From Candidatus Moraniibacteriota bacterium (GTDB lineage Bacteria; Patescibacteriota; Minisyncoccia; Moranbacterales; UBA1568): a stretch of DNA of 64,000 nucleotides. Shown in pieces: positions 1 through 64,000 of the stretch. Location of the stretch: contig JBBIRD010000001.1 in NCBI GenBank assembly GCA_037441965.1, forward strand, positions 2,255 to 66,254, given 5' to 3'. Numbering within the stretch: position 1 is the stretch's first letter; the number at the start of each line of letters is the position of its first letter. The notes beneath the pieces are model-generated. The model ran no database searches. It was not told the origin of the DNA and saw only the letters and a list, made by a program, of their open reading frames with translations. The position numbers and the translations under genes were made by a program.

Positions 1-1
1 G

Positions 2-757
2 ATCACCGATATCACTTTGAAGACTGATCAGAACATCACGACACTTGCAGGTCTTCAAGCCTCGATCGATACACAACTTACTGTGATTGGTACAGAGATG
101 TCTCTCTTGAAAGCAAAGAATGTAGATTATGATACTTATTTTGCAGATAATCTCGCTCATCTCACGACACTTGATACGACAACAGCAACACTGCGTAGCG
201 ATCTTACCCTCGAGACTTCCAAAGTAGCACTGCTGGAAACACAGGTACAGTCGCTTATGGATTTCTATGCAAGTTTTGATCTTGGGAAGAGTCTTATGAA
301 AGATGTTGCAGGTAATGTCGATTTGACGGTTGATAGTTTAGGGAATCCGGTAACGCTTGGCGGTAAACTCAAAGCGGTTATTCTTGAAACAGGAGAACTT
401 GCTATCACCGTAGTCGATCCACTCGCTCCGACGATCGGTACTGCTGAAATTTTGCCAGTAGCTGTCGATGCGAATGCTGATGGCAATGATGATTATTCAC
501 TCCTTCCGATGACGGACCCTATCGTCATCGCTCGTGATGGTACATCGGTTCAGGTGATGACCAAAGCGATGATTCCGATGGTCAATGGATCGCGTATTTT
601 TACAACATTTAAGAATAATCCAGGAGGATCGAGTTGGGTAGAAAAAACGAAAGATACTCACAACGACTTTGTCGGTTTCCAAATCAAACTTTCGGCGCCA
701 GTTTCTGTCCCGACCAAAGTCGATTGGATCCTTATCGAAGAAAAGAACGGGAAATAG
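2..757 (+). CDS. Hypothetical protein, 5' partial: coiled-coil N-terminal part, beta-rich C-terminal part
   Basis: The reading frame is open from the window edge, since codons 2-16 contain no stop; the track start at 17 is a TTG. There are no recognisable catalytic motifs. Confidence 0.5.
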   Translation: MTDITLKTDQNITTLAGLQASIDTQLTVIGTEMSLLKAKNVDYDTYFADNLAHLTTLDTTTATLRSDLTLETSKVALLETQVQSLMDFYASFDLGKSLMKDVAGNVDLTVDSLGNPVTLGGKLKAVILETGELAITVVDPLAPTIGTAEILPVAVDANADGNDDYSLLPMTDPIVIARDGTSVQVMTKAMIPMVNGSRIFTTFKNNPGGSSWVEKTKDTHNDFVGFQIKLSAPVSVPTKVDWILIEEKNGK

Positions 758-830
758 TCGTTTGTTTTTGATGAAGAAATATGTTTATATATATGGATAG
801 ATTGTCGTAAGAGGATTAACAGAATGTTGT

Positions 831-3800
831 ATGGTTCGTATCTCACCAAAAAATATTCTTTTGTATGTAGCACTCCTTGTAGTGCCTCTTTTTGTTTACA
901 TTTTTTGGCAAATGTCTTCTCCAGAAACGATCGTAAAGACCGTCAAAAAATATGAACAAGCTGGAGAGAAAGTAAGGCAAGATCTTATCAAGAGCCCGAC
1001 TCTTCCAATAGTAGAAAAAGAGAATACATATCAGGTAGTTGACTCTTCGATAGAAGATATCAGTATTCAATATGCAAAATATAGCGAAAGCATACCGCCC
1101 AAGGATGATGAGAATAATCAGCAGAATGAGCAAAAAGATCATCAAAATGGAGAAGAAAAGAAACCGCAAGATCTGTTCAAGAAACCCACTCTTTCTATCG
1201 ATTTTCCAAAAAATTATTCTCAACCAATCAATATAAAACTTGATGCAGAGAGAATGATAGATATTACAGATCTCTCTGGAACGAGTGATTATTCAGTATC
1301 GACTATTGCTCGAGAAATACCAGAGAAAAATGATCTCTCTACATCATCAATAAATAATCCTGACAGATCATTATTTCGTAAGAGTCTTGAACAGAAGTTA
1401 TTTGGTATTGATATACGGAAAATCTTTCAGAAAACGCCTTCAGAAGATACCATCCTTCACTATACGAGTCGTGACGGACGCAAGTCACTTCTGTACACAT
1501 TTATCAAAGACCCTTCTACTGGAGAGAAAACACTCAAACATTGGACTCTTTATGAATACGGTACCGGTACAGAACAAGAGCAATACCAATTTTCAAATGC
1601 CAAGGTTAAGATAAATGCTGAAGGTATCGCAGAGGTCTATTATTTTGGGACGCAAGAAATTCAGAATGAAAAAGTAAAATCAGAAGTGAGTCCTGATCTC
1701 TTGGCACGAGCACAGCGGGCAATGGAGAAAGAAACAGGTCAAGATATCCTTCTGAGTAGGAATAATCCAGATTTTACTCTTCCTGCACCGTATTATATCG
1801 ATAAAAACGGAGAACAGCACAATGCAGAATGGCAGTGGAATGCTGATAAACAGATACTCTCAGTGAAATTTGATCCAGAGAGAAATATGTATCCGATCGC
1901 TCTTGATCCGACACTTTCTTTTACTGCTCCGGGTCAATCAAATTCGATGAGTATGATAACAGGATCGAGTCCTTCGTCCTTTGCGATTGGTGATTTCAAT
2001 AATGATGGGAAAAATGATCTGGCTGTTGGAGCTGATACGGTAGTGATTTTTTACGGTGGCTTTACCTTTTCAAAAAGTGTTGATTCTGCAGATGTTGTTA
2101 TCAGTAGTACCTCTTATGATGGCGTGGGATTTGGAGCTGGACTAGTTGCAGGAGATTTTGATGGTGACAATAAAACTGATTTACTCGTTCTTGGAAGTTG
2201 GGGAACATGGTATGATCCTGACTACGCCGTATATATATTTTATAATAGCTCCATTCGTACAGGATCTTATAACAATGCCGATTTTCAGAATAGCTCTTTC
2301 AGGGGAAGGCTTTCTATTGGTTTAGGCGATTTGAATGATGATGGGAAAAAAGATCTTATAATAGGAGAACCTAATAATCGTTATAAAGCCGATTCGGTCT
2401 ATATCTATTATGCAGGTATTCCTCTGTCAAGTGGCCCGCAAGTGACTCTCACAGGCATCACTGATACGGATGGAGGAAATCTGAGAGGTGCTTTCGGAAG
2501 TTCTTTTGGTGTCGGTGATTTCAATGCGGATGGCAAGAACGACATTGCTGTGAGCGCTCCCGCTTTTGGATCGTATTATAATACTGGACAATATCCTGGT
2601 TGGTATAATACATACCAAGGGAGAATATATATTTTCTACGGTGGTTCTATCACTACAAAGAATGCTTTATCTGCTGATAGAGTGATCATTGGTGAAGCAG
2701 GTGGGCTAGGTAGAGAAATTTCAGGAGTGGTCGATCTCAATGGAGATGGATATGTAGATATTTTGACAATAGATACCGGTCCGCAAAAACTTTCAATGTT
2801 TTATAACAATGCGGGTACTATTTCTACTCCTCCTGATGTTTCGATTGCTTCTGCATTTGTTTATGGTGCCACTTGGAATGATTTTAATGGTGATGGGCGT
2901 GCTGATTTTGCGATAATAAATCGGTTTTATTCAAGTATAGATATTATTTATAATGATGGTGATTATCCGGCGGATATGGCTAATGCTGATGTGCGTATTG
3001 GTGGACAACCAGTATTTTATAATAAGGCACATATTGTGTCTTCAGGCGATTTGAATGGTGATGGACAAGCAGATATCGTGACAAATTCACAGGATGGATC
3101 AAATACATCTATCCTCTATTCTCAGAATGGACAAGTGAACACAAATCAGTATGCTCTTGGAGAAGCATCAGGAGATGCTTTCGGCACTGCTATGGTTGCA
3201 GGAGATTTCAATGCTGATGGCACGACGGATCTCGCAGTAGGTGCACCTGCTGGATCTGGACACTCTTCGAATACCGGACGAGTCTATCTTTTTTATAACC
3301 GAGGATCATATCCTCGTGATGCCAGTTCTGCTGATGTGATTATTGACGGAGGAGCGATAGATGATTTTTTTGGTTTTTCATTGATTGCTGGTGATTTCAA
3401 TGGCGACAAAAAAATTGATTTTGCGGTCGGGTCCCCAGGAAGTTCTTTGAATACTGGAAGTACATATGTTTTCTATGCAGATGGGACAAATGATTTTGGA
3501 ACAATATTTTGTACCTCGAGCTTTCCGACGCTTTGTAGCGCAAGCAATGCTGATGTTATCCTTACAGGTGGATTGCCTGGCATTGGGATTGGATCGTCGT
3601 TTGGAACAACACTCACAACGGGTGATTTCAATAGTGATGGAAAAATGGATCTGGCTATCGGTGCCACAGGATATAGTTCAAATACTGGGAGTGTATCTGT
3701 ATTCTATGCCCCATTTAGCGGAGTGAATGTTACTCTGACGGGAGAAAATGTTAATGATTTGTTTGGAAAAGCGCTGATAGCGGGCGATTTCAATCATGAC

Positions 3801-6800
3801 AATAGGACCGACCTTGCAGTCGGGGCTACGGGATATAGTTCTGCCACTGGTCGTGTCTATTTGTTTTACAATAGTGGGAGTACTCTCCCTACGACTGCCA
3901 GTCTTACGATTACCGGATCTCAGACAACTCAGTCTTTCGGATATGCTTTGGCAGTAGGAGATTTCAATGCTGACAATAGTACGGATCTCGTGGTAGGGAC
4001 TCATTCGGATTTTCTCTTTCCGAGAATGTGTACTGATGATCCTAGTGCTGACTTCGTTATTTATTATCCCTGTAATTATTATGATGCTGGGAGGGTTTAT
4101 ATTTTCTATGGTGATAGTACTATTCCTACGACCGCTAATACGGCAGATATTATCTTAGATGTTAATGACTTGTCCGCCACTGCACAACCACGATATTTTG
4201 GATCTTCATTGGCCACAGGAGATTTGAATGCTGATGGGAAAATAGATTTGGTTATTGGACAACCAAATTACGACGGCACAACTTATGTTGGTCTTGTTCG
4301 TATTCTCTATAATGATGGTGCTCTTGGGACTGATGTAACTATTAAAGGATGGAGCAATAATTCTTTTCTTGGTACCAGTCTTGTTACAGGAGATTTCAAT
4401 GCTAATGGTCGGACAAACTTGGTTGTGGGAGAAGGATTATCAGTTGGTGCAGGACGGATATCATTTTTCGAAACGCGTGATAATTTTGTATGGAATCCTC
4501 AAACATTGTCTCTCGCAGAAGGAGCGACAATGAAAGGTGATATGCTTGGTCAAGAGCAGAGAATCTCTGGTAGTGTAAATGCGGAGTTGTTTGGGAGTTC
4601 TCTTGCATCAGGGGATTTCAATAATGACGGGAAGAATGATCTCGCTGTCGGAGCGAGCGGATCATCTTCTCTCTATATATTTTATGCTGATGGCGAATAC
4701 CCTGTGAGAAGTTCAGATGCGAATGTTGTGATCAAAGGAATGTCAGTGACAGGATTAGGAACCACCCTTATCGCTGGAGACTTTAATGATGATGGAAAAA
4801 CTGACATTGCTACATCTAATCTCGAGTCTGTCTATATTTTCTATAATGATGGTTCATATCCTTTAGATGCTGTTACTGCGGATGTTGTTATTGCCGGAGA
4901 AACAGCCTATAGTTCAGGTTCTGCTTTTGGATCTTCGATGGTTTCGGAAGATATGAATGATGATGGGAAGAAAGATCTCGTTATCGGTTCATACGGATAT
5001 TCTACTTCTGCTTTTACAGCGACGAACACCGGTCGCGTGTATATCTATTATGCGAACGGAACACGAAATTTTGTCTGTACAACATCTCCTTGTACGGCTT
5101 CGGATGCTGATGTGATTATTAACGGATCAGAAGGATCCTATTTTGGTTATCAGATAGTGACAGGCGATTTTAATACCGATAATAAGACAGATTTGACGGT
5201 GAGTGCGCCTTTCCTTCAGACGAGTAATACAGGTAGAGTATACATATTTTATGTTGATGGGACTAATAATTTTGGAACAACGAGTTGTGTTGGAACGCCA
5301 GCACTCTGCAATGCTAGTGATGCTGATGTAACGATTATGAGTGAGGTGATTTCTTCTATGAATATCGATGGACTTGGTTACTCGATAGCTTCTGGTGATC
5401 TCAATAATGATGGGAAAATAGATTTGGCTATTGGAACGCAATCGTATTGTTATGACGATATTACTCAAGGTTGTTCTGGACGTATGTATTTAATATATAA
5501 TCAAGGTTCTGGGATATATCCTGCAAATGCAGGGGGTGCTGATGTGATCATAGCTGGTGGGCAAGATAGTTTTCTTGGTAGAAAGATTGCTATTGGTGAT
5601 GTTAATAGAGATAATCGTGAAGATCTTTTGGTATGGAGAGGAGATGTTACTAGTACTCACTATCTGGATGTATTTCTCAATGATGGATCAGGGTATCCGA
5701 CAAATCTCTCTGGAATAATAGAAAGTGATGTTAATTTTACTTATCCAGCAATGACAAATGATATGGACTCTTCTCAGGTTATTTTTGATGATTTGAATGC
5801 TGATGGATATCAAGATCTCGTCATCAGTGATATTGGTTTTAATGGAAAAGGAAAGATTTCTCTTTATACAACAAATGATACGAGTATCAGTGGTGAAGCA
5901 ACAGGAAATTATTTTGGTTCAGCTCTGGCAATAGGAGATTTTAATGCTGATGGGAAGAAAGATCTTGCTGTGGGTGCGCCCGGATATTCTTCAAATACCG
6001 GTCGTGTATATATTTTTTATAATGATAATCATCTTCCGTCATCTGCTTTTCTGGCTGATGCCATTATCACAGGCGAGACGACAGGTGATCAATTTGGGAA
6101 ATCGATTTCTCTTGTTGATTTCAATATTGATGGAGAACAGGATCTGGTTGTTGGTGCGAGTGGATATAGCACAAGTAAAGGAAGTGTATACTTTTTTGCT
6201 AATCTTGGAACAGGGGTTTATCCTGTGTCTGCAAGTGGTAGAGATACATTGATTGTTGGTGAGGCGGACAATAATTATTTTGGTGAAGTATTAGCATCAG
6301 ATGATATGGATCATGATGGATGGGCCGATATGGTTGTAGGTGCTCGAGGATATTTGTCAAATGCGGGTCGCGTTTATATGTTTTATTCGGATGGTGTATA
6401 TCCTGCAACATCCGATCTGGCAGATAGTATTATTACTGGTGAAACAGGCATCTTGTTCGGATCAGCTCTTGCTACAGGAGATTTTGATAGAGATGGCAAG
6501 AAAGATGTCGCAGTGAGTGCGCCTGGATATTCTTCAAATACCGGTCGTGTATATATTTTCTATTACAATGTAGGACTTGGCACATTTCCATCGACTGTTG
6601 CTACGGCCAATGCTACTATTACAGGATCTTTATATACACTTCCTGTGCCTTGCTATTTTTCTTGTACAGCTTTTGATCCATATTTTGGTTCAGCACTCGT
6701 TTCTAGTGATTTCAATAATGATGGCAAGACTGATTTAGCTGTTGGGTCTTACAATTATGGTTTTCAGAATTGGGATAGAGATCCTATGGATATCGATGCG

Positions 6801-7313
6801 AATCTCACTACATATCACTTTGGTCGTGTTGATATTTTTTATAATACTGCCACGGGTATATATCCTACGAGCGCGAGCAATGCTAATGTGACTATGGTAC
6901 CAGAATCAAATTCGTATCTTGGATCTTCTCTTTCTGTTGGTGATGTAAATGCTGATAAAAAGGCAGATCTGATAGCAGATGTTGCGAATGGTGTCTTTGT
7001 TTTTTATAATGATGGAGCGTACCCAGATAATGCCTATCCGGATATACGATCTGTTTTTGAACCAGATCTCAGGCCGTCGGTCAAAGTGAATACCCCTCAT
7101 ATTTCTGTCGTCGGCGACTTCAATGATGATGGAAAGGGTGATATAGTAACAGGTATCGGTGAATATTATTACTATGGGCCACTCTATTCTCAACTACTCA
7201 ATACGACTGGCTATGTGACGACAACGATTTCTGAAGTTCGTACTATTGATCGTTTCCTTCGTCTTCGCTTACGAGGCACTGCGAAATTTCAGGGACAAAA
7301 TAGTATACGATAA
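831..7313 (+). CDS. Giant (2160 aa) membrane-anchored surface protein with more than 25 FG-GAP/integrin-alpha-like repeats
   Basis: There is an N-terminal TM helix (LLYVALLVVPLFVYIFW). The motif GDFNxDGKxDLAVGAP...GRVYIFY recurs throughout, as do Cys-x(4-6)-Cys inserts (FCTSSFPTLCSASNADV, FVCTTSPCTASDADV, TSCVGTPALCNASDADV). Confidence 0.8.
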   Translation: MVRISPKNILLYVALLVVPLFVYIFWQMSSPETIVKTVKKYEQAGEKVRQDLIKSPTLPIVEKENTYQVVDSSIEDISIQYAKYSESIPPKDDENNQQNEQKDHQNGEEKKPQDLFKKPTLSIDFPKNYSQPINIKLDAERMIDITDLSGTSDYSVSTIAREIPEKNDLSTSSINNPDRSLFRKSLEQKLFGIDIRKIFQKTPSEDTILHYTSRDGRKSLLYTFIKDPSTGEKTLKHWTLYEYGTGTEQEQYQFSNAKVKINAEGIAEVYYFGTQEIQNEKVKSEVSPDLLARAQRAMEKETGQDILLSRNNPDFTLPAPYYIDKNGEQHNAEWQWNADKQILSVKFDPERNMYPIALDPTLSFTAPGQSNSMSMITGSSPSSFAIGDFNNDGKNDLAVGADTVVIFYGGFTFSKSVDSADVVISSTSYDGVGFGAGLVAGDFDGDNKTDLLVLGSWGTWYDPDYAVYIFYNSSIRTGSYNNADFQNSSFRGRLSIGLGDLNDDGKKDLIIGEPNNRYKADSVYIYYAGIPLSSGPQVTLTGITDTDGGNLRGAFGSSFGVGDFNADGKNDIAVSAPAFGSYYNTGQYPGWYNTYQGRIYIFYGGSITTKNALSADRVIIGEAGGLGREISGVVDLNGDGYVDILTIDTGPQKLSMFYNNAGTISTPPDVSIASAFVYGATWNDFNGDGRADFAIINRFYSSIDIIYNDGDYPADMANADVRIGGQPVFYNKAHIVSSGDLNGDGQADIVTNSQDGSNTSILYSQNGQVNTNQYALGEASGDAFGTAMVAGDFNADGTTDLAVGAPAGSGHSSNTGRVYLFYNRGSYPRDASSADVIIDGGAIDDFFGFSLIAGDFNGDKKIDFAVGSPGSSLNTGSTYVFYADGTNDFGTIFCTSSFPTLCSASNADVILTGGLPGIGIGSSFGTTLTTGDFNSDGKMDLAIGATGYSSNTGSVSVFYAPFSGVNVTLTGENVNDLFGKALIAGDFNHDNRTDLAVGATGYSSATGRVYLFYNSGSTLPTTASLTITGSQTTQSFGYALAVGDFNADNSTDLVVGTHSDFLFPRMCTDDPSADFVIYYPCNYYDAGRVYIFYGDSTIPTTANTADIILDVNDLSATAQPRYFGSSLATGDLNADGKIDLVIGQPNYDGTTYVGLVRILYNDGALGTDVTIKGWSNNSFLGTSLVTGDFNANGRTNLVVGEGLSVGAGRISFFETRDNFVWNPQTLSLAEGATMKGDMLGQEQRISGSVNAELFGSSLASGDFNNDGKNDLAVGASGSSSLYIFYADGEYPVRSSDANVVIKGMSVTGLGTTLIAGDFNDDGKTDIATSNLESVYIFYNDGSYPLDAVTADVVIAGETAYSSGSAFGSSMVSEDMNDDGKKDLVIGSYGYSTSAFTATNTGRVYIYYANGTRNFVCTTSPCTASDADVIINGSEGSYFGYQIVTGDFNTDNKTDLTVSAPFLQTSNTGRVYIFYVDGTNNFGTTSCVGTPALCNASDADVTIMSEVISSMNIDGLGYSIASGDLNNDGKIDLAIGTQSYCYDDITQGCSGRMYLIYNQGSGIYPANAGGADVIIAGGQDSFLGRKIAIGDVNRDNREDLLVWRGDVTSTHYLDVFLNDGSGYPTNLSGIIESDVNFTYPAMTNDMDSSQVIFDDLNADGYQDLVISDIGFNGKGKISLYTTNDTSISGEATGNYFGSALAIGDFNADGKKDLAVGAPGYSSNTGRVYIFYNDNHLPSSAFLADAIITGETTGDQFGKSISLVDFNIDGEQDLVVGASGYSTSKGSVYFFANLGTGVYPVSASGRDTLIVGEADNNYFGEVLASDDMDHDGWADMVVGARGYLSNAGRVYMFYSDGVYPATSDLADSIITGETGILFGSALATGDFDRDGKKDVAVSAPGYSSNTGRVYIFYYNVGLGTFPSTVATANATITGSLYTLPVPCYFSCTAFDPYFGSALVSSDFNNDGKTDLAVGSYNYGFQNWDRDPMDIDANLTTYHFGRVDIFYNTATGIYPTSASNANVTMVPESNSYLGSSLSVGDVNADKKADLIADVANGVFVFYNDGAYPDNAYPDIRSVFEPDLRPSVKVNTPHISVVGDFNDDGKGDIVTGIGEYYYYGPLYSQLLNTTGYVTTTISEVRTIDRFLRLRLRGTAKFQGQNSIR

Positions 7314-7403
7314 GAAAATTATCTCTATCTTTTGATAGAATAATTGCGATAGCAGAAGATATGCCAGTGAGAAAGAGAAATAACTTGAGGAAGCAATGAA
7401 ACT

Positions 7404-9293
7404 ATGGAGATGAAAAGATTTTTTCTCAAAAAAAGAATACTCTATATTTGTTTTCTTCTTCTTTCTATCTTTATTGGGAATAAATTTTTTGATTATCAGA
7501 AAACAGCACAGCATCTTCAAGGAATAGAGAAATTACTTGCGTTAACATCTGAAGATTTAAATGATATTAAATCTGATCCTCATAAAACAAAAGAGTCAGT
7601 AAGGGAAGCAATCGATGCATATTCTCAGCATATTTCAGACACCCTCTCGATTGCTCAAAAAATAACAAATATGGAGGCTTCTCAGGAAGCGTTCGTTGCT
7701 ATCTTTAGGAAGGTTGCTTCACAATTGGGAGATATCCGAATGATTCAGCAGAATACTGAATTAACATCATCACAATCTGGAATTATTGAAAGAATAAGAG
7801 ATGTAAATATGTATGTGCAGGAGCAATCAGTAGAGCGACTCACAACACTCGCTCAGAGTGATAACGCTATAGACCAATCGAAAGAAGGGAAGAAGATAGG
7901 TGCATTACCCTCTTGTTCTGATTGCAATGTTATTCTTATCTCCCTTACCACTCTTCGTCCTGATCGTATGGGTATTTATGGATATCAGAAACAAACTACT
8001 CCGCATATTGACGCATTCTTCAAGAACTCAATTATCTTCAGAAATACGGTTGCGCCTACTTCTTGGACTACCCCAAATGCTCTATCACTCTTTACTGCTG
8101 TTTTCCCATACCGACATAACATTATTTCAAGAGAAATTGATCCGATTTACAATCGAAAAATTCTGACATTGGCAGAGATGCTGAAAAAAAATAATTATAC
8201 TACAGGGGCATTTACAGGAGGAGGGGATTATAATAATAAATACAGTGGACTCAACCGTGGGTTTGATTTCTACCTTGATGAAGCAAATTATAAGACATTC
8301 AAAATAAAAGCAGATATTTCTATCGGGACAGGCCCTCTTTTTTATTCTCCACTTCGAGAGTTTCTTCCGCTAGGAACCGATTGGATGGAACAGAATTATA
8401 AAAAAAAGTTTTTTCTTTTCTTGCAGGGATATGATCCTCACTGTCCTTTGAGTCCACGCGAACCATTTGCTCAGCAATTTACTAAAAAGATGAAAAGTGA
8501 TGTAGATTTTTCTGTATGTCATACAACATACGATGATACGGAGCCATTATATGAAAATGGAAAGAAATATTGGGAAGTAATGACGACATCAGATGGAACA
8601 AGAAGCCCTTTCAAGATGCGACTTTCTCAGGAAGATGTTGATTATATGAATGCTCTGTATGATGCTCGTGTGGCAGAGATGGATTTTTATTTAAATAATT
8701 TCTTTGAAAAACTCAAGAGTCTTGGTCTAGAAGAAAAGACGGTGATCGTATTGATGGCAGATCATGGAGAGATGCTCGGAGAACACGGACGGTTTATGAG
8801 GGGTGGCACTATTAGAGGAAACTCATATAAGCAATCTCTTCATTTTCCTCTTCTTATCAAGCATCCAAAAATAACAGAACCTCTCATCGTGGAGGATATT
8901 GTGAATACAGTGGATATTATGCCGACACTTCTTTCTATGTTGGATATAACAGATCCTCAGGAAGATATACGACAAGGTCACTCGCTTCATATCTCAAACT
9001 TCCAGAGTGATCCGACCAATGAATATGGTTTTTCAGGAGCCAAATATGAAAGGAGTAATGTGATTGGATATTTTGATTTTCCTACTGCATCTGAATCTGT
9101 TCAGGACAAGAAATGGAAATTGATCAAAGAAACTATCTTCGATAATGATGGTTTTTCAGTAGAAAAAATCTCATATAAACTCTTTGATCTTGAGAATGAT
9201 CCTAACGAGAACATCAATCTTTATGACGCAGAAAGAGAAGAAGCAGAGAAGCTCAAAGTTGTATTAGAGAAGTGGCTTGATCAATATCGATGA
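7404..9293 (+). CDS. Membrane-anchored sulfatase/LtaS-like enzyme of the alkaline phosphatase superfamily
   Basis: It has an N-terminal TM helix and the metal-ligand motif DHGEMLGEHG. Where a sulfatase has CxPxR, this protein has TTPN, which implies a Thr nucleophile as in LtaS/EptA; that reading is an inference. Confidence 0.65.
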   Translation: MEMKRFFLKKRILYICFLLLSIFIGNKFFDYQKTAQHLQGIEKLLALTSEDLNDIKSDPHKTKESVREAIDAYSQHISDTLSIAQKITNMEASQEAFVAIFRKVASQLGDIRMIQQNTELTSSQSGIIERIRDVNMYVQEQSVERLTTLAQSDNAIDQSKEGKKIGALPSCSDCNVILISLTTLRPDRMGIYGYQKQTTPHIDAFFKNSIIFRNTVAPTSWTTPNALSLFTAVFPYRHNIISREIDPIYNRKILTLAEMLKKNNYTTGAFTGGGDYNNKYSGLNRGFDFYLDEANYKTFKIKADISIGTGPLFYSPLREFLPLGTDWMEQNYKKKFFLFLQGYDPHCPLSPREPFAQQFTKKMKSDVDFSVCHTTYDDTEPLYENGKKYWEVMTTSDGTRSPFKMRLSQEDVDYMNALYDARVAEMDFYLNNFFEKLKSLGLEEKTVIVLMADHGEMLGEHGRFMRGGTIRGNSYKQSLHFPLLIKHPKITEPLIVEDIVNTVDIMPTLLSMLDITDPQEDIRQGHSLHISNFQSDPTNEYGFSGAKYERSNVIGYFDFPTASESVQDKKWKLIKETIFDNDGFSVEKISYKLFDLENDPNENINLYDAEREEAEKLKVVLEKWLDQYR

Positions 9294-9305
9294 TATTTCT
9301 ATTGT

Positions 9306-9905
9306 ATGAAGTATAAAAGAATTTTTATTGTTATCATTATCAGTCTTTTTATTGGCATTGGTTCTAGTATTTTCTGGCAATTTTATTATGATCAGAAACA
9401 TTCATTGAAGAATCTAGGCTTTTCAATAGCTGGAAGAGAGAAGTTCTTTGTTGAAGAAAGATTCCCTCGTCATTTCTCTGATTATGAAGAAGAAGCTCTT
9501 TTTGCTAATGGAGAATCAGGTATCCTCCAACTTACATTGATTTCAAATCTCACAAGAGAGCGCGCACAAGAGTATGCTCGATCACAATTTTCCGTGTTTG
9601 AAAGTATGTTCGATAAAAGATTGCCACCATATCCAGAGCTTATTACCAATGCCACTGGTTGTGCTGATGAGTTTTTGCCACAGAAGAAGGAAACGCCCAT
9701 TGGAAACTATTATACGGCTTATGCAGGTAATCGATTTAATTTCGGTATCTGTGATCAGAGTATTGCCAAATATAAATCTGGTGTTGGTATTTTTTATTGC
9801 GAGAAACTTCGGCGAGAAGTGAAACTCTCTTATTTTATTGATAAATCTGAGAATTTTGATACAATAGATGCATTGATGAATTCATTCATCTGTCTTGATA
9901 AGTAA
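9306..9905 (+). CDS. Hypothetical membrane-anchored protein
   Basis: It has an N-terminal TM helix and sits 12 nt after the upstream gene and 13 nt before the next one. I recognise no motifs. Confidence 0.5.
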   Translation: MKYKRIFIVIIISLFIGIGSSIFWQFYYDQKHSLKNLGFSIAGREKFFVEERFPRHFSDYEEEALFANGESGILQLTLISNLTRERAQEYARSQFSVFESMFDKRLPPYPELITNATGCADEFLPQKKETPIGNYYTAYAGNRFNFGICDQSIAKYKSGVGIFYCEKLRREVKLSYFIDKSENFDTIDALMNSFICLDK

Positions 9906-9918
9906 TGTGTAAACGAAT

Positions 9919-11886
9919 ATGCAAAAAATTATTTTTTTTGTTGTTGTGATTATTTTTGGGGGAGTTTTCTTTTTTTCTTCTTTACAAAAGAAAGAAGTGA
10001 GTCAAGTGTATTGGTTTATTCCTGATGGTATGAGAGCTGATCCTGATGTTTTTAATATATATAAATGGGCAAAGGAAGGAAAACTTCCCAATATCAAAAA
10101 ATTAATGGATCAAGGCTCTTATGGATATTCTATCCCTGATTTTCCATCTCATACTCCAACAAACTGGGCATCATTGATGACTGGAACGCATCCTGTGACA
10201 CATGGTATCTCTGATGGCCCTATGCATGTCGAAGGTTATCCTCTCGAAAAACCCTCTGTTGCTGGTTTTGGTTCTCAGGCGAAAAAGACGGATCCTATCT
10301 GGAAGACACTAGAGTCAGCAGGGAAGAAAGTAGCACTTCTCTCTATTCCTGGATCAACACCGCCAGAATTAAAAAATGGTATTACAATTCGTGGTCGCTG
10401 GGCTCCTTGGGGTTTTGATACGCCTGCTATCAATTTTGAACCAAAAGAGAAACTAGAAGAACGCAAATCCACAGGAAGAGGATTTAAGCTTTTTTATCTT
10501 GGGCAACAATTAACGCAATTTATTGATAAAAATACTCCTTCCGAATGGAGTTTTTCACCAGAATCATTCAGTCCGAGTATAGAGATGAAAATAAATGTGT
10601 ATGGTATGACGCTTTTTGGTCTTGTGATAGATAAAACTGATGATAATGAAATAAACTATGACTCTGTTGTATTCTCTTTTGATAAGAAAACAGAGATAAC
10701 GACATTGAAACAAGGAGAGTGGAGTGATTGGACACCGGTAACGCTCACTTTCAAGGAATCAACAGTGGCCTCCGATATGAAAATTAAGGTTATCAAACTG
10801 TGGAATACGGGTAATTTCCGTGTTCGTGTTTTCTTCAATAACGCAAATGAGTTTCTTACAGAACCATCTTCTGTAGCGAGAGAGATGACAACAGCGATTG
10901 GGCCGATGGTTGATTTTGTAGACAACTGGCCTGCTCAACTGATTTATGAAGAAGAGGATAAAGATACGTTTCTTGAAGAAGCTAATATGTCATTAGATTG
11001 GCACAAGAAAGCAGCTGGATTTATGTTGGATACTTACAAGCCAGACTTTTTCATACAAGATACTTATACCCCAAATCAGATGCTTGAAAGCAGGTGGTGG
11101 CACGGGAAAATAGCTGGTGAGAAAATGGATTATAACACACAAGATTCTGCATCATCTGAGTGGAATGATATTTACTCGATGTATAAAAAGTTAGACGATG
11201 TTCTTGGAGAGGCGATGAAACATCTTGATAAGAATGCTCTTATTGTTCTTTCGTCTGATCATGGCATTATCCCTATTTATAAACAAATAAAAATTAATAA
11301 TCTTTTCGCTCAAAAGGGTTGGCTTAAATATACTATCAATCAGACAACAGGAGAACCAACGATTGACTGGGAGCATAGTAAGGTTGTTTATCTTAAGATG
11401 GCATATGTCTACATCAAACCAGAAGGACTAGGTGGTCCTTGGAAAAGGGGATCAGGACCAGAATATGAGAAATTGCGTCAGGAGGTGATAGATGCTCTAA
11501 AGGAGGTAAAAGATGATAATGGTGTGAGCCCGATTACAGAAGTAGTCCGATGGGAAGATGCTCCCTCTTTCCTTGAATTACCAACGGACAGAATCGGAGA
11601 TTTAGTGCTTGAGGCTACCCCAGGGTATCAACTATGGGAAGAAGTTGATGCTAATCAGCAGATATTCGGTAATCCGTTAACAACAGGATACAAACAAGCA
11701 GTAGATCCAAAAACGACAAAAGGATTGTGGACCCCGTTTATTATTGCCGGTCCTGGTGTAAAACAAGGATATCAGATGACTGATCCTATTAGTCATATCG
11801 ATCAACTTCCAACCATACTTGATCTTCTTCATATTAATATTCCTACTGATGTTGTAGGAAAAGTACTGAAAGAAATTCTTAAGTAG
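9919..11886 (+). CDS. Membrane-anchored nucleotide pyrophosphatase/phosphodiesterase (NPP)-like enzyme of the alkaline phosphatase superfamily
   Basis: It has an N-terminal TM helix and the NPP-type motifs YWFIPDGMRADPD, a SHTPTNWASLMTG Thr-nucleophile motif, and SSDHG. It also carries an extra C-terminal domain. Confidence 0.65.
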   Translation: MQKIIFFVVVIIFGGVFFFSSLQKKEVSQVYWFIPDGMRADPDVFNIYKWAKEGKLPNIKKLMDQGSYGYSIPDFPSHTPTNWASLMTGTHPVTHGISDGPMHVEGYPLEKPSVAGFGSQAKKTDPIWKTLESAGKKVALLSIPGSTPPELKNGITIRGRWAPWGFDTPAINFEPKEKLEERKSTGRGFKLFYLGQQLTQFIDKNTPSEWSFSPESFSPSIEMKINVYGMTLFGLVIDKTDDNEINYDSVVFSFDKKTEITTLKQGEWSDWTPVTLTFKESTVASDMKIKVIKLWNTGNFRVRVFFNNANEFLTEPSSVAREMTTAIGPMVDFVDNWPAQLIYEEEDKDTFLEEANMSLDWHKKAAGFMLDTYKPDFFIQDTYTPNQMLESRWWHGKIAGEKMDYNTQDSASSEWNDIYSMYKKLDDVLGEAMKHLDKNALIVLSSDHGIIPIYKQIKINNLFAQKGWLKYTINQTTGEPTIDWEHSKVVYLKMAYVYIKPEGLGGPWKRGSGPEYEKLRQEVIDALKEVKDDNGVSPITEVVRWEDAPSFLELPTDRIGDLVLEATPGYQLWEEVDANQQIFGNPLTTGYKQAVDPKTTKGLWTPFIIAGPGVKQGYQMTDPISHIDQLPTILDLLHINIPTDVVGKVLKEILK

Positions 11887-11951
11887 ATGCAGAGAAAAAG
11901 AAAGAGTCTTATCTTTTTTACCAGTGAAGGATTCTTAATGAAGAGAGATTA

Positions 11952-13040
11952 TTATCTCTCTTCATTGTATATTTTCTCGACGAAACTATTGTCTATATAT
12001 TGACGGAGATCAGCCTTCTTATCGATAGAGTGGTATTTGAACATAAGATCCTGCATTTCATTGAGAAGATCGATCGATACAGTTGGGTACAGGTCATAAT
12101 GCGGGGTATTCATACCATATTTTTCCCCTAGTTGAATATTGCTTCGAGTTTCTTTTATTGAGATTGCTGGGTTATTTTCTTTTGTTATATTCTGTTCGAA
12201 TCGGATTCTCTTCATATATGTTCGAACGATATGTTCAACTATTTCCGGATGATCTTTGATAAAATCTCGACGGAAAACAAGGAGGGCGTGTGAGAGTTCT
12301 GGATTAACCCAATCGAGTCTATGATAAATATACGCTTGTCCATTGTCCACCATATCGTAAAATTGTGTGAGATGGAAATATCCACCATCTGCTTCGCCAC
12401 TGATGATTTGATTTCTATATTCGTCATCATCTACTTGATCGTTGATGGTTACATCTTTCTCTTGAATGCCGATAGAGTTTAAAAATTCTCGTAAAAATAT
12501 CGCATCTCCTGGTCCTGATCTTCTCGTTACCAATGTTTTTCCTTTGATATCCTCAGGTTTTTTTATAGTGACACCGGTTCGAAATATAATCGCGTGACCT
12601 GGAAGATCTTTTGCATCATGTCCAAGTTCTGCGACTGCTACCATATCTATGCCTTGTATAATACCTTTAATGAAAGAACTTTCTCCTGGTGTCGATCCCT
12701 CCGCTTCCCCATCATTCATTTTCTTGAGCAATTCTTCACCTGTTGCTTTTGCAGCGTTTTCTTTATTTTCTATACTGTCATATTGTTTCGAAAGAATGTA
12801 GTAATTACTATTATCTCTTAGCGAGTGAGTAATAAACTGGACGGAAATGTTGTCAGTATCGAATTCATTCTCTGCGTATGCTCGATATAAGAGAGAAGTT
12901 CTTCCTCCAAGAAAATATGCAATTGAAATATCTTTGTGCACCTCTTGTTTTTTATCATTGTGGAAATACAAAGTTCCAACGATGATAACGGATCCGATGA
13001 GGAATATGAAGAATATTTTATGGTGCAGAAAATGAAGCAT
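11952..13040 (-). CDS. Membrane-anchored NMT1/SsuA-like periplasmic binding protein (ABC substrate-binding fold), orphan
   Basis: It has an N-terminal TM helix and a segment (IKGKTLVTRRSGPGDAIFLREFLNSIGI) resembling SsuA/TauA/NMT1 binding proteins. It also has a low-complexity E/K/G-rich insert, and no permease or ATPase gene lies nearby. Confidence 0.4.
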   Translation of the reverse strand: MLHFLHHKIFFIFLIGSVIIVGTLYFHNDKKQEVHKDISIAYFLGGRTSLLYRAYAENEFDTDNISVQFITHSLRDNSNYYILSKQYDSIENKENAAKATGEELLKKMNDGEAEGSTPGESSFIKGIIQGIDMVAVAELGHDAKDLPGHAIIFRTGVTIKKPEDIKGKTLVTRRSGPGDAIFLREFLNSIGIQEKDVTINDQVDDDEYRNQIISGEADGGYFHLTQFYDMVDNGQAYIYHRLDWVNPELSHALLVFRRDFIKDHPEIVEHIVRTYMKRIRFEQNITKENNPAISIKETRSNIQLGEKYGMNTPHYDLYPTVSIDLLNEMQDLMFKYHSIDKKADLRQYIDNSFVEKIYNEER

Positions 13041-13168
13041 AGTGTCGTTTCTATACAGTTGTGTTATGTCTCTTCACTTGTTTGTATTATACCACAGTTC
13101 CTCTGAGTAGAAGGATTTTCTTAAAAGTATGGTAGAGAGCATTTTTGAGTGATTTCTGTGGTATGGGG

Positions 13169-13197
13169 TTGACAAGGATAATGCTTTTCGATAGTAT
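13169..13197 (+). promoter_or_regulatory. Sigma70-type promoter (TTGACA-17-TAGTAT) upstream of rpsL
   Basis: The -35 TTGACA is at 13169-13174, followed by a 17-nt spacer and the -10 TAGTAT at 13192-13197, all read directly from the sequence. Confidence 0.55.
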
Positions 13198-13278
13198 AGA
13201 CAGTACGAAAAGCAACAGGCTTTTTTGTTTCTTTATGAGAAACATTTTTTCTTAAATAATCTTAATTTTTTTACTCCT

Positions 13279-13695
13279 GTGGCAACGATCAACCAGCTCA
13301 TCAAACACCCTCGCGCTTCTGCTGTGAAGAAGTCAAAATCACCAGCAATGACTTATTCTATCAATAGTATCAAGAATCGCAATACGCTTCACGATAGCCC
13401 TTTCAAACGAGGTGTGTGTATCAAGGTGTCTACAACTACTCCGAAGAAACCAAACTCTGCTCTCCGAAAAATCGCTCGTGTCCGTCTGACAAATGGTATG
13501 GAAGTTACTGCCTATATTCCTGGTGAAGGGCACAATCTTCAGGAGCACTCTATTGTTATGATTCGTGGCGGTCGCGTGAAAGACTTGCCAGGAGTCAGAT
13601 ATCACATTGTACGTGGTATTTTCGATTCTGCAGGTGTCGCACGCAAGCAGAGTCGTTCCAAATACGGTGCGAAGAAAGAAAAGAAGAAAGATTAA
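13279..13695 (+). CDS. rpsL: 30S ribosomal protein S12
   Basis: It contains [19 protein letters not shown] and [16 protein letters not shown]. The start is probably the GTG at 13279 (ATINQLIK...), not the track's ATG at 13225. Confidence 0.93.
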
Positions 13696-13723
13696 TTTTA
13701 TTTTGAAGTCTTAGAACGAAATT

Positions 13724-14191
13724 ATGCCAAGAAGAAAACGACAATTTACACGCGAATGGAAACCAGATACCTTGTATGGTAATTCTTTGGTAGGCCATTT
13801 CGTCGGTATGATAATGTGGAACGGAAAGAGAAGTGTCGCAGAGAGAGTTGTTTATGATTCTTTCGACATTATTCACGAACGCACGAGGAAAGGTGGTCTT
13901 AATACTTTTGAACAGGCTATCAAGAATGTTTCTCCACTCCTACAATTGAAATCTCGTCGTGTCGGTGGTGCAAATTATCAGGTGCCAGTACCAGTATCAG
14001 GAGATCGTCGACAAGTCCTCGCGATGCGTTGGATACGCGATGTCTGTCGTAAGCGCAAAGGAAAATGTATGGCAGAGAAATTAGCAGATGAACTCCTTGA
14101 TGCTTCGAACAAAGTCGGTTCTGCTATGAAGAAACGAGAAGAAACACATCGTATGGCCGAGGCCAACAAAGCTTTTGCTCACTTTGCCTAA
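13724..14191 (+). CDS. rpsG: 30S ribosomal protein S7
   Basis: The N-terminus MPRRKRQFTREWKPD... is characteristic of S7, and the gene follows rpsL in the conserved str-operon order. Confidence 0.93.
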   Translation: MPRRKRQFTREWKPDTLYGNSLVGHFVGMIMWNGKRSVAERVVYDSFDIIHERTRKGGLNTFEQAIKNVSPLLQLKSRRVGGANYQVPVPVSGDRRQVLAMRWIRDVCRKRKGKCMAEKLADELLDASNKVGSAMKKREETHRMAEANKAFAHFA

Positions 14192-14204
14192 AGAATATTT
14201 GAGA

Positions 14205-14269
14205 TTTACGATAATGGAAGAATGGGAACAAGGGAGTTTTCTTCTCACGGCATCGTAAATCTTTTTTTT
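14205..14269 (+). terminator. Hairpin plus T-run (candidate attenuator or partial terminator) between rpsG and fusA
   Basis: ATTTACGAT...ATCGTAAAT forms a 9-bp stem around an inner GAAGAA/TTCTTC helix, followed by CTTTTTTTT. Confidence 0.35.
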
Positions 14270-14293
14270 ACATAATATATAAATACTAATTTT

Positions 14294-16405
14294 TTGTTTA
14301 TGGCTCGCAAAACACCTATCGATCACTATCGTAACATCGGAATTATCGCTCATATCGACGCTGGAAAGACGACGACAACGGAGCGCATTTTGTTTTACAC
14401 GGGCATCACTCACAAGATAGGTGAAGTACACGAAGGTGCAGCGACTATGGACTGGATGGAGCAGGAACAAGAACGCGGTATCACTATCACATCTGCTGCA
14501 ACAACATGTTTTTGGAAGGGTCATCATATCAATATCATTGATACTCCTGGTCACGTAGACTTCACCGTAGAAGTAGAACGATCACTGCGTGTGCTCGATG
14601 GCGGAGTAGTAGTATTTGATGGCAAGGAAGGCGTTGAACCACAATCTGAAACCGTGTGGCGTCAAGCAGAAAAATACAATGTTCCTCGTATGTGTTTCAT
14701 TAACAAGATTGACAAAGAAGGAGCTGTTTTCGAAGAAGCTCTTGATTCTATTATCAATCGTTTGACTCCACACGCCGTAGCTATCCAGTATCCGATGGGA
14801 TTGCGAGGTGACTTTTATGGACTCATCGATCTGATGACGATGAAAGCGTATACTTTCGAGGGTGAAATGGGAGAGAAAGTAGTGGAAATAGCGGTGCCAG
14901 AAGAATATGCTGTAACTGCAAAAGAATGGCGTGAAAAAATGGTTGAAAAGATTTCTGAAACAGATGATGCTTTGACTGAAAAATACTTAAATGGCGAAGA
15001 GATCACCGTAGAAGAACTCAAATCTGCTCTTCGCAGAGCTACTATATCAGTGAAACTTCACCCAGTTCTCGTAGGGACAGCTCTTCGTAACAAAGGTGTG
15101 CAATTGATGCTTGATGCTGTGGTAGATTATTTACCATCACCAGTTGATATTCCTCCAGTTGCTTGTATTGATGCGAAAACTGACAAAGAAGTCGTTCGTG
15201 AAACGAGAGATGATGAAAAGTTTTCTGCTCTTGCTTTCAAGATCGCTACGGATCCTTTTGTTGGTCAATTAACTTTTTTCCGTGTGTATTCCGGTACTGT
15301 GAAAGCAGGTTCTTATGTACTCAATTCTACAAAAAATGAAAAAGAACGTATCGGACGCATTCTCCGTATGCATGCCAATCATCGTGAAGAAATCGATGAG
15401 TTGACTGCAGGTGATATAGGAGCGCTGGTCGGTATGAAAGTAACGACAACAGGTAATACATTGTGTGATCCTGATGCTCCGGTTATTCTTGAGTCGATCA
15501 CCTTTCCGGAACCAGTGATTGATATTTCTATCGAACCAAAGACGAAAGCTGATCAGGAAAAGATGGGTGTCGCTTTGAAAAAATTACTTGAAGAAGATCC
15601 GACATTCCGTGTTCATACTGATGAGGAAACAGGACAGACTATTATGTCTGGTATGGGAGAGCTTCACCTCGATATTCTTGTGGATCGTATGAAGCGTGAG
15701 TTCAAAGTTGAAGTCAATGTTGGTCGTCCTCAGGTAGCGTATCGCGAAACGATTCGTAACACGGCAGAAGCCGAAGGAAAATTTATCAGACAGTCAGGTG
15801 GTCGTGGACAGTATGGGCATTGTTTTCTTCGTGTCGAACCACAAGCTGAACCGGGTATGGGATACGAATTTGCCAATGAAGTGAAGGGTGGCGCTATTCC
15901 TCAAGAGTTTATCAAACCAATTGATAAAGGTATCCAAGAAGCAATGTTGACAGGTGTTCTTGCAGGGTATCCAATGGTTGATATTAAAGCCACTGTTTTC
16001 GATGGATCTTATCATGATGTCGACTCATCTGAGGCTGCATTCCGTATTGCTGGATCGATGGCTTTCAAAGATGGTTGTCGAAAAGCTCACCCTGTTCTTC
16101 TCGAACCGATTATGAAAGTAGTAGTGATTACTCCAGAACAATTTATGGGTGATATTGTAGGAGATATTTCTTCGAAACGCGGTGTGATCAAAGAAATGAA
16201 TGCTCGTGGTGAAGGAGCTTCGGCAGTCAAAGAATTGCATGCTGAGGTGCCACTTTCTTCGATGTTTGGATATGCAACGCAGATGCGTTCGATGTCACAA
16301 GGACGAGCGAATTACTCGATGGAATTTGGTCATTATGCTGAAGTTCCAAGCAATGTAGCAACAGAAATCATCGGTTCTCGCACTCCTTCTGGTGAAGCAA
16401 AATAG
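14294..16405 (+). CDS. fusA: Elongation factor G
   Basis: The G-domain sequence [23 protein letters not shown] is present, and the product is 703 aa in the expected str-operon position. Confidence 0.95.
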
Positions 16406-16432
16406 AGAAAAGAAAAAGAAAAGCATCAGCAC

Positions 16433-16461
16433 TTGACAGAGAGAATACAAGTTGCTATCAT
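16433..16461 (+). promoter_or_regulatory. Internal promoter (TTGACA-17-TATCAT) upstream of tuf
   Basis: The -35 is at 16433-16438 and the -10 at 16456-16461. Confidence 0.45.
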
Positions 16462-16610
16462 AGCGAGTGATGCTTTTGTCTAAGCTTCTTTCATTTTTTA
16501 TGAAAGAAAATTGGTAAAAAGAAGAGTAATAAATATAATTTGTAATCATTAGGAGAACGCATCGTTTGCCTTTTAGTAGAAAGGCTTATGCAACTCATAC
16601 GATAACATAT

Positions 16611-17801
16611 ATGGCAGAGCAATTTGATCGCAGTAAACCACACGTAAACGTCGGTACCATTGGTCACGTCGATCATGGAAAGACAACTTTGACCGCTGCT
16701 ATTTTGCATGTGCAAAGTTTGACTGGTTTAGCAAAAGAAAAAGGTATTGATGAAATTGATAAAGCTCCAGAAGAGCGTGAGCGTGGTATTACCATTGCTA
16801 CTGCTCATTGTGAATATGAGACTGCTTCTCGTCATTACGCACACGTAGACTGTCCTGGTCACGCTGATTATATCAAAAATATGATCACTGGTGCTGCACA
16901 GATGGACGGTGCTATTCTCGTTGTTTCCGCAACAGATGGTCCTATGCCACAAACTCGTGAACACATTCTCTTGGCTCGTCAGGTAGGTGTTCCTGCTATT
17001 GTTGTTTTCCTCAACAAAGTTGATATGGTAGATGATGAAGAACTCGTCGAACTTGTTGAAGCAGAAGTACGTGAACTCTTGTCGAAATATGAATTTGATG
17101 GGGATAAGGCGGTTGTTGTTCGTGGAAGTGCTCTCAAGGCTTTGAATGCAAAATCAGCTGATGATCCAGATGCAAAATGTATCGCTGATCTTATGAAAGC
17201 GATCGATGAAAATATTCCACAACCAGTTCGTGATTTGGACAAACCATTCCTTCTTCCAATCGAAGATATCTTCTCTATTGAAGGTCGTGGTACAGTAGTA
17301 ACCGGACGCATTGAGCGTGGTGTTATCAATCTTAACGATGAAGTAGAAATTGTCGGTATTCACGATACAACAAAAACAGTCGTAACTGGTATCGAAATGT
17401 TCAACAAATCTCTCAATCGTGGTGAATGTGGTGACAATGCAGGTTTACTGATTCGTGGTATCAAGAAAGAAGATGTTGAACGCGGTCAAGTACTTGCTAA
17501 AGTTGGTTCTATCACTCCTCATACCGAATTTGAAGGTGAAGTATATGTACTCTCCAAAGAAGAAGGTGGACGACATACTCCATTTTTCAAAGGGTACAAA
17601 CCACAGTTTTATATCCGCACAACAGATGTGACTGGTGAAGTAGAACTTCCAGAAGGAACAGAAATGGTAATGCCTGGCGATACAGTGAAATTGAAAATCA
17701 AACTTCTCGCTCCAGTAGCTATGGAAGATGGTATGCGATTCGCTATTCGTGAAGGTGGTCGTACTGTCGGTGCCGGTGTAGTAACGAAGATTATCAAATA
17801 G
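16611..17801 (+). CDS. tuf: Elongation factor Tu
   Basis: It contains the G-domain sequence [23 protein letters not shown]. The start is probably MAEQFDR at 16611, not the track's 16566. Confidence 0.95.
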
Positions 17802-17912
17802 ATTTTTAGTGAAGGAAGAGTCCTTCAGGGAATTGAGTGAAGAGTAATCGCAGTGATTACTCTCACGATTATTCTCTTCAGAGAGAATATGTACATACTT
17901 TAAAACGACGCA

Positions 17913-18239
17913 ATGAAAAAGACAGAAACAACGCAAGAGATGCGTGTGAGAATTAAAATCAAGGCTTACGATCACAAAGTGATTGACCAATCTGCGAGAA
18001 AGATTGTTGAAACAGCAGAACGCACCGGAGCGTTGATTACCGGTCCGGTACCGCTTCCAACAGAAATTCACAAAGTAACTGTCAATCGTTCGACATTCGT
18101 ACATAAGAACTCGAGAGATCAATACGAAATGCGTGTACACAAAAGACTGATTGATATATTGAACCCTACTGCTAAGACTATCGAAAACCTCACAAATCTT
18201 GATTTACCAGCAGGGGTGGACGTAGAGATAAAAATGTAG
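17913..18239 (+). CDS. rpsJ: 30S ribosomal protein S10
   Basis: [31 protein letters not shown] is characteristic of S10. Where the N-terminus begins is uncertain. Confidence 0.9.
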
Positions 18240-18406
18240 TAGTATAAAGAGTGCTCAGAAAAAAAGATAAAAAACTCGTTCAAGTCCTCTCTTCTTTGTA
18301 AGTAAGAGAAAGGATACTAAGCGAGCCATGTTTGTAAGAACTGGCTGTGTCTTAGAAGAAGGCCGGTTTTTTTGTTATCAAATACATTTGTTTAAGTAGT
18401 ACAGTT

Positions 18407-19015
18407 ATGAAATTCCTCATCGGAAAAAAACTCGGTATGACAACGCTTTTTGATGAAACAAAGGGTGCTTTGAATGTGACTTTGATTGCTTGCGAAGAAA
18501 ACACCGTGAAACTGAATCGTGTTTTTGAAAAAGATGGTTATCTTGCCGTACAATTGGAGACACAAAAGACAAATAAGAAAACTATTCGTAAGGAGTTTCG
18601 TGTTGATAAAGCGGTAACGATTGAATCAGAGCGTCCTAAAATGGCAGTTGAACTTGAAAAATATCCTGTTGATACCAAACTTGATGCTTCTCTCTTCGAA
18701 GTAGGAGATGTAGTAAATGTTGCAGGTGTGACGAAGGCTAAAGGATTTCAAGGACCAGTAAAAAGATACGGATTTGCAGGTGGACGCAAGACTCATGGTG
18801 GTAAACACGATTTACGCAAACCAGGATCTATCGGAGCAACATTCCCAGAACATGTGGTGAAGGGACGCCGTATGGCTGGACGAATGGGCGGTGTGAATAT
18901 GACTGCTTTGAATCTCCATATTGTTTATGTAAATAAAGAAGAAGGAGTTATCGGTGTGAAAGGTGCTGTTCCAGGAGTGAACGGACGCATTGTCAAAATA
19001 ACGAGTGTGAAATAA
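18407..19015 (+). CDS. rplC: 50S ribosomal protein L3
   Basis: The L3 N-terminus MKFLIGKKLGMTTLFDE is present, and the gene is in the expected S10-operon position. Confidence 0.9.
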   Translation: MKFLIGKKLGMTTLFDETKGALNVTLIACEENTVKLNRVFEKDGYLAVQLETQKTNKKTIRKEFRVDKAVTIESERPKMAVELEKYPVDTKLDASLFEVGDVVNVAGVTKAKGFQGPVKRYGFAGGRKTHGGKHDLRKPGSIGATFPEHVVKGRRMAGRMGGVNMTALNLHIVYVNKEEGVIGVKGAVPGVNGRIVKITSVK

Positions 19016-19023
19016 GCGAACTT

Positions 19024-19677
19024 ATGACAAAGATTACGGTAAAAAATATAGCAGGTAAAGATGTAAGAGAAATAGAACTTCCAGAGTTTATTTTCAATGT
19101 ACCTTCAAACGATACTCTTTTGCATCAGATTTATGTGGCTCAATCGGCCAACCTACGCAGTCCTATCGCTCACACAAAAGATCGTGGTGAACGAAGTGGT
19201 TCTGGTATCAAACCATGGCGTCAGAAAGGTACTGGTCGCGCTCGTGCTGGTTCTGCTCAGAGTCCTTTGTGGCGTAAAGGTGGCGTAACCTTTGGTCCAA
19301 CAAAAGATCGTAATTTTAGCAAAGATACCAATCAGAAAATGCGTCAAAAGGCAGTAATGATTGCTCTTTCCGAAAAGATTCGTTCTGAAAAAATGATTGT
19401 TGTTGATACTTTGAATTATTCTGAGAAGAAAACAAAATTATTTGCAGAGACTCTGAAAGCATTTGGTATTACAGGACGCAGTATGGTTCTTTCTTTGACA
19501 GGAGATGAGCGATTTATGGCTGTGATGAGTCGTAATATTCCAAAAATCGACAATATTCCAACAGAAATGCTGAGTGTTATGAGTCTTCTCGATCGAGAAT
19601 ATCTCTTGATGACAGAAGCTGGTGTAGAAAGTCTCAAACATCGTTTTGCTCAGTGGAATAAACAAGAGACCAAGTAA
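19024..19677 (+). CDS. rplD: 50S ribosomal protein L4
   Basis: The L4 segment SGIKPWRQKGTGRARAGS is present, and the gene is in the expected operon position. Confidence 0.9.
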   Translation: MTKITVKNIAGKDVREIELPEFIFNVPSNDTLLHQIYVAQSANLRSPIAHTKDRGERSGSGIKPWRQKGTGRARAGSAQSPLWRKGGVTFGPTKDRNFSKDTNQKMRQKAVMIALSEKIRSEKMIVVDTLNYSEKKTKLFAETLKAFGITGRSMVLSLTGDERFMAVMSRNIPKIDNIPTEMLSVMSLLDREYLLMTEAGVESLKHRFAQWNKQETK

Positions 19678-19686
19678 TATAATTGT

Positions 19687-20070
19687 ATGGCATTATTCAA
19701 AAGTAAAGCTACAACTGAAGAGAAAGGAGAAAAGAAAGAAAAAGAAGTTTCTTCAAAGAAGACAAAGAGTATGAAACAAAGCTCTTTTGCAGGACACATT
19801 CTTTCTCGACCACGAGTAACAGAAAAAGCATACGCTCTGAATGCTTTGAATCAATATGTTTTTGTTATTACGAAAGAAGCGACAAAGACTTCTGTAAAAC
19901 GAGCAGTGGAAGATGTGTATGGTGTAAGTGTTGAGAAAGTTCGTATTGTGAAGCTTCCTGCTCAGAAACGTGTATTTGGAAAAAATATAGGAACAAAATC
20001 TGCAATCAAGAAAGCTATCGTTAGCGTGAAAAAAGGACAGACAATAGAACTTTTTAAAGGTGGTATGTAA
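19687..20070 (+). CDS. rplW: 50S ribosomal protein L23, with a K/E-rich N-terminal extension
   Basis: An L23 core (ILSRPRVTEKAY...VFVITKEATK) follows an N-terminal extension of about 35 aa. Confidence 0.88.
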   Translation: MALFKSKATTEEKGEKKEKEVSSKKTKSMKQSSFAGHILSRPRVTEKAYALNALNQYVFVITKEATKTSVKRAVEDVYGVSVEKVRIVKLPAQKRVFGKNIGTKSAIKKAIVSVKKGQTIELFKGGM

Positions 20071-20094
20071 TCTCAACTTCGGTAGAAAAATATT

Positions 20095-20922
20095 ATGGCA
20101 ATTAAGATCTACAAAAAGAATAATGCAGGACGACGCAATATGTCAGTAGTCAAACCAGAAGGAGTGACTGACAGAGCGCCAGAGAAATCTTTGCTTGCGC
20201 CTCTTCCTCGCAAAGCAGGCCGATCAGGAGGAAAGATTTCTGTTCGCCACCAGGGTGGTGGAGTGAAGCGTATGTATCGCATCATTGATTTTCGTCAAGA
20301 CAAATATAATATTCCTGGTCGTATTGCAAGTATTGAAAAAGATCCGAATCGTTCCTGTCTTATTGCTCTTGTACATTATGCTGATGGAGAAAAAAGATAT
20401 ATATTGGCAACCAATGAAATGCGTCAGGGTCAAGAGATTCTTTCAGGAGAAGTCACTCCGATTGTGAATGGAAATCGTCTTCTTCTCAAAAATATCCCCA
20501 TTGGTACGGCTATTTGCAATATCGAAATGAAAATCGGAAAAGGTGGACAAATTGTACGCAGTGCAGGGACACAAGCGTCACTGATGGCACTTGACGGACC
20601 GATGGCGCAGATCAAACTCGCTTCAGGGGAAATCCGCTTGATAAGTAAAGATTGCTATGCTACTATCGGACAAGTGAGTAATTTTGAACACAGTGCTGAA
20701 AGAATTGGAAAAGCAGGACGCGCTCGACATATGAATCATCGTCCGGTGGTTCGTGGTACAGCTATGAACCCTGTTGATCACCCACATGGTGGTGGAGAAG
20801 GACGACAACCATTAGGTATGCATCCGAAGACTCCATGGGGTAAGCCAGCACTCGGAAAGAAAACAAGAAAACGAAAGAATATTACGAGTAAATATATTGT
20901 AAAGCGTCGTCAGAAGAAATAG
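20095..20922 (+). CDS. rplB: 50S ribosomal protein L2
   Basis: Segments characteristic of L2 are present: SVRHQGGGVKRMYRIIDF and HPHGGGEGR. Confidence 0.93.
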   Translation: MAIKIYKKNNAGRRNMSVVKPEGVTDRAPEKSLLAPLPRKAGRSGGKISVRHQGGGVKRMYRIIDFRQDKYNIPGRIASIEKDPNRSCLIALVHYADGEKRYILATNEMRQGQEILSGEVTPIVNGNRLLLKNIPIGTAICNIEMKIGKGGQIVRSAGTQASLMALDGPMAQIKLASGEIRLISKDCYATIGQVSNFEHSAERIGKAGRARHMNHRPVVRGTAMNPVDHPHGGGEGRQPLGMHPKTPWGKPALGKKTRKRKNITSKYIVKRRQKK

Positions 20923-20942
20923 TATTATAATAGAGAAAATCT

Positions 20943-21287
20943 ATGTCACGAAGTCTCAAAAAAGGTCCATATGTTGATCCACGCGTGCTGAAGAAGCTCG
21001 AAGGAAAAAAGCTCGGTGATCGTACCGTTATTAAAACATGGTCACGATCTTGTACAATTTCTCCTGAAATGACTGGTTTCACATTTGGAGTACACAATGG
21101 AAAAGATTTTATTCCTGTTTTCGTTACTGAAGAAATGGTAGGGCACAAACTTGGTGAGTTTTCTCCCACACGAACATTCCGTCGTCACGGAGGAAAGATG
21201 CAGAAAGATCTTGAAACTGCAGCCAAACAACGTGAACTCGATGCCGCTAAAGCCGCTAAAAATTCTGCTCCCGCAGGTAAGAAGTAA
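20943..21287 (+). CDS. rpsS: 30S ribosomal protein S19, with a short C-terminal extension
   Basis: The S19 N-terminus [12 protein letters not shown]...HNGK is present, followed by an A/K-rich tail. Confidence 0.9.
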
Positions 21288-21295
21288 ATAATGTT

Positions 21296-21835
21296 ATGAA
21301 GGTACAAGCTACACTCACAAATCTCAGAATAGCTCCACGTAAAGTGCGTCTCGTGACTCACTCACTTGTTGGTGTTGATGCTCGCGAAGCATTGCTTCAA
21401 CTCTCTAAACAAGTGAAGAAATCTTCGAAGCCACTATACGATCTCGTAAAGAGTGCAATGGCTAACGCAGTGAATAATAACGGACTTGATGAATCTAACC
21501 TGTATGTGCTCGAGGTACGCGTAGGTGATGGTCTTCGTCTTAAACGGTGGCTTCCTCGCGCTTTCGGAAGAGCGACACCATTACTCCATCGTGGATCTAA
21601 TGTGACAGTTATTCTTGAAGAAAAGATTGAAGGGAAAAATCGTGTTGCGAAGAAAGTGAAACCTGTTACTCCATCAATCAAAGAAGCGGAAGTGACAGAA
21701 ACGAAAGATGAAAAAAATATTGCAACAGGAATAAAGAATACTGGTAAAATCGAAGCATCGACAAAGTCAAATATCGGCAATAAAACAGCAAGTAGCAAGG
21801 TGATGAAAAAAGTGTTTCAGCGTAAATCAGTTTAA
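21296..21835 (+). CDS. rplV: 50S ribosomal protein L22, with a C-terminal extension of about 65 aa
   Basis: The L22 N-terminus MKVQATLTNLRIAPRKVRLV is present, followed by a K/T-rich tail. Confidence 0.9.
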   Translation: MKVQATLTNLRIAPRKVRLVTHSLVGVDAREALLQLSKQVKKSSKPLYDLVKSAMANAVNNNGLDESNLYVLEVRVGDGLRLKRWLPRAFGRATPLLHRGSNVTVILEEKIEGKNRVAKKVKPVTPSIKEAEVTETKDEKNIATGIKNTGKIEASTKSNIGNKTASSKVMKKVFQRKSV

Positions 21836-21865
21836 GTTAGTATCTAATTTGAGAGAAATAGAAAT

Positions 21866-22531
21866 ATGGGCAATAAAGTCAATCCAACTGGTATTCGTCT
21901 CGGCATTACAACAGACTGGCAATCACGCTGGTTTGGAAGTAAGAAGATGTATAGTATGCAACTTCGAAAAGATGTAGAAATCCGTTCTTTAATTATGAAG
22001 AAATGGAAAGCTGCTGCTATTGCTTCCGTACGGATTGATCGCTCAGCCAATGTAGTAAGATTGTATATCTCTACTGCTCGTCCAGGTGTGTTGATTGGTC
22101 GTGGCGGTACAGGCATAGAAGACCTTGCTCGTGTTATAAAGAAACAATTTTTCGCTGGAAAGAAAGTAGATCTGAAAGTAGAAGTAGAAGAAATCAAGAC
22201 TCCTGAAACAAATGCGATGCTTGTGGGTCAACAAGTAGCAGAGCAACTTGAAAAGCGTATGCCATTTCGTAGAATATTGAAGACAATGCTTGATCAAGTA
22301 GAGGCAAATAAAATTGTTGAAGGTGTGAAAATAGAATTGTGTGGTCGTCTTGGTGGTGCTGAAATGGCTCGTCGTGAATGGCTCTCGCGTGGTAAGATTC
22401 CTCTTCATACATTGCGTGCTGATATCGATTTTGCTCACGCTGAAGCTCATACGACATACGGAGTAATTGGTATCAAGACATGGATTTATAAAGGAGAGAA
22501 ATTTGCAGAAGTAAAAGAAGCAACCGAATAA
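21866..22531 (+). CDS. rpsC: 30S ribosomal protein S3
   Basis: [20 protein letters not shown] is the S3 N-terminal KH-domain sequence. Confidence 0.93.
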
Positions 22532-22544
22532 TAGAAAGACGCTT

Positions 22545-22955
22545 ATGTTAATGCCAAAAAAAGTAAAACATCGCAAGATTCACCGAGGAGGGTGGTCTGG
22601 AAGTCCTGCAACAAGCGGGGATAAGGTATCTTTCGGAAGCTTTGGACTCAAAGCTGTCGAAGAAGGACTTATTTCTGCTCGTCAGATTGAAGCAGCAAGA
22701 CGCGCTATGACTCATTCCATTCAACGTGGTGGTAAAATCTGGATCCGTATTTTTCCTGATAAACCAATGACGAAGAAAGGTGAACAAACTCCAATGGGTA
22801 AAGGAAAAGGAAGTGTTGATCATTTTGTTGCGAAGGTAAGATCAGGAAGAATGTTGTTTGAACTCGATGGTATTCCAAAGAAAGCAGCAGAAGAAGCTAT
22901 CAGACTCGCATCTCATAAACTCGCTATCAAGACACGATTTATCGAGCGACAATAA
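22545..22955 (+). CDS. rplP: 50S ribosomal protein L16
   Basis: [16 protein letters not shown] matches the L16 N-terminus, and the gene is in the expected operon position. Confidence 0.92.
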
Positions 22956-22985
22956 AAAGAAGTGAGAAAGTTATAAAGATTATAA

Positions 22986-23204
22986 ATGTTGAAAGAAGGT
23001 ATGAAAGCACAAGAATGGCGAGAAAAATCAGAAGGCGAGAGAGAGAAAGCTCTGCTCGAATTAAGAGACAAAGTACGCACACTTCGTTTTGATTTGGCAA
23101 CTCGCGAGACAAAAATTCATAGTGAGTATGGAAAAATAAAGAAAGATATTGCTCGTTTGATTACTCTCAAAAAAGAATCAGAATTGTCAATTAATGTAGA
23201 CTAA
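22986..23204 (+). CDS. rpmC: 50S ribosomal protein L29
   Basis: At 72 aa it has a coiled-coil L29-like sequence (ELRDKVRTLRFDLATRE) and sits between rplP and rpsQ. Confidence 0.85.
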   Translation: MLKEGMKAQEWREKSEGEREKALLELRDKVRTLRFDLATRETKIHSEYGKIKKDIARLITLKKESELSINVD

Positions 23205-23208
23205 GTAT

Positions 23209-23475
23209 ATGCAAAAAGGAATTGTCACAACAAGTGAAAAAAATACTCACGCACCAAGATTGTCTGGTACTGTTGTTAGTACAAAGATGGATAAAACATT
23301 GGTCGTAGCTGTTAATACACTCAAAACTCATCCGAAATATCTGAAACAATACCAATCAACAAAAAGGTATAAAGTGCATACAGAAGAAAAGAAATATGCT
23401 GTTGGTGATAAAGTTACATTTGAAGAATGTCGTCCGATGAGTAAAGAGAAACACCATACTATCGTTTCTGAATAA
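23209..23475 (+). CDS. rpsQ: 30S ribosomal protein S17
   Basis: LSGTVVSTKMDKTLVVAV...KYKVHTEE is characteristic of S17. Confidence 0.9.
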   Translation: MQKGIVTTSEKNTHAPRLSGTVVSTKMDKTLVVAVNTLKTHPKYLKQYQSTKRYKVHTEEKKYAVGDKVTFEECRPMSKEKHHTIVSE

Positions 23476-23496
23476 TCAAACAAAGAGGAGAATCTT

Positions 23497-23868
23497 ATGA
23501 TCCAAACTGAATCAAAATTGATGGTCGCTGATAATACCGGCGCAAAAATGATCAAGTGCTTCAAAGTGCTTGGAGGAACGCGTCGTCGCTACGCTGGGCT
23601 TGGTGATATTGTTATTGCATCAGTCAAATCTGCAGAGCCACGAGGTATAGTTAAGAAAGGTGAGATTGTAAAAGCTGTTATTGTTCGTCAGGTAAGATCA
23701 TATCGCCGTAAAGATAATTCTTACATTCGTTTCGATGAGAATGCTGCTGTGATCCTTGATGCAAATAAGATTGATCCGAAAGGGACTCGTATTTTTGGAC
23801 CGATTGCTCGCGAACTTCGCGAAAAAGGGTTTTCTAAGATTGTTTCACTCGCACCAGAAGTTTTATAA
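23497..23868 (+). CDS. rplN: 50S ribosomal protein L14
   Basis: [21 protein letters not shown] matches the L14 N-terminus. Confidence 0.93.
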
Positions 23869-23877
23869 AGTATACTT

Positions 23878-24183
23878 ATGAAGATTAAAAAAGGAGATCA
23901 AATCGAAGTTATCGCAGGAAAGGATCTTGGCAAACGCGGAGAAGTGCTTGCTGTGTTTCCGAAGTTAGATCGTGTTACTGTCAAAGGAGTGAATATTTTG
24001 AAGCGTCATATTAAAGCGAAGCGTGATGGGGAAAATGGTCAGCGAATCGAAAAGGAATCTCCAATACATATTTCAAATGTGATGCTCGTATGTCCTCACT
24101 CTGGAGAATTGACACGCATTGGATACAAGATCGAAGGTGGAGAAAAAATTCGAGTGAGTAAGAAGTCAGGGAAAGCTATTTAA
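23878..24183 (+). CDS. rplX: 50S ribosomal protein L24
   Basis: MKIKKGDQIEVIAGKDLGKRGEV is the L24 KOW-domain N-terminus. Confidence 0.9.
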   Translation: MKIKKGDQIEVIAGKDLGKRGEVLAVFPKLDRVTVKGVNILKRHIKAKRDGENGQRIEKESPIHISNVMLVCPHSGELTRIGYKIEGGEKIRVSKKSGKAI

Positions 24184-24212
24184 TTCAAACGATGTAGAGG
24201 AAGATATTTCGT

Positions 24213-24779
24213 ATGAAAATTTTACAGAAGAAACAATGGTATAAAGAGAAGATTGCTGATGCTCTGCAAAAAGAGCTTGGTATCACAAACAAAATGGCTG
24301 TTCCTCGAATTGGAAAAGTTGTTGTGAATGTTGGTACAGGTAAGATTCTGAAAGATTCGAAACGAGTTGAAGATGTTATTGCTTCTCTTGAAACGATTAC
24401 TGGACAGAAAGTCATCGCAACGAAGGCTCGTAAAGCAATCGCTGGTTTCAAGACTCGTGAAGGACTCGAAGTAGGTGCGAGAGTTACTCTTCACGGAGAT
24501 CGTATGTGGTCATTCCTTGATCGATTGATCAATGTTGCTCTCCCTCGTGTTCGTGATTTTCAAGGTATTCCACAAAGTGCTATTGATCAAAATGGAAATT
24601 GTAATATCGGTATTAAAGAACATCTCGTTTTTCCAGAAATTGTCGCAGAGAAAGTTCAAAATATTTTCAGTTTTGAAGTGAATATTGTAACGACAGCGAA
24701 AAATAAAAAAGAAGGAGAAGCATTGTTCCGTCTTCTCGGATTGCCGCTACAACGCACAGAGGTAATAAGAGAAAAGTAA
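24213..24779 (+). CDS. rplE: 50S ribosomal protein L5
   Basis: It contains the L5 sequence ATKARKAIAGFKTREGLEVGARVTLHGDRMW. Confidence 0.93.
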   Translation: MKILQKKQWYKEKIADALQKELGITNKMAVPRIGKVVVNVGTGKILKDSKRVEDVIASLETITGQKVIATKARKAIAGFKTREGLEVGARVTLHGDRMWSFLDRLINVALPRVRDFQGIPQSAIDQNGNCNIGIKEHLVFPEIVAEKVQNIFSFEVNIVTTAKNKKEGEALFRLLGLPLQRTEVIREK

Positions 24780-24794
24780 TCTATCGAAATCTAT

Positions 24795-24980
24795 ATGGCA
24801 AAAACATCTACTGCAGCTAGAGCACTCAAAACCCCGAAGTTTTCAACTCGTATTGTGAATCGATGTTGGAAATGTGGTCGTAAACGTGGGTATCTCAGAA
24901 AATATGACGTGTGTCGTATTTGTTTCCGTGAGCTCGCTAATAGCGGTCAGGTTCCTGGAGTAAAAAAGTCATCTTGGTAA
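24795..24980 (+). CDS. rpsZ: 30S ribosomal protein S14, type Z (zinc-binding)
   Basis: It is 61 aa with a CxxC...CxxC zinc ribbon ([20 protein letters not shown]). Confidence 0.9.
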
Positions 24981-24999
24981 ATTTAAGTTAGAAGACACT

Positions 25000-25407
25000 A
25001 TGTTAGATCCAATCGCAGACATGTTAACAAGAATCAGAAATGCTCAGCTCGCTGGCCATAGTTCTGTTTCTATGCACGCTTCAAAGATGAAATTTGTTCT
25101 TGCTTCTATTTTAGAGCACGAAGGATTTGTAGGGCGTGTTGAAAAAAAGACGGAAGAAAGTGGACATAACACACTTTGTATCACGCTTAAATATACACAA
25201 GTTTCTCCAACAAAGAAGGTTCCTGCTATTCAGGAATTGACCCGTGTGAGTAAGCAAGGTTGTCGTATTTATGTGAAGAAAAGTGAGATCAAAAAAGTAA
25301 AAAATGGATACGGTATCGCTATCGTGTCCACTTCACAAGGAGTGATGACAGGAACAGAAGCGTTTCGTCGTGGTCTTGGTGGAGAATATATTTGTAGAGT
25401 GTGGTAA
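25000..25407 (+). CDS. rpsH: 30S ribosomal protein S8
   Basis: MLDPIADMLTRIRNAQLAGH matches the S8 N-terminus. Confidence 0.93.
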   Translation: MLDPIADMLTRIRNAQLAGHSSVSMHASKMKFVLASILEHEGFVGRVEKKTEESGHNTLCITLKYTQVSPTKKVPAIQELTRVSKQGCRIYVKKSEIKKVKNGYGIAIVSTSQGVMTGTEAFRRGLGGEYICRVW

Positions 25408-25431
25408 TTGCTCGAGTTAAAGTTATTCATT

Positions 25432-25968
25432 ATGAGTAGAATTGGAAAAAAACCAGTAATCATCCCAAGTGGGGTAGAAGTAGCAGTGAATGCTAATAAG
25501 GTTTCTGTAAAGGGACCAAAGGGATCACTCGATTTTTCTCATTTGCGTGAAGCAAGAGTGGTTGTAAATGAAAATGAAGTGCTTGTTACAAAAGTAGGTG
25601 ATACGAAGATATCACGCGCTGTTTGGGGAACAACTGCAAAAATTATATCCAATATGATTCTGGGTGTAACGACTGGTTTTCAGAAACAACTTGAATTGAA
25701 TGGTGTTGGTTATCGTATGAATGTTGCTGGAAAGAAACTTACTCTTGCTCTTGGTTTTTCTCATCCGGTAGAGCGAATTGTTCCAGAGGGTTTGGAGGCA
25801 AAAATCGAGAACAATGTCCTTACTATTTCTGGTATCGATAAACAAAAAGTAGGTGAATTTACTGCGGTGATCAGAAAATTAAAACCAGTAGAACCATATA
25901 AAGGAAAAGGTTTCCGTTATGTTGGTGAAATCGTTCGTCGTAAAGAAGGTAAAAAGGCATCTGCCTAA
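25432..25968 (+). CDS. rplF: 50S ribosomal protein L6
   Basis: The L6 N-terminus MSRIGKKPVIIPSGVEV is present. The track start at 25408 would overlap rpsH, so the start is probably the MSRIGKK ATG at 25432. Confidence 0.9.
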   Translation: MSRIGKKPVIIPSGVEVAVNANKVSVKGPKGSLDFSHLREARVVVNENEVLVTKVGDTKISRAVWGTTAKIISNMILGVTTGFQKQLELNGVGYRMNVAGKKLTLALGFSHPVERIVPEGLEAKIENNVLTISGIDKQKVGEFTAVIRKLKPVEPYKGKGFRYVGEIVRRKEGKKASA

Positions 25969-25987
25969 TGAATTTGTGTAAATATTT

Positions 25988-26350
25988 TTGAGTATGCTCA
26001 AGCGAGAAATGAAAAAAGTGAAACGATTTGAACGAAAGCGTCGTGTTCGTGCAAAGATATCGGGTACAAGTGATTGTCCTCGTCTTTCAGTCTTCCGTAG
26101 TCTGAGAAACATTTCAGTACAAGCGATCGATGATGAAGCAGGGAAAACATTGGCGAGTGCGAGTCTTGTTTTGATCGATAAAAAAGCGAAGAATACTGTT
26201 GAAGGAGCAACACTCGTCGGAACAAAAATCGCTACCGATCTTCTCGCTTTGAAGATTACAAAAGCAGTGTTTGATCGTTCGGGATATCGTTATCATGGCA
26301 AAGTAAAAGCGCTGGCTGAAGCTGCTCGAACTGCCGGACTTATATTTTAG
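25988..26350 (+). CDS. rplR: 50S ribosomal protein L18
   Basis: RRVRAKISGTSDCPRLSVFRSLRNISVQAIDD is characteristic of L18. Confidence 0.9.
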   Translation: MSMLKREMKKVKRFERKRRVRAKISGTSDCPRLSVFRSLRNISVQAIDDEAGKTLASASLVLIDKKAKNTVEGATLVGTKIATDLLALKITKAVFDRSGYRYHGKVKALAEAARTAGLIF

Positions 26351-26371
26351 GCTATTAATAATCGAGAAACT

Positions 26372-26893
26372 ATGGTAAAGCAAGGAAAAAAAGCAGTAAG
26401 ACGAGAAAAGCCTGAGTTTGATCAGAAACTTTTGAACTTGGCTCGTGTTACTCGTGTGGTGAAAGGTGGACGCCGTTTCCGTTTTCGTGCCACACTTGTT
26501 ATTGGTAATCGTAAAGGAAAAGTAGGTGTTGGTGTTGCAAAGGGATCAGATGTGTCTGATGCTATACAAAAAGCTTTCAATGATGCAAAGAAAAATATGG
26601 TAACGATTGAGCTTGCTGGATCGACTATTTCTCATGATGTTTTTGCAAAGCTTGGTAGTGCTCGCGTACTTCTCAAACCAGCTTCCGAAGGACAGGGTAT
26701 TATTGCTGGAGGAGCAGTGCGTTCCGTTGTAAACCTGCTTGGTGTGAAAGATATTGTTTCCAAATCTTTAGGCGCTTCTAATCCTTTGAATGTTGCTCGT
26801 GTGACTGTCAAAGCACTTTCGATGCTCAAAGCACCACGCGTTCCAAAGGCAATAAAAGAAGAAGTAAAGGAAAATAAAAAAGAAGAAGCCTAA
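26372..26893 (+). CDS. rpsE: 30S ribosomal protein S5
   Basis: VTRVVKGGRRFRFRATLVIGNRKGKVGVGVAKG is characteristic of S5. Confidence 0.93.
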   Translation: MVKQGKKAVRREKPEFDQKLLNLARVTRVVKGGRRFRFRATLVIGNRKGKVGVGVAKGSDVSDAIQKAFNDAKKNMVTIELAGSTISHDVFAKLGSARVLLKPASEGQGIIAGGAVRSVVNLLGVKDIVSKSLGASNPLNVARVTVKALSMLKAPRVPKAIKEEVKENKKEEA

Positions 26894-26927
26894 GATTGTT
26901 TAAAGTCATCTCGTAAGCGATAAATAT

Positions 26928-27353
26928 ATGCAAATTCATCAACTCTCTGTTACCAAGAAAAAAGCTTGTAAACGCATTGGACGCGGAGGTAAACGCGGTA
27001 CAACAGCTGGTCGTGGAAGTAACGGCCAAAAATCTCGTACAGGAGCTTCTGTCGATCCTCTTTTTGAAGGTGGTCGATCAACATTTTTGGAACGATTGAA
27101 AAAAGTTCGCGGTTTCAAAGCAGTACATGCGAAGAAAATAACAGTAAAACTTTCTGATATAGAAAGAGTATATGCTTCTGGAGAAACAGTATCGATTGAT
27201 ACACTGATCGCTAAAAAACTTGCTCCAAAAAATGCACTCTCTCGAGGAGTAAAAATCGTTGCTACCGGAACTCTGACAAAAAAATTGACTTTAGATAAAG
27301 GTATTTTTGCCTCAGCAAAAGCAAAAAATGCTTTTGGAGAAATTGATAAATAA
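26928..27353 (+). CDS. rplO: 50S ribosomal protein L15
   Basis: It contains the L15 segment GRGGKRGTTAGRGSNGQKSRTG. It directly follows rpsE with no rpmD (L30) gene in between. Confidence 0.9.
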   Translation: MQIHQLSVTKKKACKRIGRGGKRGTTAGRGSNGQKSRTGASVDPLFEGGRSTFLERLKKVRGFKAVHAKKITVKLSDIERVYASGETVSIDTLIAKKLAPKNALSRGVKIVATGTLTKKLTLDKGIFASAKAKNAFGEIDK

Positions 27354-27446
27354 TACTTGTATATATTTTTTCTCTTTTCTTTATGAAGAGAGGGGAATAT
27401 ACTGAAAAGTAAGTGTTTGCATTAAAAAAGAAAACGATTTCCTTTC

Positions 27447-28718
27447 ATGCGTGAAACTTTCCTCAATATTTTTCGAATAAAAGAATTACGGAATAAGATA
27501 TTTTTTATTCTTGGTCTTCTTGTTATCTATCGGCTTTTTGCAAATATTCCTTTACCAGGAGTAGATGTTTTAGCTTTGAAAAAACTTTTTGAAGAGAATG
27601 CTTTTTTAGGATTACTCAATGTTTTTTCTGGAGGAGGATTGTCGAATATTTCGCTTGTTCTTCTTGGTGTTGCTCCGTATATTACGGCTTCGATTATTAT
27701 GCAACTTCTGACAACGATTGTTCCTAGTCTTGAAAGAATGTATAAAGAAGAAGGAGAAATAGGAAGACAAAAGTTTAATATGTGGACACGATGGATCACT
27801 CTTCCACTCGCAGCGCTTCAGTCTTTTAGTATGCTTTCCCTCCTTCGTTCTCAGAATATTTTGGGAGATATCACTCCTTTTGTAATGACGGTGATTATCA
27901 TCAGTGCTACTGCAGGAACTATCTTTCTTATGTGGCTCGGTGAACTTATTACCGAAAAAGGACTAGGTAATGGAGTATCGATGATTATTTTTGCAGGTAT
28001 CGTATCTGCTCTTCCAACAGGCATTTCTCGTTTCATAGCCACATGGGATCCTGCGCAAATTTTTACATATATTCTTTTTGCTTTGGTGGCAGCTGTTACC
28101 ATCGCAGGTGTGATTTTTGTGAATGAAGGTCAAAGAACGATACCAGTCGCATACGCCAAGCGTGTTCGTGGAGCACAGGTATATGGCGGATCATCAACTC
28201 ATCTCCCTCTTCGTGTTAATCAAGCAGGAGTGATTCCAATCATTTTTGCAGTATCACTCATTCTTATTCCAACGATGGTAGCAAATTTCCTCGCGCAGAG
28301 CAGTCATGAGAAAATTGCGAATATAGCTCTTTCTGTGAGTGCTTGGCTTCAGAATCAGTGGATTTATGGATCTTTGTATTTTTTCCTTATCGTTCTTTTT
28401 ACTTATTTCTATACAGCAGTTGTTTTCGATCCTGTAAAGATCGCTGAAAATTTGCAAAAACAAGGTGGATATATTCCGGGTATTCGTCCAGGAAATACGA
28501 CTGCAGAATATCTTTATCACATTATTAATAGGATTACTCTCGCTGGAGCATTTTTCTTGGGAGCGATTGCTGTATTACCTTTCATTGTACAAGGTATTAC
28601 AGGAATCAATTCCTTCTCTATTGGAGGTGTCAGTATTTTGATTGTTGTATCAGTGGTTTTGGAAACAGTGAAGCATATTCAAAGTCAACTTACGATGCGA
28701 AGTTACGAGTCTTTCTAA
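27447..28718 (+). CDS. secY: Preprotein translocase subunit SecY
   Basis: It contains the SecY TM2 region LGVAPYITASIIMQLL and has 10 predicted TM helices over 423 aa. Confidence 0.93.
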   Translation: MRETFLNIFRIKELRNKIFFILGLLVIYRLFANIPLPGVDVLALKKLFEENAFLGLLNVFSGGGLSNISLVLLGVAPYITASIIMQLLTTIVPSLERMYKEEGEIGRQKFNMWTRWITLPLAALQSFSMLSLLRSQNILGDITPFVMTVIIISATAGTIFLMWLGELITEKGLGNGVSMIIFAGIVSALPTGISRFIATWDPAQIFTYILFALVAAVTIAGVIFVNEGQRTIPVAYAKRVRGAQVYGGSSTHLPLRVNQAGVIPIIFAVSLILIPTMVANFLAQSSHEKIANIALSVSAWLQNQWIYGSLYFFLIVLFTYFYTAVVFDPVKIAENLQKQGGYIPGIRPGNTTAEYLYHIINRITLAGAFFLGAIAVLPFIVQGITGINSFSIGGVSILIVVSVVLETVKHIQSQLTMRSYESF

Positions 28719-28830
28719 TGTCTTAGAAATAAAACAATATAATTTTTTAATTTTTCTCTTACACGATTTTATTTTTTAGATAGAGAATAAAGAATATCTA
28801 AGGAATAGAAAATAGAGATCAAAAAATAAA

Positions 28831-29493
28831 ATGCCTCTTAAAGATACTTATATTCTTCTTGGCTCTGCTGGAAGTGGAAAAAGCACACAAGCCGAACTCC
28901 TGAAGAGTTCACTTCACCTTGCTCATATCGATATTGGATCAGAATTGCGTGCTGTAGCATCACAGGATACTCCTTTGGGACACGAAGTAAATGAGATTAT
29001 CAATGTTACGCATTCTTTTGTTCCTGATGAAGTGGTTTTTTCGGTATTGCTTGATGCAGTGCATTTCGTTCCTGAGACAGTTGGGCTTCTTATCGATGGT
29101 ATTCCGCGCAGAGAAAGTCAAATAGGAAAAGTACTTGAGGTATTGGATACAGCACATCGATCACTCAATAAAGTTATTTTCATTGATGTTCCTGAAGCAA
29201 TTTCTGTTGATCGTATTTCAAAAAGATATGCGTGTACAATATGTAGACGGAGCTATATTCTTGGTAAAAATTTGATCGACAGTGAAACGCCGTGCCGTTA
29301 TTGTAGTGGACATATCACGCAAAGGACAGATGACACAGAAGAAGGCGTGCGTACCCGTCATCGTATTTTTCAAGAAGAAACATTGCCTGTAATACATTAT
29401 TTTGAAAAAACAGGTCAACTTCTCAAAATTAACGGTGATCAAGAAACATACCGAGTGTTTCAGGACATTTTGAAATATGTTCGACCAGAATAA
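28831..29493 (+). CDS. adk: Adenylate kinase with a 4-Cys zinc LID
   Basis: It has a GSAGSGKSTQ P-loop, and the LID carries CTICRRSY...CRYCSG. Confidence 0.88.
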   Translation: MPLKDTYILLGSAGSGKSTQAELLKSSLHLAHIDIGSELRAVASQDTPLGHEVNEIINVTHSFVPDEVVFSVLLDAVHFVPETVGLLIDGIPRRESQIGKVLEVLDTAHRSLNKVIFIDVPEAISVDRISKRYACTICRRSYILGKNLIDSETPCRYCSGHITQRTDDTEEGVRTRHRIFQEETLPVIHYFEKTGQLLKINGDQETYRVFQDILKYVRPE

Positions 29494-29509
29494 ATAATGA
29501 AATAAGAGA

Positions 29510-30304
29510 ATGATTTTTATGAATAAAGAATGGATTAAAACAGCTGATGAAATTGATCGTCTTCGTCATTCTTCTGAACAATTGGCGCGTATTTTGGATA
29601 CTCTGATCAAAACACTTCGTCCAGGTATGAGTACAGGAGATATTGATGAAATGAGTGAAAAATTAATGCTTGAAATTGGAGCGATTCCGATATTCAAAGG
29701 ATATGGAGGTGAGTCGGGACACCCTTTTCCTGCGACTCTGTGTACTTCTTTGAATGAAGAAGTGGTACACGGCATTCCAAGTAAACAAAGGATTATCAAA
29801 GAGGGGGATTTAGTGAAACTTGATATTGGTATGCGTTATGAAGGTATGGTTTCTGATATGGCGCGTACGATAAAGATAGGCACAGTTTCTCCTCTAGCGG
29901 AGAAGTTGACACGGATTACTGAAGAATGTTTAGACAAAGGAATAAAAACACTTCGTCCAGGAGCTCATATTTTTGATTATGCGCGTGCCGTTCAAGAACA
30001 CGCTGAATCGAATGGTTTTTCTGTTGTACGCGATCTTGTTGGGCATGGAGTTGGTAGAGAACTTCACGAAGATCCTCAAGTTCCAAATTATATTGCAAGA
30101 GATATAAATAATTTTGTTCTTGTTGAAGGAATGACATTAGCACTCGAACCAATGGTGAATGCAGGCACACACGAAGTAGAAATTGCTGATGATGACTGGG
30201 CTTTCATTACTGCAGACGATGCTCTCTCGGCACATTTTGAAAATACTGTTGTTATTACAAAAAATGGTGCAGAGATTTTGACGAAACTTCCTCTTTCAAG
30301 ATAG
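29510..30304 (+). CDS. map: Methionine aminopeptidase, type I
   Basis: The M24 metal-ligand context is present (DLVKLDIGMRYEGMVSDMART, HGVGRELHEDP, ALEPM). The start may instead be at 29519. Confidence 0.88.
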   Translation: MIFMNKEWIKTADEIDRLRHSSEQLARILDTLIKTLRPGMSTGDIDEMSEKLMLEIGAIPIFKGYGGESGHPFPATLCTSLNEEVVHGIPSKQRIIKEGDLVKLDIGMRYEGMVSDMARTIKIGTVSPLAEKLTRITEECLDKGIKTLRPGAHIFDYARAVQEHAESNGFSVVRDLVGHGVGRELHEDPQVPNYIARDINNFVLVEGMTLALEPMVNAGTHEVEIADDDWAFITADDALSAHFENTVVITKNGAEILTKLPLSR

Positions 30305-30325
30305 AATCTTATTTTTATTTTTGAA

Positions 30326-30751
30326 ATGTTTATGCAGAATTATCTTGGATTAGATTTTGGTACAACAAATATTGGCATTGCTCTTGCTCATTTTGAAACA
30401 AAAGTTGCTCTTCCTTACTGTACTTTGAAAAATGATGAAACGATACTCAAGAAAATAGGTGAGATTATATCGAAGGAAGATATCGGCACGATAGTTATTG
30501 GTATTCCGACATATACAATAGCACCTGCGAAAGAATACGAAGCAAAGATTTTTGGAGATACTCTTTTACAACATTTTCCTGTTAAAATTGTGTATCAAGA
30601 TGAAATGTTTACCACTCAGATGGCGGAGAAAAATCTCATAAAACAGGGGATAAAGCATGTTTCTAAAAATAATGACGAAGAAGCATCGCGCATTATCTTA
30701 CAAGAATGGATAGATCATTTTTCGAAACATATTGAAGAAAAGAATATTTGA
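30326..30751 (+). CDS. ruvX: Putative pre-16S rRNA nuclease / Holliday-junction resolvase-like YqgF (RuvX)
   Basis: The LGLDFGTTNIGIALA N-terminal motif of the RNase H-like fold is present. The product is 141 aa. Confidence 0.7.
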   Translation: MFMQNYLGLDFGTTNIGIALAHFETKVALPYCTLKNDETILKKIGEIISKEDIGTIVIGIPTYTIAPAKEYEAKIFGDTLLQHFPVKIVYQDEMFTTQMAEKNLIKQGIKHVSKNNDEEASRIILQEWIDHFSKHIEEKNI

Positions 30752-30795
30752 GAGTATACTAAAGATGTCTTTTATTTATAAAAAACGCTATCTTT

Positions 30796-31194
30796 ATGGA
30801 AGAAGAAAATCAATTGTCAAGAAAGAAAGTGTGCATTGTAGATGATACAAATGAGATAAGAGAGATTTATGGTACTAAGTTTACTCGTGAAGGTTTTGTC
30901 GTAGTGATGGCCAAAGATGGCGAGGAGGCTCTCAGAGTGATCAAAGAAGAGCGTCCTGATGTTATTTTGCTTGATATACAAATGCCTGTTCTCGATGGGT
31001 TTGGTGTTTTGGAGGCTTTGAAAAACGATATTGATTTGAAAGACATCCCAGTCGTTATTTTGAGTAATGTTGATAAAGATGATGTATTTCAAAAAGTAAG
31101 TGATTTAGGGAGTGCAAAGTATTACCTTGTAAAATCTATCACTAATCCACAAAAAGTAGTTGATATTACTCTTGACGCTTTAGCAGGAAGATAA
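30796..31194 (+). CDS. Single-domain response regulator (CheY-like receiver), orphan
   Basis: It has KVCIVDD...DVILLDIQMP with the phospho-acceptor Asp. There is no output domain, and no histidine kinase gene is in the window. Confidence 0.7.
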   Translation: MEEENQLSRKKVCIVDDTNEIREIYGTKFTREGFVVVMAKDGEEALRVIKEERPDVILLDIQMPVLDGFGVLEALKNDIDLKDIPVVILSNVDKDDVFQKVSDLGSAKYYLVKSITNPQKVVDITLDALAGR

Positions 31195-31201
31195 GAAACA
31201 G

Positions 31202-31230
31202 AAACAGATCGGTATCGGTCTGTTTTTTTA
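31202..31230 (+). terminator. Rho-independent terminator after the receiver gene
   Basis: The AACAGATCG/CGGTCTGTT stem (9 bp with one G-U pair) encloses a GTAT loop and is followed by TTTTTTTT. Confidence 0.6.
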
Positions 31231-31311
31231 TTTCAGAAAGAAGATGTTCAGACCTTGAAGAAAAAGGGCATTTCAGGTAGAGTAAGAAAGTGATATGTAA
31301 TATACGTCTGT

Positions 31312-33762
31312 ATGAAAAAGAATATTCAATCAGTCTATTGTCCAAAGAAAATAGAGGAGAAATGGCAAAAAGAATGGAGGAAAAATGGTCATCCAAAGAC
31401 AAAAGGCAAGAATGGTACATATTATATTCTTGATATGTTTCCTTATCCATCAGGAGATGGCTTGCATGTTGGACACGTAGAAAATTTTACTGCAACAGAC
31501 ATCGTAGCTCGTTTCAAGAGAATGAATGGATACGATGTGCTTCATCCGATGGGTTGGGACGCGTTCGGATTACCAGCTGAGAATTTCGCTATCAAGACAG
31601 GTATTCATCCTCAGAAGAAAACACTGGAATGTATCAAGAACTTTAAGCGTCAGATGCAGTCTATTGGGCTATCGTATGATTGGGAACGAGAGATTAATAC
31701 TTCGAATCCAGAGTATTATAGATGGACACAGTGGATGTTCCTTTTTCTGTATAAGAACGGACTTGCTTATAAGAAAAAAGCAAAAGTGAATTGGTGTGAA
31801 GCCTGTCATACAGTACTGGCGAATGAACAAGTGATCGATGGTAAATGTGATCGTTCGGGTGATATTGTGGTGCAGAAAGATCTGGAACAATGGTTTTTCA
31901 AGATTACTGATTTTGTCGAAGATATGCGTTCCAAAAGTGGCAAAAAAGTTTCTGGTCTTCTTTCAGGATTACAAAAGATTGATTGGCCATCTTCAACTAT
32001 TTCAGCACAGGAACATTGGATCGGACGAAGTGAAGGAACGGAAGTGATATTTCCTCTTGCTCATACGGAAGAAGCGATAAAAGTTTTTACAACTCGAGTA
32101 GATACGATATTTGGATGTACCTATGTTGTGATCGCTCCTGAACACCCATTAGTAAAAACACTGGAATCTCAGATCGAAAACATTGAAGCGGTTCAGAAAT
32201 ATCTTGCCATAACAAAAAGAAAAACTGATCTTGAACGAACAGAATTAAACAAAGAGAAAACAGGAGTGCAATTGATTGGAGTAGAAGCGATCAATCCTTT
32301 TAATGGTAATAAAGTCCCGGTATATGTTGCTGATTATGTATTGGGAACATACGGTACTGGCGCAGTGATGGGGGTGCCTGCACACGATGAACGAGATTTT
32401 GCGTTCGCCAAAAAATATGCATTGCCTCTTATTGAGTCAATTATTCCATTGCAAGCGAAAAAAGAAGAATGCTTTACGGGTGACGGAGAACTTATTGATT
32501 CAGGAGTTTTTACAGGAATGACATCAAAAGAAGCGAGAGCGCAGATGTCAGTATGGTTGAAGAAAGAAAAAATGGGAGGCAAGCGCGTACAGTATCGCCT
32601 CCGTGATTGGCTCATTTCGAGACAAAGATATTGGGGAGCTCCTATTCCAATTATTTATTGCGATGATTGTGGTGAGGTTCCTGTTCCAGAAAAAGATTTG
32701 CCAGTGAAGCTTCCAAAAGATGTTGATTTTAGGCCAACTGGTGAATCTCCATTGGTTCGTTCTCGAGATTTTCATAAAGTGAAATGTCCAATCTGCCGAA
32801 AGAATGCCCGTCGTGAAGTTGATACAATGGATACTTTTGTTTGTTCCAGTTGGTATTATCTCCGTTTTACTGATCCAAACAATAAGAAGAAATTTGCGGA
32901 CGCAAAGAAACTCGCGAAGTACCTCCCAGTTGATTTCTATATGGGTGGCGCAGAGCATACAGTTCTCCATCTTTTGTATGCACGCTTTTTCACTAAAGCA
33001 CTTGCGAAATATGAATATACCAAATTTGATGAGCCTTTTCTCAAACTCCGTCATCAAGGTATGGTACTCGCTGAAGATGGTCGCAAGATGTCTAAATCAT
33101 TAGGAAATGTTATCAATCCCGATGCCGTTGTACAAGAACTTGGTGCAGACACTCTTCGTTTGTACGAAATGTTTATGGGCCCTCTTGAAGATATGAAAGG
33201 CTGGAATACTGGAAGCGTCATTGGTTTACGAAGATTTCTTGATAAAGTTTGGCGGTTACAGGAAAAGGTGGACATTCAGAATCAACAGAAAACATCTCAA
33301 AGAGTACTGTCTGGATTGCTCCATAAAACAATCAAGAAAGTTACTGAAGATATCGAAGAATTAAAATTCAATACAGCTATCAGTACTTTGATGATTCTTG
33401 TGAATGCTTTGGAAAAAGAAGAGACGTTGCCACGCAATGTTTATGAGGTACTACTTGCTATGCTTTCTCCTTTTGCTCCGCATATCACAGAAGAACTGTG
33501 GCATATAATGGGGAATAAGAAGTCTCTTTCTCTCGAAAAATGGCCAAAGTGGGATAAAAGAAAAATTATTGAAGAACAGTCGTCAATTGCTGTACAAGTA
33601 AATGGTAAGGTGCGATCAATACTGATTCTTGCGACAGGAAGTACTGAAAGAGAAGTGAAAGAAAAAGCGCTTGCAGATCCAAAAGTACAAGCGTATACAG
33701 AGGGCAAAGAAATTCGAAAAATAATTTATATCGCAGATAAAATATTGAGTATTGTTGTCTGA
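31312..33762 (+). CDS. leuS: Leucyl-tRNA synthetase
   Basis: It has the HVGH motif (PYPSGDGLHVGHVENF) and KMSKS. The product is 816 aa. Confidence 0.93.
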   Translation: MKKNIQSVYCPKKIEEKWQKEWRKNGHPKTKGKNGTYYILDMFPYPSGDGLHVGHVENFTATDIVARFKRMNGYDVLHPMGWDAFGLPAENFAIKTGIHPQKKTLECIKNFKRQMQSIGLSYDWEREINTSNPEYYRWTQWMFLFLYKNGLAYKKKAKVNWCEACHTVLANEQVIDGKCDRSGDIVVQKDLEQWFFKITDFVEDMRSKSGKKVSGLLSGLQKIDWPSSTISAQEHWIGRSEGTEVIFPLAHTEEAIKVFTTRVDTIFGCTYVVIAPEHPLVKTLESQIENIEAVQKYLAITKRKTDLERTELNKEKTGVQLIGVEAINPFNGNKVPVYVADYVLGTYGTGAVMGVPAHDERDFAFAKKYALPLIESIIPLQAKKEECFTGDGELIDSGVFTGMTSKEARAQMSVWLKKEKMGGKRVQYRLRDWLISRQRYWGAPIPIIYCDDCGEVPVPEKDLPVKLPKDVDFRPTGESPLVRSRDFHKVKCPICRKNARREVDTMDTFVCSSWYYLRFTDPNNKKKFADAKKLAKYLPVDFYMGGAEHTVLHLLYARFFTKALAKYEYTKFDEPFLKLRHQGMVLAEDGRKMSKSLGNVINPDAVVQELGADTLRLYEMFMGPLEDMKGWNTGSVIGLRRFLDKVWRLQEKVDIQNQQKTSQRVLSGLLHKTIKKVTEDIEELKFNTAISTLMILVNALEKEETLPRNVYEVLLAMLSPFAPHITEELWHIMGNKKSLSLEKWPKWDKRKIIEEQSSIAVQVNGKVRSILILATGSTEREVKEKALADPKVQAYTEGKEIRKIIYIADKILSIVV

Positions 33763-33776
33763 TAGAGAGATATTGT

Positions 33777-34463
33777 ATGCAATGTATTATTCTTGGAGCG
33801 GGAAGAGGAGTGCGAATGGGAAAATTGACGGAATGTACTCCAAAGCCGATGCTTCCTATACTAGGCAAACCTCTTTTGGAGTGGAAAATAGCTCTTCTTC
33901 CAGAAGAGATTGATGAAGTTATTATTACTATCGGACATCTTGGCGAACAAATCGAAACATATTTTGGATACGAGTGGCAAGGAAGAAAAATAAGTTATGT
34001 TCATCAAAAAAATCTTGATGGTACGGGTGGTTCGATACGTTCAGTGTATGAATCAAAACAGCTCATTTTCCCAATCCTCGTGATTATGGGTGATGATTTG
34101 TATTTGACGGAAGATTTAGAGCGTCTTATGAAACACTCTCTTGCTGTCCTTGGTTGTGAGGTTTCAAATTCGAGTCAGTTTGGAGTGCTCTGTACTGATG
34201 AAACGGGTGCACTGATGCGAATTATGGAGAAACCTCATCCAGCAGAATACAAACTGGTGAATACGGGTGCGTATATTTTAAACGAGCATTTTTTTGAGTA
34301 TCCGCTCGTGCCCATTTCCGAAAAAGAATATGGGCTTCCGCAGACACTCGTACAAATGAAAGAAAAATATAACATTGTAGTAGAAAAAACAAATGTTTGG
34401 TTTCCTATTGGTACACCAGAAGCACTTGAAACTGCCCAAACAAAAATAAAGAGGTTTTTGTAG
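33777..34463 (+). CDS. Sugar-phosphate nucleotidyltransferase (NTP-transferase family)
   Basis: The N-terminal segment GAGRGVRMGKLTECTPKPMLPILGKPLL resembles the GlmU/RmlA/ManC nucleotide-binding loop. Confidence 0.65.
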   Translation: MQCIILGAGRGVRMGKLTECTPKPMLPILGKPLLEWKIALLPEEIDEVIITIGHLGEQIETYFGYEWQGRKISYVHQKNLDGTGGSIRSVYESKQLIFPILVIMGDDLYLTEDLERLMKHSLAVLGCEVSNSSQFGVLCTDETGALMRIMEKPHPAEYKLVNTGAYILNEHFFEYPLVPISEKEYGLPQTLVQMKEKYNIVVEKTNVWFPIGTPEALETAQTKIKRFL

Positions 34464-34548
34464 ATATAATGTGTGAATGTTTTTTTCTCTGGTCACGCTG
34501 TGTGAATGATGATACAATGAGTACATTCTTTTTTTTAACACAACGAAA

Positions 34549-35220
34549 ATGCGTACGAGTATTACTGATTATCTTACTTTAGAGAAGCCACTTATTGTTT
34601 TTGATCTTGAAACTACCGGACTTGGTATTGGAGAAGATAAAATTATTGAATTGGCATACGAAAAGATTCTACCGAATGGAGAAATTATTCCTTATTGTCA
34701 GCGTATCAATCCTGGAAGACCGATTCCAAAAGTTTCAAGCAGTATCAATGGTATCTACGATGAAGATGTGGTGAATATGCCGAGTTTTGCAAAATTATCG
34801 TACGAGCTTTGGAGCTCTTTCGAAGGATCTGATTTGAGTGGATTTAACATTACTGGTTTCGATCTCCCATTTCTTCGTGGGGAGTTTGCTTCTGTTGGGA
34901 AAACATTTGATTTTTCTTCCAAAAAAATTCTTGATGTCAAAGTACTCTATCATAAAATGGAAGCTCGTGATATGTTTGCTCCAAGAAATCTATCAGCTGC
35001 GTATAAATTATATTGTAACAAGGATCATATCGATGCGCATTCAGGAGCAGGCGATGTCCGTGCCACCGTAGAAATTTTAGAAGAACAATTGAAGAGATAC
35101 CCGGAGTTTCGTAATTGGGATTATATTGCTGATTTGCACGGAAATAAGAAACTCCTTGAATCTGTTAAAATGGAACATTCTCCTGTTGTTACTGAAGCAT
35201 CTCTTGGAACACTATTTTAA
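34549..35220 (+). CDS. DnaQ-like 3'-5' exonuclease (DEDDh family)
   Basis: It has the Exo I motif FDLETTGL and a C-terminal H...D motif (HSGAGD). Confidence 0.65.
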   Translation: MRTSITDYLTLEKPLIVFDLETTGLGIGEDKIIELAYEKILPNGEIIPYCQRINPGRPIPKVSSSINGIYDEDVVNMPSFAKLSYELWSSFEGSDLSGFNITGFDLPFLRGEFASVGKTFDFSSKKILDVKVLYHKMEARDMFAPRNLSAAYKLYCNKDHIDAHSGAGDVRATVEILEEQLKRYPEFRNWDYIADLHGNKKLLESVKMEHSPVVTEASLGTLF

Positions 35221-35225
35221 ACACT

Positions 35226-35720
35226 ATGAATACTCTTATTCTTTTTGGCGCAGAATATCTTTACCTTGTTGTTGTGATTTTTTCGTCTTTGTATATATGG
35301 CGTCAATCACGAGAGATGCGGTGGAAAATACTTCTTTGTATGAGTATTGCTTTACCTCTTACTTATATTGTAGCGAAGATTTTTAGTCTTTTTTATTATA
35401 ATGCTCGACCTTTTGTTGTTGATCATTTCACTCCTCTATTAGCACACGCAAACGATAATGGATTTCCTTCGGACCACACTCTTTTAAGTAGTGCTATCGC
35501 AATAAATATCTTCTTTTTTCAACGAAGGCTCGGTATAGTACTTCTGATCATTTCTGTTATGGTAGGTACGGCGAGAGTTTTTGCGGGGATTCATCACAGT
35601 GTTGATATTGTAGGAAGCATTCTTATTTCTGGAGGAGTTGTTTCTCTTGTCTTTTTTTCTCTCTTTCCGAAAATATGGAGTATCTTCTCTCAAAAATATT
35701 TTTCATCTACTATCAAATAA
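35226..35720 (+). CDS. PAP2-family phosphatase (undecaprenyl-diphosphatase-like membrane protein)
   Basis: The three PAP2 motifs are present: KxxxxxxRP (KIFSLFYYNARP), PSDH, and SRxxxxxHxxxD (ARVFAGIHHSVD). It is a polytopic membrane protein. Confidence 0.7.
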   Translation: MNTLILFGAEYLYLVVVIFSSLYIWRQSREMRWKILLCMSIALPLTYIVAKIFSLFYYNARPFVVDHFTPLLAHANDNGFPSDHTLLSSAIAINIFFFQRRLGIVLLIISVMVGTARVFAGIHHSVDIVGSILISGGVVSLVFFSLFPKIWSIFSQKYFSSTIK

Positions 35721-35723
35721 TCT

Positions 35724-36572
35724 ATGGCACTCATATATGGAAAACCGATAGCAGATATGATTTCTGCAGATACAAAAAGAAAGATGGTCCTTTCTGGTAT
35801 AGTTCCTGGTTTAGCAGTGATTTTGGTGGGGGATGATGCATCATCACATCTGTATGTCAATCTCAAAGAAAAAGCAGCGCAGAATATCGGTGTTCATTTT
35901 GAGAAATATATTTTTTCAAAAGATGCCGATCAGAAAGTGATCGAAGAATGTATTGATACGCTTAATATACGAGAGGACATACACGGTATTATCGTGCAAC
36001 TCCCGCTTCCAGAAGGATTTGATACTGATGCAATTATTACTCGCATCGATCCGTCGAAAGATACAGATGGATTTCACAAAGAAACGGTAAAAAATTTCCT
36101 TTTAGGAGATAAAGAATCATGTCCTGTTTTTCCTTTAGCTATTCTTTCTCTTCTTCGGTCTGCAGGCGGATATCGTATGTTTGATAACGCAGTTGTTATT
36201 GTTAATTCTGTATTGATGGGAGAAGTGATGACACAAGCGCTTCTTCTTGAGGGATTACGAGCGGAATATATTTTGAGTAACGAATCAAAAGAGTCTATTA
36301 GAGAGAAAACAAAAGAAGCTCAGGTTATTGTTTCGGCTTCCGGGAAAGCAAATTTTATTACTGGTGATATGATTCAGGCGAATAGTATTATTATCGACGG
36401 AGGCATTAGTCATATTGAGAATAAGATTGTCGGTGATGTAGAGAGGTTTACAGTTGAGAATAAAGCACGATTCCTTTCACCTGTTCCAGGAGGAGTCGGA
36501 CCAGTTACTGTTGCAACACTTCTTGATCGTGTTACTGATATGGCTCTTCGCTCATTGACAAAGAATGATTGA
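35724..36572 (+). CDS. folD: Bifunctional methylenetetrahydrofolate dehydrogenase/cyclohydrolase
   Basis: It contains PGLAVILVGDDASSHLYVNLK and PVPGGVGPVTVATLL, both characteristic of FolD. Confidence 0.85.
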   Translation: MALIYGKPIADMISADTKRKMVLSGIVPGLAVILVGDDASSHLYVNLKEKAAQNIGVHFEKYIFSKDADQKVIEECIDTLNIREDIHGIIVQLPLPEGFDTDAIITRIDPSKDTDGFHKETVKNFLLGDKESCPVFPLAILSLLRSAGGYRMFDNAVVIVNSVLMGEVMTQALLLEGLRAEYILSNESKESIREKTKEAQVIVSASGKANFITGDMIQANSIIIDGGISHIENKIVGDVERFTVENKARFLSPVPGGVGPVTVATLLDRVTDMALRSLTKND

Positions 36573-36605
36573 TTCTTTATCATTCCTTCAAGAGAAAATA
36601 AAAAT

Positions 36606-36691
36606 GCCGAGGTGGTGGAATGGTAGACACACGGGACTCAAAATCCCGCGATAGCAATATCATGAGGGTTCAAGTCCCTCCCTCGGCACCA
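36606..36691 (+). tRNA. tRNA-Leu(CAA), CCA encoded
   Basis: The acceptor stem is GCCGAGG/CCTCGGC, the anticodon loop is CTCAAAA, there is a long variable arm, and the T-arm is GGTTCAAGTCC. Confidence 0.85.
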
Positions 36692-36961
36692 AGACAAAAC
36701 TTTTTGGCTTTTTGGGAACAGAACTTGGGTGGCACGGAGTGCTACTATGTTGTTTTTTCTCACAAATCCTCTTCGTTTAACAATCTCAAAAAAATCTTTG
36801 CTTTTAGATGTGTGTGCTCTTGATTCTTTCTAAAAATGAAAGGTTTTTTTCTTTGTGGTTTTGTCTTCCAAGTGTTCAAGTAGTGTGGCAGAACTTCAAT
36901 AGGAATAAGACAAAACGAAATTTGTTTTTCTGGAAAGAACTATAAAGTTACATTGTAAGTA

Positions 36962-36990
36962 TTGACAGAATAGATAATATGTGCTATTAT
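36962..36990 (+). promoter_or_regulatory. Promoter (TTGACA-17-TATTAT) for the small gene at 37105
   Basis: The -35 is at 36962-36967 and the -10 at 36985-36990. An AAGGAG Shine-Dalgarno sequence sits 7 nt before the ATG at 37105. Confidence 0.5.
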
Positions 36991-37104
36991 TGAACCTTAG
37001 TTTAAGGTGATGAAAATCCCTTAAATGAAAGAATGTTCTTTTTAAATTACCTCATACGTGAACGACTCATATCGAGTACGGCGTAGAGGTATAAGGAGAT
37101 TATA

Positions 37105-37305
37105 ATGCAACAAGTGATATTTCAATCGTTAGTCCTGTTCATCGTTTTGAACGGACTGGTGATCATAGTAGGCGGAACCTGCCTGGCGGGAAGGATGAAC
37201 CGCTGGTTAGGAACCGTTTTGCTTCGTGCGACGCGTGGTATCCTCAGCTGGTTTATCCGGCTGATAGCGGATATTCTGCGTGCGATCGCAGAAGGAATTC
37301 GATGA
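37105..37305 (+). CDS. Small (66 aa) membrane peptide, locally GC-rich (about 50% against about 36% background)
   Basis: It has a strong RBS, its own promoter and a downstream terminator. It has one TM helix and an amphipathic Arg-rich C-terminus. Confidence 0.5.
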   Translation: MQQVIFQSLVLFIVLNGLVIIVGGTCLAGRMNRWLGTVLLRATRGILSWFIRLIADILRAIAEGIR

Positions 37306-37317
37306 ATGCGTGAAAGC

Positions 37318-37362
37318 GAGTTGGGTCAGAGTACTCTTCTCGCTTTTTTCTTTGTGTATGTT
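37318..37362 (+). terminator. Terminator after the small gene
   Basis: An AAGCGAG...CTCGCTT stem containing an inner AGAGTACTCT palindrome is followed by TTTTTTCTTT. Confidence 0.5.
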
Positions 37363-37402
37363 TATTATAGTGCGGTAATTGCCCCTCTTATTATTTGAAT
37401 GA

Positions 37403-37431
37403 TTGATAGTTATTTGCTGATAGACTATAAT
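37403..37431 (+). promoter_or_regulatory. Promoter (TTGATA-17-TATAAT) upstream of parA
   Basis: The -35 is at 37403-37408 and the -10 at 37426-37431. Confidence 0.45.
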
Positions 37432-37476
37432 AGAAAAAGAGAGAAATAAGATTGTTTTATTTGCGGATTTTTTTAT

Positions 37477-38280
37477 ATGGCAAAAGTAATTGGATTTATC
37501 AATCAGAAGGGTGGGGTAGGAAAAACTACTTCGACAATTAATGTTGCAACATATTTAGCGGAAGCAGGGAAGAAGGTTCTTCTTGTTGATCTGGATCCTC
37601 AAGGGAATGCTTCTTCTGGTTTAGGGATCAACGCTAAGAGTCTTGAGAAAAATCTTTACCATGTGATGATTTTGGGTAATTTGCCTCAAGAAATTATTTT
37701 GCGTACGGAAGTAGAAGGTCTTCATATTATTCCTGCAGCACAAGATCTGGCTGGCGCAGAAGTTGAGATGGTGCATATTGAAGGGCGTGAGTTTCGTTTG
37801 TATCAGGCATTGCGTCATATTCAATCGTATTATGATTATATTTTGATCGATAGTCCGCCGTCGCTTGGTCTTCTTACTATCAATGGACTCGTAGCAAGCG
37901 ATGAAGTGGTGATACCAGTACAAACAGAATACTATGCTCTTGAAGGATTGTCGCAACTTTTAGGAACAATTGAACTTGTGCGTGAACATTTGCAACCAAA
38001 ATTAAGAATTATGGGAGCGCTTCTTACGATGTATGATAGACGCAATCGCCTTGCTCGTCAGGTGATTTCTGAAGTAAGAGCTCATTTTCCTGGACCAGTT
38101 TTTGAAACAGTTATACCGAGATCTGTCAGACTTGCAGAGGCGCCAAGTTTTGGAAAGTCAATACTTGACTTCGACGCTTTCTCTAAGGGCGCTCGTGCGT
38201 ACAAGAGTGTTGTTCGTGAGATATTAAGGCGTGATGCTGAGGAAGAAGAACAAAAAAAAATCAATGGAAGTAATGTATAA
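37477..38280 (+). CDS. parA: Chromosome partitioning ATPase ParA/Soj
   Basis: It has the deviant Walker A motif KGGVGKTT and LVDLDPQGNAS. Confidence 0.88.
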   Translation: MAKVIGFINQKGGVGKTTSTINVATYLAEAGKKVLLVDLDPQGNASSGLGINAKSLEKNLYHVMILGNLPQEIILRTEVEGLHIIPAAQDLAGAEVEMVHIEGREFRLYQALRHIQSYYDYILIDSPPSLGLLTINGLVASDEVVIPVQTEYYALEGLSQLLGTIELVREHLQPKLRIMGALLTMYDRRNRLARQVISEVRAHFPGPVFETVIPRSVRLAEAPSFGKSILDFDAFSKGARAYKSVVREILRRDAEEEEQKKINGSNV

Positions 38281-38343
38281 ATCTCAAGATGTGTTTCTCT
38301 ATCGTATATCTAAAAAAATATTTTACATTCATATAACAACATT

Positions 38344-39354
38344 ATGTCACAACAATATGGACTAGGGAGAGGATTAGCTTCTCTGATACCACCGAAAAAA
38401 GATACAGATACGCATAACACTCCTTCGCAGTCTTTTTCGGATACTCTTATTCATCCTTCGAATATGCCGTTTCCTCAGAAAGAAGAGAGAAAGTCCATAC
38501 AAGAGAATTATACTAAAGAAACAGATGGACAAAACATTCTTTCTTCATCTTCAAGTCATCTTGATACAGAGAATAAACAGCGTTCCGTGGTAGAAATTCC
38601 TCTTGGGAAAATTGTGCCAAATCCACATCAACCACGCCTTCAGTTTGATGATGCAAAATTGACAGAATTAGCAGAATCTATCAAAGAACACGGTATTCTT
38701 CAGCCACTGGTAGTTACAAAATCCGGTAATGATACGTATGAAATTATTGCTGGAGAGCGTCGTTTTCAAGCATCGAAGAAAGCTGGTCTTGATACTGTTC
38801 CTGTATTGGTGCGTGATGCGACGGAACAAGAGAAACTGGAATTGGCTATTATAGAGAATATTCAGCGTCATGATCTGAACCCTATCGAAGAAGCAAAAGC
38901 ATTTTTACGCTTACAAGAAGAGTTTGGTTTGGGACAAGAAACAGTAGCGAAGAAAATGGGCAAAAGCCGTAGTGTCGTTTCAAATACTCTGAGACTTCTC
39001 CATCTTCCTATCGAGATACAAAGAGCCATTTCCGAAGGGAAAATTAGTGAAGGACATGCAAAAGCATTACTTTCGATAGAGAATCCTGAGAAACAAAGAG
39101 CTGTATTTGAATTGATTTTGAAGGAAGGACTTACGGTACGTGAAACAGAAATCAAAGTGCGGAGTGTCGCTGTTGGATCACATATTCGAAGTTCTGTCGT
39201 GTTACATCCAGAGATTCTTTCTCGTACTGAACATCTGACGGAAATATTGGGTACAAAAGTGAAGATTGCTCCTTCTGGTAAGGGAGGAAAAATTATGATT
39301 GAATACTACTCTCCGGAAGATCTCGATGGTATTCTTCGTCGTTTGGAGGAATAA
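38344..39354 (+). CDS. parB: Chromosome partitioning protein ParB/Spo0J, with an N-terminal extension of about 90 aa
   Basis: The ParB box GERRFQASKKAG and an HTH are present, preceded by a low-complexity N-terminal region. Confidence 0.85.
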   Translation: MSQQYGLGRGLASLIPPKKDTDTHNTPSQSFSDTLIHPSNMPFPQKEERKSIQENYTKETDGQNILSSSSSHLDTENKQRSVVEIPLGKIVPNPHQPRLQFDDAKLTELAESIKEHGILQPLVVTKSGNDTYEIIAGERRFQASKKAGLDTVPVLVRDATEQEKLELAIIENIQRHDLNPIEEAKAFLRLQEEFGLGQETVAKKMGKSRSVVSNTLRLLHLPIEIQRAISEGKISEGHAKALLSIENPEKQRAVFELILKEGLTVRETEIKVRSVAVGSHIRSSVVLHPEILSRTEHLTEILGTKVKIAPSGKGGKIMIEYYSPEDLDGILRRLEE

Positions 39355-39478
39355 GAGAAAAAGAAAAAAGAGAAACCTTTTGTTCTGGGGATTTTTTTAT
39401 GCTCTTCTCCTTGCTCTCTTTGCAAATGTGTTCTAAAATACGATTAAATACTCTATTTTTTTAATCGCATTACATTGT

Positions 39479-42016
39479 ATGGAACCAGAAAAAACATCGC
39501 TGAGACATTTTGCAGAGACGAAAAATTATTCGATGATGAATAATCGCCCAACATTTGTAAATAACAAATCAGAAGAACCATCAGTTGATCGACAGAATAA
39601 ATATCCGAAGACTGCAGATATATTAGATGGTATTATATCCGTTGCACTGATTGGTTTATTTTTTGGTCTCCCGCTTTTTTTTACTGGACTGACGTTTCAA
39701 GGTATTGCTTTTGAAAAGCAGATGTATTTTTATTTTTGGTTGCTCCTTGGGTTAGTTGCATGGTCATCGAAAGGAGTGATATTAGGAGAATTGAAGATCA
39801 GACGAACTCCTATCGATATCCCCATTCTTGTTTTTTGGGTCTTTTATGGAGTCGCTTCTTTTTTTTCGATAGATCGTTGGCATAGCTTCTTTGGATTTTT
39901 TGGAGATCCATCGCACGGTTTTATCTCAATAACCGCACTCATTCTTACTTTCTATTTCATCTTAAGTCATTTCACAATGAAACGCTTTCAGATGATGTTC
40001 TGGTCACTCGTTGTTTCTGGTTTTCTTGTTCTTTTCTGGAGTCTTTTTGCTTTGATGCAAATTCATTTTTTGCCAGCATCTTTTGAAAAGTATGCTCCTG
40101 TTAGTCTTCTTGGCACTTTATCGAACTTAGGAGTATTTCTTTCTCTTCTTCTCCCTCTTTTCATAACAGCACTTTTTTCCTTGTGGCAAGATTTTTCATT
40201 GAGAAAAACATATAGAAAAGTAGGAACAATCGCACTTCTTCTTGCACTTCTTTTGACGCTCTTTTTGATCCTCGCGCTGAACGCGTTTGCTTCTTGGATC
40301 GTGCTTCTTGGTGGATTTGGCTTCTTTTTAGTGTATATTTTAGCACAAATTGTTCGTCCAAATGAAAAATTTGTTTTTGTTCCGATGGTTACTTTTGTAT
40401 TGTTACTTGGGTTTTTGATGATAGCAAATTATCAATTAGGTTTAATAAAAATTGCACTTCCTCTCGAAGCTACTCCAGGCACCACTCTTTCGTGGAAAAT
40501 TACCAAAGAAAGTTTGAAAGAAAATTTCTTTATGGGTGCGGGGACGGCAAATTATAGTTATGTATTTTCACTTTTTTATCCAAAAGAATATAATCTGACT
40601 CCTTTGTATACAGTGCGTTTTTATCAAGGCACCGGTCTCTTTTTTGAGGCATTGGCAACTATCGGCGTGATTGGTACTATACTTTTTCTTCTCCTCTGGT
40701 TTTCGTTTTTCTCAATCGGTGTGTATCTTCTTTCGTATGAGAAACAGAAGAATAAATTGTATTCATTGGGGTTATGGTCTATGGTAGCGATGCTTTTTCT
40801 TGCGAGCTTCACCCTTGCTATAAACGGAGCTCTTCTCATCTTAGGTGTTCTTATTGCCACATTGGCTTTTGGTGTGGTGTTCTGTGAAAGTCATTCTGAG
40901 GAAAAATACATTCAATTATCACTCAAGGCGAGTCCAAAATTTGCTCTGACACTCGCATTTACTTTTATGGTAGTATCCGCTGGGGTTGCGTATCTCTTTG
41001 TGTTTATAGGAAAGGTATTTGTAGCAGATATCTCTATGGCAGAAGCTGTTCGTATTTCTGCAGAAAAGCCGGATACAGAATCTTTGTCAAGATTTGCTCG
41101 AGCGATTAGTTTGTATCCAGAAGAAGGGCGTTATTATATGCGATTAGCTCAAGAGTATGTGACACTCGCTAATAAAGAGGCGAGTAAACCTGAAAATGAA
41201 CGAAATATGGATGTAATGAAGAACTATGCAGAACAAGCTATTTTCGTAGGGGAAACAGGAAGAAGAAAAATGCCGAATGATATAGCACAAATAGAATCTT
41301 TGGGAATGATTTATGAAAATCTTGGTTTGTATGATAGTACGGTGCTACTGAAAGCCATAGACATCTATAAGCGAGCGCAAGAACTTGAGCCACAAGGTCC
41401 TCTCTATACAGTAAAATTAGGTCAAATAAAGAAATTGTTAGCCGATGCAAAAGCCGAAGGTGCAGAGAAAGAGAGTTTATATAATGAATCAAAAGATTTG
41501 TTTCAACAAGCAATTGATCAGAAGGTAGATTTTGCTGTTGCATATTATGATCTCGCCATTATTCTTTCTCGACTGAAAGATATAGATGGTGCGATAACAA
41601 ATGCAGAACAAGCAGTAGCTTTTGAAAAAACAAACTTGAATTATGGGTACAATCTCGGTGTTTTGTATCAAATTCGTAATAAAGATGATGATAAGAAACG
41701 GGCAGAAAAAATGTTTAAAGATATTTTGTCTGTCAATGAGAAATTGATTGATGTTCGATTGAGCCTTGGTTTATTGTATGAAGATATGAACAAGAAAGAT
41801 TTTGCTATCACAGAATATAATAAGATTTTAGATTATTTACCAAAAGAAAAGAACGAAAAGATTACACAGACAAAAGATCAGATAGAACAGATGATTACGA
41901 ATGTGAGAAACGGAAAAGGGAATATAAATGCAAATGGCGAGAAAGCACCAGAAAGCGTATCAGAGAATATACCTTATACCTCTCCGATTGGCGCTCCAGC
42001 GCCTGTCGGACAATAG
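39479..42016 (+). CDS. Polytopic membrane protein (O-antigen-ligase/Wzy-like?) with C-terminal TPR repeats
   Basis: About 12 TM helices span the first 500 aa, followed by TPR-like repeats (AYYDLAIILSRL...). I cannot confirm the family assignment. Confidence 0.45.
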   Translation: MEPEKTSLRHFAETKNYSMMNNRPTFVNNKSEEPSVDRQNKYPKTADILDGIISVALIGLFFGLPLFFTGLTFQGIAFEKQMYFYFWLLLGLVAWSSKGVILGELKIRRTPIDIPILVFWVFYGVASFFSIDRWHSFFGFFGDPSHGFISITALILTFYFILSHFTMKRFQMMFWSLVVSGFLVLFWSLFALMQIHFLPASFEKYAPVSLLGTLSNLGVFLSLLLPLFITALFSLWQDFSLRKTYRKVGTIALLLALLLTLFLILALNAFASWIVLLGGFGFFLVYILAQIVRPNEKFVFVPMVTFVLLLGFLMIANYQLGLIKIALPLEATPGTTLSWKITKESLKENFFMGAGTANYSYVFSLFYPKEYNLTPLYTVRFYQGTGLFFEALATIGVIGTILFLLLWFSFFSIGVYLLSYEKQKNKLYSLGLWSMVAMLFLASFTLAINGALLILGVLIATLAFGVVFCESHSEEKYIQLSLKASPKFALTLAFTFMVVSAGVAYLFVFIGKVFVADISMAEAVRISAEKPDTESLSRFARAISLYPEEGRYYMRLAQEYVTLANKEASKPENERNMDVMKNYAEQAIFVGETGRRKMPNDIAQIESLGMIYENLGLYDSTVLLKAIDIYKRAQELEPQGPLYTVKLGQIKKLLADAKAEGAEKESLYNESKDLFQQAIDQKVDFAVAYYDLAIILSRLKDIDGAITNAEQAVAFEKTNLNYGYNLGVLYQIRNKDDDKKRAEKMFKDILSVNEKLIDVRLSLGLLYEDMNKKDFAITEYNKILDYLPKEKNEKITQTKDQIEQMITNVRNGKGNINANGEKAPESVSENIPYTSPIGAPAPVGQ

Positions 42017-42215
42017 AGAGTGTCATTCTCCAATAAGGATCATTTTTTTGTGATGATAATAGACTGCGGACACAGATTGATTCATACAATAAAAAACGAA
42101 GAAAAAGAAAGATTTTTTATATCTATTTTTCCTTTTAAATAAGCATAAAAAACAGATAAGAAGGATTTTTATAACAGGAAAAAAAATCATAGAAGAAGAG
42201 TCATTATATTGGGAC

Positions 42216-42244
42216 TTGACAGGTTCGAAACTACTCTGTAATAT
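42216..42244 (+). promoter_or_regulatory. Consensus rRNA promoter (TTGACA-17-TAATAT) about 380 nt upstream of the 23S rRNA
   Basis: The -35 TTGACA is at 42216-42221, followed by a 17-nt spacer and the -10 at 42239-42244. Confidence 0.6.
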
Positions 42245-42624
42245 AGAGAGTACGAATTGAGAAAGTGCTTTGCAGTACTTTTTTCTTTTCTCAAGAATAT
42301 TCTGTTGATTTTCCTGTCAAGTTATTTGTCAAACAGTTCTGAAGAAATATGTGTTTCTCTTTGTAATGAAGAGGTTCTACAAAGAGCAATATGTATTTCC
42401 GCAGAAGTGCCTTAACAACTTATGTCTTTTTCAAAAGAATCGAAGATTATATGGTAGCGGAAAGTGATCAGATTTTTTTGAGATAGTCTAAATAGAAAAG
42501 GTCAAGCAAATCATAACGAGAAAAAACAGTGCGTCGAATGAGCAAACATTCTTCACTGTTAACCGATTGTCCGTGAGCGTCTTTAGTTTCGATTAGAGCG
42601 TTTGCGGACAAGAGAAAAAAAGAA

Positions 42625-45550
<2,926 letters not shown>

Positions 45551-45675
45551 TCTTTTTTTCTAACCTTGTTTTCTTTTCGCAAGAAAAGAATCGAAGTTAC
45601 GGTTAGCAGTGAAGAGTGCTTGTTAAAAGGGGAATCTTATTCTATTATAGATAGACAAATTTGGAGGGGAATGTT

Positions 45676-45787
45676 TCCGGTGCTTCTAGCGTTGTGGACA
45701 CACCTGATCCCATACCGAACTCAGCAGTTAAGCACTTCAGCACCGATGGTAGCCTTTAGTGGCAAGAGTAGGACAGTGCCGGGAACA
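45676..45787 (+). rRNA. rrf: 5S ribosomal RNA
   Basis: CCTGATCCCATACCGAACTCAGCAGTTAAGC...GATGGTAGC is characteristic of 5S rRNA, and it lies about 125 nt after the 23S. Confidence 0.88.
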
Positions 45788-45825
45788 TTCTTCTTCAAAT
45801 TCAAATATTTTTTCATATACAGTCT

Positions 45826-45860
45826 GAACAAGACTGTATTTTTGTTGTTATGTTTTTCAA
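45826..45860 (+). terminator. Rho-independent terminator after the 5S rRNA
   Basis: The ACAGTCTGAACAAGACTGT hairpin is followed by ATTTTTGTTG. Confidence 0.55.
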
Positions 45861-45930
45861 ATAAAAGTATGCTATAATAAAAAAACAGATGAATAAGGAT
45901 ATTTATAGGGTGTGTTGATTTTTTTATATT

Positions 45931-46764
45931 ATGTTAAGAAAAACGAAACAATTTTTTATCAGTTTTATTATTTTTTTACTAGCCGTATTACTTGGCATTA
46001 TAGTGTATTATGGTTTTGTTAAGGAAAAAGAAACTTGTTTTGACAAGAAACAAAACCAGAATGAAAAAGGCATAGATTGTGGCGGTGTATGTTCTCTTGC
46101 TTGTCCAGAAATTGTGACTGGTGAAGATCTTCAGATAAAAGAATCGCGTTTTATTGTCAGTGGAAAAAATACATACGATATTCTTGCAAAAGTCTTTAAT
46201 CCAAATGGTGAGATAGGGGCAGTTTCTTTTTCATATACAGCTGTTCTTGAAGGCGCAGAGAAACAAGTGCTTGCATCTCGTGTCGGTATGGGTTATATTC
46301 TTCCATTTGAAAATAAATATATTCTTGAGTTTAATCTTGAATCAAATACTGTCCCTGCGAATGTTTCAATACATATCGATAATATAGAATGGGAGCGTTT
46401 CTCTCATTATCAAGAAAGACCAGCTGTAAATGTTTACCAAAAGAATTACAATATACTCCAATCGAGTGCTATTTTTAGTGAGGCAACTGGTCTTGTATCA
46501 AATGAAAGTCCATACGATTTTCGTTCTGTTATTGTTCAAGTTATTCTTCGTGATAAAGATGATATCCCTCTTGCTATAAACTCAACAGTGATGAACACTT
46601 TGCGTGCAAATGAAAATAGAGATTTTAGACTGACTTGGCCAACATTTTTCCCTGGCACAGTGGAAGACATCGAAACGGTTATTGATGCAGATGTGTATCA
46701 TTCGGATAATTTTATCAATCAGTATACCAACGAAAAAACAAAATTTTCCACACCTCTCAGGTAA
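45931..46764 (+). CDS. Hypothetical membrane-anchored protein
   Basis: It has an N-terminal TM helix and a Cys cluster (CFDKK...CGGVCSLAC). I recognise no catalytic motifs. Confidence 0.5.
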   Translation: MLRKTKQFFISFIIFLLAVLLGIIVYYGFVKEKETCFDKKQNQNEKGIDCGGVCSLACPEIVTGEDLQIKESRFIVSGKNTYDILAKVFNPNGEIGAVSFSYTAVLEGAEKQVLASRVGMGYILPFENKYILEFNLESNTVPANVSIHIDNIEWERFSHYQERPAVNVYQKNYNILQSSAIFSEATGLVSNESPYDFRSVIVQVILRDKDDIPLAINSTVMNTLRANENRDFRLTWPTFFPGTVEDIETVIDADVYHSDNFINQYTNEKTKFSTPLR

Positions 46765-46811
46765 ATAATTTTTTTTCTACGAATATTTTTTGTCTTTTTT
46801 AATGTTTTTTT

Positions 46812-47930
46812 GTGTTTCGAATATTTTTTAAAATAGATTTTATATTGATTTTGGCTATTGCCTTGCTTTTAGGAGTGAGTTTGTCGACACTCTATAGTCT
46901 CTCGAGTATTTCTGGTGTTGATTATTTTTTTAAGCAATGCATCTTTGTGATATTTGGTATCGTAGTGATGTTTTTTGTGGCAATACTGGATTATAGGCAT
47001 ATGAAGAAATATAGCACCCCACTTTATTTTTTGATGCTTTTTGTTCTATTTTCCGTACTTTTTTTAGGAAGAACTGTCAATGGAACAGCAGGATGGATAT
47101 CATTTGGTTTTTTTCAGGTTCAACCAGTAGAGATTTCTAAAGTAATACTCATTGTTTTTTTAGCAAGTTTTATCGCTCAAAAGAAATCAGAGTTAGGGGA
47201 ATGGGCAAGAATTATCGCTTCATTTATTTTGTCAATTATTCTCATATTTCTTGTATTGAAACAGCCAGATCTTGGATCAAGTCTTGTATTGGGTGCTATA
47301 TGGATGAGTATGATTCTTGCTTCAGGATTACATTTCAAGCATTTCTTTGTTCTCTTTCTGTTAGGAACGATGCTTATTCTTGGGAGTTGGTCTGTTTTGG
47401 CAGATTATCAGAAAGATCGTATTGATACATTTCTTCATCCAGAACTTGATCCTCGTGGGAGTGGCTACAATGTTCTTCAAGCCATTGTTGCTGTTGGATC
47501 AGGAGGGATAACAGGTAAAGGTATTGGAAATGGTTCACAATCTCAGTTAAATTTCTTGCCCGAGAAACACACGGACTTTATATTTGCTGTTATTTCTGAG
47601 GAATTAGGGCTTGTTGGTGGATTTTTTGTTGTTATGGTATACGGAGTAACTTTATATCGCATTAAACGTATTGGTGAATTGGCGAGTGATAACTTTGGTT
47701 ATCTTGTCTCGGTTGGAGTTTTTACCATGTTTTTTACTCAAATTGTTATCAATATCGGTATGAATATCGGACTGATGCCGGTAACAGGTATCCCAGCACC
47801 GTTTTTGAGTTATGGAGGCAGTTCATTAGTGGCTACTTTTTTTGCTATAGGACTACTTCTGAATGTATACCAGAAAAAACAAGATGAACACGATCTTCAT
47901 ATTTCTCTTGAAAGAAGTTTTCTTGAATAA
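46812..47930 (+). CDS. SEDS-family peptidoglycan glycosyltransferase (RodA/FtsW)
   Basis: It contains GSGYNVLQAIVAVGSGGITGKGIGNGSQSQLNFLPEKHTDFIFA, characteristic of FtsW/RodA. Confidence 0.85.
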   Translation: MFRIFFKIDFILILAIALLLGVSLSTLYSLSSISGVDYFFKQCIFVIFGIVVMFFVAILDYRHMKKYSTPLYFLMLFVLFSVLFLGRTVNGTAGWISFGFFQVQPVEISKVILIVFLASFIAQKKSELGEWARIIASFILSIILIFLVLKQPDLGSSLVLGAIWMSMILASGLHFKHFFVLFLLGTMLILGSWSVLADYQKDRIDTFLHPELDPRGSGYNVLQAIVAVGSGGITGKGIGNGSQSQLNFLPEKHTDFIFAVISEELGLVGGFFVVMVYGVTLYRIKRIGELASDNFGYLVSVGVFTMFFTQIVINIGMNIGLMPVTGIPAPFLSYGGSSLVATFFAIGLLLNVYQKKQDEHDLHISLERSFLE

Positions 47931-47990
47931 TTTTTTTATACTCAAATGTTTTCATAGAGCCTTTTTTCATTATTTTTTCATATTTTACAA

Positions 47991-48019
47991 ATTGACGAGA
48001 TGTCGTTTCTTTGCTACAC
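47991..48019 (+). promoter_or_regulatory. Promoter (TTGACG-17-TACACT) upstream of secG
   Basis: The -35 is at 47991-47996 and the -10 at 48014-48019. Confidence 0.4.
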
Positions 48020-48106
48020 TAGAAAAGCTTAACAGAGCATTATTTTTTCTCTTTTTGATATCGTTTCATAAGGAAAAATAATTTTTTATTTTTTGATCGA
48101 CATATT

Positions 48107-48331
48107 ATGAGGGTATTCCTTATTGCTCAGGCCATTGTTGCTCTTTTATTGATTGTTTCTATTCTTCTTCAAAATCGTGGCTCTGGTTTGGGAGGAACTT
48201 TTGGTGGTGATTTTGGTGGATATTACACAAAAAGAGGAATGGAGAAGTTTCTGTTGTATGCGACTATTTTTTTTGCGGTTATTTTCTTTGTGCTTTCCAT
48301 AGTCAATGTATGGAAGCCTCTTAACTCCTAA
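48107..48331 (+). CDS. secG: Preprotein translocase subunit SecG
   Basis: It is 74 aa with two TM helices and the Gly-rich loop NRGSGLGGTFGG. Confidence 0.8.
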   Translation: MRVFLIAQAIVALLLIVSILLQNRGSGLGGTFGGDFGGYYTKRGMEKFLLYATIFFAVIFFVLSIVNVWKPLNS

Positions 48332-48376
48332 TATACGCGTATTCGTATTCTAGAATCCATTGCTATCCTGAGAAAA

Positions 48377-50050
48377 ATGAATCCGATCCATATTTTTCAG
48401 GTTCTGAAAATAAGAGACAAAATTATTGTTTCCTTTTTTTTAGCTATTCTATTTATAGCAACAGTTTTTTGGATAGGTGCTTTTTATGTTGTTTCTACCG
48501 TCCCTGTTCCAAAATCTGGCGGTGAGTATACTGAAGGTATTGTTGGTCAGCCGAGATATATTAATCCTATTCTTTCTCAAACCAGTGAAGCAGATGCTGA
48601 TCTTGTTGAGCTTGTTTATAGCGGATTATTTGATTATGATAACGAAGGTCATTTAGTAAAACGTCTTGCAAGTGATTATTCTCTTTCTGAAGATCACAAA
48701 GTGTATACGGTCACTTTGAAACAGGGGGTGCTATTTCACGATGGAGAAGAACTCACTGCTGATGATGTTGTGTATACCATTCAGTCAATTCAGAACCCTG
48801 CTTACAAAAGTCCGTTACGAGCATCATGGCAATCTGTAACAGTAGAAGCAATAGATACATACACTGTTTCTTTTTCTTTACAAAAACCATATTTTGAATT
48901 CTTGGATAATTTGACGGTAGGTATTCTTCCGAAACATATTTGGCAAAATGTTGCTCCTGAAAACTTCTTTTTGGCTGATTATAACCTCTCGCCTATCGGT
49001 AGTGGACCATATAGTTTTTTTGATATGGACAAAGATTCGAGTGGAAACATTCTTTCTTATGAACTTCATCCTTGGAAAAATTATTTTGAAGGGTCAGCAT
49101 ATATATCAAAAATCATTTTCCGATTTTATGAAAATGAATCAAGTCTTGTTGATGCTTATAAAAGAAAAGAAGTTATTGCTATTCACTCGCTTACTCCGCA
49201 GAATGCAGAAAAATTGCAGGATCAGAAAAGTACGCGTGTCTATAGTCTTCACATCCCGCGTATTTTTGGAGTATTTTTTAATATAACAAAGAGTGTTCCG
49301 CTAGCACATAGTGAAGTCCGTCAAGCTCTACAATATGCAACAGAGAGAGAAGAACTGATTAACACCGTTCTTAATGGTAAAGGACAGCCGGTCTTTTTTG
49401 GGCTGACTTCATTTATGACGGGGTATAGAAATCCTGATGAAGCGACTATCTTTAATATTGAAAAGGCAAATGCTTTACTTGATGAAAATGGTTGGGTGCG
49501 CGGTGAAGATGGTATTCGATCAAAACAAGGAACAGTACTTGAGATAAGCCTTTCTGTTCCTTTTGAATGGATGGGTCTTTTGGAAACCGCAGAACTTTTG
49601 AAAGAACAATGGGAGAAGATAGGTGTGCGAGTGAATATACAAAAAGTATCCTCTGCTGATTTGCAACAGAGTGTGACACGCCCGCGTGAATATGAGGCTG
49701 TGTTGATTGGCGTGGCATCGATGATAAATGCTGATTTGTACTCTTTTTGGCATTCGAGTCAGAAGCGTGATCCAGGACTTAATCTTGCTCTTTTTGATAA
49801 TAAAGAAATGGATGATATGCTTGTATCTCTTCGAGAAGAGTTTGATACAGAGAAACAACAAGAAAAATATCAGTCTTTCCAAGAGATTTTACAGAAAGAA
49901 AATCCGGCACTTTTTCTCTATACAGCTGATTATTTGTATGTTGCTAACAATACTGTACAAGGAATACATATTCAAAATGTCAATAAAACAGCTTCTCATT
50001 TGAATATGATAAAAGAATGGTATATGAACACCAAGCGTGTCAAGAAATAG
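48377..50050 (+). CDS. Family-5 extracellular solute-binding protein (OppA/DppA/NikA-like), membrane-anchored, orphan
   Basis: An N-terminal TM helix precedes the SBP_bac_5-like segment YTEGIVGQPRYINPILSQTSEADADLVELVYSGLF. No permease or ATPase gene lies nearby. Confidence 0.65.
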   Translation: MNPIHIFQVLKIRDKIIVSFFLAILFIATVFWIGAFYVVSTVPVPKSGGEYTEGIVGQPRYINPILSQTSEADADLVELVYSGLFDYDNEGHLVKRLASDYSLSEDHKVYTVTLKQGVLFHDGEELTADDVVYTIQSIQNPAYKSPLRASWQSVTVEAIDTYTVSFSLQKPYFEFLDNLTVGILPKHIWQNVAPENFFLADYNLSPIGSGPYSFFDMDKDSSGNILSYELHPWKNYFEGSAYISKIIFRFYENESSLVDAYKRKEVIAIHSLTPQNAEKLQDQKSTRVYSLHIPRIFGVFFNITKSVPLAHSEVRQALQYATEREELINTVLNGKGQPVFFGLTSFMTGYRNPDEATIFNIEKANALLDENGWVRGEDGIRSKQGTVLEISLSVPFEWMGLLETAELLKEQWEKIGVRVNIQKVSSADLQQSVTRPREYEAVLIGVASMINADLYSFWHSSQKRDPGLNLALFDNKEMDDMLVSLREEFDTEKQQEKYQSFQEILQKENPALFLYTADYLYVANNTVQGIHIQNVNKTASHLNMIKEWYMNTKRVKK

Positions 50051-50135
50051 TTTTTGATGTATGATGAGAAAAGATGATTGTGCACAGAAGATGCACCTTT
50101 TATAAAAAATAATACATAATAAACACAATAAGAAT

Positions 50136-51173
50136 ATGCTTCATCCACTTGATACATTCAATTTTCGTCAGATGATTATTGACAGCCCTCTTCAGTTTCA
50201 AGCAGGATTCGACCTTGCAAAAGATGTCCATATTCCAGGGACATTTACATCGATTATGATCTCAGGAATGGGAGGATCAGCACTGCCTGCTGATATTTTT
50301 CGCACATACTTGAATGATGAATTTTTACGATCGAAAAAAGATCCAAGCCAAGAATCACCTCTTGCTGTGTATCAAAATCGTTCATATACTCTGCCGAAAG
50401 AAGCTTTTAAGAATTGTCTCAATTTTATTTGTTCATATTCAGGAAACACTGAAGAAACCATAGCTTCTTTTGAGGAAGCTCTTGCAAATCATCTGCCGTG
50501 TATTGGTCTTTCGAGTGGGGGAAAGATTGAAGAGATGTGTAAAGAAAATAATGTTCCGCATATCAAACTTCCAATTCCATTTTCTGGTTTTCAACCTCGT
50601 GTTGGTACAGGATATTTTTTTAGTGCTATGCTCCAAGTATTGATCAATCAGGGCTTAGTGCGTGATACTACCGAAGAAATCCTTTTGGAAGGAGAAGTAA
50701 TGAAAGAACAAATAGCTTCTATTGAAGAAAAAGGAAAACAGCTCTCTCTCAAAGTATCCGGGAAAACACCCGTGATTTATTCAGTGCCAAATTATCAGTC
50801 TGTGGCTATGATTTGGAAAATTAAATTTAATGAGAATGCTAAAACACCAGCCTTTTTTAACGTTTTTCCAGAAATGAATCACAATGAGATGGTAGGATGG
50901 ACATTACCACAAGGAAAATTTTTCGTTTTTATGCTGAAGGATACTCTTTCACATCCACGAATTTTGAAACGCTTTGAAATTACCGCTGATCTTCTTCGTG
51001 AGAAAGGTGTAGAAGTTTTACTTCTCGATATGATAGGAGAAAGCGTTTTTCAGAAAATATTTTTAAGTATTCTCCTTGCAGATTTTACATCTTATTATCT
51101 TGCTCTCGAATATGGACAAAATCCTACTCCGGTAGATATGGTAGAATCTCTGAAGAAACTTTTGGTTGCATAA
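50136..51173 (+). CDS. Bifunctional phosphoglucose/phosphomannose isomerase (SIS-domain PGI/PMI family)
   Basis: It has two SIS-like halves and the segment MISGMGGSALPADIF. Confidence 0.6.
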   Translation: MLHPLDTFNFRQMIIDSPLQFQAGFDLAKDVHIPGTFTSIMISGMGGSALPADIFRTYLNDEFLRSKKDPSQESPLAVYQNRSYTLPKEAFKNCLNFICSYSGNTEETIASFEEALANHLPCIGLSSGGKIEEMCKENNVPHIKLPIPFSGFQPRVGTGYFFSAMLQVLINQGLVRDTTEEILLEGEVMKEQIASIEEKGKQLSLKVSGKTPVIYSVPNYQSVAMIWKIKFNENAKTPAFFNVFPEMNHNEMVGWTLPQGKFFVFMLKDTLSHPRILKRFEITADLLREKGVEVLLLDMIGESVFQKIFLSILLADFTSYYLALEYGQNPTPVDMVESLKKLLVA

Positions 51174-51192
51174 TTTGAAAAAATGAAATGCT

Positions 51193-52224
51193 ATGTATAG
51201 TGTTATTCTGTGCGGCGGATCTGGGACACGTCTTTGGCCAATGAGTCGAAAAAATCTTCCAAAACAATTTTTGAAATTATACGAGGACAAATCTCTTTTA
51301 CAGGGAACATTTGACCGTATCCATAAATTACTTCCATCCGATCATATTTTTTTCATTACGAATAAAGATAGCGTAGTGTATGTTTTGAATCAGATTCGAA
51401 AAATAGATAGGAAATTTTCTGAGAAGAATATCATCGTCGAACCGTTTGCTCGTAATACGGCTCCTGCTATGGCGCTTGCGATGAAGTATTTGAAAGAAAA
51501 AATAAAGATTGATCCATTAGAAAAAGTATTGTTCCTTCCATCTGACCATTATATCGGCAATGAGAAAGTATATCTTGATGTGATGCGTGTGATTGCTGAA
51601 ACGAAAGAAGATGTTATTGGTACTATTGGAATTGTTCCCACGAAACCAGAAACAGGATATGGTTATATTCGTCGTGGAAAGAGATCAACACAACACATAT
51701 TTCCTGTTCTTGAATTCAAAGAGAAACCAGATTTGAAAACAGCAAAGAAATATCTCGCATCAGGGAAATATCTGTGGAACTCTGGGATGTATTTTTTTTC
51801 TATGAAAACATTTTTTTCGGAATTTGAGATATATGCTCCTGAGATAGCGCATTTTTTTGATCTTCCATACGCGAAAGTACTTCAGAAATACAAGTCGATC
51901 CCATCAGTATCTATCGATTATGCGCTTTCGGAAAAATCGAAAAAGGTAGGTATGATTGTAGGGGATTTTGGTTGGAGTGATATTGGATCATTTGATAGTT
52001 TGGCAGATATTTTTGGAAATAATTCTGCAGTGAGGCATATTGATATCGATTCAAAAAATGTTTTTACATATAGTACGAAGAATAGACTCATTACAACTAT
52101 TGGCGTGGAAGATTTGATTATCGTAGAAACAGAAGGGAGTATTCTCGTTTGTAAAAGAGGTCGTGCCGAAGATGTCAAGAAAATTGTGGAAAAACTCAAA
52201 GAAAGTGAGCCGGGAGAATTATAG
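51193..52224 (+). CDS. manC: Mannose-1-phosphate guanylyltransferase
   Basis: MYSVILCGGSGTRLWPMSRKNLPKQF is the ManC/CpsB-type nucleotidyltransferase N-terminus. Confidence 0.8.
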   Translation: MYSVILCGGSGTRLWPMSRKNLPKQFLKLYEDKSLLQGTFDRIHKLLPSDHIFFITNKDSVVYVLNQIRKIDRKFSEKNIIVEPFARNTAPAMALAMKYLKEKIKIDPLEKVLFLPSDHYIGNEKVYLDVMRVIAETKEDVIGTIGIVPTKPETGYGYIRRGKRSTQHIFPVLEFKEKPDLKTAKKYLASGKYLWNSGMYFFSMKTFFSEFEIYAPEIAHFFDLPYAKVLQKYKSIPSVSIDYALSEKSKKVGMIVGDFGWSDIGSFDSLADIFGNNSAVRHIDIDSKNVFTYSTKNRLITTIGVEDLIIVETEGSILVCKRGRAEDVKKIVEKLKESEPGEL

Positions 52225-52233
52225 AGTGTATGT

Positions 52234-52262
52234 TTGACAAGAAGAATAATGTATGCTACAAT
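52234..52262 (+). promoter_or_regulatory. Promoter (TTGACA-17-TACAAT) upstream of tRNA-Leu(CAG) and rnj
   Basis: The -35 is at 52234-52239 and the -10 at 52257-52262. It overlaps the manC stop region. Confidence 0.45.
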
Positions 52263-52389
52263 GAAGAACTGAGAAATCTGAACATATATCAGATTCTATT
52301 TTTCTTCTCTGCTGTATAGAGCGATAGTATAGATCATTTTTTGCTTTTATAAAAGCATTTTTTCTTCTTTCAAAAGAGATAAAGAAAAA

Positions 52390-52473
52390 GAAAGAAAATG
52401 CCTTGGTGGCGGAATTGGTAGACGCACTAGCTTCAGGTGCTAGCGCTCGCAAGAGCATGGGAGTTCGAGTCTC
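52390..52473 (+). tRNA. tRNA-Leu(CAG), CCA not encoded
   Basis: The acceptor stem is GCCTTGG/CCTAAGGC, the anticodon loop is TTCAGGT, there is a long variable arm, and the T-arm is GAGTTCGAGTCTC. Confidence 0.8.
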
Positions 52474-52638
52474 CCCTAAGGCACAACGTAAACATAATAC
52501 TCTTCTTTATGAAGAGGATTCATCTTTCGTCATTTAATTCATTTTTCTTCGTGATTAAAAATGCACAAGAAAAAATAATCAGTATTTCAAATATTTTTTT
52601 CATCGTACAACTTTTGAGATAAAAGTGAGAAAGATATT

Positions 52639-54603
52639 TTGAAAGGAATAAAAAATATGCAAACGAATTATTCGTTTCAAGGAAGGAAAGGCCAAAGTAA
52701 TTTTAGTAAACCTCTCTCGGCAGGGTCTTTTGAGGGTATTGTTGCGAACGCACAAGCACCCAAAGCAACACATAAGAATTATGTGCCAAAAAAAGATGTC
52801 AAGAAACAAAATAATCAGCCGAAGAAGTCTTCTGGTAAAAAAAATAACCAGAAAAATAATCGTCGTTTTCCGATGCCGATGAAGAGTCGTTTGGAATCGA
52901 CACATAACGGTATCAATGTTCCAGCTCTTGGTGAGAAGCGTCTCCGTATTATCCCTCTTGGCGGACAAGAAGAAGTCGGTCGCAATATGACTGTTTTTGA
53001 ATATGGGAATGATATTGTTCTGATCGATATGGGATTGCAATTTCCTGAGGAAGATATGCCAGGTATTGACTATATTATTCCGAATGTGAACTATCTGAAA
53101 GGAAAAGAGAAAAATATTCGTGGTGTTATTTTCACACACGGACACCTTGATCATATTGGAGCTGCCCCATTACTTCTAAAAAAATTAGGATATCCTCCAA
53201 TTATCTCTCGTGATCTGACACTGGCTCTTATTAAACATAAAGTGGAGGATCAAGAAAAAGGTGCAGGAAGTCGTCTCAAGATGGTCCGGATAAAAAATAT
53301 AACTGATCGTATTCGTGTTGGATCCTTTGAAGCTCGTTTCTTTGAAGTAGAACATTCTATTATGGATGCTATTGGTATTGTTCTCCTTTCACCTGTTGGA
53401 TCAGTGATTCATATGGGTGATTGGACAATTTCTCATAATCCAATCGAAGAAAAAGAAATTTCTTATAAACATCTGGCAAATCTACCAAGGCCGACAATAT
53501 TGATGCTTGAGAGTTTAGGAGCTTTGAAAAAAGGTCTTCCACCATCAGAGCAGGAAGTGCATCAGAATTTGAAAAATCTTATCAGAAGTGTTCCAGGAAG
53601 ACTGATTATTGGAACATTTGCTTCTCAGATTCGTCGCATAAGTTATCTTATTGAGTATGCGGAACAACTTGGAAAGAAAGTAGCGCTCGAAGGATATAGT
53701 ATGAAGATGAATATCGAAGTAGCCAAAGAACTTGGTTATATCAAAGTCAAGAAAGAAACACTGATCAGTGTAAACGATATTCATAAATACAAAGATGATC
53801 AAGTGGTCGTTATCTGTACTGGCGCACAAGGAGAATTGAATGCAGCACTCTCTCGTATTGTGACAGACAACCATCGATTTATTAAACTTCAGAAGAATGA
53901 TACTATTGTTTTTTCTTCTTCTGTAATCCCTGGAAATGAGCGCACGATTCAACGATTGAAAGATAATCTTTATCGAAAGTGTGACAATATTATCCATAGT
54001 GATATTATGGAAATCCATATCGGTGGACATTCGACTGCTCAGGGAATGGAAGAGATGCTCCGTCAGGTACAGCCGACATATTTTCTTCCTGTATATGCCA
54101 ATCATTATTTTCTGAAAGAAGCGGCAAAAATTGCTTATCGTATGGGTTTTCCAGAGAAAAATGTAGCAGTGCTTGATAATGGAAGTGTTTTTGAACTCGA
54201 TGATCAAGGAAGTTTTTCGGTACGAAAAGAGAAGGCTGATACGAGTTATGTTTTTATTGACGGACTCGGTATCGGTGATATCGGACATGTTGTATTGCGT
54301 GATCGTCAGGTATTGGCTCAAGATGGTATGATCGTCATCACTACCATTATCGATTCGAAAACAAAAAGTGTCGTTGGTAATATTCAGATTACTTCACGAG
54401 GGTTTATTCATGTGAAAGAAAACTTCGATCTCGTCAATGAAACAAAACGCAAAGTAGAAAAAGTTGTCAAAGACAATACTGCCAAAGATTCTTCGGTTGA
54501 TTTTGATCTCATACGCAATCAGATTCGTGAAGTTGTAGGGCAATTTCTTTTTACGAAGACTGAGCGTCGCCCGATGGTGTTGCCAGTGGTGATTGAAGTT
54601 TAA
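52639..54603 (+). CDS. rnj: Ribonuclease J (metallo-beta-lactamase/beta-CASP), with a basic N-terminal extension of about 85 aa
   Basis: The HTHGHLDHIGA motif and a beta-CASP region are present. The N-terminus is Lys/Asn/Gln-rich (KKDVKKQNNQPKKSSGKKNNQKNNRR). Confidence 0.85.
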   Translation: MKGIKNMQTNYSFQGRKGQSNFSKPLSAGSFEGIVANAQAPKATHKNYVPKKDVKKQNNQPKKSSGKKNNQKNNRRFPMPMKSRLESTHNGINVPALGEKRLRIIPLGGQEEVGRNMTVFEYGNDIVLIDMGLQFPEEDMPGIDYIIPNVNYLKGKEKNIRGVIFTHGHLDHIGAAPLLLKKLGYPPIISRDLTLALIKHKVEDQEKGAGSRLKMVRIKNITDRIRVGSFEARFFEVEHSIMDAIGIVLLSPVGSVIHMGDWTISHNPIEEKEISYKHLANLPRPTILMLESLGALKKGLPPSEQEVHQNLKNLIRSVPGRLIIGTFASQIRRISYLIEYAEQLGKKVALEGYSMKMNIEVAKELGYIKVKKETLISVNDIHKYKDDQVVVICTGAQGELNAALSRIVTDNHRFIKLQKNDTIVFSSSVIPGNERTIQRLKDNLYRKCDNIIHSDIMEIHIGGHSTAQGMEEMLRQVQPTYFLPVYANHYFLKEAAKIAYRMGFPEKNVAVLDNGSVFELDDQGSFSVRKEKADTSYVFIDGLGIGDIGHVVLRDRQVLAQDGMIVITTIIDSKTKSVVGNIQITSRGFIHVKENFDLVNETKRKVEKVVKDNTAKDSSVDFDLIRNQIREVVGQFLFTKTERRPMVLPVVIEV

Positions 54604-54663
54604 TCATAATAAGAAAAGAAGTTCTTAAGGACTTCTTTTCTTTATTTTCAAAGAACGCTTTCT

Positions 54664-55341
54664 TTGTGGTATAATAAAAACAGAAAGAAATATTTTATGT
54701 TTAAAAGAATTATTATTATTTTGAGTGTTGTTATCTTACTCCTTTTGGGGTTGTTTCTTTATCGTTATAATAAAAATACAAAAACTGATGTTCCAGAGCC
54801 TACTGTTACAGAAGCGAAACCAAAAGAATTAACAATGAAGAAAATAGAAACAAAACCAGCTCCAGAACAGGATACTGCTTCATTTTTTGGCACTGCAAAT
54901 TTTGAAAGTGAAAGTTTTCGAATTGGTGATATCGCTATCGGAGGAGAGTCGCAATTTCTTTTGAGTGAAGACACTCCTGATCCTCTCGTTATTACCAATA
55001 TCCGAGGAGAGACATTTACGGAGAAGAATAAACCGGAAGTGAAACTCATCATCACCTGGAAAACAAATAAACTTGCAAAATCGGATATCTCTTATGGGAA
55101 AGGGACAACACAAGCAAAGAAAACAGTGAACGAACCGGATTATACAACCAATCATAGTTTGATCCTTCCTGGATTAGAGCAATCGGCAACATATATCTAC
55201 ACAATCGTTTCAAGAGATCGATTTGGTAATGAAGTAACGAGTGATCAACATGCTATCTATACCGGAGCGAAAACAGTTTCGCTGTTTGATTTGATTGCAG
55301 GAGCGGTGGGTGATGTTTTCGGTTGGGCGGTGAAGAAGTAA
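54664..55341 (+). CDS. Membrane-anchored protein with a fibronectin-type-III-like domain
   Basis: An N-terminal TM helix precedes the segment ITWKTNKLAKSDISYG...LILPGLEQSATYIYTIVSRDRFGNEVTS, which resembles an FN3 or purple-acid-phosphatase N-terminal domain. Confidence 0.5.
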   Translation: MWYNKNRKKYFMFKRIIIILSVVILLLLGLFLYRYNKNTKTDVPEPTVTEAKPKELTMKKIETKPAPEQDTASFFGTANFESESFRIGDIAIGGESQFLLSEDTPDPLVITNIRGETFTEKNKPEVKLIITWKTNKLAKSDISYGKGTTQAKKTVNEPDYTTNHSLILPGLEQSATYIYTIVSRDRFGNEVTSDQHAIYTGAKTVSLFDLIAGAVGDVFGWAVKK

Positions 55342-55375
55342 ATATAAAGCAGTTTCGTTTTAAGATAAATCAGTA

Positions 55376-56380
55376 ATGGAAAATTGTATGAAACAACGAA
55401 TTTTTTCTGGAATAAAACCATCAGGCGATCTTCATCTCGGAAATTATCTGGGTGCTATTTCTCAGTGGGTTACTCTTCAGAATGAGTATGAATCATTGTT
55501 TTGCGTCGTTGATCTGCATGCTATCACAGTGAGTCAAGATCCGATTGAGCTTCGTCAAAAGACATTAGAAATCGCTAAGATTTATTTGGCTTCGGGTATT
55601 GATCCTACGAAATCAGTGATGTTTGTCCAATCGCATATACCAGAACATACAGAACTTGCTTGGATACTGAACACTATTACACGCTTTGGTGATTTGGAAA
55701 AGATGACACAATTCAAAGATAAATCAGCAAAAAGCGAAAAGGAAACTGTCGGCATCGGCCTTTTTGATTACCCTGTTCTGATGGCGAGTGATATTTTACT
55801 TTATGATACTCAGATTGTTCCTGTTGGTAAGGATCAACTTCAGCATATCGAACTTACACGAACATTAGCACGGCGTTTTAACGAGCGTTTTGGTGAAGTA
55901 TTTGTTATTCCAGAAGGAAGAGTATCGAAAGAGGGTGAGGTAATTATGGCACTCGATGATCCAACAAAGAAGATGTCTAAATCAGCTCGGAGCGAATATA
56001 ATTCTATTGCTTTAACTGACGATGCTGATGCAATACGACGGAAGATAAAAAAAGCAGTTACTGATAGTGGAAGTGAGATTGTTTATTCTGATGATAAACC
56101 AGCACTCAAGAATCTGATCAATATTTATTCTCTTCTTTCTCATACAACAACCGCAGATATTGAAAGAACTTATCAGGGAAAAGGATATGGCGATTTCAAA
56201 ACAGATTTAGCTGAAGTAATTGTGAATTTCTTGATACCATTTCAAGATCGTATGAAAAATATTTCTGATGATGAAATTATCTCTCTTTTGAAAACTGGCG
56301 CCGAAAAAGCCAAAGAAAGAGCGGAAGCAAAAATGAAACAAGTGAGAGAGAAAGTAGGATTTCTTCTTGCAAAAGAATAA
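55376..56380 (+). CDS. trpS: Tryptophanyl-tRNA synthetase
   Basis: It has the HIGH-region sequence IFSGIKPSGDLHLGNYLGA and KMSKS. Confidence 0.9.
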   Translation: MENCMKQRIFSGIKPSGDLHLGNYLGAISQWVTLQNEYESLFCVVDLHAITVSQDPIELRQKTLEIAKIYLASGIDPTKSVMFVQSHIPEHTELAWILNTITRFGDLEKMTQFKDKSAKSEKETVGIGLFDYPVLMASDILLYDTQIVPVGKDQLQHIELTRTLARRFNERFGEVFVIPEGRVSKEGEVIMALDDPTKKMSKSARSEYNSIALTDDADAIRRKIKKAVTDSGSEIVYSDDKPALKNLINIYSLLSHTTTADIERTYQGKGYGDFKTDLAEVIVNFLIPFQDRMKNISDDEIISLLKTGAEKAKERAEAKMKQVREKVGFLLAKE

Positions 56381-56388
56381 AAAAAATA

Positions 56389-56423
56389 CCCGTGATCAGT
56401 TTCTGATACGGGTGTTTTTTTAT
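56389..56423. terminator. Bidirectional rho-independent terminator after trpS
   Basis: The ACCCGTGATCAG/CTGATACGGGT stem is flanked by AAAAAAA upstream and TTTTTTT downstream. Confidence 0.65.
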
Positions 56424-56667
56424 TCGTGTTGTCTTTTCTCTGCTTCTTCGCGAAATGGTGCACAAATAGTACCGTCACATTCTGCATTACCATGGTGTAA
56501 TTTCCATGATCGTGCAGTGAGTGCCGTGCAATAACAGCGAAGCCGAAGAGGAGGTTTCTTCTCTGTTTGATTTTCTTGATATATCAAATGAGTAATAATG
56601 CTTGAGTTTTCAAGATATGTATTCATTATGCGTCCTTTCGAAAAAAATGTTAATGAACAAATGGGAT

Positions 56668-56696
56668 ATAAAAAAACCACCTTTGTAGGTGGTTTA
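56668..56696 (-). terminator. Minus-strand terminator downstream of the PMM/PGM gene
   Basis: On the plus strand, AAAAAAA is followed by an AACCACC/GGTGGTT stem, which gives a hairpin plus U-run on the minus strand. Confidence 0.5.
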
Positions 56697-56846
56697 GAAG
56701 AAAATAAATTGAAAAAGAGAATAGATGATAAGTTTTCTCTTTTTGAATATTTTCTTGCTCATATTTTGATACCTAGTATACTCTGAAAAAGATAGATATA
56801 CAATATCTTGTCAAGAGTTGCTATAGGAATAGGATACATAAGAGAT

Positions 56847-58181
56847 TTACTTGCGTATAAGAGAGAGGATCTCTTTTTGTTTTTCTTCCATCATTTCTAT
56901 AGTTTTTGCTTCAAGATTGAGACGAAGGAGCGGTTCGGTATTGGATGGACGAACATTGAACCACCAATCAGGATAATCTACTTTGAGTCCGTCGAGCGTG
57001 CTGATTTGTCCATCGCTGTATTTCTCCTGCAACGCTTTAAGGATGATGTCTTTATCTGTTACTTCACTATTGATTTCTGCCGAGTGTGCATAGCGTCTAA
57101 GATCAGAAACGAGTTCAGATATTTTCTTTCCTGTTTCCGCCATTAGATTGAGAAGAAGAAAGGCAACGAGAGTACTAGCCTCAGCGAAAGAGTTTTCTTC
57201 GAAGTAATAATGTCCGGAAAGTTCACCAGCAAAAATAGCTCCGTCTGCGCGCATTTGTCTTTTGATAAAAGCATGCCCAACACGACATTCTTTGGCGGTG
57301 CCACCATTTTCTTCGATGACTTCGCGTACAGATCGAGAAGAACGGAGATCATAGAGAATAGTTGCACCTGGTTTTTTCTGAAGAATAATCTTCGCAACAA
57401 GTCCTGTAATGAGATCCATCGGAATAACCGTCCCTGTTTCATCAGTGAATCCGACGCGGTCAGCATCACCATCATAAGCAATACCGAGATCAGCGCCTAC
57501 TTCTTTTACTGTGGCACAGAGTTCATTAAGCGTTTCTGTTTTGAGAGGATTGGCTTCATGACACTGAAAGGGGTGAGTAAGGTCATTGTAGAGATTGACG
57601 ATGGTAAGATTGTCAGGAAATTTCTCGTACATTGGAAGTTCGAAAACGCCCATAGAATTGGCGGTATCGATAGCAACAGTAAATTTTTTCTCACCGAATT
57701 CTGCGAAAGAAGAAAACTCTGCATAATATTCTGGACGGATATCATAAGTTGTCATCGTTCCGGATACATCAGACTTTTCCAATGTATTCTGAAGGGCAAT
57801 ATCACGAATTTCACGAAGACCAGAATCTTCTCCGACTGGTAGAGCGCCTCGAAGAGCGATTTTGAGTCCATTGTATTCGATAGGATTGTGTGATGCAGTG
57901 AGGGAAACTACCGCATCGACATCGAGATGACCAGCAGAAAAATAGACCATCGGCGTACTGATCACGCCAAGATCGACGACATCGCACCCGCTATCCATAA
58001 CGCCACGAGCGAAACTTTCAAAAAGCGCTGGACTTGATGGACGAATGTCACGACCAATACCTATCTTTTTTGATTTGAGATATGCGACAACAGCACAGCC
58101 GATAGTATACACATCTTCTTCATTGATATCGGTTGGATACACACCACGAATATCGTAGGCTTTAAAAATTTCTTTTTTCAT
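56847..58181 (-). CDS. Phosphomannomutase/phosphoglucomutase (alpha-D-phosphohexomutase)
   Basis: It has the active-site phosphoserine loop TASHNP and the metal-binding DGDADR motif. The product is 444 aa. Confidence 0.85.
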   Translation of the reverse strand: MKKEIFKAYDIRGVYPTDINEEDVYTIGCAVVAYLKSKKIGIGRDIRPSSPALFESFARGVMDSGCDVVDLGVISTPMVYFSAGHLDVDAVVSLTASHNPIEYNGLKIALRGALPVGEDSGLREIRDIALQNTLEKSDVSGTMTTYDIRPEYYAEFSSFAEFGEKKFTVAIDTANSMGVFELPMYEKFPDNLTIVNLYNDLTHPFQCHEANPLKTETLNELCATVKEVGADLGIAYDGDADRVGFTDETGTVIPMDLITGLVAKIILQKKPGATILYDLRSSRSVREVIEENGGTAKECRVGHAFIKRQMRADGAIFAGELSGHYYFEENSFAEASTLVAFLLLNLMAETGKKISELVSDLRRYAHSAEINSEVTDKDIILKALQEKYSDGQISTLDGLKVDYPDWWFNVRPSNTEPLLRLNLEAKTIEMMEEKQKEILSLIRK

Positions 58182-58304
58182 AGAGTTACAGAAAATAGAT
58201 AAGAATGATACATTTTATTATAGCATATTTTCCTTAAGAATACTCATTTTTTGACGCATTGCCTTTTTTCTGCGAATATAGAATATATTATTTATTTTTC
58301 TTTT

Positions 58305-59354
58305 ATGGCACTTAAAGTAGGTATTGTAGGACTTCCCAACGTCGGAAAATCGACGCTTTTCAAGGCACTTACGCGTAAGGTGGTTGATATCAATAATTAT
58401 CCTTTTTGCACTATTGAACCCAATGTTGGTATTGTTGAAGTACCGGATGAACGATTAGGAAAACTTGCAAAAATGTCAGGAACGAAAAAGATTATTCCTG
58501 CGGTGATAGAATTTGTTGATATTGCAGGACTCGTGAAAGGAGCAAGTGAAGGCGAGGGCCTCGGTAATAAGTTTTTGCAAAATATTCGTGAAGTTGATGC
58601 AATTGTCGAGGTAGTGAGAGTTTTTGAGAATCCTGATATTATTCATGTTCACAATGCAATCGATCCGACAAATGATATAGAAATTATCAATACTGAACTC
58701 ATTCTTGCTGATTTAGAAACAATTACGAAGCGCAAACTTAAAACAGGTAAGGATGCTAGAGCAGGGAAAAAGGAGGCGGTAACAGAGATGAACATTCTTG
58801 AGAAATTAGAGAAAGAGTTTGAAGCAGGACGATTGCCACATACTCTGCTCAAAACTTTCTCTGTAGAAGAAACAAAGATGGTAAAGAATTTACAGCTTCT
58901 CACAACAAAACCGTTTCTCTATGTATACAATGTCTCTGATATCGATCGTCCATTGAATGCAGATCTTGAGAGTCGTCCTTATGTGAAGCTTGATATCAAG
59001 ATAGAAGAAGAGCTCATCGAGATGTCGCCAGAGGAAATACAAGAAATGGGACTTGTTTCGCATATTGGTGATTTGGCACAATCAGCGTACTCACTCCTTG
59101 GGCTTATGACATATTTCACAACAGGTGTCGAAGAAACGCGTGCTTGGACAATACCTATCGGATCGACAGCTCCGCAAGCAGGCAGTGCTATTCATAATGA
59201 TTTTGAAGAGAAATTTATTCGTGCTGAAGTTATCCATTGGAGCAAACTTCTTGAAGCGGGTTCATGGAGTAATGCCCGTGATACTGGCATCCTCCGCCTC
59301 GAAGGAAAAAACTATATCGTCCAAGATGGCGATGTCATTGTTTTTAAGATATAA
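58305..59354 (+). CDS. ychF: Ribosome-binding ATPase YchF (Obg-family GTPase)
   Basis: It contains [19 protein letters not shown] and [12 protein letters not shown]. The start is probably at 58305, not the track's 58251. Confidence 0.88.
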
Positions 59355-59371
59355 GATAATGGTATATTTTT

Positions 59372-61945
59372 ATGAATGAAAAGAAAAGAATACTTTTGTG
59401 TTATTTTGGTGTATCACATTTTTCTTATACTCCTACAGATATAGGTTATATTGTAGCTATTTTAGAACAGAAATTTTCATCAACAGAGTATATTTTTGAT
59501 ATCGTTCAATTAGATTATGAATTATCTGTTGATAGAAAAGAGGGTTCGATTGTTAATCCTCATCTAAAATATATTGAAAGAAGTACGCGACTTATTGAAT
59601 ATTATCATCCATACGCAGTATTTTTCTTCTTAGAGAATGTCTTATGGAGTAAAGTGTTTGCACTAGGAAGAACAAAGAGTATTGCTAAGAATCTTCGTTC
59701 TAATAACCCAAAATTATTTATTGGTTTACAGAGTTTTAAGATTCAACAAATACAAATAGATCAAGTGTTAGATAACAATTTAGCGGATTGTATAATTATC
59801 GGTGACCCAGAAGAATTATTTCTAAAATTGAGCGAGATATTATTGAGAATGCCTGTCATTGGAGTGAGATATCAAAAACAATTTGGTGAAATGAACTATA
59901 AGAAGCAGTCTTTCCTTATGGCAAAAGAAAACGTAGAGACTATTTCAGTTGGTAGTCTTGATCGAATACCTTCTCCGTACCTAAATCATACTTTTGATAA
60001 TTTTCTCCAATCATCACAAATAATATCTAATGGACATTTTCGAGCATTCCTCGTTTCATCTCGAGGGTGTCGTTTTGGTTGTTATTATTGTTTTCGGAGT
60101 ACAAAATTTGAAAAGATACAATATTTTTCAGCAAAACGATTTTATGATGAATTAGAATATTTATTTAATACTTTCCGTATACATCATTTTTTTGTTTTAG
60201 ATGACGCTTTTATTTATTCTCGAAAACGCTTAGAGGAATTTGAACATGAGTTTCAAACTCGATTAAATAAGAATCCTGACTTACAAAAAGTAGATCTTTT
60301 CGTTATGGCAAGACCAGAAAGCATAAACGAGGAAATAGTAAAAATATTGAAAGCGATGAATGTAAAGTATATACAGATTGGATTACAGACAGTAAATCCG
60401 TCTTTGCAGGTTTTTATGAGAAGGAGACAAGATGTGGTTCATTTTGTGAAAATCAGAGAGTGGTTAAAAAAGTATAACATCCTTTTGCATCTAGATGTTG
60501 TGATTGGTTTACCGGGAGATTCTGTTGAATGGATGAAGGAAACAATGCGTTATGTATTACTTATGGATCCATTTTCTGTTCAGATTAAGCAGTTTTATCT
60601 CGGACCTAATACGCTTTTTTCAATTAGAACAAAAGAATACAATATTAAGATTGATGATACTGAATCAAGTTTTAATACACCATATGTGATCAGTGCAAAC
60701 AATATAGATGATCAGTATTTTACAGAGACAAATCATTTCATTATGAATCAAATCAAGGATAATCCACAGATTCGGTGGAAATATTTATCGAAGAAGCAAT
60801 CATTTATTAGTGGTTTATCTACAAAGATTTCTTCGGAGCATGAAACATCTCTTCATAATGAGCATAGAGGTTCAGACGATCGGATTCAGAAATACTTTAA
60901 TGTTTTATGGCATATAGGCAGCAGTAAAGGTAAGAATAGTGTATATGTGGTAACAGCAGTAGATGATCAGTACGCTTATATTGTTTCGCGTTCTGCAACA
61001 ATTTGTATGGCAATAGATCAATTATCAGGGTGTATAGTATGGAAATTTGAAGTTTTTTCCTTCCAAACGGATCATATATCTCCTTATCTTAAGGTGTCTG
61101 CAGGCAAAGTATATTTTCGAGCAGTCGATCGAAATCTGTATTGCTTAGATGCAAAAAATGGAAATCGCTTATGGGTTTTTCTTGAAGAAAATGTAGAAGA
61201 TGATACTTGTGTTATTGATCAATATGTCCATTGTATATCTATTGTTACATCAGGTGGTCTTTTTACACGAAGAAAAAAAATAGTAACTTTAGATATGAGA
61301 ACTGGTAAGAAGAGATGGGAACATTTTATTAGTATTGATCAATCAATAGCCTTGATACATGATGAAAAGAATCACTTTATGTATATTCGTGAGGGTGACA
61401 GGCAGGTTTCTTCGGTACAGATAGAGAATCATAAATTAAAGTGGACACATTGTTATTATCAGAATATAGACGGGCAGATAGTTATTGATCAATCAGGAAA
61501 GGATCTTTTCTTTTTATCTACTGATGGAAAGCATTATTCTATAAAAACAAAAGACGGATCCACGGAAATGCTTTTTCAATCGCGTGGATTTGATAAACAA
61601 TCTATTCTCTTTGTATATAATGAATATATTATTTTATATTCGTGTAATAAGGGAATACAATGCATTCATCTAAAGACAGGAATGATTCGGTGGATATACT
61701 CTTTGAACAGCGTTACTTCTGTAAATTATGTGGTACTAGATGCAAGTATGTTTATTTATAAAGAAGAGGATTTACTCATTGAGATTGATATAGTGACAGG
61801 AATGACAAAATCGTGTTTTTCCCTGACGGGTATTGGTCAAGATAGTATTCTTATATATAGCGAAAAAAAGAAACGCTTTTTCTTATCTATGAATTCTGGT
61901 GATTTATTTTGTTTTTCAAGACAGATGTTCTCACATTTACGATAG
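59372..61945 (+). CDS. Radical SAM enzyme with a B12-binding-like N-terminal domain, fused to a C-terminal PQQ/BamB-like beta-propeller of about 350 aa
   Basis: The CxxxCxxC motif SRGCRFGCYYCF is present, preceded by a Rossmann-like N-terminal domain. The C-terminus has 7-8 PQQ-type blades (LYCLDAKNGNRLWVF, IVTLDMRTGKKRWEHF, IHLKTGMIRWIY). Confidence 0.75.
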   Translation: MNEKKRILLCYFGVSHFSYTPTDIGYIVAILEQKFSSTEYIFDIVQLDYELSVDRKEGSIVNPHLKYIERSTRLIEYYHPYAVFFFLENVLWSKVFALGRTKSIAKNLRSNNPKLFIGLQSFKIQQIQIDQVLDNNLADCIIIGDPEELFLKLSEILLRMPVIGVRYQKQFGEMNYKKQSFLMAKENVETISVGSLDRIPSPYLNHTFDNFLQSSQIISNGHFRAFLVSSRGCRFGCYYCFRSTKFEKIQYFSAKRFYDELEYLFNTFRIHHFFVLDDAFIYSRKRLEEFEHEFQTRLNKNPDLQKVDLFVMARPESINEEIVKILKAMNVKYIQIGLQTVNPSLQVFMRRRQDVVHFVKIREWLKKYNILLHLDVVIGLPGDSVEWMKETMRYVLLMDPFSVQIKQFYLGPNTLFSIRTKEYNIKIDDTESSFNTPYVISANNIDDQYFTETNHFIMNQIKDNPQIRWKYLSKKQSFISGLSTKISSEHETSLHNEHRGSDDRIQKYFNVLWHIGSSKGKNSVYVVTAVDDQYAYIVSRSATICMAIDQLSGCIVWKFEVFSFQTDHISPYLKVSAGKVYFRAVDRNLYCLDAKNGNRLWVFLEENVEDDTCVIDQYVHCISIVTSGGLFTRRKKIVTLDMRTGKKRWEHFISIDQSIALIHDEKNHFMYIREGDRQVSSVQIENHKLKWTHCYYQNIDGQIVIDQSGKDLFFLSTDGKHYSIKTKDGSTEMLFQSRGFDKQSILFVYNEYIILYSCNKGIQCIHLKTGMIRWIYSLNSVTSVNYVVLDASMFIYKEEDLLIEIDIVTGMTKSCFSLTGIGQDSILIYSEKKKRFFLSMNSGDLFCFSRQMFSHLR

Positions 61946-62034
61946 TTATCACAGAGAGACATTGCTATATTTACTCATTTATGTTATTTTAAGAAAGGAG
62001 TTTTTTATATTTAATTTTTTTAACATATTTTTGT

Positions 62035-62247
62035 ATGTTGTACAAAATAAAGAAAAGAACATTGTTCGTCTCAGGGGTATTCCTTCTGAGTTTGCTGAGT
62101 TTTTTAAACATAAATAATAAAGAGCGTATCTCACGATCTACCGTAAACTTTATACCAGAAGCGAATGCTGATGTTCCATATTGTAGTCCTTGCGGATGTC
62201 CTTATACACCGCAAGAGTGTTCGGGAGATGCAGGAGATGGAATTTAG
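62035..62247 (+). CDS. Small (70 aa) Cys-rich peptide with an N-terminal signal/leader-like segment
   Basis: A positively charged and then hydrophobic N-terminus (KIKKRTLFVSGVFLLSLLSFL) precedes the C-terminal core CSPCGCPYTPQECSGDAGDGI. It lies 90 nt after the rSAM gene and 27 nt before the next gene. Confidence 0.45.
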   Translation: MLYKIKKRTLFVSGVFLLSLLSFLNINNKERISRSTVNFIPEANADVPYCSPCGCPYTPQECSGDAGDGI

Positions 62248-62274
62248 TTATAATTTTTTAGAATTTCCTTATAT

Positions 62275-63162
62275 ATGGATAAATATAAAATAAAATTTTT
62301 GCTCCTCTTTTTATTGATTCTTGTTCTAGTATGTTTTGCATATTTCTTCTTCAAGTTCAAGAAACCATCTGTACCTATTGATGAAACATATGTTCTTGGT
62401 AAACAAAACGAATTATATAGTTTTAATGATTCTTCACAATCCAAAGTAGAAGTAATAAAAGAATTAAAAGATGTTTCTTTGGATACAAAAATAAACACAA
62501 AAACAAGGCTATTAGCAGGAACAGTGGTCGTTGGATCTTTTTTTGATTTTGGTATGCAATTAGAAAAAGGATTTTCTCCAAATTCTTTTACCGAAAGAGA
62601 GATCTATGAATATTCTAAACAAATAAATTCTTTAGGTAATTCGAAAACAGATTTACTGACAGCATATATTGGTTTGACATTTTATCCTCAAGAGATGACT
62701 GCTGAATCAGTCTCTTCTCTTCTCCGTTCATATCAAGAATATGCAAAGAATCTATCCTCTACAGATACAGATTGTTCTGGGGAATCCAAGTTTGCTTCTG
62801 TGTTGTATTTGTCTCAGAAAAACAATCTCACCCCTGTTATTGATGAGTTTGGTAATTATTTTGATGCTTTTGAGCGAGCAGATAATTTATGTCGTACAAA
62901 TCGCAAGAAGAATGTTTTTAGGCAATTTATGTGGTTAGCTGCTTTGAGTGATATTGGTAAATCTTCTAGAGAAGAAGAAAAGGCTCAGGAAATTGTTCAA
63001 TTTCTGATCGATAAAGAAAATTTGGTCAGTAAAGCAACATTATCGCAATACCTTAAAAATAGTTACTTTGCTTCTAAGAAAGAGCCTGATACTGTTATCA
63101 TTGTTGATCGATTGATTGCAAAATATCCAGCATTTAAATCTTTCGTAGAGAGTTTACAATAA
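62275..63162 (+). CDS. Hypothetical membrane-anchored protein in the rSAM cluster
   Basis: It has an N-terminal TM helix and I recognise no motifs. Spacing is tight on both sides. Confidence 0.5.
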   Translation: MDKYKIKFLLLFLLILVLVCFAYFFFKFKKPSVPIDETYVLGKQNELYSFNDSSQSKVEVIKELKDVSLDTKINTKTRLLAGTVVVGSFFDFGMQLEKGFSPNSFTEREIYEYSKQINSLGNSKTDLLTAYIGLTFYPQEMTAESVSSLLRSYQEYAKNLSSTDTDCSGESKFASVLYLSQKNNLTPVIDEFGNYFDAFERADNLCRTNRKKNVFRQFMWLAALSDIGKSSREEEKAQEIVQFLIDKENLVSKATLSQYLKNSYFASKKEPDTVIIVDRLIAKYPAFKSFVESLQ

Positions 63163-63194
63163 TATCTCCTATTTTTCTATCTGTACCTTTGATT

Positions 63195-64000
63195 ATGCAA
63201 ATGAAAAATGCATCTTTGAATTTTTTAAAGACAGAAATTGAAAAGCAATGTTTTGAAACAATTAATGATAATGAAATACTACGTCAGTCATTTCCTCATA
63301 TGAAATGGTTGTTTGATTTCCGAATGATGATTTTGAAATCAAATTACCTTAATCTTATTAGCGAAATATTTTGGGAGAAATATCATAATCACAAGCCTTT
63401 TCAGATTGGTGGGTTAGAGATGGCTGCTATACCTCTTGTGTCAGCTATTTTGATGAAATTTCATGAACACGGAAGAGAGCTAAATGGTTTCATAATCAGG
63501 AAGTCAAGAAAAAAAACTGGTTTGTTGAAGATGATTGAAGGTGAAATTACTCACGAGCCAATTATTCTTATTGATGATTTAATCAATTCAGGTTCGAGCA
63601 TCTTGAGGCAAATTGATGTTTTAGATCAATTGAACAGGCGTGTAGATGAGATTTTTGTAATACTTCGATTTCGAGATAAAGAACACTATTCGTTTCTGCA
63701 GGAGAAGAATATAGTTCTTTATTCTCTTTTTGAGTTAGATGATTTTACAGATACTCTATTCATCTCTAATCTTAAAGAAAGTATAGAAAATAATCAGGGT
63801 ATTCAAAATCCATTCGAATCAAATCCTGTGTGGTATTTTCAAGGGAAATCACCAAATTATTTTTTTGTTTTTCCAAAATCTGCACCAATTGTTTGTGGTA
63901 ATAAAGTTTTTTTTGGTACTGATGACGGGACATTTTTTGCGTTAGGAACAGATAGGGGAGATATACAATGGACATATAAGATTTTATTTGGATCGCAAGG
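63195..64000 (+). CDS. Type I phosphoribosyltransferase (PyrE-like) fused to a PQQ-like beta-propeller, 3' partial
   Basis: It has the PRPP-binding motif PIILIDDLINSGSS and a C-terminal PQQ-type blade FFALGTDRGDIQWTYK. The frame is open to the window end. Confidence 0.6.
   Translation, partial: MQMKNASLNFLKTEIEKQCFETINDNEILRQSFPHMKWLFDFRMMILKSNYLNLISEIFWEKYHNHKPFQIGGLEMAAIPLVSAILMKFHEHGRELNGFIIRKSRKKTGLLKMIEGEITHEPIILIDDLINSGSSILRQIDVLDQLNRRVDEIFVILRFRDKEHYSFLQEKNIVLYSLFELDDFTDTLFISNLKESIENNQGIQNPFESNPVWYFQGKSPNYFFVFPKSAPIVCGNKVFFGTDDGTFFALGTDRGDIQWTYKILFGSQ

Follow-up and report, generated by a model that had tools for sequence, protein, structure and literature searches.

Type I sulfatases and phosphonate monoester hydrolases (PMHs; PF00884) carry a C/S-x-P-x-R site at which formylglycine is the nucleophile. 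LtaS, EptA (MCR) and PbgA have a sulfatase-like fold with a Thr nucleophile at the outer membrane face; their membrane domain has five helices, and they use Glu/Asp as a metal ligand. To our knowledge, all characterised transferases of the alkaline-phosphatase (AP) superfamily (LtaS, EptA/MCR and PbgA) have a polytopic domain. The NPP/ENPP enzymes are characterised by a two-Zn site with six ligands (D, T / D, H / D, H, H), which includes a second-Zn DxxxH motif and a terminal His, and by an Asn after HGI. Among surface proteins, the integrin-alpha-type FG-GAP/VCBS/ASPIC proteins (PF01839/PF13517) are built from propeller repeats, and in integrin alpha only three to four blades have a Ca loop.

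Here we compare these systems with a locus in the window (the whole stretch of 64,000 nucleotides analysed), which encodes a giant FG-GAP protein (g1) followed by three anchored proteins (g2, g3 and g4). The g2–g3–g4 trio is a widely conserved, uncharacterised module and is more interesting than g1.

Layout and transcription of the locus

The four genes share one strand and are separated by 90, 12 and 13 nt (g1–g2, g2–g3 and g3–g4, respectively), exactly as the first-pass annotation had stated together with the positions of the reading frames (Table 1). That annotation had also described g1 as membrane-anchored and given each of the three downstream products an N-terminal anchor, in agreement with the hydrophobicity analysis: g1 to g4 and the NMT1-type protein each have a single hydrophobic segment, at the N terminus (5/5 proteins).

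Table 1. Features of the locus, in window positions or g1 residues (aa)
Feature	Position	Strand	Description
g1	831..7313	+	2160-aa ORF, FG-GAP surface protein
g1 signal-anchor	aa 8-26		Hydrophobic segment, followed by a low-complexity stretch
g1 N-terminal domain	about aa 120-378 (~260 aa)		No family assignment
g1 FG-GAP repeats (n = 28)	aa 379-2160, nt 1965-7310		Pfam and motif scan
Extended -10-like candidate TGATAGAAT	7333..7341	+	g1-g2 spacer; consensus match, read from sequence
g2	7404..9293	+	629-aa ORF, anchored sulfatase-fold enzyme
g3	9306..9905	+	199-aa ORF, anchored, family without Pfam entry
g4	9919..11886	+	655-aa ORF, anchored AP-superfamily enzyme
Intrinsic-terminator-like hairpin	11936..11967		Bidirectional, 13-14 bp stem, then U-run; terminator scan
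NMT1/SsuA-type solute-binding protein gene	11952..13040	-	Convergent with g4, anchored

Of the four-gene operon proposed earlier, the g2–g3–g4 part is supported. These three genes look like one transcription unit, because their gaps are 12–13 nt, because the terminator scan found no terminator between g2 and g4 before the hairpin downstream of g4, and because synteny is kept in relatives. The hairpin (RNA fold −30.7 kcal/mol, z −3.57; 0/200 shuffles equally stable) ends the g2–g4 unit and extends into the 3′-terminal part of the convergent NMT1-type gene. Neither the terminator scan nor RNA folding (z −0.7) revealed a terminator in the g1–g2 spacer, so transcription may read through from g1 into g2. 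The spacer also contains TGATAGAAT, which was recognised by its match to the −10 consensus, was not listed by the element scan, and may be the module's own promoter. An AT-rich element resembling it also lies 5′ of g2 in L002 and L007, two loci in which g2 is the first gene.

The three proteins of the trio

The annotation of g2 as a sulfatase-like enzyme with a Thr nucleophile agreed with our data: Pfam Sulfatase matched with E = 9.5e-40 over profile positions 2–301 of 301, and the family alignment placed Thr at the nucleophile position, with the Arg missing, in 89/89 g2-type relatives. The best PDB sequence matches were arylsulfatases and PMH-type hydrolases, choline sulfatase also being a sequence neighbour. 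Its fold and its C-terminal motifs DHGE...PL(I/L)I...D(I/L)xPT are those of type I sulfatases and PMHs. By contrast, their C/S-x-P-x-R site reads T-T-P-N-A in g2 (SWTTP), where Thr replaces formylglycine, and T-(T/L)-P-x-x across the 89 relatives. The first metal ligand, the beta1 Asp, is also lost: it is Thr in g2 (SLTTLR versus SADQWR in 4uph), and in the nearest subfamily within the alignment of 89 sequences it is Thr followed by T or N, the Asp occurring only in more distant paralogues. On these grounds, g2 is not a sulfatase. The subfamily without the beta1 Asp may have lost catalysis or changed its metal site; strict conservation, within this subfamily, of the nucleophilic Thr, of the Trp before it and of D/E-H-G (ADHGE in g2) argues for retained catalysis.

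The Thr nucleophile, the sulfatase-like fold and the placement at the outer membrane face are shared by g2 with LtaS, EptA (MCR) and PbgA, and g2 likewise looks mononuclear, as judged from identifiable ligands. By contrast with their five-helix domain, g2 has one hydrophobic segment, no polytopic membrane domain, and a helical linker of ~140 aa after the anchor. NCBIfam models of EptA, LtaS, YejM and MCR gave weak C-terminal matches; those to the LtaS/EptA/PbgA group covered only ~60–120 residues, and all scores were far below the cut-offs (LtaS, 36.8 versus 970; EptA, 37.1 versus 561; 10–30 times under overall). Of the first-pass label "LtaS/sulfatase-like", the sulfatase half is therefore sound and the LtaS half is weak.

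For g4, an NPP core fold, a PF01663 match and the alignment of T79 to the ENPP1 nucleophile column (Ala in the 8ghr chain sequence) bear out its description as an NPP-like enzyme with a Thr nucleophile. T79 lies in a T-x-P-N-H-type motif and is kept in 27/27 homologues; D36 and D447-H448 are also invariant. Structural neighbours are ENPP6/4/7, NPP, PhnA and PafA. Compared with the NPP/ENPP enzymes (ENPP6, ENPP4, ENPP7 and Xanthomonas NPP), PhnA and PafA, g4 has ~270 extra aa, owing to two large insertions with invariant residues (about aa 186–312 and 465–600), carries an N-terminal anchor, and is encoded in a cluster with g3 and g2-type genes. The second-Zn ligands and the Asn of the NPPs were not found in the alignments: DxxxH is absent (D381...N386), G590-Y-K-Q stands where PhnA has S-H-G-G (alignment only), and an invariant D99-G100 occupies the spacing of the phosphoryl-contacting Asn after HGI, a site that we take to be that of N111 in Xac NPP. 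Since these residues seem absent, the chemistry of g4 may differ from that of canonical NPPs.

The third component, g3, has no Pfam family and belongs to an unnamed protein family, now defined, that comprises ~960 clusters and is marked by a PYPG motif and four invariant Cys (C119, C149, C165 and C196). It is predicted to form an alpha/beta sandwich of the PsbP/Mog1/DcrB/LpqN kind. It differs from PsbP/Mog1/DcrB/LpqN/DUF1795-type proteins in having no sequence similarity to them (2–11% identity), its own motif (PYPG...C...F.P) with the four invariant Cys, a helix anchor instead of a lipid, and a specific tie to AP-superfamily enzymes.

Conservation of the trio and the position of g1

Hundreds of organisms retain the trio as a cluster; they are ultra-small symbiotic bacteria, DPANN archaea or predatory bacteria. 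We compiled 84 non-redundant g4 loci and counted distances in the 51 that are flanked on each side by 3 kb or more of sequence. Within 3 kb of g4, g3 was found in 37 out of 51, a g2-type gene in 36 out of 51 and either of them in 43 out of 51 loci; both were present within 5 kb in 34 out of 51. Gene order and strand vary among loci. Fusions join sulfatase to g3 (P0271, P0195 and P0274), NMT1 to g3 (P0218) and, in Pseudobdellovibrio proteins of 1046–1049 aa, g2 to g4 (L054 and L070). Tandem g2-type paralogues number one to five per locus (five in L046, four in L087). By record titles, many of them unreliable, the best 80 genome loci comprised 27 CPR, 19 archaeal (mostly DPANN), 10 Bdellovibrionota and 24 others, and the closest g4 homologues bear Paceibacterota/Parcubacteria titles. 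Identity of g4 was 47–72% across CPR, DPANN and Bdellovibrionota, with a mean of 55% (maximum 72%) between CPR and archaea versus 59% within each group, and a crude tree was interleaved. Glycopolymer-type genes neighbour the trio in a minority of loci: TagD/TagF-like (L002), GT4 (nine loci) and PMT_2/GT2 (L087).

In the nearest relatives, the NMT1-type protein accompanies the module repeatedly: orthologues flank the module in L002, L003 and L007 and are also present in L016, L017, L020 and L027. In the window, this protein matched Pfam NMT1 (PF09084; 2.1e-12) above the cut-off, SsuA_fam (1e-14) below it (score 54.5 versus 163.5), and PDB SsuA at 4e-7. No ABC transporter was found beside the solute-binding-protein (SBP)-type gene.

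The giant g1 protein had been described as having more than 25 integrin-alpha-like FG-GAP repeats with Ca-type loops, which the domain search upheld (FG-GAP, PF01839, E = 1.3e-173, 20 stretches; FG-GAP_3, E = 1.2e-76, 16 stretches). The motif scan found 28 Ca-loop motifs of the DxNxDGxxD type at spacings of 49–87 aa; the strict form D.[DN].D[GNK]..D occurs 27 times versus a mean of 0.06 (maximum 2) in 500 shuffles. The FG start is absent from repeats 7, 21 and 28. Repeats 1, 8, 15 and 22 are among each other's closest partners, with similarity peaks at lags of 7 and 14, a periodicity that, from repeat similarity only, divides the 28 repeats into 4 × 7, one propeller being seven repeats. They probably form four tandem seven-bladed beta-propellers.

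With the integrin-alpha-type proteins, g1 shares FG...GD.N.DG..D...G...VY.FY repeats of 49–87 aa, Ca-type loops, an apparent seven-repeat periodicity and an extracytoplasmic position behind a membrane anchor. It differs in keeping the Ca loop in all 28 blades, in its probable four tandem propellers, in six short Cys-pair loop inserts, and in having an N-terminal domain, for which the metagenome pattern scan found no relatives, and no thigh/calf or UnbV_ASPIC domain. The Cys hairpins noted earlier exist as six pairs (12 Cys), all in loops, but with spacings of x7, x13, x4, x6, x7 and x3 instead of x4–6 (the example quoted was C-x7-C). Nor do they recur at regular repeat positions: the pairs in repeats 9, 17 and 18 share one position and those in 12 and 19 another, and the pair in 25 stands alone. 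It is plausible that g1 is an adhesin or ligand binder.

Only 3 out of ~86 other non-redundant loci have FG-GAP/ASPIC-type genes at a distance of up to 10 kb from g4: L005 (three such genes, ~5 kb upstream of the trio), L087 (directly downstream of the g2 paralogues) and L067. All encode ASPIC/UnbV-type proteins of 590–890 aa with an architecture unlike that of g1. L002 and L007, the nearest relatives with sequence 5′ of g2 (g4 73–74% identical), have no FG-GAP gene; in both, g2 comes first, next to an NMT1-type gene that is transcribed away from it. L004 has a gene for a Laminin_G_3 protein in the upstream position instead. Given these counts and relatives, the adjacency of the trio to giant proteins is not conserved, an outcome that the first-pass annotation had itself named as speaking against its proposal, and the earlier inclusion of g1 in the module is not supported. 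The conserved unit is g2–g3–g4, with the NMT1-type protein in the nearest relatives, and not a giant adhesin plus enzymes. We infer that g1 is independent of the trio, a lineage-specific membrane-anchored surface protein of an ordinary kind, probably placed before the trio by lineage-specific chance.

Possible functions of the trio

The account that we favour, with a probability of roughly 0.45, is that g1 is a separate surface protein and that the trio serves the extracytoplasmic hydrolysis and salvage of phosphoesters presumably derived from hosts or prey. Each component is fixed by a single N-terminal helix to the cytoplasmic membrane, on its outer side. Thr79 of g4 would attack a phosphodiester to give a covalent phospho-Thr at a D36/D447/H448 metal site, and g2-type enzymes would process the resulting or related phospho-esters, in a reaction order that is conjectural. 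The disulfide-stabilised sandwich of g3 would be a non-catalytic binding or scaffolding subunit, and the SBP-type protein would capture a small polar molecule, either substrate or product. The most likely gain to the cell would be phosphate, head groups or nucleotides, with teichoic-type polymers, nucleic acids or nucleotides, or the head groups of phospholipids as sources; carriers of the trio cannot make such compounds themselves. Clustering, fusions, the hydrolase relatives of g4 and g2, single-pass anchors, paralogue expansion, taxon spread, the similarity of g4 between bacteria and archaea, and the absence of g1 as a conserved partner support this account. Several observations sit less easily with salvage, namely the unusual conservation of g4 for a scavenging exo-enzyme, the GT4, GT2, PMT_2 and TagD/TagF-like neighbours, which in some loci point to envelope glycopolymer synthesis, the SBP-type gene without an adjoining ABC transporter, and the ligands missing from g2 (beta1 Asp) and seemingly from g4 (second metal, NPP Asn).

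The strong conservation of g4 would suit a housekeeping role, and the main rival is envelope remodelling, with g2-type enzymes and g4 as LtaS/EptA-like phospho-alcohol transferases or trimming enzymes. Glycerol-phosphate, phosphoethanolamine or phosphocholine would be added to, moved on or removed from lipids or surface glycopolymers of the cell itself, which it may have acquired from a host, and g3 would present the lipid or polymer. The Thr nucleophile in a sulfatase/LtaS-type fold, the weak EptA, LtaS, YejM and MCR matches, the resemblance of g3 to the lipid-associated LpqN and DcrB, and the TagD/TagF-like, GT4 and PMT_2/GT2 neighbours are consistent with this. We nevertheless consider it rather unlikely, as the polytopic domain is missing, the best matches are hydrolases with transferase models well under their cut-offs, and glycosyltransferase neighbours are confined to a minority of loci. 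The module is moreover common to monoderm-like CPR, archaea and diderm Bdellovibrionota; because these envelope types differ, the cell's own envelope polymer is unlikely to be a common substrate.

The operon proposed in the first-pass annotation, in which the g1 propeller binds a host surface and positions two ectoenzymes so that g1–g4 form one adhesion-plus-remodelling unit, is improbable. The shared strand, the terminator-free spacer, the location of all products at the same membrane face and the FG-GAP/ASPIC-type genes of L005, L087 and L067 speak for it. Against it stand the rarity and different architecture of those neighbours, the nearest relatives, in which g2 is the first gene of the unit and its upstream neighbour is divergent, the g1 N-terminal domain without relatives in the pattern scan, and the candidate promoter in the spacer. 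We give very little credence to a partly non-catalytic assembly, in which the g2 subfamily would be a pseudo-enzyme that, together with g3, binds or regulates g4, the sole active enzyme. In this reading g3 would inhibit or chaperone, in the manner of TplEi, Tsi3 and SciW, which are immunity or adaptor proteins of related structure. The loss of the beta1 Asp would fit such an assembly, but the motifs strictly kept in the subfamily and the Asp retained by other g2 paralogues argue against it.

Beyond the favoured hydrolase and salvage role, we suggest, as a doubtful extension, that the trio is an undescribed extracytoplasmic phosphoester system, exchanged between bacteria and archaea and joined in the nearest relatives by the NMT1-type protein. 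Small cells that depend on a host or live by predation (CPR, DPANN, Bdellovibrionota and Omnitrophota-like) would retain it preferentially; g3 would be a new disulfide-stabilised substrate-presenting family, and g4 would have branched off the NPP fold as a mononuclear enzyme. If this is true, the trio would be machinery that strips head groups, phosphate or nucleotides off host membranes or polymers. CPR bacteria and DPANN archaea are without lipid and nucleotide pathways, and uptake from their hosts is a long-standing question. The locus was first noticed for its FG-GAP protein, a surface protein of an ordinary, lineage-specific kind; the trio, surface-anchored, 47–72% identical across groups, intact through rearrangements and fusions, and recurring in symbiotic and predatory lineages, is a concrete, testable candidate for the host-harvesting step in CPR and DPANN.

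Conservation of the gene trio and its genomic setting

The conserved unit at this locus is a trio of genes encoding a sulfatase-fold enzyme (g2), a small protein (g3) and an NPP-like enzyme (g4); the gene for a giant FG-GAP protein (g1) is a lineage-specific neighbor. We draw this distinction because g2 and g3 cluster with g4 at related loci, FG-GAP/ASPIC-type genes occur within 10 kb of g4 at L005, L067 and L087 only, and such genes are absent upstream of the trio in its nearest relatives. The first-pass annotation had counted the giant protein as a member of the module, which the comparison did not support. The locus set consisted of 80 genome loci obtained with a g4 profile plus contigs from an exact look-up; we searched six-frame ORFs of these loci with the proteins of the window and limited clustering counts to the 51 loci whose sequence extends 3 kb or more to either side of g4. 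Within 3 kb of g4, we found g3 in 37 out of 51 loci, a g2-type gene in 36 out of 51 and one or the other in 43 out of 51; both lay within 5 kb in 34 out of 51.

The order and orientation of the trio varied across loci, the nearest relatives having the order g2-g3-g4. In Gottesmanbacteria-like loci, g4 is followed by g3, which lies on the other strand, and by two g2 paralogs; the largest number of g2 paralogs in any one locus was five. We also detected Sulfatase::g3 and NMT1::g3 fusions, and g2::g4 fusions in Pseudobdellovibrio as single ORFs of 1046–1049 aa (L054, 8702–11842; L070, 4111–7260). In the nearest relatives, the trio is bordered by a gene for an NMT1-type solute-binding protein (SBP); in L002 and L007 (g4 73–74% identical), the unit opens with g2, next to a divergent NMT1-type gene. 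L004 has a Laminin_G_3 protein upstream of g2.

On the opposite strand, L002 (6051–9764 and 9767–12247) and L007 (9486–13120) hold a second set, encoding a 345–370-aa protein of the alkaline-phosphatase (AP) superfamily, a g2 paralog and an NMT1-type protein; that of L002 lies beside genes of TagD-like and TagF-like type. L002 and L004 also have YcaO, nitroreductase and TPR genes in common. The trio adjoins rpsL/rpsG in the window (11952–14191), archaeal S12/S7 genes in a Woesearchaeota contig (L088, 8450–16720) and rpoB/rpoC in L005 (10001–21977) and L006. A ribosomal-protein operon lies near it in eight further loci, a curious recurrence.

Coordinates of the features in the window
Feature	Position	Strand	Remark
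g1, giant FG-GAP protein	831-7313	+	2160 aa
Extended -10-like element, TGATAGAAT	7333-7341	+	read in the g1-g2 spacer
g2, sulfatase-fold enzyme	7404-9293	+	629 aa
g3, small protein	9306-9905	+	199 aa
g4, NPP-like enzyme	9919-11886	+	655 aa
Strong hairpin with U-run	11936-11967		3' of g4; fold z -3.6 and terminator scan
Convergent NMT1-type gene	11952-13040	-	ORF
23S rRNA	42620-45556
5S rRNA	45676-45784
Radical SAM domain fused to PQQ-like beta-propeller	59372-61945
Second related radical SAM ORF	63189-63998		runs to the window's end

The four ORFs are co-directional, with spacers of 90, 12 and 13 nt, and g2 to g4 very probably form one transcription unit. The g1-g2 spacer contains no terminator-like structure by terminator scan or RNA folding (z -0.7). 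An AT-rich element resembling its -10-like element precedes g2 in L002 and L007; in aligned regions upstream of g2, the common part is a short AT-rich element, too weak as proof of a promoter. Because each of the five proteins (g1 to g4 and the convergent gene product) has a single, N-terminal hydrophobic segment, all five are predicted to be tethered to the outer face of the membrane. At the start of the window (1–757), ORF 17–757 is open back to base 2, so that it represents the C-terminal part of a longer gene that the edge of the window truncates; its product has neither a Pfam match nor a hydrophobic segment.

Outside the g1–g4 region, the window is ordinary bacterial chromosome and also carries rpsL, rpsG, fusA, tuf and leuS, together with a run of short ORFs at 18.4–31.2 kb that lay outside the scan. 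A TPR protein gene (39479–42016), and not a 16S gene, lies upstream of the 23S and 5S rRNA genes; thus, the rRNA genes are unlinked in this genome. In 11 other loci, ORFs related to these radical SAM ORFs occur no more than 10 kb from g4 homologs, and one of two neighboring radical SAM ORFs scanned has a B12-binding domain without a SPASM match. We rejected a role for these neighbors as sulfatase maturases, given that domain content and the lack of a formylglycine motif to modify.

Features of the encoded proteins

The giant protein does contain the repeats attributed to it: Pfam FG-GAP matched g1 in 20 stretches (E=1.3e-173), and a motif scan located 28 Ca-type loops (DxNxDGxxD) from aa 388 to aa 2096, spaced 49–87 aa apart. 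The strict loop motif occurred in 27 copies, compared to 0.06 in shuffles. Set in register, the repeats gave the consensus FG...GD.N.DG..D...G...G.VY.FY, the FG start being missing from repeats 7, 21 and 28. Four tandem seven-bladed propellers are the likely architecture, because the repeat count equals 4x7, the similarity between repeats has maxima at lags 7 and 14, and repeats 1, 8, 15 and 22 are among each other's closest partners. The Cys-x(4-6)-Cys inserts proposed to recur at regular repeat positions were not confirmed: the 12 Cys residues form six local pairs (spacings x7, x13, x4, x6, x7 and x3), of which those of repeats 9, 17 and 18 share a loop position just before "ASDADV", those of repeats 12 and 19 come after the Ca loop and that of repeat 25 stands alone. 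Residues 1–378 comprise the anchor, a charged stretch of low complexity and a domain without assignment, for which a pattern scan of metagenome contigs returned no relatives. As a phmmer search of the locus ORFs with g1 returned g1 alone, we turned to a Ca-loop regular expression, an HMM of the repeat and phmmer searches that used ASPIC-type proteins. The giant protein belongs to a common repeat family and is unremarkable in itself.

The g2 product has a sulfatase fold (PF00884, 9.5e-40); the best matches in PDB and NCBIfam were arylsulfatases, phosphonate monoester hydrolases and choline sulfatase. In place of the formylglycine motif C/S-x-P-x-R, g2 has T-T-P-N-A, which rules out a true sulfatase, and Thr occupies the formylglycine position in every g2-type relative collected from related loci (89/89), in an "SWTLP" motif. 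LtaS and EptA models matched short C-terminal stretches only, with scores far below cut-offs; LtaS and EptA have a polytopic membrane domain, whereas g2 has one membrane helix, so topology and scores together rule out orthology. Of the earlier description as an LtaS/sulfatase-like enzyme with a Thr nucleophile, the fold and the Thr stand and the likeness to LtaS is weak. Thr takes the place of the beta1 metal Asp in the subfamily of the window's g2 (SLTTLR, SLTNTRKDH); more distant paralogs retain the Asp (DTLRADHL). Between anchor and catalytic domain lies a helical linker some 140 aa long (aa 30–165; window 7404–7900) that is restricted to the closest orthologs (629–649 aa) and missing from the 499-aa L004 ortholog; IcmG/DotF is a weak, sub-threshold match. 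Just upstream of g3-g4 in L089, a 766-kb contig, are two FGE-sulfatase-domain genes (6178–7765), an odd placement because g2-type enzymes have no formylglycine motif.

The call of an NPP-like enzyme was upheld for g4: PF01663 matched at 6.2e-32, and T79 aligns with the ENPP1 nucleophile column. Residues D36, T79, D447 and H448 are invariant among 27 homologs, and pLDDT averages 82 over the AlphaFold model. Sequence alignments revealed no DxxxH motif, no final His for the second Zn site and no Asn after HGI, and a search of aa 363–471 against the PDB to place second-metal ligands gave chance matches only; g4 may be a mononuclear variant.

For g3, we found no match in Pfam or NCBIfam. Scanned in full with HMMER, 1.84 billion representatives yielded a family of 960 clusters at E<=1e-3; word-indexed searches, whose index misses this divergent family, gave three matches with g3 and six with a 49-sequence g3 profile. 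A PYPG...C...F.P motif and four invariant Cys residues are common to the family. The fold is predicted to resemble the alpha/beta sandwich of PsbP/Mog1/DcrB/LpqN-type proteins, most of which are extracytoplasmic and have binding, adaptor or immunity roles, some being lipid-associated.

Taxonomic distribution

By record title, several of which look unreliable, 27 of the best 80 loci were CPR, 19 were archaeal (mainly Woesearchaeota, Nanoarchaeota and further DPANN), 10 were Bdellovibrionota and 24 belonged to other groups. The six loci titled 'Gammaproteobacteria' (L041, L053, L062, L077, L084 and L085) group with Gottesmanbacteria/Woesebacteria-like CPR by gene order and by similarity of g4, their g4 reaching 92% identity to a CPR-titled sequence. 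Likewise, a crude g4 tree puts the four titled 'Methanosarcinales' (L019, L029, L035 and L044) among 'Woesearchaeota' or 'archaeon' titles. The closest g4 homologs are titled Paceibacterota, Parcubacteria or Patescibacteria, in keeping with the patescibacterial source that the first-pass annotation had assumed. Mean g4 identity was 55% between CPR and archaeal sequences (maximum 72%) and 59% within each group, and the two were interleaved in a crude neighbor-joining tree, a pattern that fits inter-domain transfer.

Possible role of the trio

What is firm is the tight linkage of outer-face Thr-nucleophile AP-superfamily enzymes with a small protein of binding type and, at some loci, with an SBP. 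The superfamily of the enzymes is a known one, and our literature search returned no description of the trio; the conservation of the association, the g3 family, which is unnamed, and the deviations in the active sites appear to be new.

That g1 to g4 form a single adhesion-plus-remodeling operon, as the first-pass annotation had it, is improbable. Remodeling of the envelope by the trio enzymes is the stronger of the alternatives and still rather unlikely; glycosyltransferase, PMT_2 and TagD/TagF-like neighbors at some loci speak for it, as does the strong conservation of g4. The carriers' envelopes differ, however, while a dependent or predatory lifestyle is common among them, which favors hydrolytic salvage. 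So do four further points: the nearest relatives of g2 and g4 are hydrolases, both enzymes lack the polytopic domain of known transferases, g2 paralogs are expanded in tandem and an SBP-type partner exists. We therefore tentatively favor, at a probability of roughly 0.45, a role in which the trio would salvage phosphoesters from host or prey by hydrolysis.

What the first reader, a model, noticed from the sequence alone, without database searches (positions are those of the whole stretch)
36962..37362. GC-rich 66-aa membrane-peptide gene with its own promoter, strong RBS and terminator, downstream of tRNA-Leu in a non-coding gap of about 800 bp
Between tRNA-Leu(CAA) and parA lies an unusually long intergenic stretch. 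It contains a compact transcription unit: TTGACA-17-TATTAT, then AAGGAG 7 nt before the ATG, then a terminator hairpin. The coding part is about 50% GC against about 36% background.

The product has one TM helix and an Arg-rich amphipathic tail, which resembles type I toxin-like or phage-derived small membrane peptides. Its tRNA-adjacent position and compositional anomaly suggest horizontally acquired DNA or a remnant of an integrated element. The GC-rich stretch could alternatively be a structured ncRNA.
Basis: seen in the sequence. Interest (0 to 1): 0.5.

Follow-up and report, generated by a model that had tools for sequence, protein, structure and literature searches.

The report
Rare small membrane-protein gene module
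The 66-codon ORF is a real gene for a one-helix membrane protein of a very rare, unnamed family; it sits with its own promoter, self-folding leader and terminator as an insertion between tRNA-Leu and parA of a Moranbacteria (CPR) genome, and whether it is toxin-like is untested.

Summary
A near-consensus promoter (36962-36990), AAGGAG 6 nt before the ATG, a 66-aa ORF (37105-37305), a terminator hairpin (37312-37347), and 50% GC against 38% are all present.

The ORF is coding, not an ncRNA. An exhaustive HMMER scan plus profile searches found 11-12 small proteins (54-79 aa) sharing NG..I.GG...AGRLNRW. dN/dS is about 0.3, and conserved residues use several synonymous codons.

The family matches nothing in Pfam, NCBIfam, PHROGs, PADLOC or PDB, and has no phage hits. 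Promoter, proximal leader and terminator are homologous too, so the unit is a self-contained module (about 36938-37358). It is absent from this junction in the 64 of 80 Moranbacteria relatives whose contigs hold both the tRNA and parA.

GC-richness is a family trait (CDS 3-20 points above flanks). It goes with excess mRNA folding (window z = -3.9 against synonymous shuffles) and is not proof of recent transfer. In long-leader members an upstream anti-SD pairs with the SD, although host genes mostly lack SDs.

Best reading: a constitutively transcribed, translationally locked small membrane protein that works like a type I toxin mRNA. No antitoxin RNA was found and toxicity is untested. The ncRNA, phage-remnant and TatA readings are rejected.

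The parts
36606..36691 (+). tRNA-Leu(CAA), the left neighbour. It has its own promoter-like site (36555-36583) and a terminator-like hairpin (36728-36746).
   Evidence: ARAGORN, Rfam and the promoter/terminator scan.
36788..36895 (+). AT-rich non-coding element downstream of the tRNA. It is conserved in relatives L061 and L018 and is not part of the module.
   Evidence: blastn gives 76% identity over 107 nt to L061, where it lies at the same distance 3' of the tRNA. It gives 80% over 51 nt to both arms of the L018 inverted repeat.
36938..37358 (+). Whole module, meaning the extent of DNA homology to the homologous unit in L093: promoter, leader, CDS and terminator.
   Evidence: Pairwise alignment of the window against L093. 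The unit is absent between the tRNA terminator and the parA promoter in the same-orientation relatives L012, L015, L019, L022 and L029.
36962..36990 (+). Sigma-70-type promoter TTGACA-17-TATTAT (TGc before the -10). The inferred start of transcription is near 36997.
   Evidence: Promoter scan. The same TTGACA-17-TATTAT lies upstream of the homologues in L087, L090, L093 and L095. The transcription start is inferred, not measured.
37000..37026 (+). 5'-terminal hairpin of the leader.
   Evidence: RNAfold.
37033..37103 (+). Leader domain in which an upstream anti-SD strand (CUUUUUA..UUACCUC, 37037-37053) pairs with GAGGUAUAAGGAG. It encloses the small hairpin ACUCauaucGAGU, which is homologous to P2a of the relatives.
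   Evidence: The leader fold has z = -4.6. P(unpaired) of GGAG is at most 0.02. The covariance model built from relatives aligns only this domain, and weakly (6 bits, E = 0.07). The sequence aligns with L093.
37093..37098 (+). Shine-Dalgarno-like AAGGAG, 6 nt before the ATG.
   Evidence: GAGGAG or AGGAGG is conserved at this position in every homologue.
37105..37305 (+). CDS of the 66-aa protein: TM helix at about residues 4-22, GG hinge, conserved AGRMNRW, Arg-rich amphipathic C-terminal helices.
   Evidence: ORF list. Homologues were found. dN/dS is 0.27-0.32 and the codon alignment supports coding. AlphaFold predicts helices 2-22 and 28-65 at low confidence, pLDDT 64.
37312..37354 (+). Intrinsic terminator: hairpin 37312-37347 followed by a T-run.
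   Evidence: RNAfold gives -16.5 kcal/mol, z = -2.9. It is similar to the terminator of the L093 unit.
37403..37431 (+). parA promoter (TTGATA-17-TATAAT), conserved in relatives. It marks the right edge of the inserted DNA.
   Evidence: Promoter scan and alignment with L012, L015, L019 and L022.

Best explanation
SHOWN
- The ORF 37105-37305 is a genuine protein-coding gene. It belongs to a very rare, so far unnamed family of small proteins of 64-79 aa, plus one 54-aa truncated gene call.
- Family members share an N-terminal TM helix with a mid-helix Asn-Gly, a Gly-Gly(-Pro) hinge, the motif AGR(L/M)N(R/Q)W, and Arg-rich amphipathic helices.
- The gene travels as a self-contained module: a near-consensus sigma-70 promoter, a long structured leader, a GC-rich and unusually structured CDS, and an intrinsic terminator.
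- In this Moranbacteria (CPR) genome the module is extra DNA between the tRNA-Leu region and the conserved parA promoter.

INFERRED
- The promoter drives constitutive transcription.
- The primary transcript is translated poorly, because the SD and the start region are locked in a leader helix by an upstream anti-SD and the CDS itself is strongly folded.
- When translated, the protein inserts N-out/C-in (positive-inside rule), with its cationic amphipathic tail lying on the cytoplasmic face of the membrane.
- The most likely mode of action is that of a membrane-active, type-I-toxin-like peptide whose synthesis is gated in cis. The gate would open on RNA processing, refolding or an unidentified trans factor.

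MY PROBABILITIES
- Coding gene of a real family: above 0.95.
- Lineage-specific insertion of an autonomous module: about 0.8.
- Translation gated by the leader structure: about 0.6.
- Product is toxin-like or membrane-perturbing: about 0.35.

The single confidence figure given for this explanation (0.45) is for the whole chain, shown and inferred parts together.
For: Coding and family
- phmmer over 1.84 G representative proteins gives two hits of the same size (E = 1.4e-4 and 7.6e-4).
- Profile searches extend this to 11 clusters, plus L097.
- P0006 aligns to the window ORF over its full length at 47% identity.
- dN/dS is 0.27-0.32 for the unsaturated pairs.
- The conserved Ala-Gly-Arg columns each use 4 different codons.

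Module
- The TTGACA-17-TATTAT promoter is shared with L087, L090, L093 and L095.
- Homology between the window and L093 runs from the promoter to the terminator tail.

Insertion
- No blastn or tblastn trace of the unit was found in the 80 relatives' loci. In the 64 loci that hold both genes, the tRNA-Leu to parA spacing is usually 46-330 nt (13 are longer, up to 2886 nt in L023), against 785 nt here.
- Other islands occupy the same junction in L018 and L023.

Translational lock
- The leader fold has z = -4.6 and the whole mRNA z = -6.2.
- GGAG is predicted unpaired with P <= 0.02 in the window and <= 0.23 in L083, L087, L093, L095 and L097.
- In the relatives the anti-SD:SD helix closes a three-way junction. 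94% of cells are paired and 13 pairs show compensatory changes; 0 of 500 shuffles reach this, and slid controls give 35-49%.

Structured CDS
- All 10 family CDSs fold better than synonymous-codon shuffles (window z = -3.9, family mean about -2.1).
- 22 control CDS pieces from the window give mean -0.07, minimum -2.07.

Membrane protein
- Kyte-Doolittle mean 2.72 over residues 4-22, C-terminal part net +5, muH 0.80. The same pattern holds in all members tested.

Toxin-like traits (features listed in PMC8309996)
- TM helix, cationic C-terminus, and cis sequestration of the RBS.
- A patchy, autonomous distribution: next to tRNA-Leu genes in the window and L082, and next to a DDE transposase in L094.
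- One decayed copy that has lost its TM segment (L090).
Against: - No antisense or divergent promoter overlapping the unit was found in the window or in L087, L093 or L095. In L087 there is no room for a separate upstream sRNA gene.
- The protein is longer than typical membrane type I toxins, which are under 60 aa.
- It is single-copy in the window.
- In one clade it keeps a stable position upstream of an ECF sigma/DUF5667 pair. That fits a chromosomal housekeeping or stress gene as well.
- The covariance model of the relatives' leader does not find the window's leader with default filters. It finds only 6 bits with filters off, so the lock in the window rests on single-sequence folding.
- L082 has a short, open leader.
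- All structures, the transcription start and the topology are predictions. The 16S 3' end is not in the window, so whether AAGGAG can act as an SD in this organism is unknown. PMC9297842 detected the anti-SD motif in only 48% of Parcubacteria.
Confidence: 0.45

Rival explanations
1. It is a benign small membrane protein, either an accessory or regulatory subunit or an envelope-stress factor. It might act with the ECF sigma/DUF5667 pair found next to it in one clade. The structured leader would then be an ordinary post-transcriptional control, for example a thermosensor-like or stress-responsive one.
For: - The synteny small gene -> ECF sigma (218-225 aa) -> DUF5667 protein (458 aa) is conserved in L081, L086, L087/L088 and L090.
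- The gene is under purifying selection and has a sharply conserved motif.
- It is single-copy.
- No antitoxin was found.
- The window's U-rich anti-SD pairs with AAGGAG through G-U pairs. That recalls fourU-type thermometers (my own knowledge).
Against: - The sigma-linked loci are close relatives of one another, with the same ABC transporter upstream, so they count as one evolutionary observation.
- The window, L082, L091, L094 and L097 have other neighbours.
- tblastn of the L087 genes (which include the ECF sigma and DUF5667 genes) found no match in the 64-kb window or the 80 relatives' loci.
- The gene's own promoter is sigma-70 type, not ECF type.
- The gene is absent from the parA region of all 80 relatives, so it is not a core function tied to that locus.
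Confidence: 0.3
2. It is a complete type I toxin-antitoxin locus whose antisense or trans-acting RNA antitoxin I failed to detect.
For: The toxin-side features are all present: a TM peptide with a cationic C-terminus, a strong promoter, a sequestered SD, a highly structured mRNA, and a patchy distribution near tRNA and IS sequences. There is a weak divergent promoter-like site at 36968->36939 on the minus strand, matching 9 of 12 positions. The upstream stretch 36834-36854 is 76% identical to leader positions 37023-37043 (family D2), so a minus-strand RNA from there would be partly complementary to the anti-SD region.
Against: The 9/12 promoter match and the 16-of-21 AT-rich complementarity are at chance level. 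Neither is conserved in the homologous loci. In L087 the upstream gene ends 33 nt before the -35 hexamer. No minus-strand promoter within the transcribed region recurs across loci.
Confidence: 0.1
3. It is a remnant of a phage or integrated element at the tRNA gene, for example a holin-like gene.
For: The unit is adjacent to a tRNA and is extra DNA relative to relatives. A 13-nt perfect direct repeat, TTTTTTCTTTGTG, lies at 36845 and 37344. It is unique in the window, with P about 0.01 in simulations.
Against: There are no hits in PHROGs or PADLOC, in phage, plasmid or E. coli DNA, or in viral contigs with the peptide or the family profile. There is no integrase and no duplicated tRNA 3' end. 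The first copy of the 13-mer lies inside the tRNA-downstream element shared with L061, so it is not a clean target-site duplication. The homologues sit in ordinary chromosomal contexts.
Confidence: 0.05
4. It is a structured non-coding RNA and the ORF is fortuitous.
For: The stretch is GC-rich within a long AT-rich intergenic region. The fold has z = -6.2 on the plus strand and -4.4 on the minus strand. Codon usage is atypical, with GC3 0.56. An SD is unusual for this genome.
Against: Homologues conserve the reading frame, the length and the amino-acid motif while varying freely at synonymous sites. The start codon and N-terminus (MQQ/MEQ) are conserved. Rfam finds nothing. The hairpins inside the CDS are not in the same register in different members, as read from the sequences.
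Confidence: 0.03
5. It is a divergent TatA/E-like translocase subunit (TM helix, Gly hinge, amphipathic helix).
For: The architecture is similar, and a local GP..L..GR.L pattern can be seen by eye.
Against: hhalign of the family against a TatA/E/B/Ad/Ay/Ac alignment gives a probability of 0.7%. There is no Pfam hit for any member, no PDB sequence hit and no PDB fold hit.
Confidence: 0.02

Closest known systems
[quoted passage not shown]
   Same: The product is a small hydrophobic peptide with one predicted TM helix and a cationic C-terminal part. The gene is a stand-alone unit in an intergenic region. The transcript is highly structured and a cis element pairs with the SD, so the primary transcript should be poorly translated (features as listed in PMC8309996).
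   Different: There is no sequence similarity to any described toxin family. Members are 64-79 aa rather than under 60. No antitoxin RNA or antisense promoter was detected. Toxicity is untested. In one clade the gene has a stable chromosomal position next to an ECF sigma operon.
SD-sequestering leaders and RNA thermometers (fourU, ROSE)
   Same: An upstream pyrimidine-rich strand pairs with the SD. In the window the strand is U-rich and uses G-U pairs.
   Different: In the relatives the helix closes a 130-170-nt three-way junction with a long, hypervariable hairpin. That is far larger than known thermometers. There is no Rfam match, and temperature response is untested.
Regulatory small membrane proteins of bacteria (for example AcrZ, MgtS; review PMC12648545, listed but not read)
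   Same: The size class, the single TM helix and the cytoplasmic amphipathic tail are shared.
   Different: There is no homology, no identified partner complex, and an unusually elaborate mRNA structure.
TatA/TatE
   Same: The layout is shared: TM helix, glycine hinge, amphipathic helix.
   Different: The profile comparison is negative, and the family's motifs (mid-helix NG, AGRLNRW) are not Tat motifs.

Membership tests
Type I toxin-antitoxin system (membrane toxin class) | Small hydrophobic peptide with a predicted alpha-helical TM domain and cationic residues towards the C-terminus. | tested here: met
   Kyte-Doolittle 19-residue mean is 2.72 for residues 4-22. The C-terminal part has net charge +5. 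The same pattern holds in four other members. AlphaFold predicts helices 2-22 and 28-65 at low confidence.
Type I toxin-antitoxin system (membrane toxin class) | Length generally under 60 aa. | tested here: not met
   The window protein is 66 aa and the family spans 64-79 aa. This is a soft criterion (PMC8309996).
Type I toxin-antitoxin system (membrane toxin class) | A cis-encoded mRNA element sequesters the ribosome binding site. | tested here: met
   This is predicted only. P(unpaired) of GGAG is at most 0.02 in the window and at most 0.23 in five relatives. The anti-SD:SD helix is part of a covarying three-way junction in the relatives.
Type I toxin-antitoxin system (membrane toxin class) | An antisense (cis) or nearby trans-encoded small RNA antitoxin. 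| tested here: inconclusive
   No conserved minus-strand promoter overlaps the unit in the window, L087, L093 or L095. A consensus scan cannot exclude a weak or non-canonical promoter, so RNA-seq is needed.
Type I toxin-antitoxin system (membrane toxin class) | Growth arrest or killing on ectopic expression. | not testable with these tools
   This needs an experiment.
Known protein families (Pfam, NCBIfam, PHROGs, PADLOC, PDB) | A significant profile or sequence match. | tested here: not met
   No hit for the window protein. No hit for the family members scanned singly or as a profile. Foldseek against the PDB finds nothing.
The new family itself (NG...GG...AGRLNRW small proteins) | Length of 64-79 aa; an N-terminal TM helix with N-G in mid-helix; a GG(P) hinge; A-G-R-(L/M)-N-(R/Q)-W; an Arg-rich amphipathic C-terminus. 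| tested here: met
   Alignment A4: G17, G24, A28 and W34 are invariant. N16, N32 and R33 are conserved in at least 90% of members. E = 1.4e-4 against the whole 1.84 G library. 47% identity to P0006 over the full length.
Leader three-way junction of the family (model R1) | P0 (anti-SD:SD) closing helix, a long P1 hairpin, and a P2/P2a domain. | tested here: inconclusive
   Relatives score 118-140 bits, and the truncated leaders of L081 and L086 are recovered. The window scores nothing with default filters. With filters off it scores 6 bits (E = 0.07), and only P2/P2a and the SD align. The window has its own anti-SD pairing and a different 5' hairpin.
Rfam structured RNAs | A covariance-model match at or near the gathering score. 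| tested here: not met
   Nothing reaches the gathering score. The best sub-threshold match in 36700-37480 is BTnc201 at 26 bits against a gathering score of 105, and it covers only the terminator hairpin.
TatA/E (PF02416) | Profile similarity to the Tat TM-hinge-amphipathic-helix module. | tested here: not met
   hhalign gives a probability of 0.7% and there is no Pfam hit.
Prophage or integrative element at a tRNA | An integrase, an att duplication of the tRNA 3' end, and phage homologues. | tested here: not met
   There is no integrase ORF in the gap, no tRNA-end repeat, and no viral, phage or plasmid match.

The most novel reading that the evidence does not exclude
This would be a CPR-specific, antitoxin-less 'type I-like' module. 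A membrane-active small protein would be controlled entirely in cis by a covarying three-way-junction leader that masks a canonical SD, in bacteria whose own genes almost never use an SD. The hypervariable but always base-paired P1 hairpin, and in L097 an upstream hammerhead-like ribozyme, would serve as the processing or trigger site that unlocks translation. That would amount to a new class of self-gated toxin or stress-effector mRNA, and a handle on how SD-poor Parcubacteria use the SD selectively.
Probability: 0.15. Interest if true: 0.65.

Novelty: new member of a known kind. Interest (0 to 1): 0.4.

Why it matters
Small membrane proteins are badly under-annotated, and almost nothing is known about them in CPR/Patescibacteria. 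This one defines a new family: about a dozen clusters among 5.8 billion proteins, none annotated.

The family has three unusual traits that hold across its members:
- The CDS is much GC-richer and more strongly folded than its surroundings.
- The leader in the closer relatives covaries and pairs with the SD.
- A canonical SD is present in genomes that otherwise lack SDs.

If the protein is toxin-like, it would be (to my knowledge) the first type-I-like module described for CPR bacteria, and an example of purely cis-gated toxin synthesis. If it is benign, it is still a clean case for studying selective SD use and mRNA-structure control in SD-poor bacteria.

It is also a practical caution. A local GC spike next to a tRNA need not mean recent horizontal transfer.

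Tried and rejected
Searches that found nothing
- A word-indexed protein search with the single peptide gave no hit at E <= 10. Only the exhaustive HMMER scan found relatives.
- Exact look-ups of the peptide and of ParA found nothing, so this genome is not in the collection.
- Peptide-pattern scans of viral and metagenome contigs with the single sequence found nothing. With the family alignment, one new metagenome locus turned up (L097) and no viral locus.
- blastn of 36950-37400 against E. coli genomes, plasmids and phages gave no match. I ran this because the codon choice looked enterobacterial and there is an EcoRI site near the stop codon. No vector or contaminant signal appeared.
- Pfam, NCBIfam, PHROGs, PADLOC, PDB sequence searches and Foldseek all found nothing.
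- Rfam at gathering score and at E <= 10 gave only chance-level matches.
- Literature searches for DUF5667 and for the motif AGRLNRW returned no papers.
- Cluster look-up to get the taxonomy of the homologous contigs returned no names.

Ideas tested and dropped
- TatA-like idea: hhalign probability 0.7%.
- The 13-nt direct repeat as a target-site duplication: rejected, because the left copy lies inside a conserved tRNA-downstream element.
- Analogous small TM ORFs at the same junction in the relatives: none in the close relatives. The few in distant loci showed no detectable similarity to the family.
- ECF sigma or DUF5667 homologues in the window: none.
- A covariance model of the relatives' leader does not convincingly recognise the window's leader.
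- A possible second small ORF in the 3' trailer of the sigma-linked relatives: the reading frame is not conserved, so it is more likely RNA-level or DNA-level conservation (read).
Full report
WHAT IS IN THE WINDOW

The window is a compact, 38.1% GC genome piece. It carries a ribosomal-protein cluster and a 23S-5S rRNA pair. Its ParA is 71-89% identical to those of 80 species-level genomes, most of them labelled Candidatus Moranbacteria or Moraniibacteriota (Parcubacteria, CPR).

The order of features around the finding is as follows.
- folD lies at 35724-36572.
- tRNA-Leu(CAA) lies at 36606-36691, with its own promoter-like site and a terminator-like hairpin.
- A 785-nt gap follows.
- parA (37477-38280) and parB come next.

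- The promoter-like site is TTGACA-17-TATTAT at 36962-36990, matching 11 of 12 positions, with TG one base before the -10.
- AAGGAG is at 37093-37098, which is 6 nt (not 7) before the ATG.
- The 66-aa ORF is at 37105-37305.
- The terminator hairpin is at 37312-37347 (-16.5 kcal/mol) and is followed by a T-run.
- ORF GC is 50.2%. This is the highest 200-nt value outside the rRNA. GC3 is 0.56 against 0.31 +/- 0.08 for the window's long ORFs, and synonymous codon usage is about 2.7 sd below the gene mean.

IS IT CODING OR A STRUCTURED RNA?

At first the ncRNA reading looked serious.
- No family library recognised the peptide.
- The word-indexed search of 5.8 G proteins found nothing.
- The transcript folds far better than shuffles: z = -6.2 on the plus strand and -4.4 on the minus strand.

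The exhaustive HMMER scan of 1.84 G representatives then found two proteins of 68 and 64 aa, at E = 1.4e-4 and 7.6e-4 for the whole library. Two profile rounds raised this to 11 clusters of 54-79 aa. A back-translated pattern scan added locus L097.

All members share the same layout.
- A hydrophobic N-terminal helix with N-G in its middle.
- A GG(P) hinge.
- The motif A-G-R-(L/M)-N-(R/Q)-W.
- An Arg-rich amphipathic C-terminus.

P0006 aligns with the window ORF end to end at 47% identity. For pairs that are not saturated, dN/dS is 0.27-0.32. In the codon alignment the conserved Ala, Gly and Arg columns each use four different codons. This settles that the ORF is translated and under purifying selection. 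Rfam gives nothing for the window gap or for the homologous loci.

THE UNIT IS A SELF-CONTAINED MODULE

The homologues carry the same promoter, TTGACA-17-TATTAT, in L087, L090, L093 and L095. All carry a GAGGAG- or AGGAGG-type SD 5-7 nt from the start. They also have strong terminators. Window and L093 DNA align from just upstream of the -35 to the terminator tail, which corresponds to about 36938-37358 in the window.

The contexts differ between loci.
- In one clade (L081, L086, L087/L088, L090) the gene lies between a Liv-type ABC transporter and an ECF sigma/DUF5667 pair.
- In L082 it lies just upstream of a tRNA-Leu(UAG) gene.
- In L094 it lies next to a DDE transposase.
- In L091 and L097 it lies near TrmB-type regulators.
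- In L090 the reading frame has lost the TM segment.

None of 2.9 M viral contigs encodes a member.

IT IS EXTRA DNA IN THIS GENOME

None of the 80 relatives has any trace of the unit near parA. Sixty-four of those loci hold both tRNA-Leu and parA. In the relatives with the same tRNA orientation (L012, L015, L019, L022, L029) the tRNA terminator is followed directly by the conserved parA promoter. In the window about 640 nt lie between them.

That extra DNA has two parts.
- The first is an AT-rich element (about 36788-36895), also found downstream of the tRNA in L061 and inside the inverted repeats of L018.
- The second is the module itself.

The junction is a hot spot.
- The tRNA is inverted relative to parA in most relatives.
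- L018 carries a 3.1-kb island bounded by 335-nt inverted repeats.
- L023 carries a 2.9-kb island.

I found no integrase or att duplication. A 13-nt perfect direct repeat (36845 and 37344; P about 0.01) is not a clean target-site duplication, because its left copy lies inside the conserved tRNA-downstream element.

THE GC ANOMALY RE-READ

Every family member is GC-richer than its flanks.
- Window: 50% against 38%.
- L082: 44% against 41%.
- The other loci: 58-67% against 44-51%.

The closest Moranbacteria relatives themselves have 44-55% GC. So the GC spike is a property of the gene family, and it may also fit a higher-GC donor lineage. It is not a stand-alone sign of recent transfer.

The spike goes with RNA structure. 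All ten CDSs tested fold more stably than versions with synonymous codons shuffled. The window gives z = -3.9, L094 -3.4, L082 -3.1, and the family mean is about -2.1. Twenty-two control CDS pieces from the window average -0.07, with a minimum of -2.07. The individual hairpins are not in the same register in different members, so the constraint seems to be 'be folded' rather than one fixed structure.

THE LEADER

In six relatives the 130-170-nt leader forms a three-way junction.
- A closing helix is formed by an upstream UCUCC-type strand and the SD.
- A long P1 hairpin follows, whose sequence changes almost completely between loci while its pairing is kept.
- A P2/P2a domain completes the junction.

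In this structure 94% of cells are paired and 13 of 41 pairs carry compensatory changes. No shuffle out of 500 reaches this, and slid controls give 35-49% paired. With six related sequences this is good but not overwhelming evidence.

A covariance model of the structure recovers the truncated leaders of L081 and L086. It does not find the window's leader with default filters. With filters off it gives 6 bits (E = 0.07), and only P2/P2a and the SD align at the correct place.

The window's 108-nt leader is therefore a reduced variant. It has a different 5'-terminal hairpin (37000-37026) and its own anti-SD (CUUUUUA...UUACCUC, 37037-37053). The SD is predicted paired with P(unpaired) <= 0.02 in the window and <= 0.23 in L083, L087, L093, L095 and L097. 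L082 has a short, open leader.

AN SD IN AN SD-POOR GENOME

Only about 5 of 52 genes in the window have even a 4-nt SD at a usable distance. The genes of L087 and L090 look the same, apart from this gene and a few other small ones. A published survey detected the 16S anti-SD motif in only 48% of Parcubacteria (PMC9297842). The 16S gene is not in the window, so I cannot say whether AAGGAG works as an SD here or only as one strand of the lock.

WHAT THE PROTEIN LOOKS LIKE

- Residues 4-22 have a mean Kyte-Doolittle value of 2.72.
- The N-terminal flank is 3 residues long.
- The C-terminal 44 residues carry net charge +5 and end in a strongly amphipathic helix (muH 0.80).
- The same pattern holds in the other members tested.

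By the positive-inside rule this implies N-out/C-in. AlphaFold on the 11-sequence alignment gives two helices (2-22 and 28-65) at low confidence (pLDDT 64). Foldseek against the PDB finds nothing. A TatA-like reading, suggested by the TM-hinge-amphipathic layout, fails the profile comparison (probability 0.7%).

MECHANISM

Shown:
- It is a coding gene of a new family.
- The module is autonomous.
- It is an insertion at a variable junction.
- The mRNA carries excess structure.

Inferred:
- Transcription is strong and constitutive.
- Translation is held down by the SD-masking leader and the folded CDS.
- The product is a single-pass membrane protein with a cationic amphipathic tail on the cytoplasmic face.

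This combination is what membrane type I toxins and their mRNAs look like (PMC8309996). The patchy, mobile-looking distribution and one decayed copy fit that picture. Against it:
- No antitoxin RNA or conserved antisense promoter was found.
- The protein is somewhat long.
- One clade keeps the gene in a stable position beside an ECF sigma operon.

I therefore rate 'works like a type I toxin mRNA/peptide' at about 0.35. I rate a benign regulatory or stress-related small membrane protein at about 0.3. The phage-remnant, ncRNA and TatA readings are each at or below 0.05.

VERDICT

It is partly wrong: phage origin and ncRNA are not supported, and GC is not proof of foreign DNA. The finding is a new member of a known kind, namely small membrane proteins with translationally locked mRNAs. 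It has some unusual family-wide RNA features. Interest is moderate.

Noticed in passing
L097 3223-3277 (+): A hammerhead type III-like ribozyme motif (CUGAUGAG...CGAAA) lies about 25 nt upstream of the modelled leader (R1 match from 3301) of the small gene's homologue. It scores 36 bits, below Rfam's gathering score of 48.5, with E = 2.4e-6 in the local search. It occupies the place where other loci have the TTGACA-17-TATTAT promoter.
   Followed up: partly
window, all genes (for example the starts listed); also L087 and L090: The genome is almost devoid of Shine-Dalgarno sequences. About 5 of 52 genes have a 4-nt match or better. The small gene, and a few other small genes in the relatives, carry canonical SDs. 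The 16S 3' end is not in the window.
   Followed up: partly
L018 1-335 and 3482-3816: 335-nt inverted repeats, 98% complementary, bracket a 3.1-kb island just upstream of parA. The island encodes an XRE-type HTH protein, zinc-ribbon membrane proteins and a trypsin-like protease. It could be an invertible or mobile segment. L023 has a related 2.9-kb island between tRNA-Leu and parA.
   Followed up: partly
window 36606-36691 against L001-L080: tRNA-Leu(CAA) lies on the strand opposite to parA in most relatives. It lies on the same strand in the window and in L012, L015, L019, L022, L023 and L029. The tRNA and about 200 nt downstream of it behave as an invertible block. An 11-nt direct repeat, GAATGATTGAT, sits at 36563 and 37397.
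   Followed up: partly
window 36845-36857 and 37344-37356: A perfect 13-nt direct repeat, TTTTTTCTTTGTG, occurs only at these two places in the window. The copies are 499 nt apart, and P is about 0.01 in simulations. It may be a recombination footprint or two related terminator tails. It is not a clean target-site duplication.
   Followed up: yes
L090 3627-3818: This homologue (P0007, from NCBI MAG GCA_043717945.1) has lost the TM-helix segment in frame. It reads MEQGFWTVMLGGSAAAGRLNRW... and is probably a decaying copy.
   Followed up: partly
L081 294-420; L083 1158-1290; L086 237-350; L087 5724-5900; L091 5191-5330; L094 1681-1790: The 3' trailers between the stop codon and the terminator are conserved. 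They contain two hairpins with compensatory changes and a shared CUUUAUC motif. The reading frames are not conserved, so the conservation is probably at the RNA level. The window lacks this trailer.
   Followed up: partly
L082 about 100-200 and about 745-845: Two copies of a GC-rich element of about 80 nt are embedded in tRNA 3'-half-like sequences (T-arm and acceptor end). One copy lies just downstream of the real tRNA-Leu(UAG) and repeats its 3' end (…CTCTCTCGCGCACA). This suggests past integration events or interrupted tRNA pseudogenes.
   Followed up: no
window 42620-45784: The 23S and 5S rRNA genes are not preceded by a 16S gene. An 845-aa ORF ends about 600 nt upstream. The rRNA operon is therefore unlinked, which to my knowledge is common in CPR genomes.
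   Followed up: no
window about 341-540 and about 57821-58040: These are the only other 200-nt stretches outside the rRNA that reach 50% GC. Both fall inside long ORFs (17-757 on the plus strand and 56847-58181 on the minus strand).
   Followed up: no

Follow-up and report, generated by a model that had tools for sequence, protein, structure and literature searches.

The four genes at the end of the analysed DNA form a real, conserved unit that most likely modifies a small exported peptide with a glycine/aspartate-rich tail. The enzyme pair involved consists of a radical SAM enzyme and a phosphoribosyltransferase (PRTase), each carrying a propeller domain, and no published description of such a pair in peptide maturation could be found. 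The window, i.e. the whole stretch of 64,000 nucleotides that was analysed, is derived from a Candidatus Moraniibacteriota bacterium (contig JBBIRD010000001.1). An earlier sequence-only reading had proposed that two unrelated catalytic domains fused to the same kind of propeller, next to a Cys-rich small peptide, resemble a RiPP-like peptide-maturation system or a small-molecule/cofactor modification system. The observation was confirmed and the RiPP-like reading was supported, although its emphasis on the cysteines needs correction. The features are listed in Table 1. The gaps between the four genes are 89, 27 and 32 nt, g4 is open to the window end (268 codons), and the radical SAM motif SRGCRFGCYYCF and the 4-Cys motif of the peptide CSPCGCPYTPQEC are both present.

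Table 1. Positions of the genes and of their parts in the window.
Position	Strand	Feature	Details
59372..61945	+	g1, class-B-like radical SAM enzyme fused to an 8-blade PQQ/BamB-type beta-propeller	857 aa
59372..59881	+	g1 N-terminal predicted Rossmann-like (cobalamin-domain-like) region	aa 1-170
60068..60091	+	CX3CX2C radical SAM cluster motif of g1	C233, C237, C240
60896..61921	+	g1 beta-propeller	aa 509-850; 32 strands = 8 blades in the AF2 model
62035..62247	+	g2, precursor-like peptide	70 aa; Lys-rich hydrophobic N-terminus (aa 4-24), A-N-A|D motif (aa 43-46), 4-Cys core (aa 50-62), Gly-Asp tail (aa 63-70)
62221..62244	+	Gly-Asp-rich C-terminal tail of g2, shared with all related peptides	SGDAGDGI
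62275..63162	+	g3, membrane-anchored all-alpha helical-repeat protein	295 aa; two invariant Cys (C167, C206)
63195..63809	+	g4 PRTase domain (PyrE-like type I phosphoribosyltransferase)	aa 1-205
63810..64000	+	Start of the g4 PQQ-type beta-propeller, cut by the window end	full-length relatives are 535-572 aa

To verify the domain assignment of g1, profile searches and structure prediction were combined. Pfam gave Radical_SAM (PF04055; E=8.4e-19, aa 228-394, 68.8 bits against a gathering score of 29.5) and PQQ_2 (E=1.6e-16, aa 512-730, 61.1 bits against 27.6). The AF2 model (pLDDT 84.8, pTM 0.81) showed the Rossmann-like domain with an alternating strand/helix pattern, the radical SAM barrel at ~200-480, a disordered linker at 482-506 and the propeller. 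Foldseek matched the model to BamB (TM 0.76-0.79 of target) and to the cobalamin radical SAM enzymes TokK, CysS and TsrM, and profile searches of the PDB gave CysS (1.2e-15) and TokK (5.1e-15), the TokK alignment starting at profile position 92. However, no Pfam B12-binding (PF02310) hit was obtained on g1, only the remote relatives P0050-P0054 carrying this domain, and cobalamin binding is therefore unsupported by Pfam. The three cysteines of the CX3CX2C motif are the only invariant ones in 30 relatives and no SPASM Pfam hit was found, which indicates that there is no SPASM/twitch cluster.

For g4 the best NCBIfam match was pyrE (TIGR00336, E=5.5e-18), but with 65.3 bits against a cut-off of 106.8 the protein is PyrE-like and not PyrE. 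The Pfam Pribosyltran score of the truncated copy in the window was only 20.6 bits against 26.3. Nevertheless, the PRPP-binding loop (IILIDDLINSGSS) and the basic flexible loop (IRKSRKKTG) are conserved in all 15 aligned proteins from 15 loci. The start of the propeller matched the PRTase-propeller of the related locus L001 with 49% identity over 61 aa, and weak PQQ_2 and ACSF4 hits were also obtained. The protein g3 has an N-terminal TM helix followed by 14 helices and no catalytic fold, whereas g2 belongs to no Pfam or NCBIfam family. A search with the PADLOC models of anti-phage defence systems yielded only generic domain-level hits (PDC-M51A, 57 bits on the radical SAM core; retron PRTase_III-A, 26 bits).

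To examine whether the genes belong together, their neighbourhood was studied in related loci (designated L followed by a number). The same gene set recurs in permuted order in independent contigs at 35-57% protein identity, which is far more than chance. The radical SAM family and the PRTase-propeller co-localize in 17 distinct loci (the window, L001, L004, L005, L006, L008, L009, L011, L013, L018, L020, L022, L069, L070, L071, L075 and L079), including Gracilibacteria, Peribacteria and Moraniibacteriota MAGs and one locus with respiratory-chain and carboxysome genes. The two genes are often adjacent or overlap by 4 nt (L008, L009). The fusion of radical SAM domain and propeller is clade-specific: it is absent in most lineages, and in L075 it is split into adjacent genes for a radical SAM protein (490 aa) and a propeller (360 aa). 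The latter is the best relative of the g1 propeller (150 bits). The PRTase-propeller, in contrast, is the constant partner, although it is absent within 10 kb in the three exporter-type loci (L003, L012 and L078). The two propellers belong to one paralogous family, as radical-SAM-linked and PRTase-linked propellers score a median of 124 bits against each other, against at most 38 bits between the window propeller and any PDB chain.

Peptides homologous to g2 were found in L001, L004, L006, L069, L070, L075 and L076, sharing the hydrophobic N-terminus, the A-x-A motif and the Gly-Asp tail, of which D68 and G69 are invariant. The Cys-rich core that was stressed in the sequence-only reading is not the conserved feature, as three of the homologous peptides have no Cys. 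Instead, the Gly-Asp-rich segment and the A-x-A motif are conserved, although the peptide of the window has the weakest Gly-Asp tail of the family. Gly-Asp segments also follow the radical SAM family outside this clade. In L003 (cultured Propionivibrio dicarboxylicus) and L078, (GD)10 and (GD)12 come directly after LDEELRWIAGG-type double-glycine leaders next to a C39-ABC exporter. In L013 a GD run of ~150 aa lies in a >2396-aa protein just downstream of the radical SAM and PRTase-propeller genes, and acidic Gly/Asp tails occur in L005, L008 and L009. No Gly-Asp peptide was found in the fetched parts of L011, L071, L018 and L022. In 47 control stretches (446 kb), made up of 46 unrelated radical SAM loci and the first 50 kb of the window, only weak off-frame windows appeared, none of which is a repeat or a C-terminal tail.

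Independent support for a RiPP-like function came from the genes that relatives add to the same operons, i.e. a SagD-type YcaO (133 bits) plus a nitroreductase, SbtM/ACGX-like SPASM radical SAM enzymes or ThiF, and from the loci with a C39-peptidase ABC exporter and a double-glycine-leader precursor. The Cys content of the peptides tracks these enzymes: the peptides without Cys (L001, L070, L075) have no YcaO or SPASM enzyme nearby, whereas the Cys-containing peptides of L004, L069 and L006 do. No YcaO or SPASM gene occurs within the 64 kb of the window, although its peptide has four Cys. As the window ends inside g4, a downstream YcaO or dehydrogenase copy cannot be excluded.

Taken together, the four genes are best explained, with moderate confidence, as a conserved post-translational peptide-maturation (RiPP-like) module. 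In this proposal g2 is the substrate, its hydrophobic, Lys-rich N-terminus acting as a leader or export signal that ends at the A-x-A motif. The Gly-Asp-rich tail would be recognized, and probably modified, by the two cytoplasmic enzymes, and the paralogous 8-blade propellers would dock this segment, taking the role that RRE domains play in other RiPP pathways. Against the proposal, an RRE (PqqD-like) domain was not found in g1, g3 or g4 in the Pfam and NCBIfam searches, and neither a protease nor an exporter is visible in the window. The radical SAM domain would then carry out radical chemistry on or near the tail, for which C-methylation of Asp or Gly is the best guess and sugar-radical chemistry an alternative. 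The PyrE-like domain would transfer a 5-phosphoribosyl group from PRPP to the peptide or to a radical-SAM-generated intermediate, although no precedent for peptide phosphoribosylation by a type I PRTase could be found. The four cysteines are probably handled by an additional enzyme outside the window, a YcaO/dehydrogenase or a SPASM enzyme as in relatives. Finally, the peptide would be exported and cleaved near A-x-A, with g3 holding or chaperoning it at the membrane. The binding or modification of the Gly-Asp segment, the docking by the propellers, both chemistries and the order of events are inferred, without biochemical evidence of any modification. Moreover, the hydrophobic N-terminus could anchor the peptide in the membrane with its tail outside the cell, out of reach of cytoplasmic enzymes unless modification precedes insertion.

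It is possible, although doubtful, that the PRTase-propeller is a non-catalytic adaptor that binds the peptide, and perhaps a nucleotide or PRPP, and presents it to the radical SAM enzyme and, where present, to YcaO. This would be analogous to the catalytically dead E1-like C protein of thiazole/oxazole (TOMM) systems, and only the radical SAM enzyme and the accessory enzymes would change the peptide. In L004, L018, L022, L069, L071 and L011 the PRTase-propeller sits in the operon position next to YcaO and the nitroreductase-type dehydrogenase, and no E1-like or ocin-ThiF partner is seen. In addition, the scores to PyrE models are below the curated cut-offs and the exporter-type loci do without the protein. 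The conservation of both catalytic loops is, however, unusual for a dead enzyme, and the protein is also present in loci without YcaO (L001, L070, L075, L008, L009, L013 and L079).

It seems unlikely that two separate functions merely travel together. In that case the peptide, g3 and, in relatives, the TPR protein and a 480-490-aa polytopic membrane protein would form an envelope or secretion-related unit for Ca-binding acidic peptides, whereas the radical SAM enzyme and the PRTase-propeller would act on a small molecule such as a nucleotide or sugar phosphate. In agreement with this, peptide, g3 and the membrane protein occur together on the short contig L076 with no enzyme visible, and the TPR and membrane proteins are conserved with the peptide in L001, L070 and L075. 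The two invariant Cys of g3 suggest an extracytoplasmic disulfide, and class-B-like radical SAM enzymes also act on sugars and nucleotides (an AprD4 hit was obtained). On the other hand, Gly-Asp peptides or proteins accompany the radical SAM family in lineages that lack g3 entirely (L003, L078, L004, L006, L009 and L013), and the neighbouring enzymes in relatives are peptide-modifying.

Slightly less likely still is a pathway for a peptide-derived cofactor or small molecule, like PQQ or mycofactocin, in which the conserved C-terminal residues would be cross-linked by the radical SAM enzyme, excised and given a phosphoribosyl group to make a nucleotide-like cofactor. The combination of a small peptide with a conserved C-terminus ending in a hydrophobic or aromatic residue (I, F, Y), a radical SAM enzyme and a nucleotide-building enzyme would fit, and many carriers are MAGs of small-genome CPR lineages (Gracilibacteria, Peribacteria, Moraniibacteriota). 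This alternative fits poorly with the export-type N-termini or the double-glycine leaders with C39 ABC exporters. Furthermore, the Gly-Asp segment can be N-terminal in the core or internal in a giant protein, tail length and sequence vary, and g1 has no SPASM or PqqD partner. A chance neighbourhood with a non-coding small ORF is effectively refuted by the comparative data, because, although no Shine-Dalgarno-like sequence lies close upstream of any of the four genes and promoter and terminator scans were uninformative, the gene set is conserved through rearrangements and the small ORF is conserved at protein level in at least 8 loci, with an identical copy assembled independently (L074).

Among known systems, g1 is structurally closest to the class B radical SAM enzymes TokK, CysS and TsrM, with which it shares the barrel with CX3CX2C and, as predicted, an N-terminal Rossmann-like domain, whereas by function the RiPP C-methyltransferases PoyB/C, the bottromycin methyltransferases and ApyD would seem to be the nearest. 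NCBIfam gave weak hits to rSAM_ocin_1 (45 bits) and ApyD (29 bits), all scores being far below the family cut-offs (53 bits or less against 250-750). None of these enzymes has the C-terminal 8-blade propeller, the substrate of g1 appears to be Gly-Asp-rich, and its family forms a small separate group of about 49 clusters among 5.8 billion proteins. The PRTase domain resembles orotate phosphoribosyltransferase, both loops apparently aligning with E. coli PyrE and PDB OPRTase hits having E~2e-7. It differs in its fusion to a propeller, in the hood region (a conserved WLxDxR) and in being genomically tied to a radical SAM enzyme and peptides, not to pyrimidine genes. The propellers resemble those of BamB and PQQ dehydrogenases in having eight four-stranded blades, but they are cytoplasmic enzyme fusions with no lipoprotein signal and no evidence for PQQ binding.

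With TOMM/LAP clusters (SagB-type dehydrogenase, SagC and SagD/YcaO) the relatives L004, L018, L022, L069, L071 and L011 share a SagD-type YcaO and a nitroreductase-family dehydrogenase in the same operon, and their peptides contain Cys. A tblastn search with YcaO and nitroreductase queries from L069 and L071 found neither within the 64 kb of the window, and no E1-like C protein or RRE was found. The constant genes for the radical SAM enzyme and the PRTase-propeller also occur without YcaO, and the conserved peptide element is Gly-Asp, not Cys/Ser/Thr. PQQ and mycofactocin have in common with the cluster a small peptide with a conserved C-terminus next to a radical SAM enzyme, but differ from it in the features considered above. 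Double-glycine-leader bacteriocin/RiPP systems are matched by L003 and L078, which have a textbook LxxELxxIxGG leader, a C39-ABC exporter, an HlyD-type adaptor and a CAAX-type protease around the same radical SAM family, whereas the peptide of the window instead has a hydrophobic signal-like N-terminus with an A-x-A motif.

The four co-directional ORFs lie exactly where the sequence-only reading had placed them (see table), with gaps of 89, 27 and 32 nt between them. To establish the nature of g1, the protein was compared with Pfam, which confirmed Radical_SAM (E=8.4e-19) and PQQ_2 (E=1.6e-16). NCBIfam placed the N-terminal two thirds among B12-type radical SAM families (PhpK, KedN5, HpnJ, rSAM_ocin_1 and ApyD), although always far below the family cut-offs, and a profile built from 30 relatives hit the solved cobalamin radical SAM enzymes CysS and TokK at about 1e-15. 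In the AF2 model (pLDDT 84.8, pTM 0.81) a Rossmann-like domain (aa 1-170) is followed by the radical SAM barrel (aa ~200-480), a disordered linker (aa 482-506) and 32 beta-strands, i.e. 8 blades (aa 509-850). A Foldseek search with this model returned BamB and TokK, CysS and TsrM side by side. Only the CX3CX2C cysteines are invariant, so there is no SPASM/twitch cluster. The g4 product is PyrE-like (TIGR00336, E=5.5e-18, 65 bits against a cut-off of 106.8) and enters a propeller before the window ends; a search with the g4 protein returned only partial relatives. Promoter and terminator scans were uninformative. The GC content drops to 0.31-0.32 over the cluster, against 0.34-0.44 in the rest of the window, which may mark an accessory or acquired region.

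Positions of the features in the window and in related loci (L numbers)
Locus	Position	Feature	Size
Window	831-7313	ORF at the start of the window, without a Gly-Asp run	2160 aa
Window	42620-45784	23S rRNA and 5S rRNA; no 16S rRNA in the 42 kb upstream, the rRNA genes therefore being unlinked	
Window	52639-59354	Housekeeping genes (RNase J, TrpRS, phosphomannomutase, YchF)	
Window	59372-61945	g1, radical SAM-propeller	857 aa
Window	60001-64000	Region of lowered GC content	
Window	62035-62247	g2, peptide	70 aa
Window	62275-63162	g3	295 aa
Window	from 63195	g4, PRTase-propeller, running open off the window end	
L001	4255-6471	TPR protein and polytopic membrane protein	~250 aa and 480-490 aa
L070	3196-6858	TPR protein and polytopic membrane protein	~250 aa and 480-490 aa
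L075	784-3151	TPR protein and polytopic membrane protein	~250 aa and 480-490 aa
L076	1544-3025	TPR protein and polytopic membrane protein	~250 aa and 480-490 aa
L077	368-1186	TPR protein and polytopic membrane protein	~250 aa and 480-490 aa
L003 (Propionivibrio dicarboxylicus DSM 5885, NZ_FNCY01000022.1)	3815-4291	Double-glycine-leader precursor with (GD)10	
L078	about 5500-6100	Double-glycine-leader precursor with (GD)12	
L008	15136-15906	TM-anchored acidic-tail protein with a mini-intein	
L009 (Peribacteria MAG)	6256-8818	FkbO/chorismatase-like protein with a RidA domain, and protein of unknown function	the latter 499 aa
L013	11625-18815	Giant protein directly after radical SAM and PRTase-propeller	more than 2396 aa

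To examine whether the genes form a conserved unit, relatives of the radical SAM protein were collected, of which there are about 49 among 5.8 billion proteins. Nine clusters, including that of the window itself, carry the propeller, and the contigs of these propeller-bearing relatives show the same parts in shuffled order. In L070 the order is peptide, g3, PRTase-propeller and radical SAM-propeller, and it is the same in L001 except that a 117-aa ORF on the opposite strand lies between the last two. In L069 a nitroreductase, YcaO and the PRTase-propeller are on one strand, whereas the peptide, g3 and the radical SAM-propeller are placed divergently on the other. In L075 peptide, g3 and PRTase-propeller are followed by a radical SAM gene (490 aa) and a separate propeller gene (360 aa), which is the split form of the fusion found in the window. 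Housekeeping synteny is shared between the window and L071, L011 and L010, and in those relatives YcaO, PRTase-propeller and radical SAM-propeller are interleaved with the housekeeping genes rather than forming one tight island. Beyond this clade the radical SAM enzyme stands alone, but the PRTase-propeller stays next to it, or within about 6 kb, in L004, L005, L006, L008, L009, L013, L018, L020, L022 and L079. Together with the window and the propeller-bearing loci this makes 17 distinct loci, for which record titles name Gracilibacteria, Peribacteria and Moraniibacteriota MAGs. The propellers of the two enzymes are paralogs: radical-SAM-linked versus PRTase-linked propellers score a median 124 bits, the same as radical-SAM-linked propellers score among themselves (119.5 bits), whereas the window propeller scores at most 38 bits to any PDB chain.

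To find out in which context the enzymes occur in relatives, neighbouring ORFs were clustered and searched against Pfam and NCBIfam, and the companions point to peptide maturation. A SagD-type YcaO (133 bits) plus a nitroreductase-family dehydrogenase lies beside the PRTase-propeller in L004, L018, L022, L069 and L071, and L011 shows the YcaO, its contig ending inside that gene. One to three SPASM radical SAM paralogs, with SbtM, ACGX and GeoRSP as best hits, were found in L005, L008 and L009, and SPASM-like radical SAM ORFs in L004 and L006. Besides, L006 contains ThiF, and L018 an ATP-grasp enzyme and a methyltransferase. In L003 and L078 the stand-alone radical SAM enzyme (52-53% identical to g1) follows a C39-peptidase ABC exporter in clusters with the order HlyD-type adaptor, GNAT, precursor, TraB/PrgY, C39-ABC and radical SAM, with a CAAX protease nearby in L003. 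An FkbO/chorismatase-like protein with a RidA domain and a 499-aa protein of unknown function are conserved upstream of the radical SAM enzyme in L009 and in two further loci, L014 and L015. In the YcaO-less loci a TPR protein and a polytopic membrane protein with a Cys-rich loop, for which no Pfam or NCBIfam hit was obtained, travel with the peptide and g3. The membrane protein of L001 is not a divergent YcaO. No YcaO, nitroreductase, SPASM, TPR or 480-aa membrane protein gene was found anywhere in the 64-kb window. The g3 protein showed no homology, by BLASTP or hhalign, to the TM-anchored helical or TPR proteins that follow the peptide in L004 and L006, and these are analogous at best.

Homologous small ORFs sit in the cluster in the window, L001, L004, L006, L069, L070, L075 and L076. 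The last of these loci uses UGA as a sense codon; UGA falls on the invariant Gly of the g3 'AG' motif, which fits genetic code 25 (Gracilibacteria/Absconditabacteria type). The peptides share a Lys-rich, hydrophobic N-terminus, an A-x-A motif about 20-35 residues from the C-terminus (ANA, AHA, VHA, ASA, AQA and AQA, followed by D, D, D, T, D and Q respectively) and a Gly-Asp-rich tail (SGDAGDGI, SDSDGGDGF, GSCGGGDGI, GDGSDGGDGGEF, GDGDGAGGDGI, GGDGDGGDGSSRY, GDDGAGGN, and SSTSDSDY in L004). Cysteine, which the sequence-only reading had named as a feature of the peptide, is not conserved. L001, L070 and L075 have none, and no YcaO or SPASM gene was found in the sequence retrieved around them, whereas L004 and L069 (YcaO plus dehydrogenase) and L006 (ThiF plus a SPASM-like ORF) do have Cys. 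The window peptide has four Cys although no such enzyme lies in the 64 kb, and one is therefore predicted beyond the window end.

To assess whether the Gly-Asp link reaches beyond this clade, the more distant loci were scanned for similar segments. L003 encodes MKGKKMDIEREEELETKTTTIAGIRVLLDEELRWIAGG followed by (GD)10EGADATCSDCGP..., a textbook double-glycine leader followed at once by the repeat. The layout is the same in L078, but here the repeat lies in a frame missed by the gene caller, which had called a 67-aa 'VTVTVT' ORF in the wrong frame. The giant protein of L013 has a ~150-aa Gly-Asp run (aa ~440-585) followed by many DxNGDGxxD calcium-type repeats; a Hint-like stretch read by eye in this protein was not confirmed by Pfam. 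L005, L008 and L009 have TM-anchored proteins with acidic Gly/Asp tails, and that of L008 carries inside its Asp/Gly-rich tail a mini-intein (...GDDDGDDDAS, then CFVAGT...VVHN, then CGDDDDDSDDDG), for which NCBIfam intein_Cterm scored above its cut-off and Pfam found Hint and Intein_splicing. This is an odd host protein for an intein. In 47 control stretches (446 kb: 46 unrelated radical SAM loci plus the first 50 kb of the window) the same scans revealed only a few weak windows in high-GC off-frame ORFs, none of which was a repeat or a C-terminal tail. The segment can be C-terminal, N-terminal in the core, or internal, which argues for a recognised or modified motif rather than a positional signal.

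The mechanism can only be inferred. As the PRTase catalytic loops (RKxRK and DDLINSG) are conserved in all 15 aligned proteins, an active PRPP-dependent transferase is favoured over a dead adaptor. The radical SAM enzyme resembles C-methylating class B enzymes, but sugar-radical enzymes such as AprD4 are also among the hits, and the exact chemistry cannot be derived from sequence. Both enzymes need cytoplasmic cofactors, so modification must come before export. The A-x-A motif looks like a signal-peptidase-type site, but it lies 13-30 residues after the hydrophobic helix. The g3 protein, with its TM anchor, a peptide-binder-like solenoid and two invariant Cys, probably holds the peptide at the membrane. 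A role in defence was rejected because PADLOC gave only generic hits.

If the inference holds, it defines a new precursor family (Gly-Asp-rich tails or repeats) and a new substrate-recognition solution (propeller fusions) for peptide maturation, and it brings a phosphoribosyltransferase into RiPP-type chemistry for the first time. Several carriers are MAGs assigned to CPR/Patescibacteria lineages, where specialised metabolism is thought to be scarce, and an exported modified peptide there could matter for their interactions with hosts. The host of L003 is cultured, so that the radical SAM half of the system is experimentally tractable. It is possible, although on present evidence unlikely, that the system represents a new class of ribosomal peptide and protein modification, in which Gly-Asp repeats would be recognised by dedicated 8-blade propellers rather than by RRE domains and then modified by a PRPP-dependent peptide phosphoribosyltransferase working with a class-B-like radical SAM enzyme. 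The product would then be a phosphoribosylated, possibly radical-rearranged, acidic peptide, a chemistry not known for any RiPP, and the system would be used across several CPR/Patescibacteria lineages and some larger-genome bacteria.

No curated family matches the peptides, g3 or the fusion proteins. No description of a PRTase in RiPP biosynthesis, of a radical SAM-propeller fusion or of Gly-Asp-repeat precursors was found in the literature searched, which lacks most subscription-journal papers, so that this is absence of evidence only; the reported conversion of Asp to aminomalonate (PMC12186529) uses unrelated enzymes. In comparison with known systems, the cluster appears to work like a RiPP pathway, which in relatives is combined with TOMM-type or SPASM-type tailoring, but it falls outside PyrE, the SPASM enzymes, RRE-dependent recognition and, within the window, TOMM.

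Follow-up and report, generated by a model that had tools for sequence, protein, structure and literature searches.

Among described systems, the closest to the locus analysed here are microcin B17, whose McbA (with McbBCD) is a precursor of the linear azol(in)e-containing peptide (TOMM) type; AgrD, the precursor of the staphylococcal autoinducing peptide, whose N-terminal part is cut off by type I signal peptidase after modification at the cytoplasmic face; the bottromycin-type clusters, in which YcaO enzymes occur together with cobalamin-dependent radical SAM methyltransferases; and Sec-dependent bacteriocins and toxins, among them enterocin P, lactococcin 972 and SdpC. A standard Sec signal peptide has an h-region of about 7–15 residues and a c-region of about 3–7 residues before the cut. 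The genomes of CPR/Patescibacteria are tiny, and few natural-product pathways have been recognised in them.

We analysed a 64,000-nucleotide stretch of Candidatus Moraniibacteriota DNA (64 kb, hereafter the window), in which a 70-codon open reading frame (ORF) probably encodes the precursor of a secreted, post-translationally modified (RiPP-like) peptide, belonging to an undescribed family in CPR/Patescibacteria-type genomes. Its likeness to TOMMs, and to microcin B17 in particular, lies in a short precursor whose leader precedes a core rich in Gly, Ser and Cys, in an adjacent Cys-Ser pair of the window core that could give fused thiazole-oxazole rings, and, at related loci, in a SagD-type YcaO with a PxPxP-type C-terminus alongside a SagB/McbC-type dehydrogenase. 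However, leaders of this family have a transmembrane-length hydrophobic segment and an A-x-A site, their cores are strongly acidic and Asp-rich (a quarter of them without Cys), no E1-like/RRE partner or ABC exporter was detected, and the window has neither YcaO nor SagB. To our knowledge, the leader of the window peptide is unlike any in the TOMM family, and we know of no azole-peptide pathway with class-B radical SAM-propeller or phosphoribosyltransferase (PRTase)-propeller fusions.

The other systems differ in their own ways. AgrD is similar in outline (a helix at the N-terminus that associates with the membrane, then a short core containing Cys, then an acidic tail at the C-terminus), though there is no sequence relation, the window contains no AgrB-like protein, the enzyme set is another one, and the tail here belongs to the variable core whereas that of AgrD is a conserved recognition tail. 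Bottromycin clusters share with related loci the combination of YcaO and class-B-type radical SAM enzymes on one small ribosomal peptide, but their precursor has a C-terminal follower without N-terminal leader or membrane segment, and they are without propeller fusions, PRTase or SagB-type dehydrogenase. Enterocin P, lactococcin 972 and SdpC likewise show a basic n-region, a hydrophobic segment and A-x-A before a small secreted peptide; they are, however, unmodified or carry disulfides only, lie outside radical SAM/YcaO clusters, and have a c-region of a few residues in place of the 15–34-residue spacer found here. Because its leader is unlike those of TOMMs, its spacing departs from that of a signal peptide, a SPASM-type route is excluded for the neighbouring enzyme and the 64 kb covered, past which the cluster continues, hold no YcaO or SagB, the peptide cannot be filed as a member of the TOMM or AgrD types. 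We class it as a probable precursor of a ribosomal modified peptide, whose partner enzymes are unusual and whose family is undescribed.

The open reading frame and its family

The ORF and its parts are as follows.

62035..62247, forward strand: probable precursor-peptide gene, ATG to stop, 70 codons (70 aa) plus stop, reading MLYKIKKRTLFVSGVFLLSLLSFLNINNKERISRSTVNFIPEANADVPYCSPCGCPYTPQECSGDAGDGI
62035..62118, forward strand: leader part 1 (aa 1–28), a Lys/Arg-rich N-terminus and then the uncharged TLFVSGVFLLSLLSFLNINN
62119..62169, forward strand: leader part 2 (aa 29–45), a polar spacer closing at the putative processing site A43-N44-A45
62170..62244, forward strand: predicted core (aa 46–70), DVPYCSPCGCPYTPQECSGDAGDGI
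62182–62220, forward strand: Cys motif (C50–C62), within the predicted core
62221–62244, forward strand: Gly/Asp tail of the core

Basic residues K4, K6, K7 and R8 precede an uncharged stretch (residues 9–28), so built that leader part 1 looks like a signal anchor. The putative site reads A43-N44-A45↓D46-V47-P48, the Cys are C50, C53, C55 and C62, and the tail is SGDAGDGI. The initial annotation, made from this DNA alone, had described a basic and then hydrophobic N-terminus, a polar linker, four Cys and a Gly-rich tail, all of which are present, together with three Pro in the Cys stretch, where PYCSPCGCPYTPQEC actually has four. With 4 Cys, 2 Ser, 1 Thr and 4 Gly in 25 residues, the core has the composition expected of an azole precursor (Cys/Ser/Thr-rich near Gly). 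No double-glycine motif (GG/GA/GS) precedes the core in this ORF.

Taken unaided, the ORF did not exceed chance expectation. The window holds 153 six-frame ORFs of at least 70 aa, and at least four Cys fall inside 13 residues in 5 of its 352 ORFs of 40–120 aa. We therefore rejected the Cys cluster as evidence on its own, since the other four such ORFs, all antisense junk, match its Cys count. The lack of a Shine-Dalgarno sequence, correctly reported in the initial annotation, was similarly rejected as an argument against the gene: it is uninformative because no gene checked has one, whether in the window (starts 55376, 58305, 59372, 62035, 62275 and 63195) or in the related loci inspected. Regions upstream of those starts are A/T-rich, often with a TATAAT-like box near the start codon, and a promoter and terminator scan around the peptide gene gave nothing exceeding shuffled background.

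A single-sequence search with the window peptide returned only itself (the same sequence is present in sequencing run SRR11582171), and the family was uncovered via synteny with the neighbouring radical SAM gene and then by profiles. Loci of about 50 radical SAM homologues were fetched and their small ORFs inspected. At six of them (L004, L005, L082, L162, L164 and L165), a similarly built small ORF adjoins radical SAM or phosphoribosyltransferase genes and sits directly upstream of a membrane-anchored protein of 300–430 aa. A leave-one-out profile, built from five same-position small ORFs of related loci with the window sequence excluded, recovered the window ORF among 8,645 six-frame ORFs (E = 7.5e-5, 22 bits) as well as the held-out L082 member (2e-4), with the best noise at E = 2. 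The full family profile gives the window ORF 57 bits as its only match in the window. A profile search of 5.8 billion proteins found 14 family members, and when 1.84 billion representatives were scanned exhaustively with HMMER, 32 belonged to the family at E ≤ 1e-3. No curated Pfam or NCBIfam family fits the peptides, and the family, with members in low-GC genomes of the CPR/Patescibacteria type, is undescribed.

Conservation in homologous loci, the comparison on which the proposal of a gene depended, was found in both position and architecture. In every pair with DNA, pN lies far below pS and synonymous sites are saturated (pN 0.145 and pS 0.806 for the L005/L174 peptides; pN 0.455 and pS 0.661 for the window and L082). 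The overlapping frame at 61899–62117, raised earlier as an alternative, has no conserved counterpart; its best match (E = 1.6) is not at the corresponding position. It is because of this conservation that we judge 62035–62247, on comparative grounds, to be a real protein-coding gene.

Site and core statistics were taken over 36 family members. N-termini in the family are Lys/Arg-rich, with K4 invariant and an N-flank averaging +4.0/−0.1 charges, followed by an uncharged run (median 19 residues) whose C-flank is about neutral. This charge asymmetry predicts an N-in/C-out orientation. A polar spacer of 15–34 residues (17 in the window) separates the uncharged segment from a near-invariant processing motif, A-x-A↓D-[VI]-P, in which P-3 is A, V or T in 36/36 members, P-1 is A in 35/36, P+1 is D in 28/36, P+2 is V or I in 23/36 and P+3 is P in 27/36; A45 is an invariant alignment column. 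The positive n-region and the small residues at −3 and −1 are those of a Sec signal peptide, whereas the h- and c-region spacing is not, the uncharged run having a median of 19 residues and A-x-A lying 15–34 residues further on. The putative site thus follows signal-peptidase-I rules, yet its distance from the hydrophobic segment is much greater than a standard signal peptide would have.

Beyond the site, the core is hypervariable, with a length of 17–59 residues, a net charge of −2 to −10 and a composition of 31% G, 16.5% D, 12% S and 7.6% C, often ending in an aromatic or aliphatic residue. A conserved leader and cut site with a hypervariable core is, as a sequence pattern, the usual signature of a ribosomal modified-peptide precursor. 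Conservation of the Cys spacing, a check proposed with the initial annotation, was found in the nearest sub-clade: C-x2-C-x-C-x6-C is kept in P0060, P0063, P0069 and P0088, which have the motif CSxCGCx[YW]Txx[EQ]C in common with the window peptide. P0063 is the L082 orthologue, syntenic with the window (YchF, radical SAM-propeller, peptide). Other sub-clades have different patterns (for example AQA↓QC[SG]xCA..SC), and 9 of the 36 members have no core Cys. In these alignments Cys is a sub-clade trait; what marks the family as a whole is a leader resembling a signal anchor, together with A-x-A↓D-V-P and an acidic core rich in Gly and Asp.

Neighbouring genes and related loci

Three genes around the peptide in the window bear on its interpretation.

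59372..61945, forward strand: radical SAM-propeller enzyme, from Pfam and NCBIfam matches, AlphaFold2 model, Foldseek and PDB profile matches
62275..63162, forward strand: partner protein of 295 aa, an N-terminal membrane helix and an all-alpha helical-repeat domain
63195..64000, forward strand: PRTase-propeller, an orotate-PRTase-like domain joined in one protein to a PQQ/BamB-like propeller; the gene is truncated by the end of the window

The radical SAM enzyme comprises a Rossmann-like domain (aa 1–185), a barrel (aa 200–480) and a BamB-like 8-bladed beta-propeller (aa 509–857), and the only invariant Cys in its family alignment are those of C233-x3-C237-x2-C240 (CxxxCxxC). In Foldseek comparisons, about 490 columns of its AlphaFold2 model (pLDDT 84) superpose on the cobalamin-dependent methylases TokK, CysS and TsrM, and the C-terminal half superposes on BamB; PDB profile matches to CysS and TokK reach E = 1e-15. 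The window enzyme has no match to a SPASM domain, and its family none to the B12-binding Pfam model PF02310. Its modelled fold places it structurally among the cobalamin (class B) enzymes, with no SPASM domain. The SPASM-type (sacti/ranthi) route is therefore excluded for this enzyme; the thioether modification suggested earlier is disfavoured, and methylation or other class-B chemistry is favoured instead.

A partner-type gene always lies directly downstream of the peptide gene (gaps of 15–38 nt), with protein identities of 41–47% within a sub-clade and 14–20% across sub-clades. The model of the window partner matches only generic or designed helical-repeat peptide-binding scaffolds, and we read it as a probable scaffold or chaperone, not an enzyme. 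A role as leader peptidase was rejected, given that no catalytic residue is conserved and that the model matches helical-repeat scaffolds only; the distant equivalent in L004 has a sub-threshold Peptidase_C70 match (E = 0.007). The PRTase domain retains an intact PRPP motif, IILIDDLINSGS (aa 123–134), and the window PRTase-propeller shares 45% identity with its L166 counterpart, a full-length protein of 572 aa. Searches of the 64 kb window with the cluster YcaOs (tblastn) found no YcaO, SagB is also absent, and the cluster continues past 64000. Nor were a leader-binding (RRE/E1-like) protein, a protease or an exporter recognised in the window, or a C39-peptidase ABC transporter among the genes flanking the peptide at 45.9–64 kb. 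The remaining window is ordinary chromosome (EF-G, EF-Tu, SecY, LeuRS, 23S/5S rRNA, FtsW, RNase J, TrpRS, PMM and YchF). Its 23S and 5S rRNA genes (42620–45784) have no adjoining 16S, making this an unlinked rRNA operon, and a 2,160-aa protein at 831–7313, almost wholly FG-GAP repeats (at least 14), is probably a giant surface protein.

Genomic context covers about ten of the family's loci. The radical SAM enzyme accompanies the peptide in 8 of these, window included, and the PRTase-propeller in 7 (window, L162, L164, L165, L004, L170 and L172); cluster enzymes share 35–47% identity between genomes, and gene order is rearranged. In L164, L004 and L170, the peptide, partner and PRTase-propeller occur with a SagD-type YcaO, identified by Pfam PF02624 in L164 and L170 and by alignment in L004, and with a SagB-family dehydrogenase. 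The YcaO C-terminal PHPFP motif is conserved, the L164 SagB scores 133 bits on TIGR03605 (cutoff 78), with NCBIfam TIGR03604 matches also in related loci, and L170 and L166 also have a nitroreductase-family gene. The earlier guess of a peptide-maturation neighbourhood was thus borne out by the linked radical SAM-propeller and PRTase-propeller and, in relatives, by YcaO and SagB. At L170, 6048–11595 holds YcaO, SagB, PRTase-propeller, partner and a 122-aa family peptide whose long core is rich in Gly (GGGGCAGCGCAGG...); its 14 kb has no radical SAM gene, though the peptide is present.

The loci whose peptides have Cys-less cores (L162, L165 and L172) are all without YcaO and SagB, and carry instead a TPR protein and the following conserved gene.

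L162 5029–6471, L165 3196–4659, L172 4371–5813: polytopic membrane protein of 480 aa, no family match

We considered this protein as a divergent YcaO and rejected the idea, since it is a polytopic membrane protein without a family match. Nearby in L172 (2220–2942) are an Asp/Arg beta-hydroxylase (PF05118) gene and a PAP2-like gene, the former suggestive given the Asp-rich cores. The Moraniibacteriota-like clade (L005 and L174) combines the radical SAM enzyme with a ThiF-like E1.

Some cassettes occur without a family peptide (L166, L085, L086 and L088). L166 carries, at 3688–12589, SagB, YcaO, PRTase-propeller, TrpRS, a rhodanese-like gene, the radical SAM-propeller and then PMM; its flanking genes RNase J, TrpRS and PMM are those of the window, with which it is otherwise syntenic, and the family profile found no peptide/partner pair on its 16 kb contig. 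L085 and L088 have radical SAM, PRTase-propeller, SagB and YcaO genes without the small peptide, L086 has radical SAM and PRTase-propeller genes on a short contig, and L003 has the radical SAM gene only. Proteins of 143–155 aa with signal-peptide- or lipoprotein-like N-termini are encoded in L085 (6409–6876), L086 (1295–1726) and L088 (4701–5150); with the counterparts in L003 (1848–2279 and 10204–10695) the lengths span 143–163 aa. These proteins may be an alternative substrate class.

More distant proteobacterial homologues, in which only the radical SAM enzyme is shared, adjoin C39-ABC exporters, HlyD and S9 peptidases. Two such loci, L168 (5620–6096) and L169 (16629–16826), encode double-glycine-leader peptides with long (GD)n tracts and Cys-containing cores, and only in these was the combination of a double-glycine leader with C39-ABC found. 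L169 also has LanB-type dehydratase genes. An annotated 67-aa 'VTVTVT' gene in L168 (5684–5887, forward strand) overlaps, in a different reading frame, the ORF of the (GD)n peptide and seems to have been called wrongly. Considering the CPR-type family and the proteobacterial (GD)n peptides together, the radical SAM clade therefore accompanies Gly/Asp-rich peptides in two very different lineages. A full-text literature search found no description of this cassette.

Proposed maturation and rival readings

Residues 1–45 are a conserved leader and residues 46–70 a hypervariable acidic core. In the reading we favour, that of a modified-peptide precursor, a product of 70 residues would leave the ribosome before co-translational targeting, such that the core would meet cytoplasmic enzymes first. 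The enzymes acting on it would be the class-B-type radical SAM-propeller and the PRPP-binding PRTase-propeller, and the propellers of both fusions may serve as peptide-docking domains. If the genome has YcaO and SagB like its relatives, Cys (and Ser) of the CSPCGC stretch could be converted to thiazole and oxazole rings, though azole formation on the window peptide is a conjecture because the 64 kb window contains neither enzyme. The radical SAM enzyme would methylate the peptide or carry out related reactions, perhaps within its Gly/Asp part. The hydrophobic leader would afterwards insert N-in/C-out, the membrane-anchored helical-repeat partner may hold or present the peptide, and a cut after A45 would free a peptide of about 25 residues beginning DVP. 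Several observations do not sit easily with this scheme: the four related cassettes have no peptide, L170 has the peptide and no radical SAM enzyme, the A-x-A motif lies far beyond a normal signal-peptide c-region, and the window has no recognisable RRE/E1-like protein, protease or exporter.

The Sec-like look of the peptide (n-region, hydrophobic segment and a strict −3/−1 Ala rule) would also suit a small peptide, acidic and rich in Cys, that Sec exports without modification, for example a bacteriocin, a signal or a metal-binding peptide with two disulfides; signal peptidase would cut it at A-x-A, and the enzymes would act elsewhere. L170, where the peptide does without the radical SAM enzyme, fits this account, as do the DsbB, SecD and SecF genes near the cluster in L162 and L164; those genes adjoin a Cys-less and a one-Cys peptide, however, which looks like plain synteny. 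Disulfides cannot be the common function, since Cys is missing from 9 of 36 cores. Where the peptides have no Cys, YcaO and SagB are lost as well; linkage of the peptide to radical SAM, PRTase-propeller, YcaO and SagB genes holds across rearranged loci with only 35–47% identity; and modified peptides typically pair a conserved leader with a hypervariable core. We therefore regard an unmodified product as unlikely. The distance from membrane segment to A-x-A, unusual for signal peptidase, points another way, to a small, uncleaved membrane protein with a single pass, which would be paired as a structural or regulatory subunit with the helical-repeat protein downstream and whose acidic Gly/Asp tail would bind cations or a partner. 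The uncharged segment is of transmembrane length (median 19 residues), and the peptide gene always adjoins that of the membrane-anchored partner, apparently in the same operon. Yet it is difficult to account for the near-invariant A-x-A↓D-V-P if nothing is processed there, both the length (17–59 aa) and the sequence of the tail are hypervariable, unlike those of a binding subunit, and the partner itself is poorly conserved between sub-clades (14–20% identity), leaving this account slightly more improbable still.

That the ORF arose by chance in AT-rich intergenic DNA, or that frame 61899–62117 is the true gene, we consider extremely improbable. Short and Cys-rich ORFs are common in the window, the ORF has no Shine-Dalgarno sequence and a single-sequence search returned it alone; against this stand the profile homology, the conserved position and pN far below pS, while the alternative frame has no conserved counterpart and Shine-Dalgarno sequences are absent lineage-wide in the genes checked. 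As far as sequence comparison goes, this account is already refuted.

Meaning for CPR/Patescibacteria

The locus is of interest in several respects. The precursor family can now be searched for by profile, with 32 representatives at present, and the finding defines a conserved cassette with unusual enzyme fusions. That this radical SAM clade is linked with Gly/Asp-rich peptides in two phyla suggests an enzymatic activity not characterised so far. If the leader serves for recognition as well as for membrane anchoring, it would represent a new way for a cytoplasmically modified peptide to exit without a dedicated exporter.

Our data also raise the possibility, which we put forward tentatively and consider rather doubtful in full, of a distinct CPR-specific class of modified peptides, in which the signal-anchor doubles as enzyme-recognition leader and export signal and the acidic Gly/Asp-rich core is tailored by enzymes of types not known so far from such pathways, the cobalamin-type radical SAM enzyme and the PRPP-dependent PRTase, each docking by a propeller of its own. 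Were this the case, the chemistry could be new, for instance Gly/Asp modification or peptide phosphoribosylation, and the product could matter for the dealings of these epibiotic bacteria with hosts or metals.
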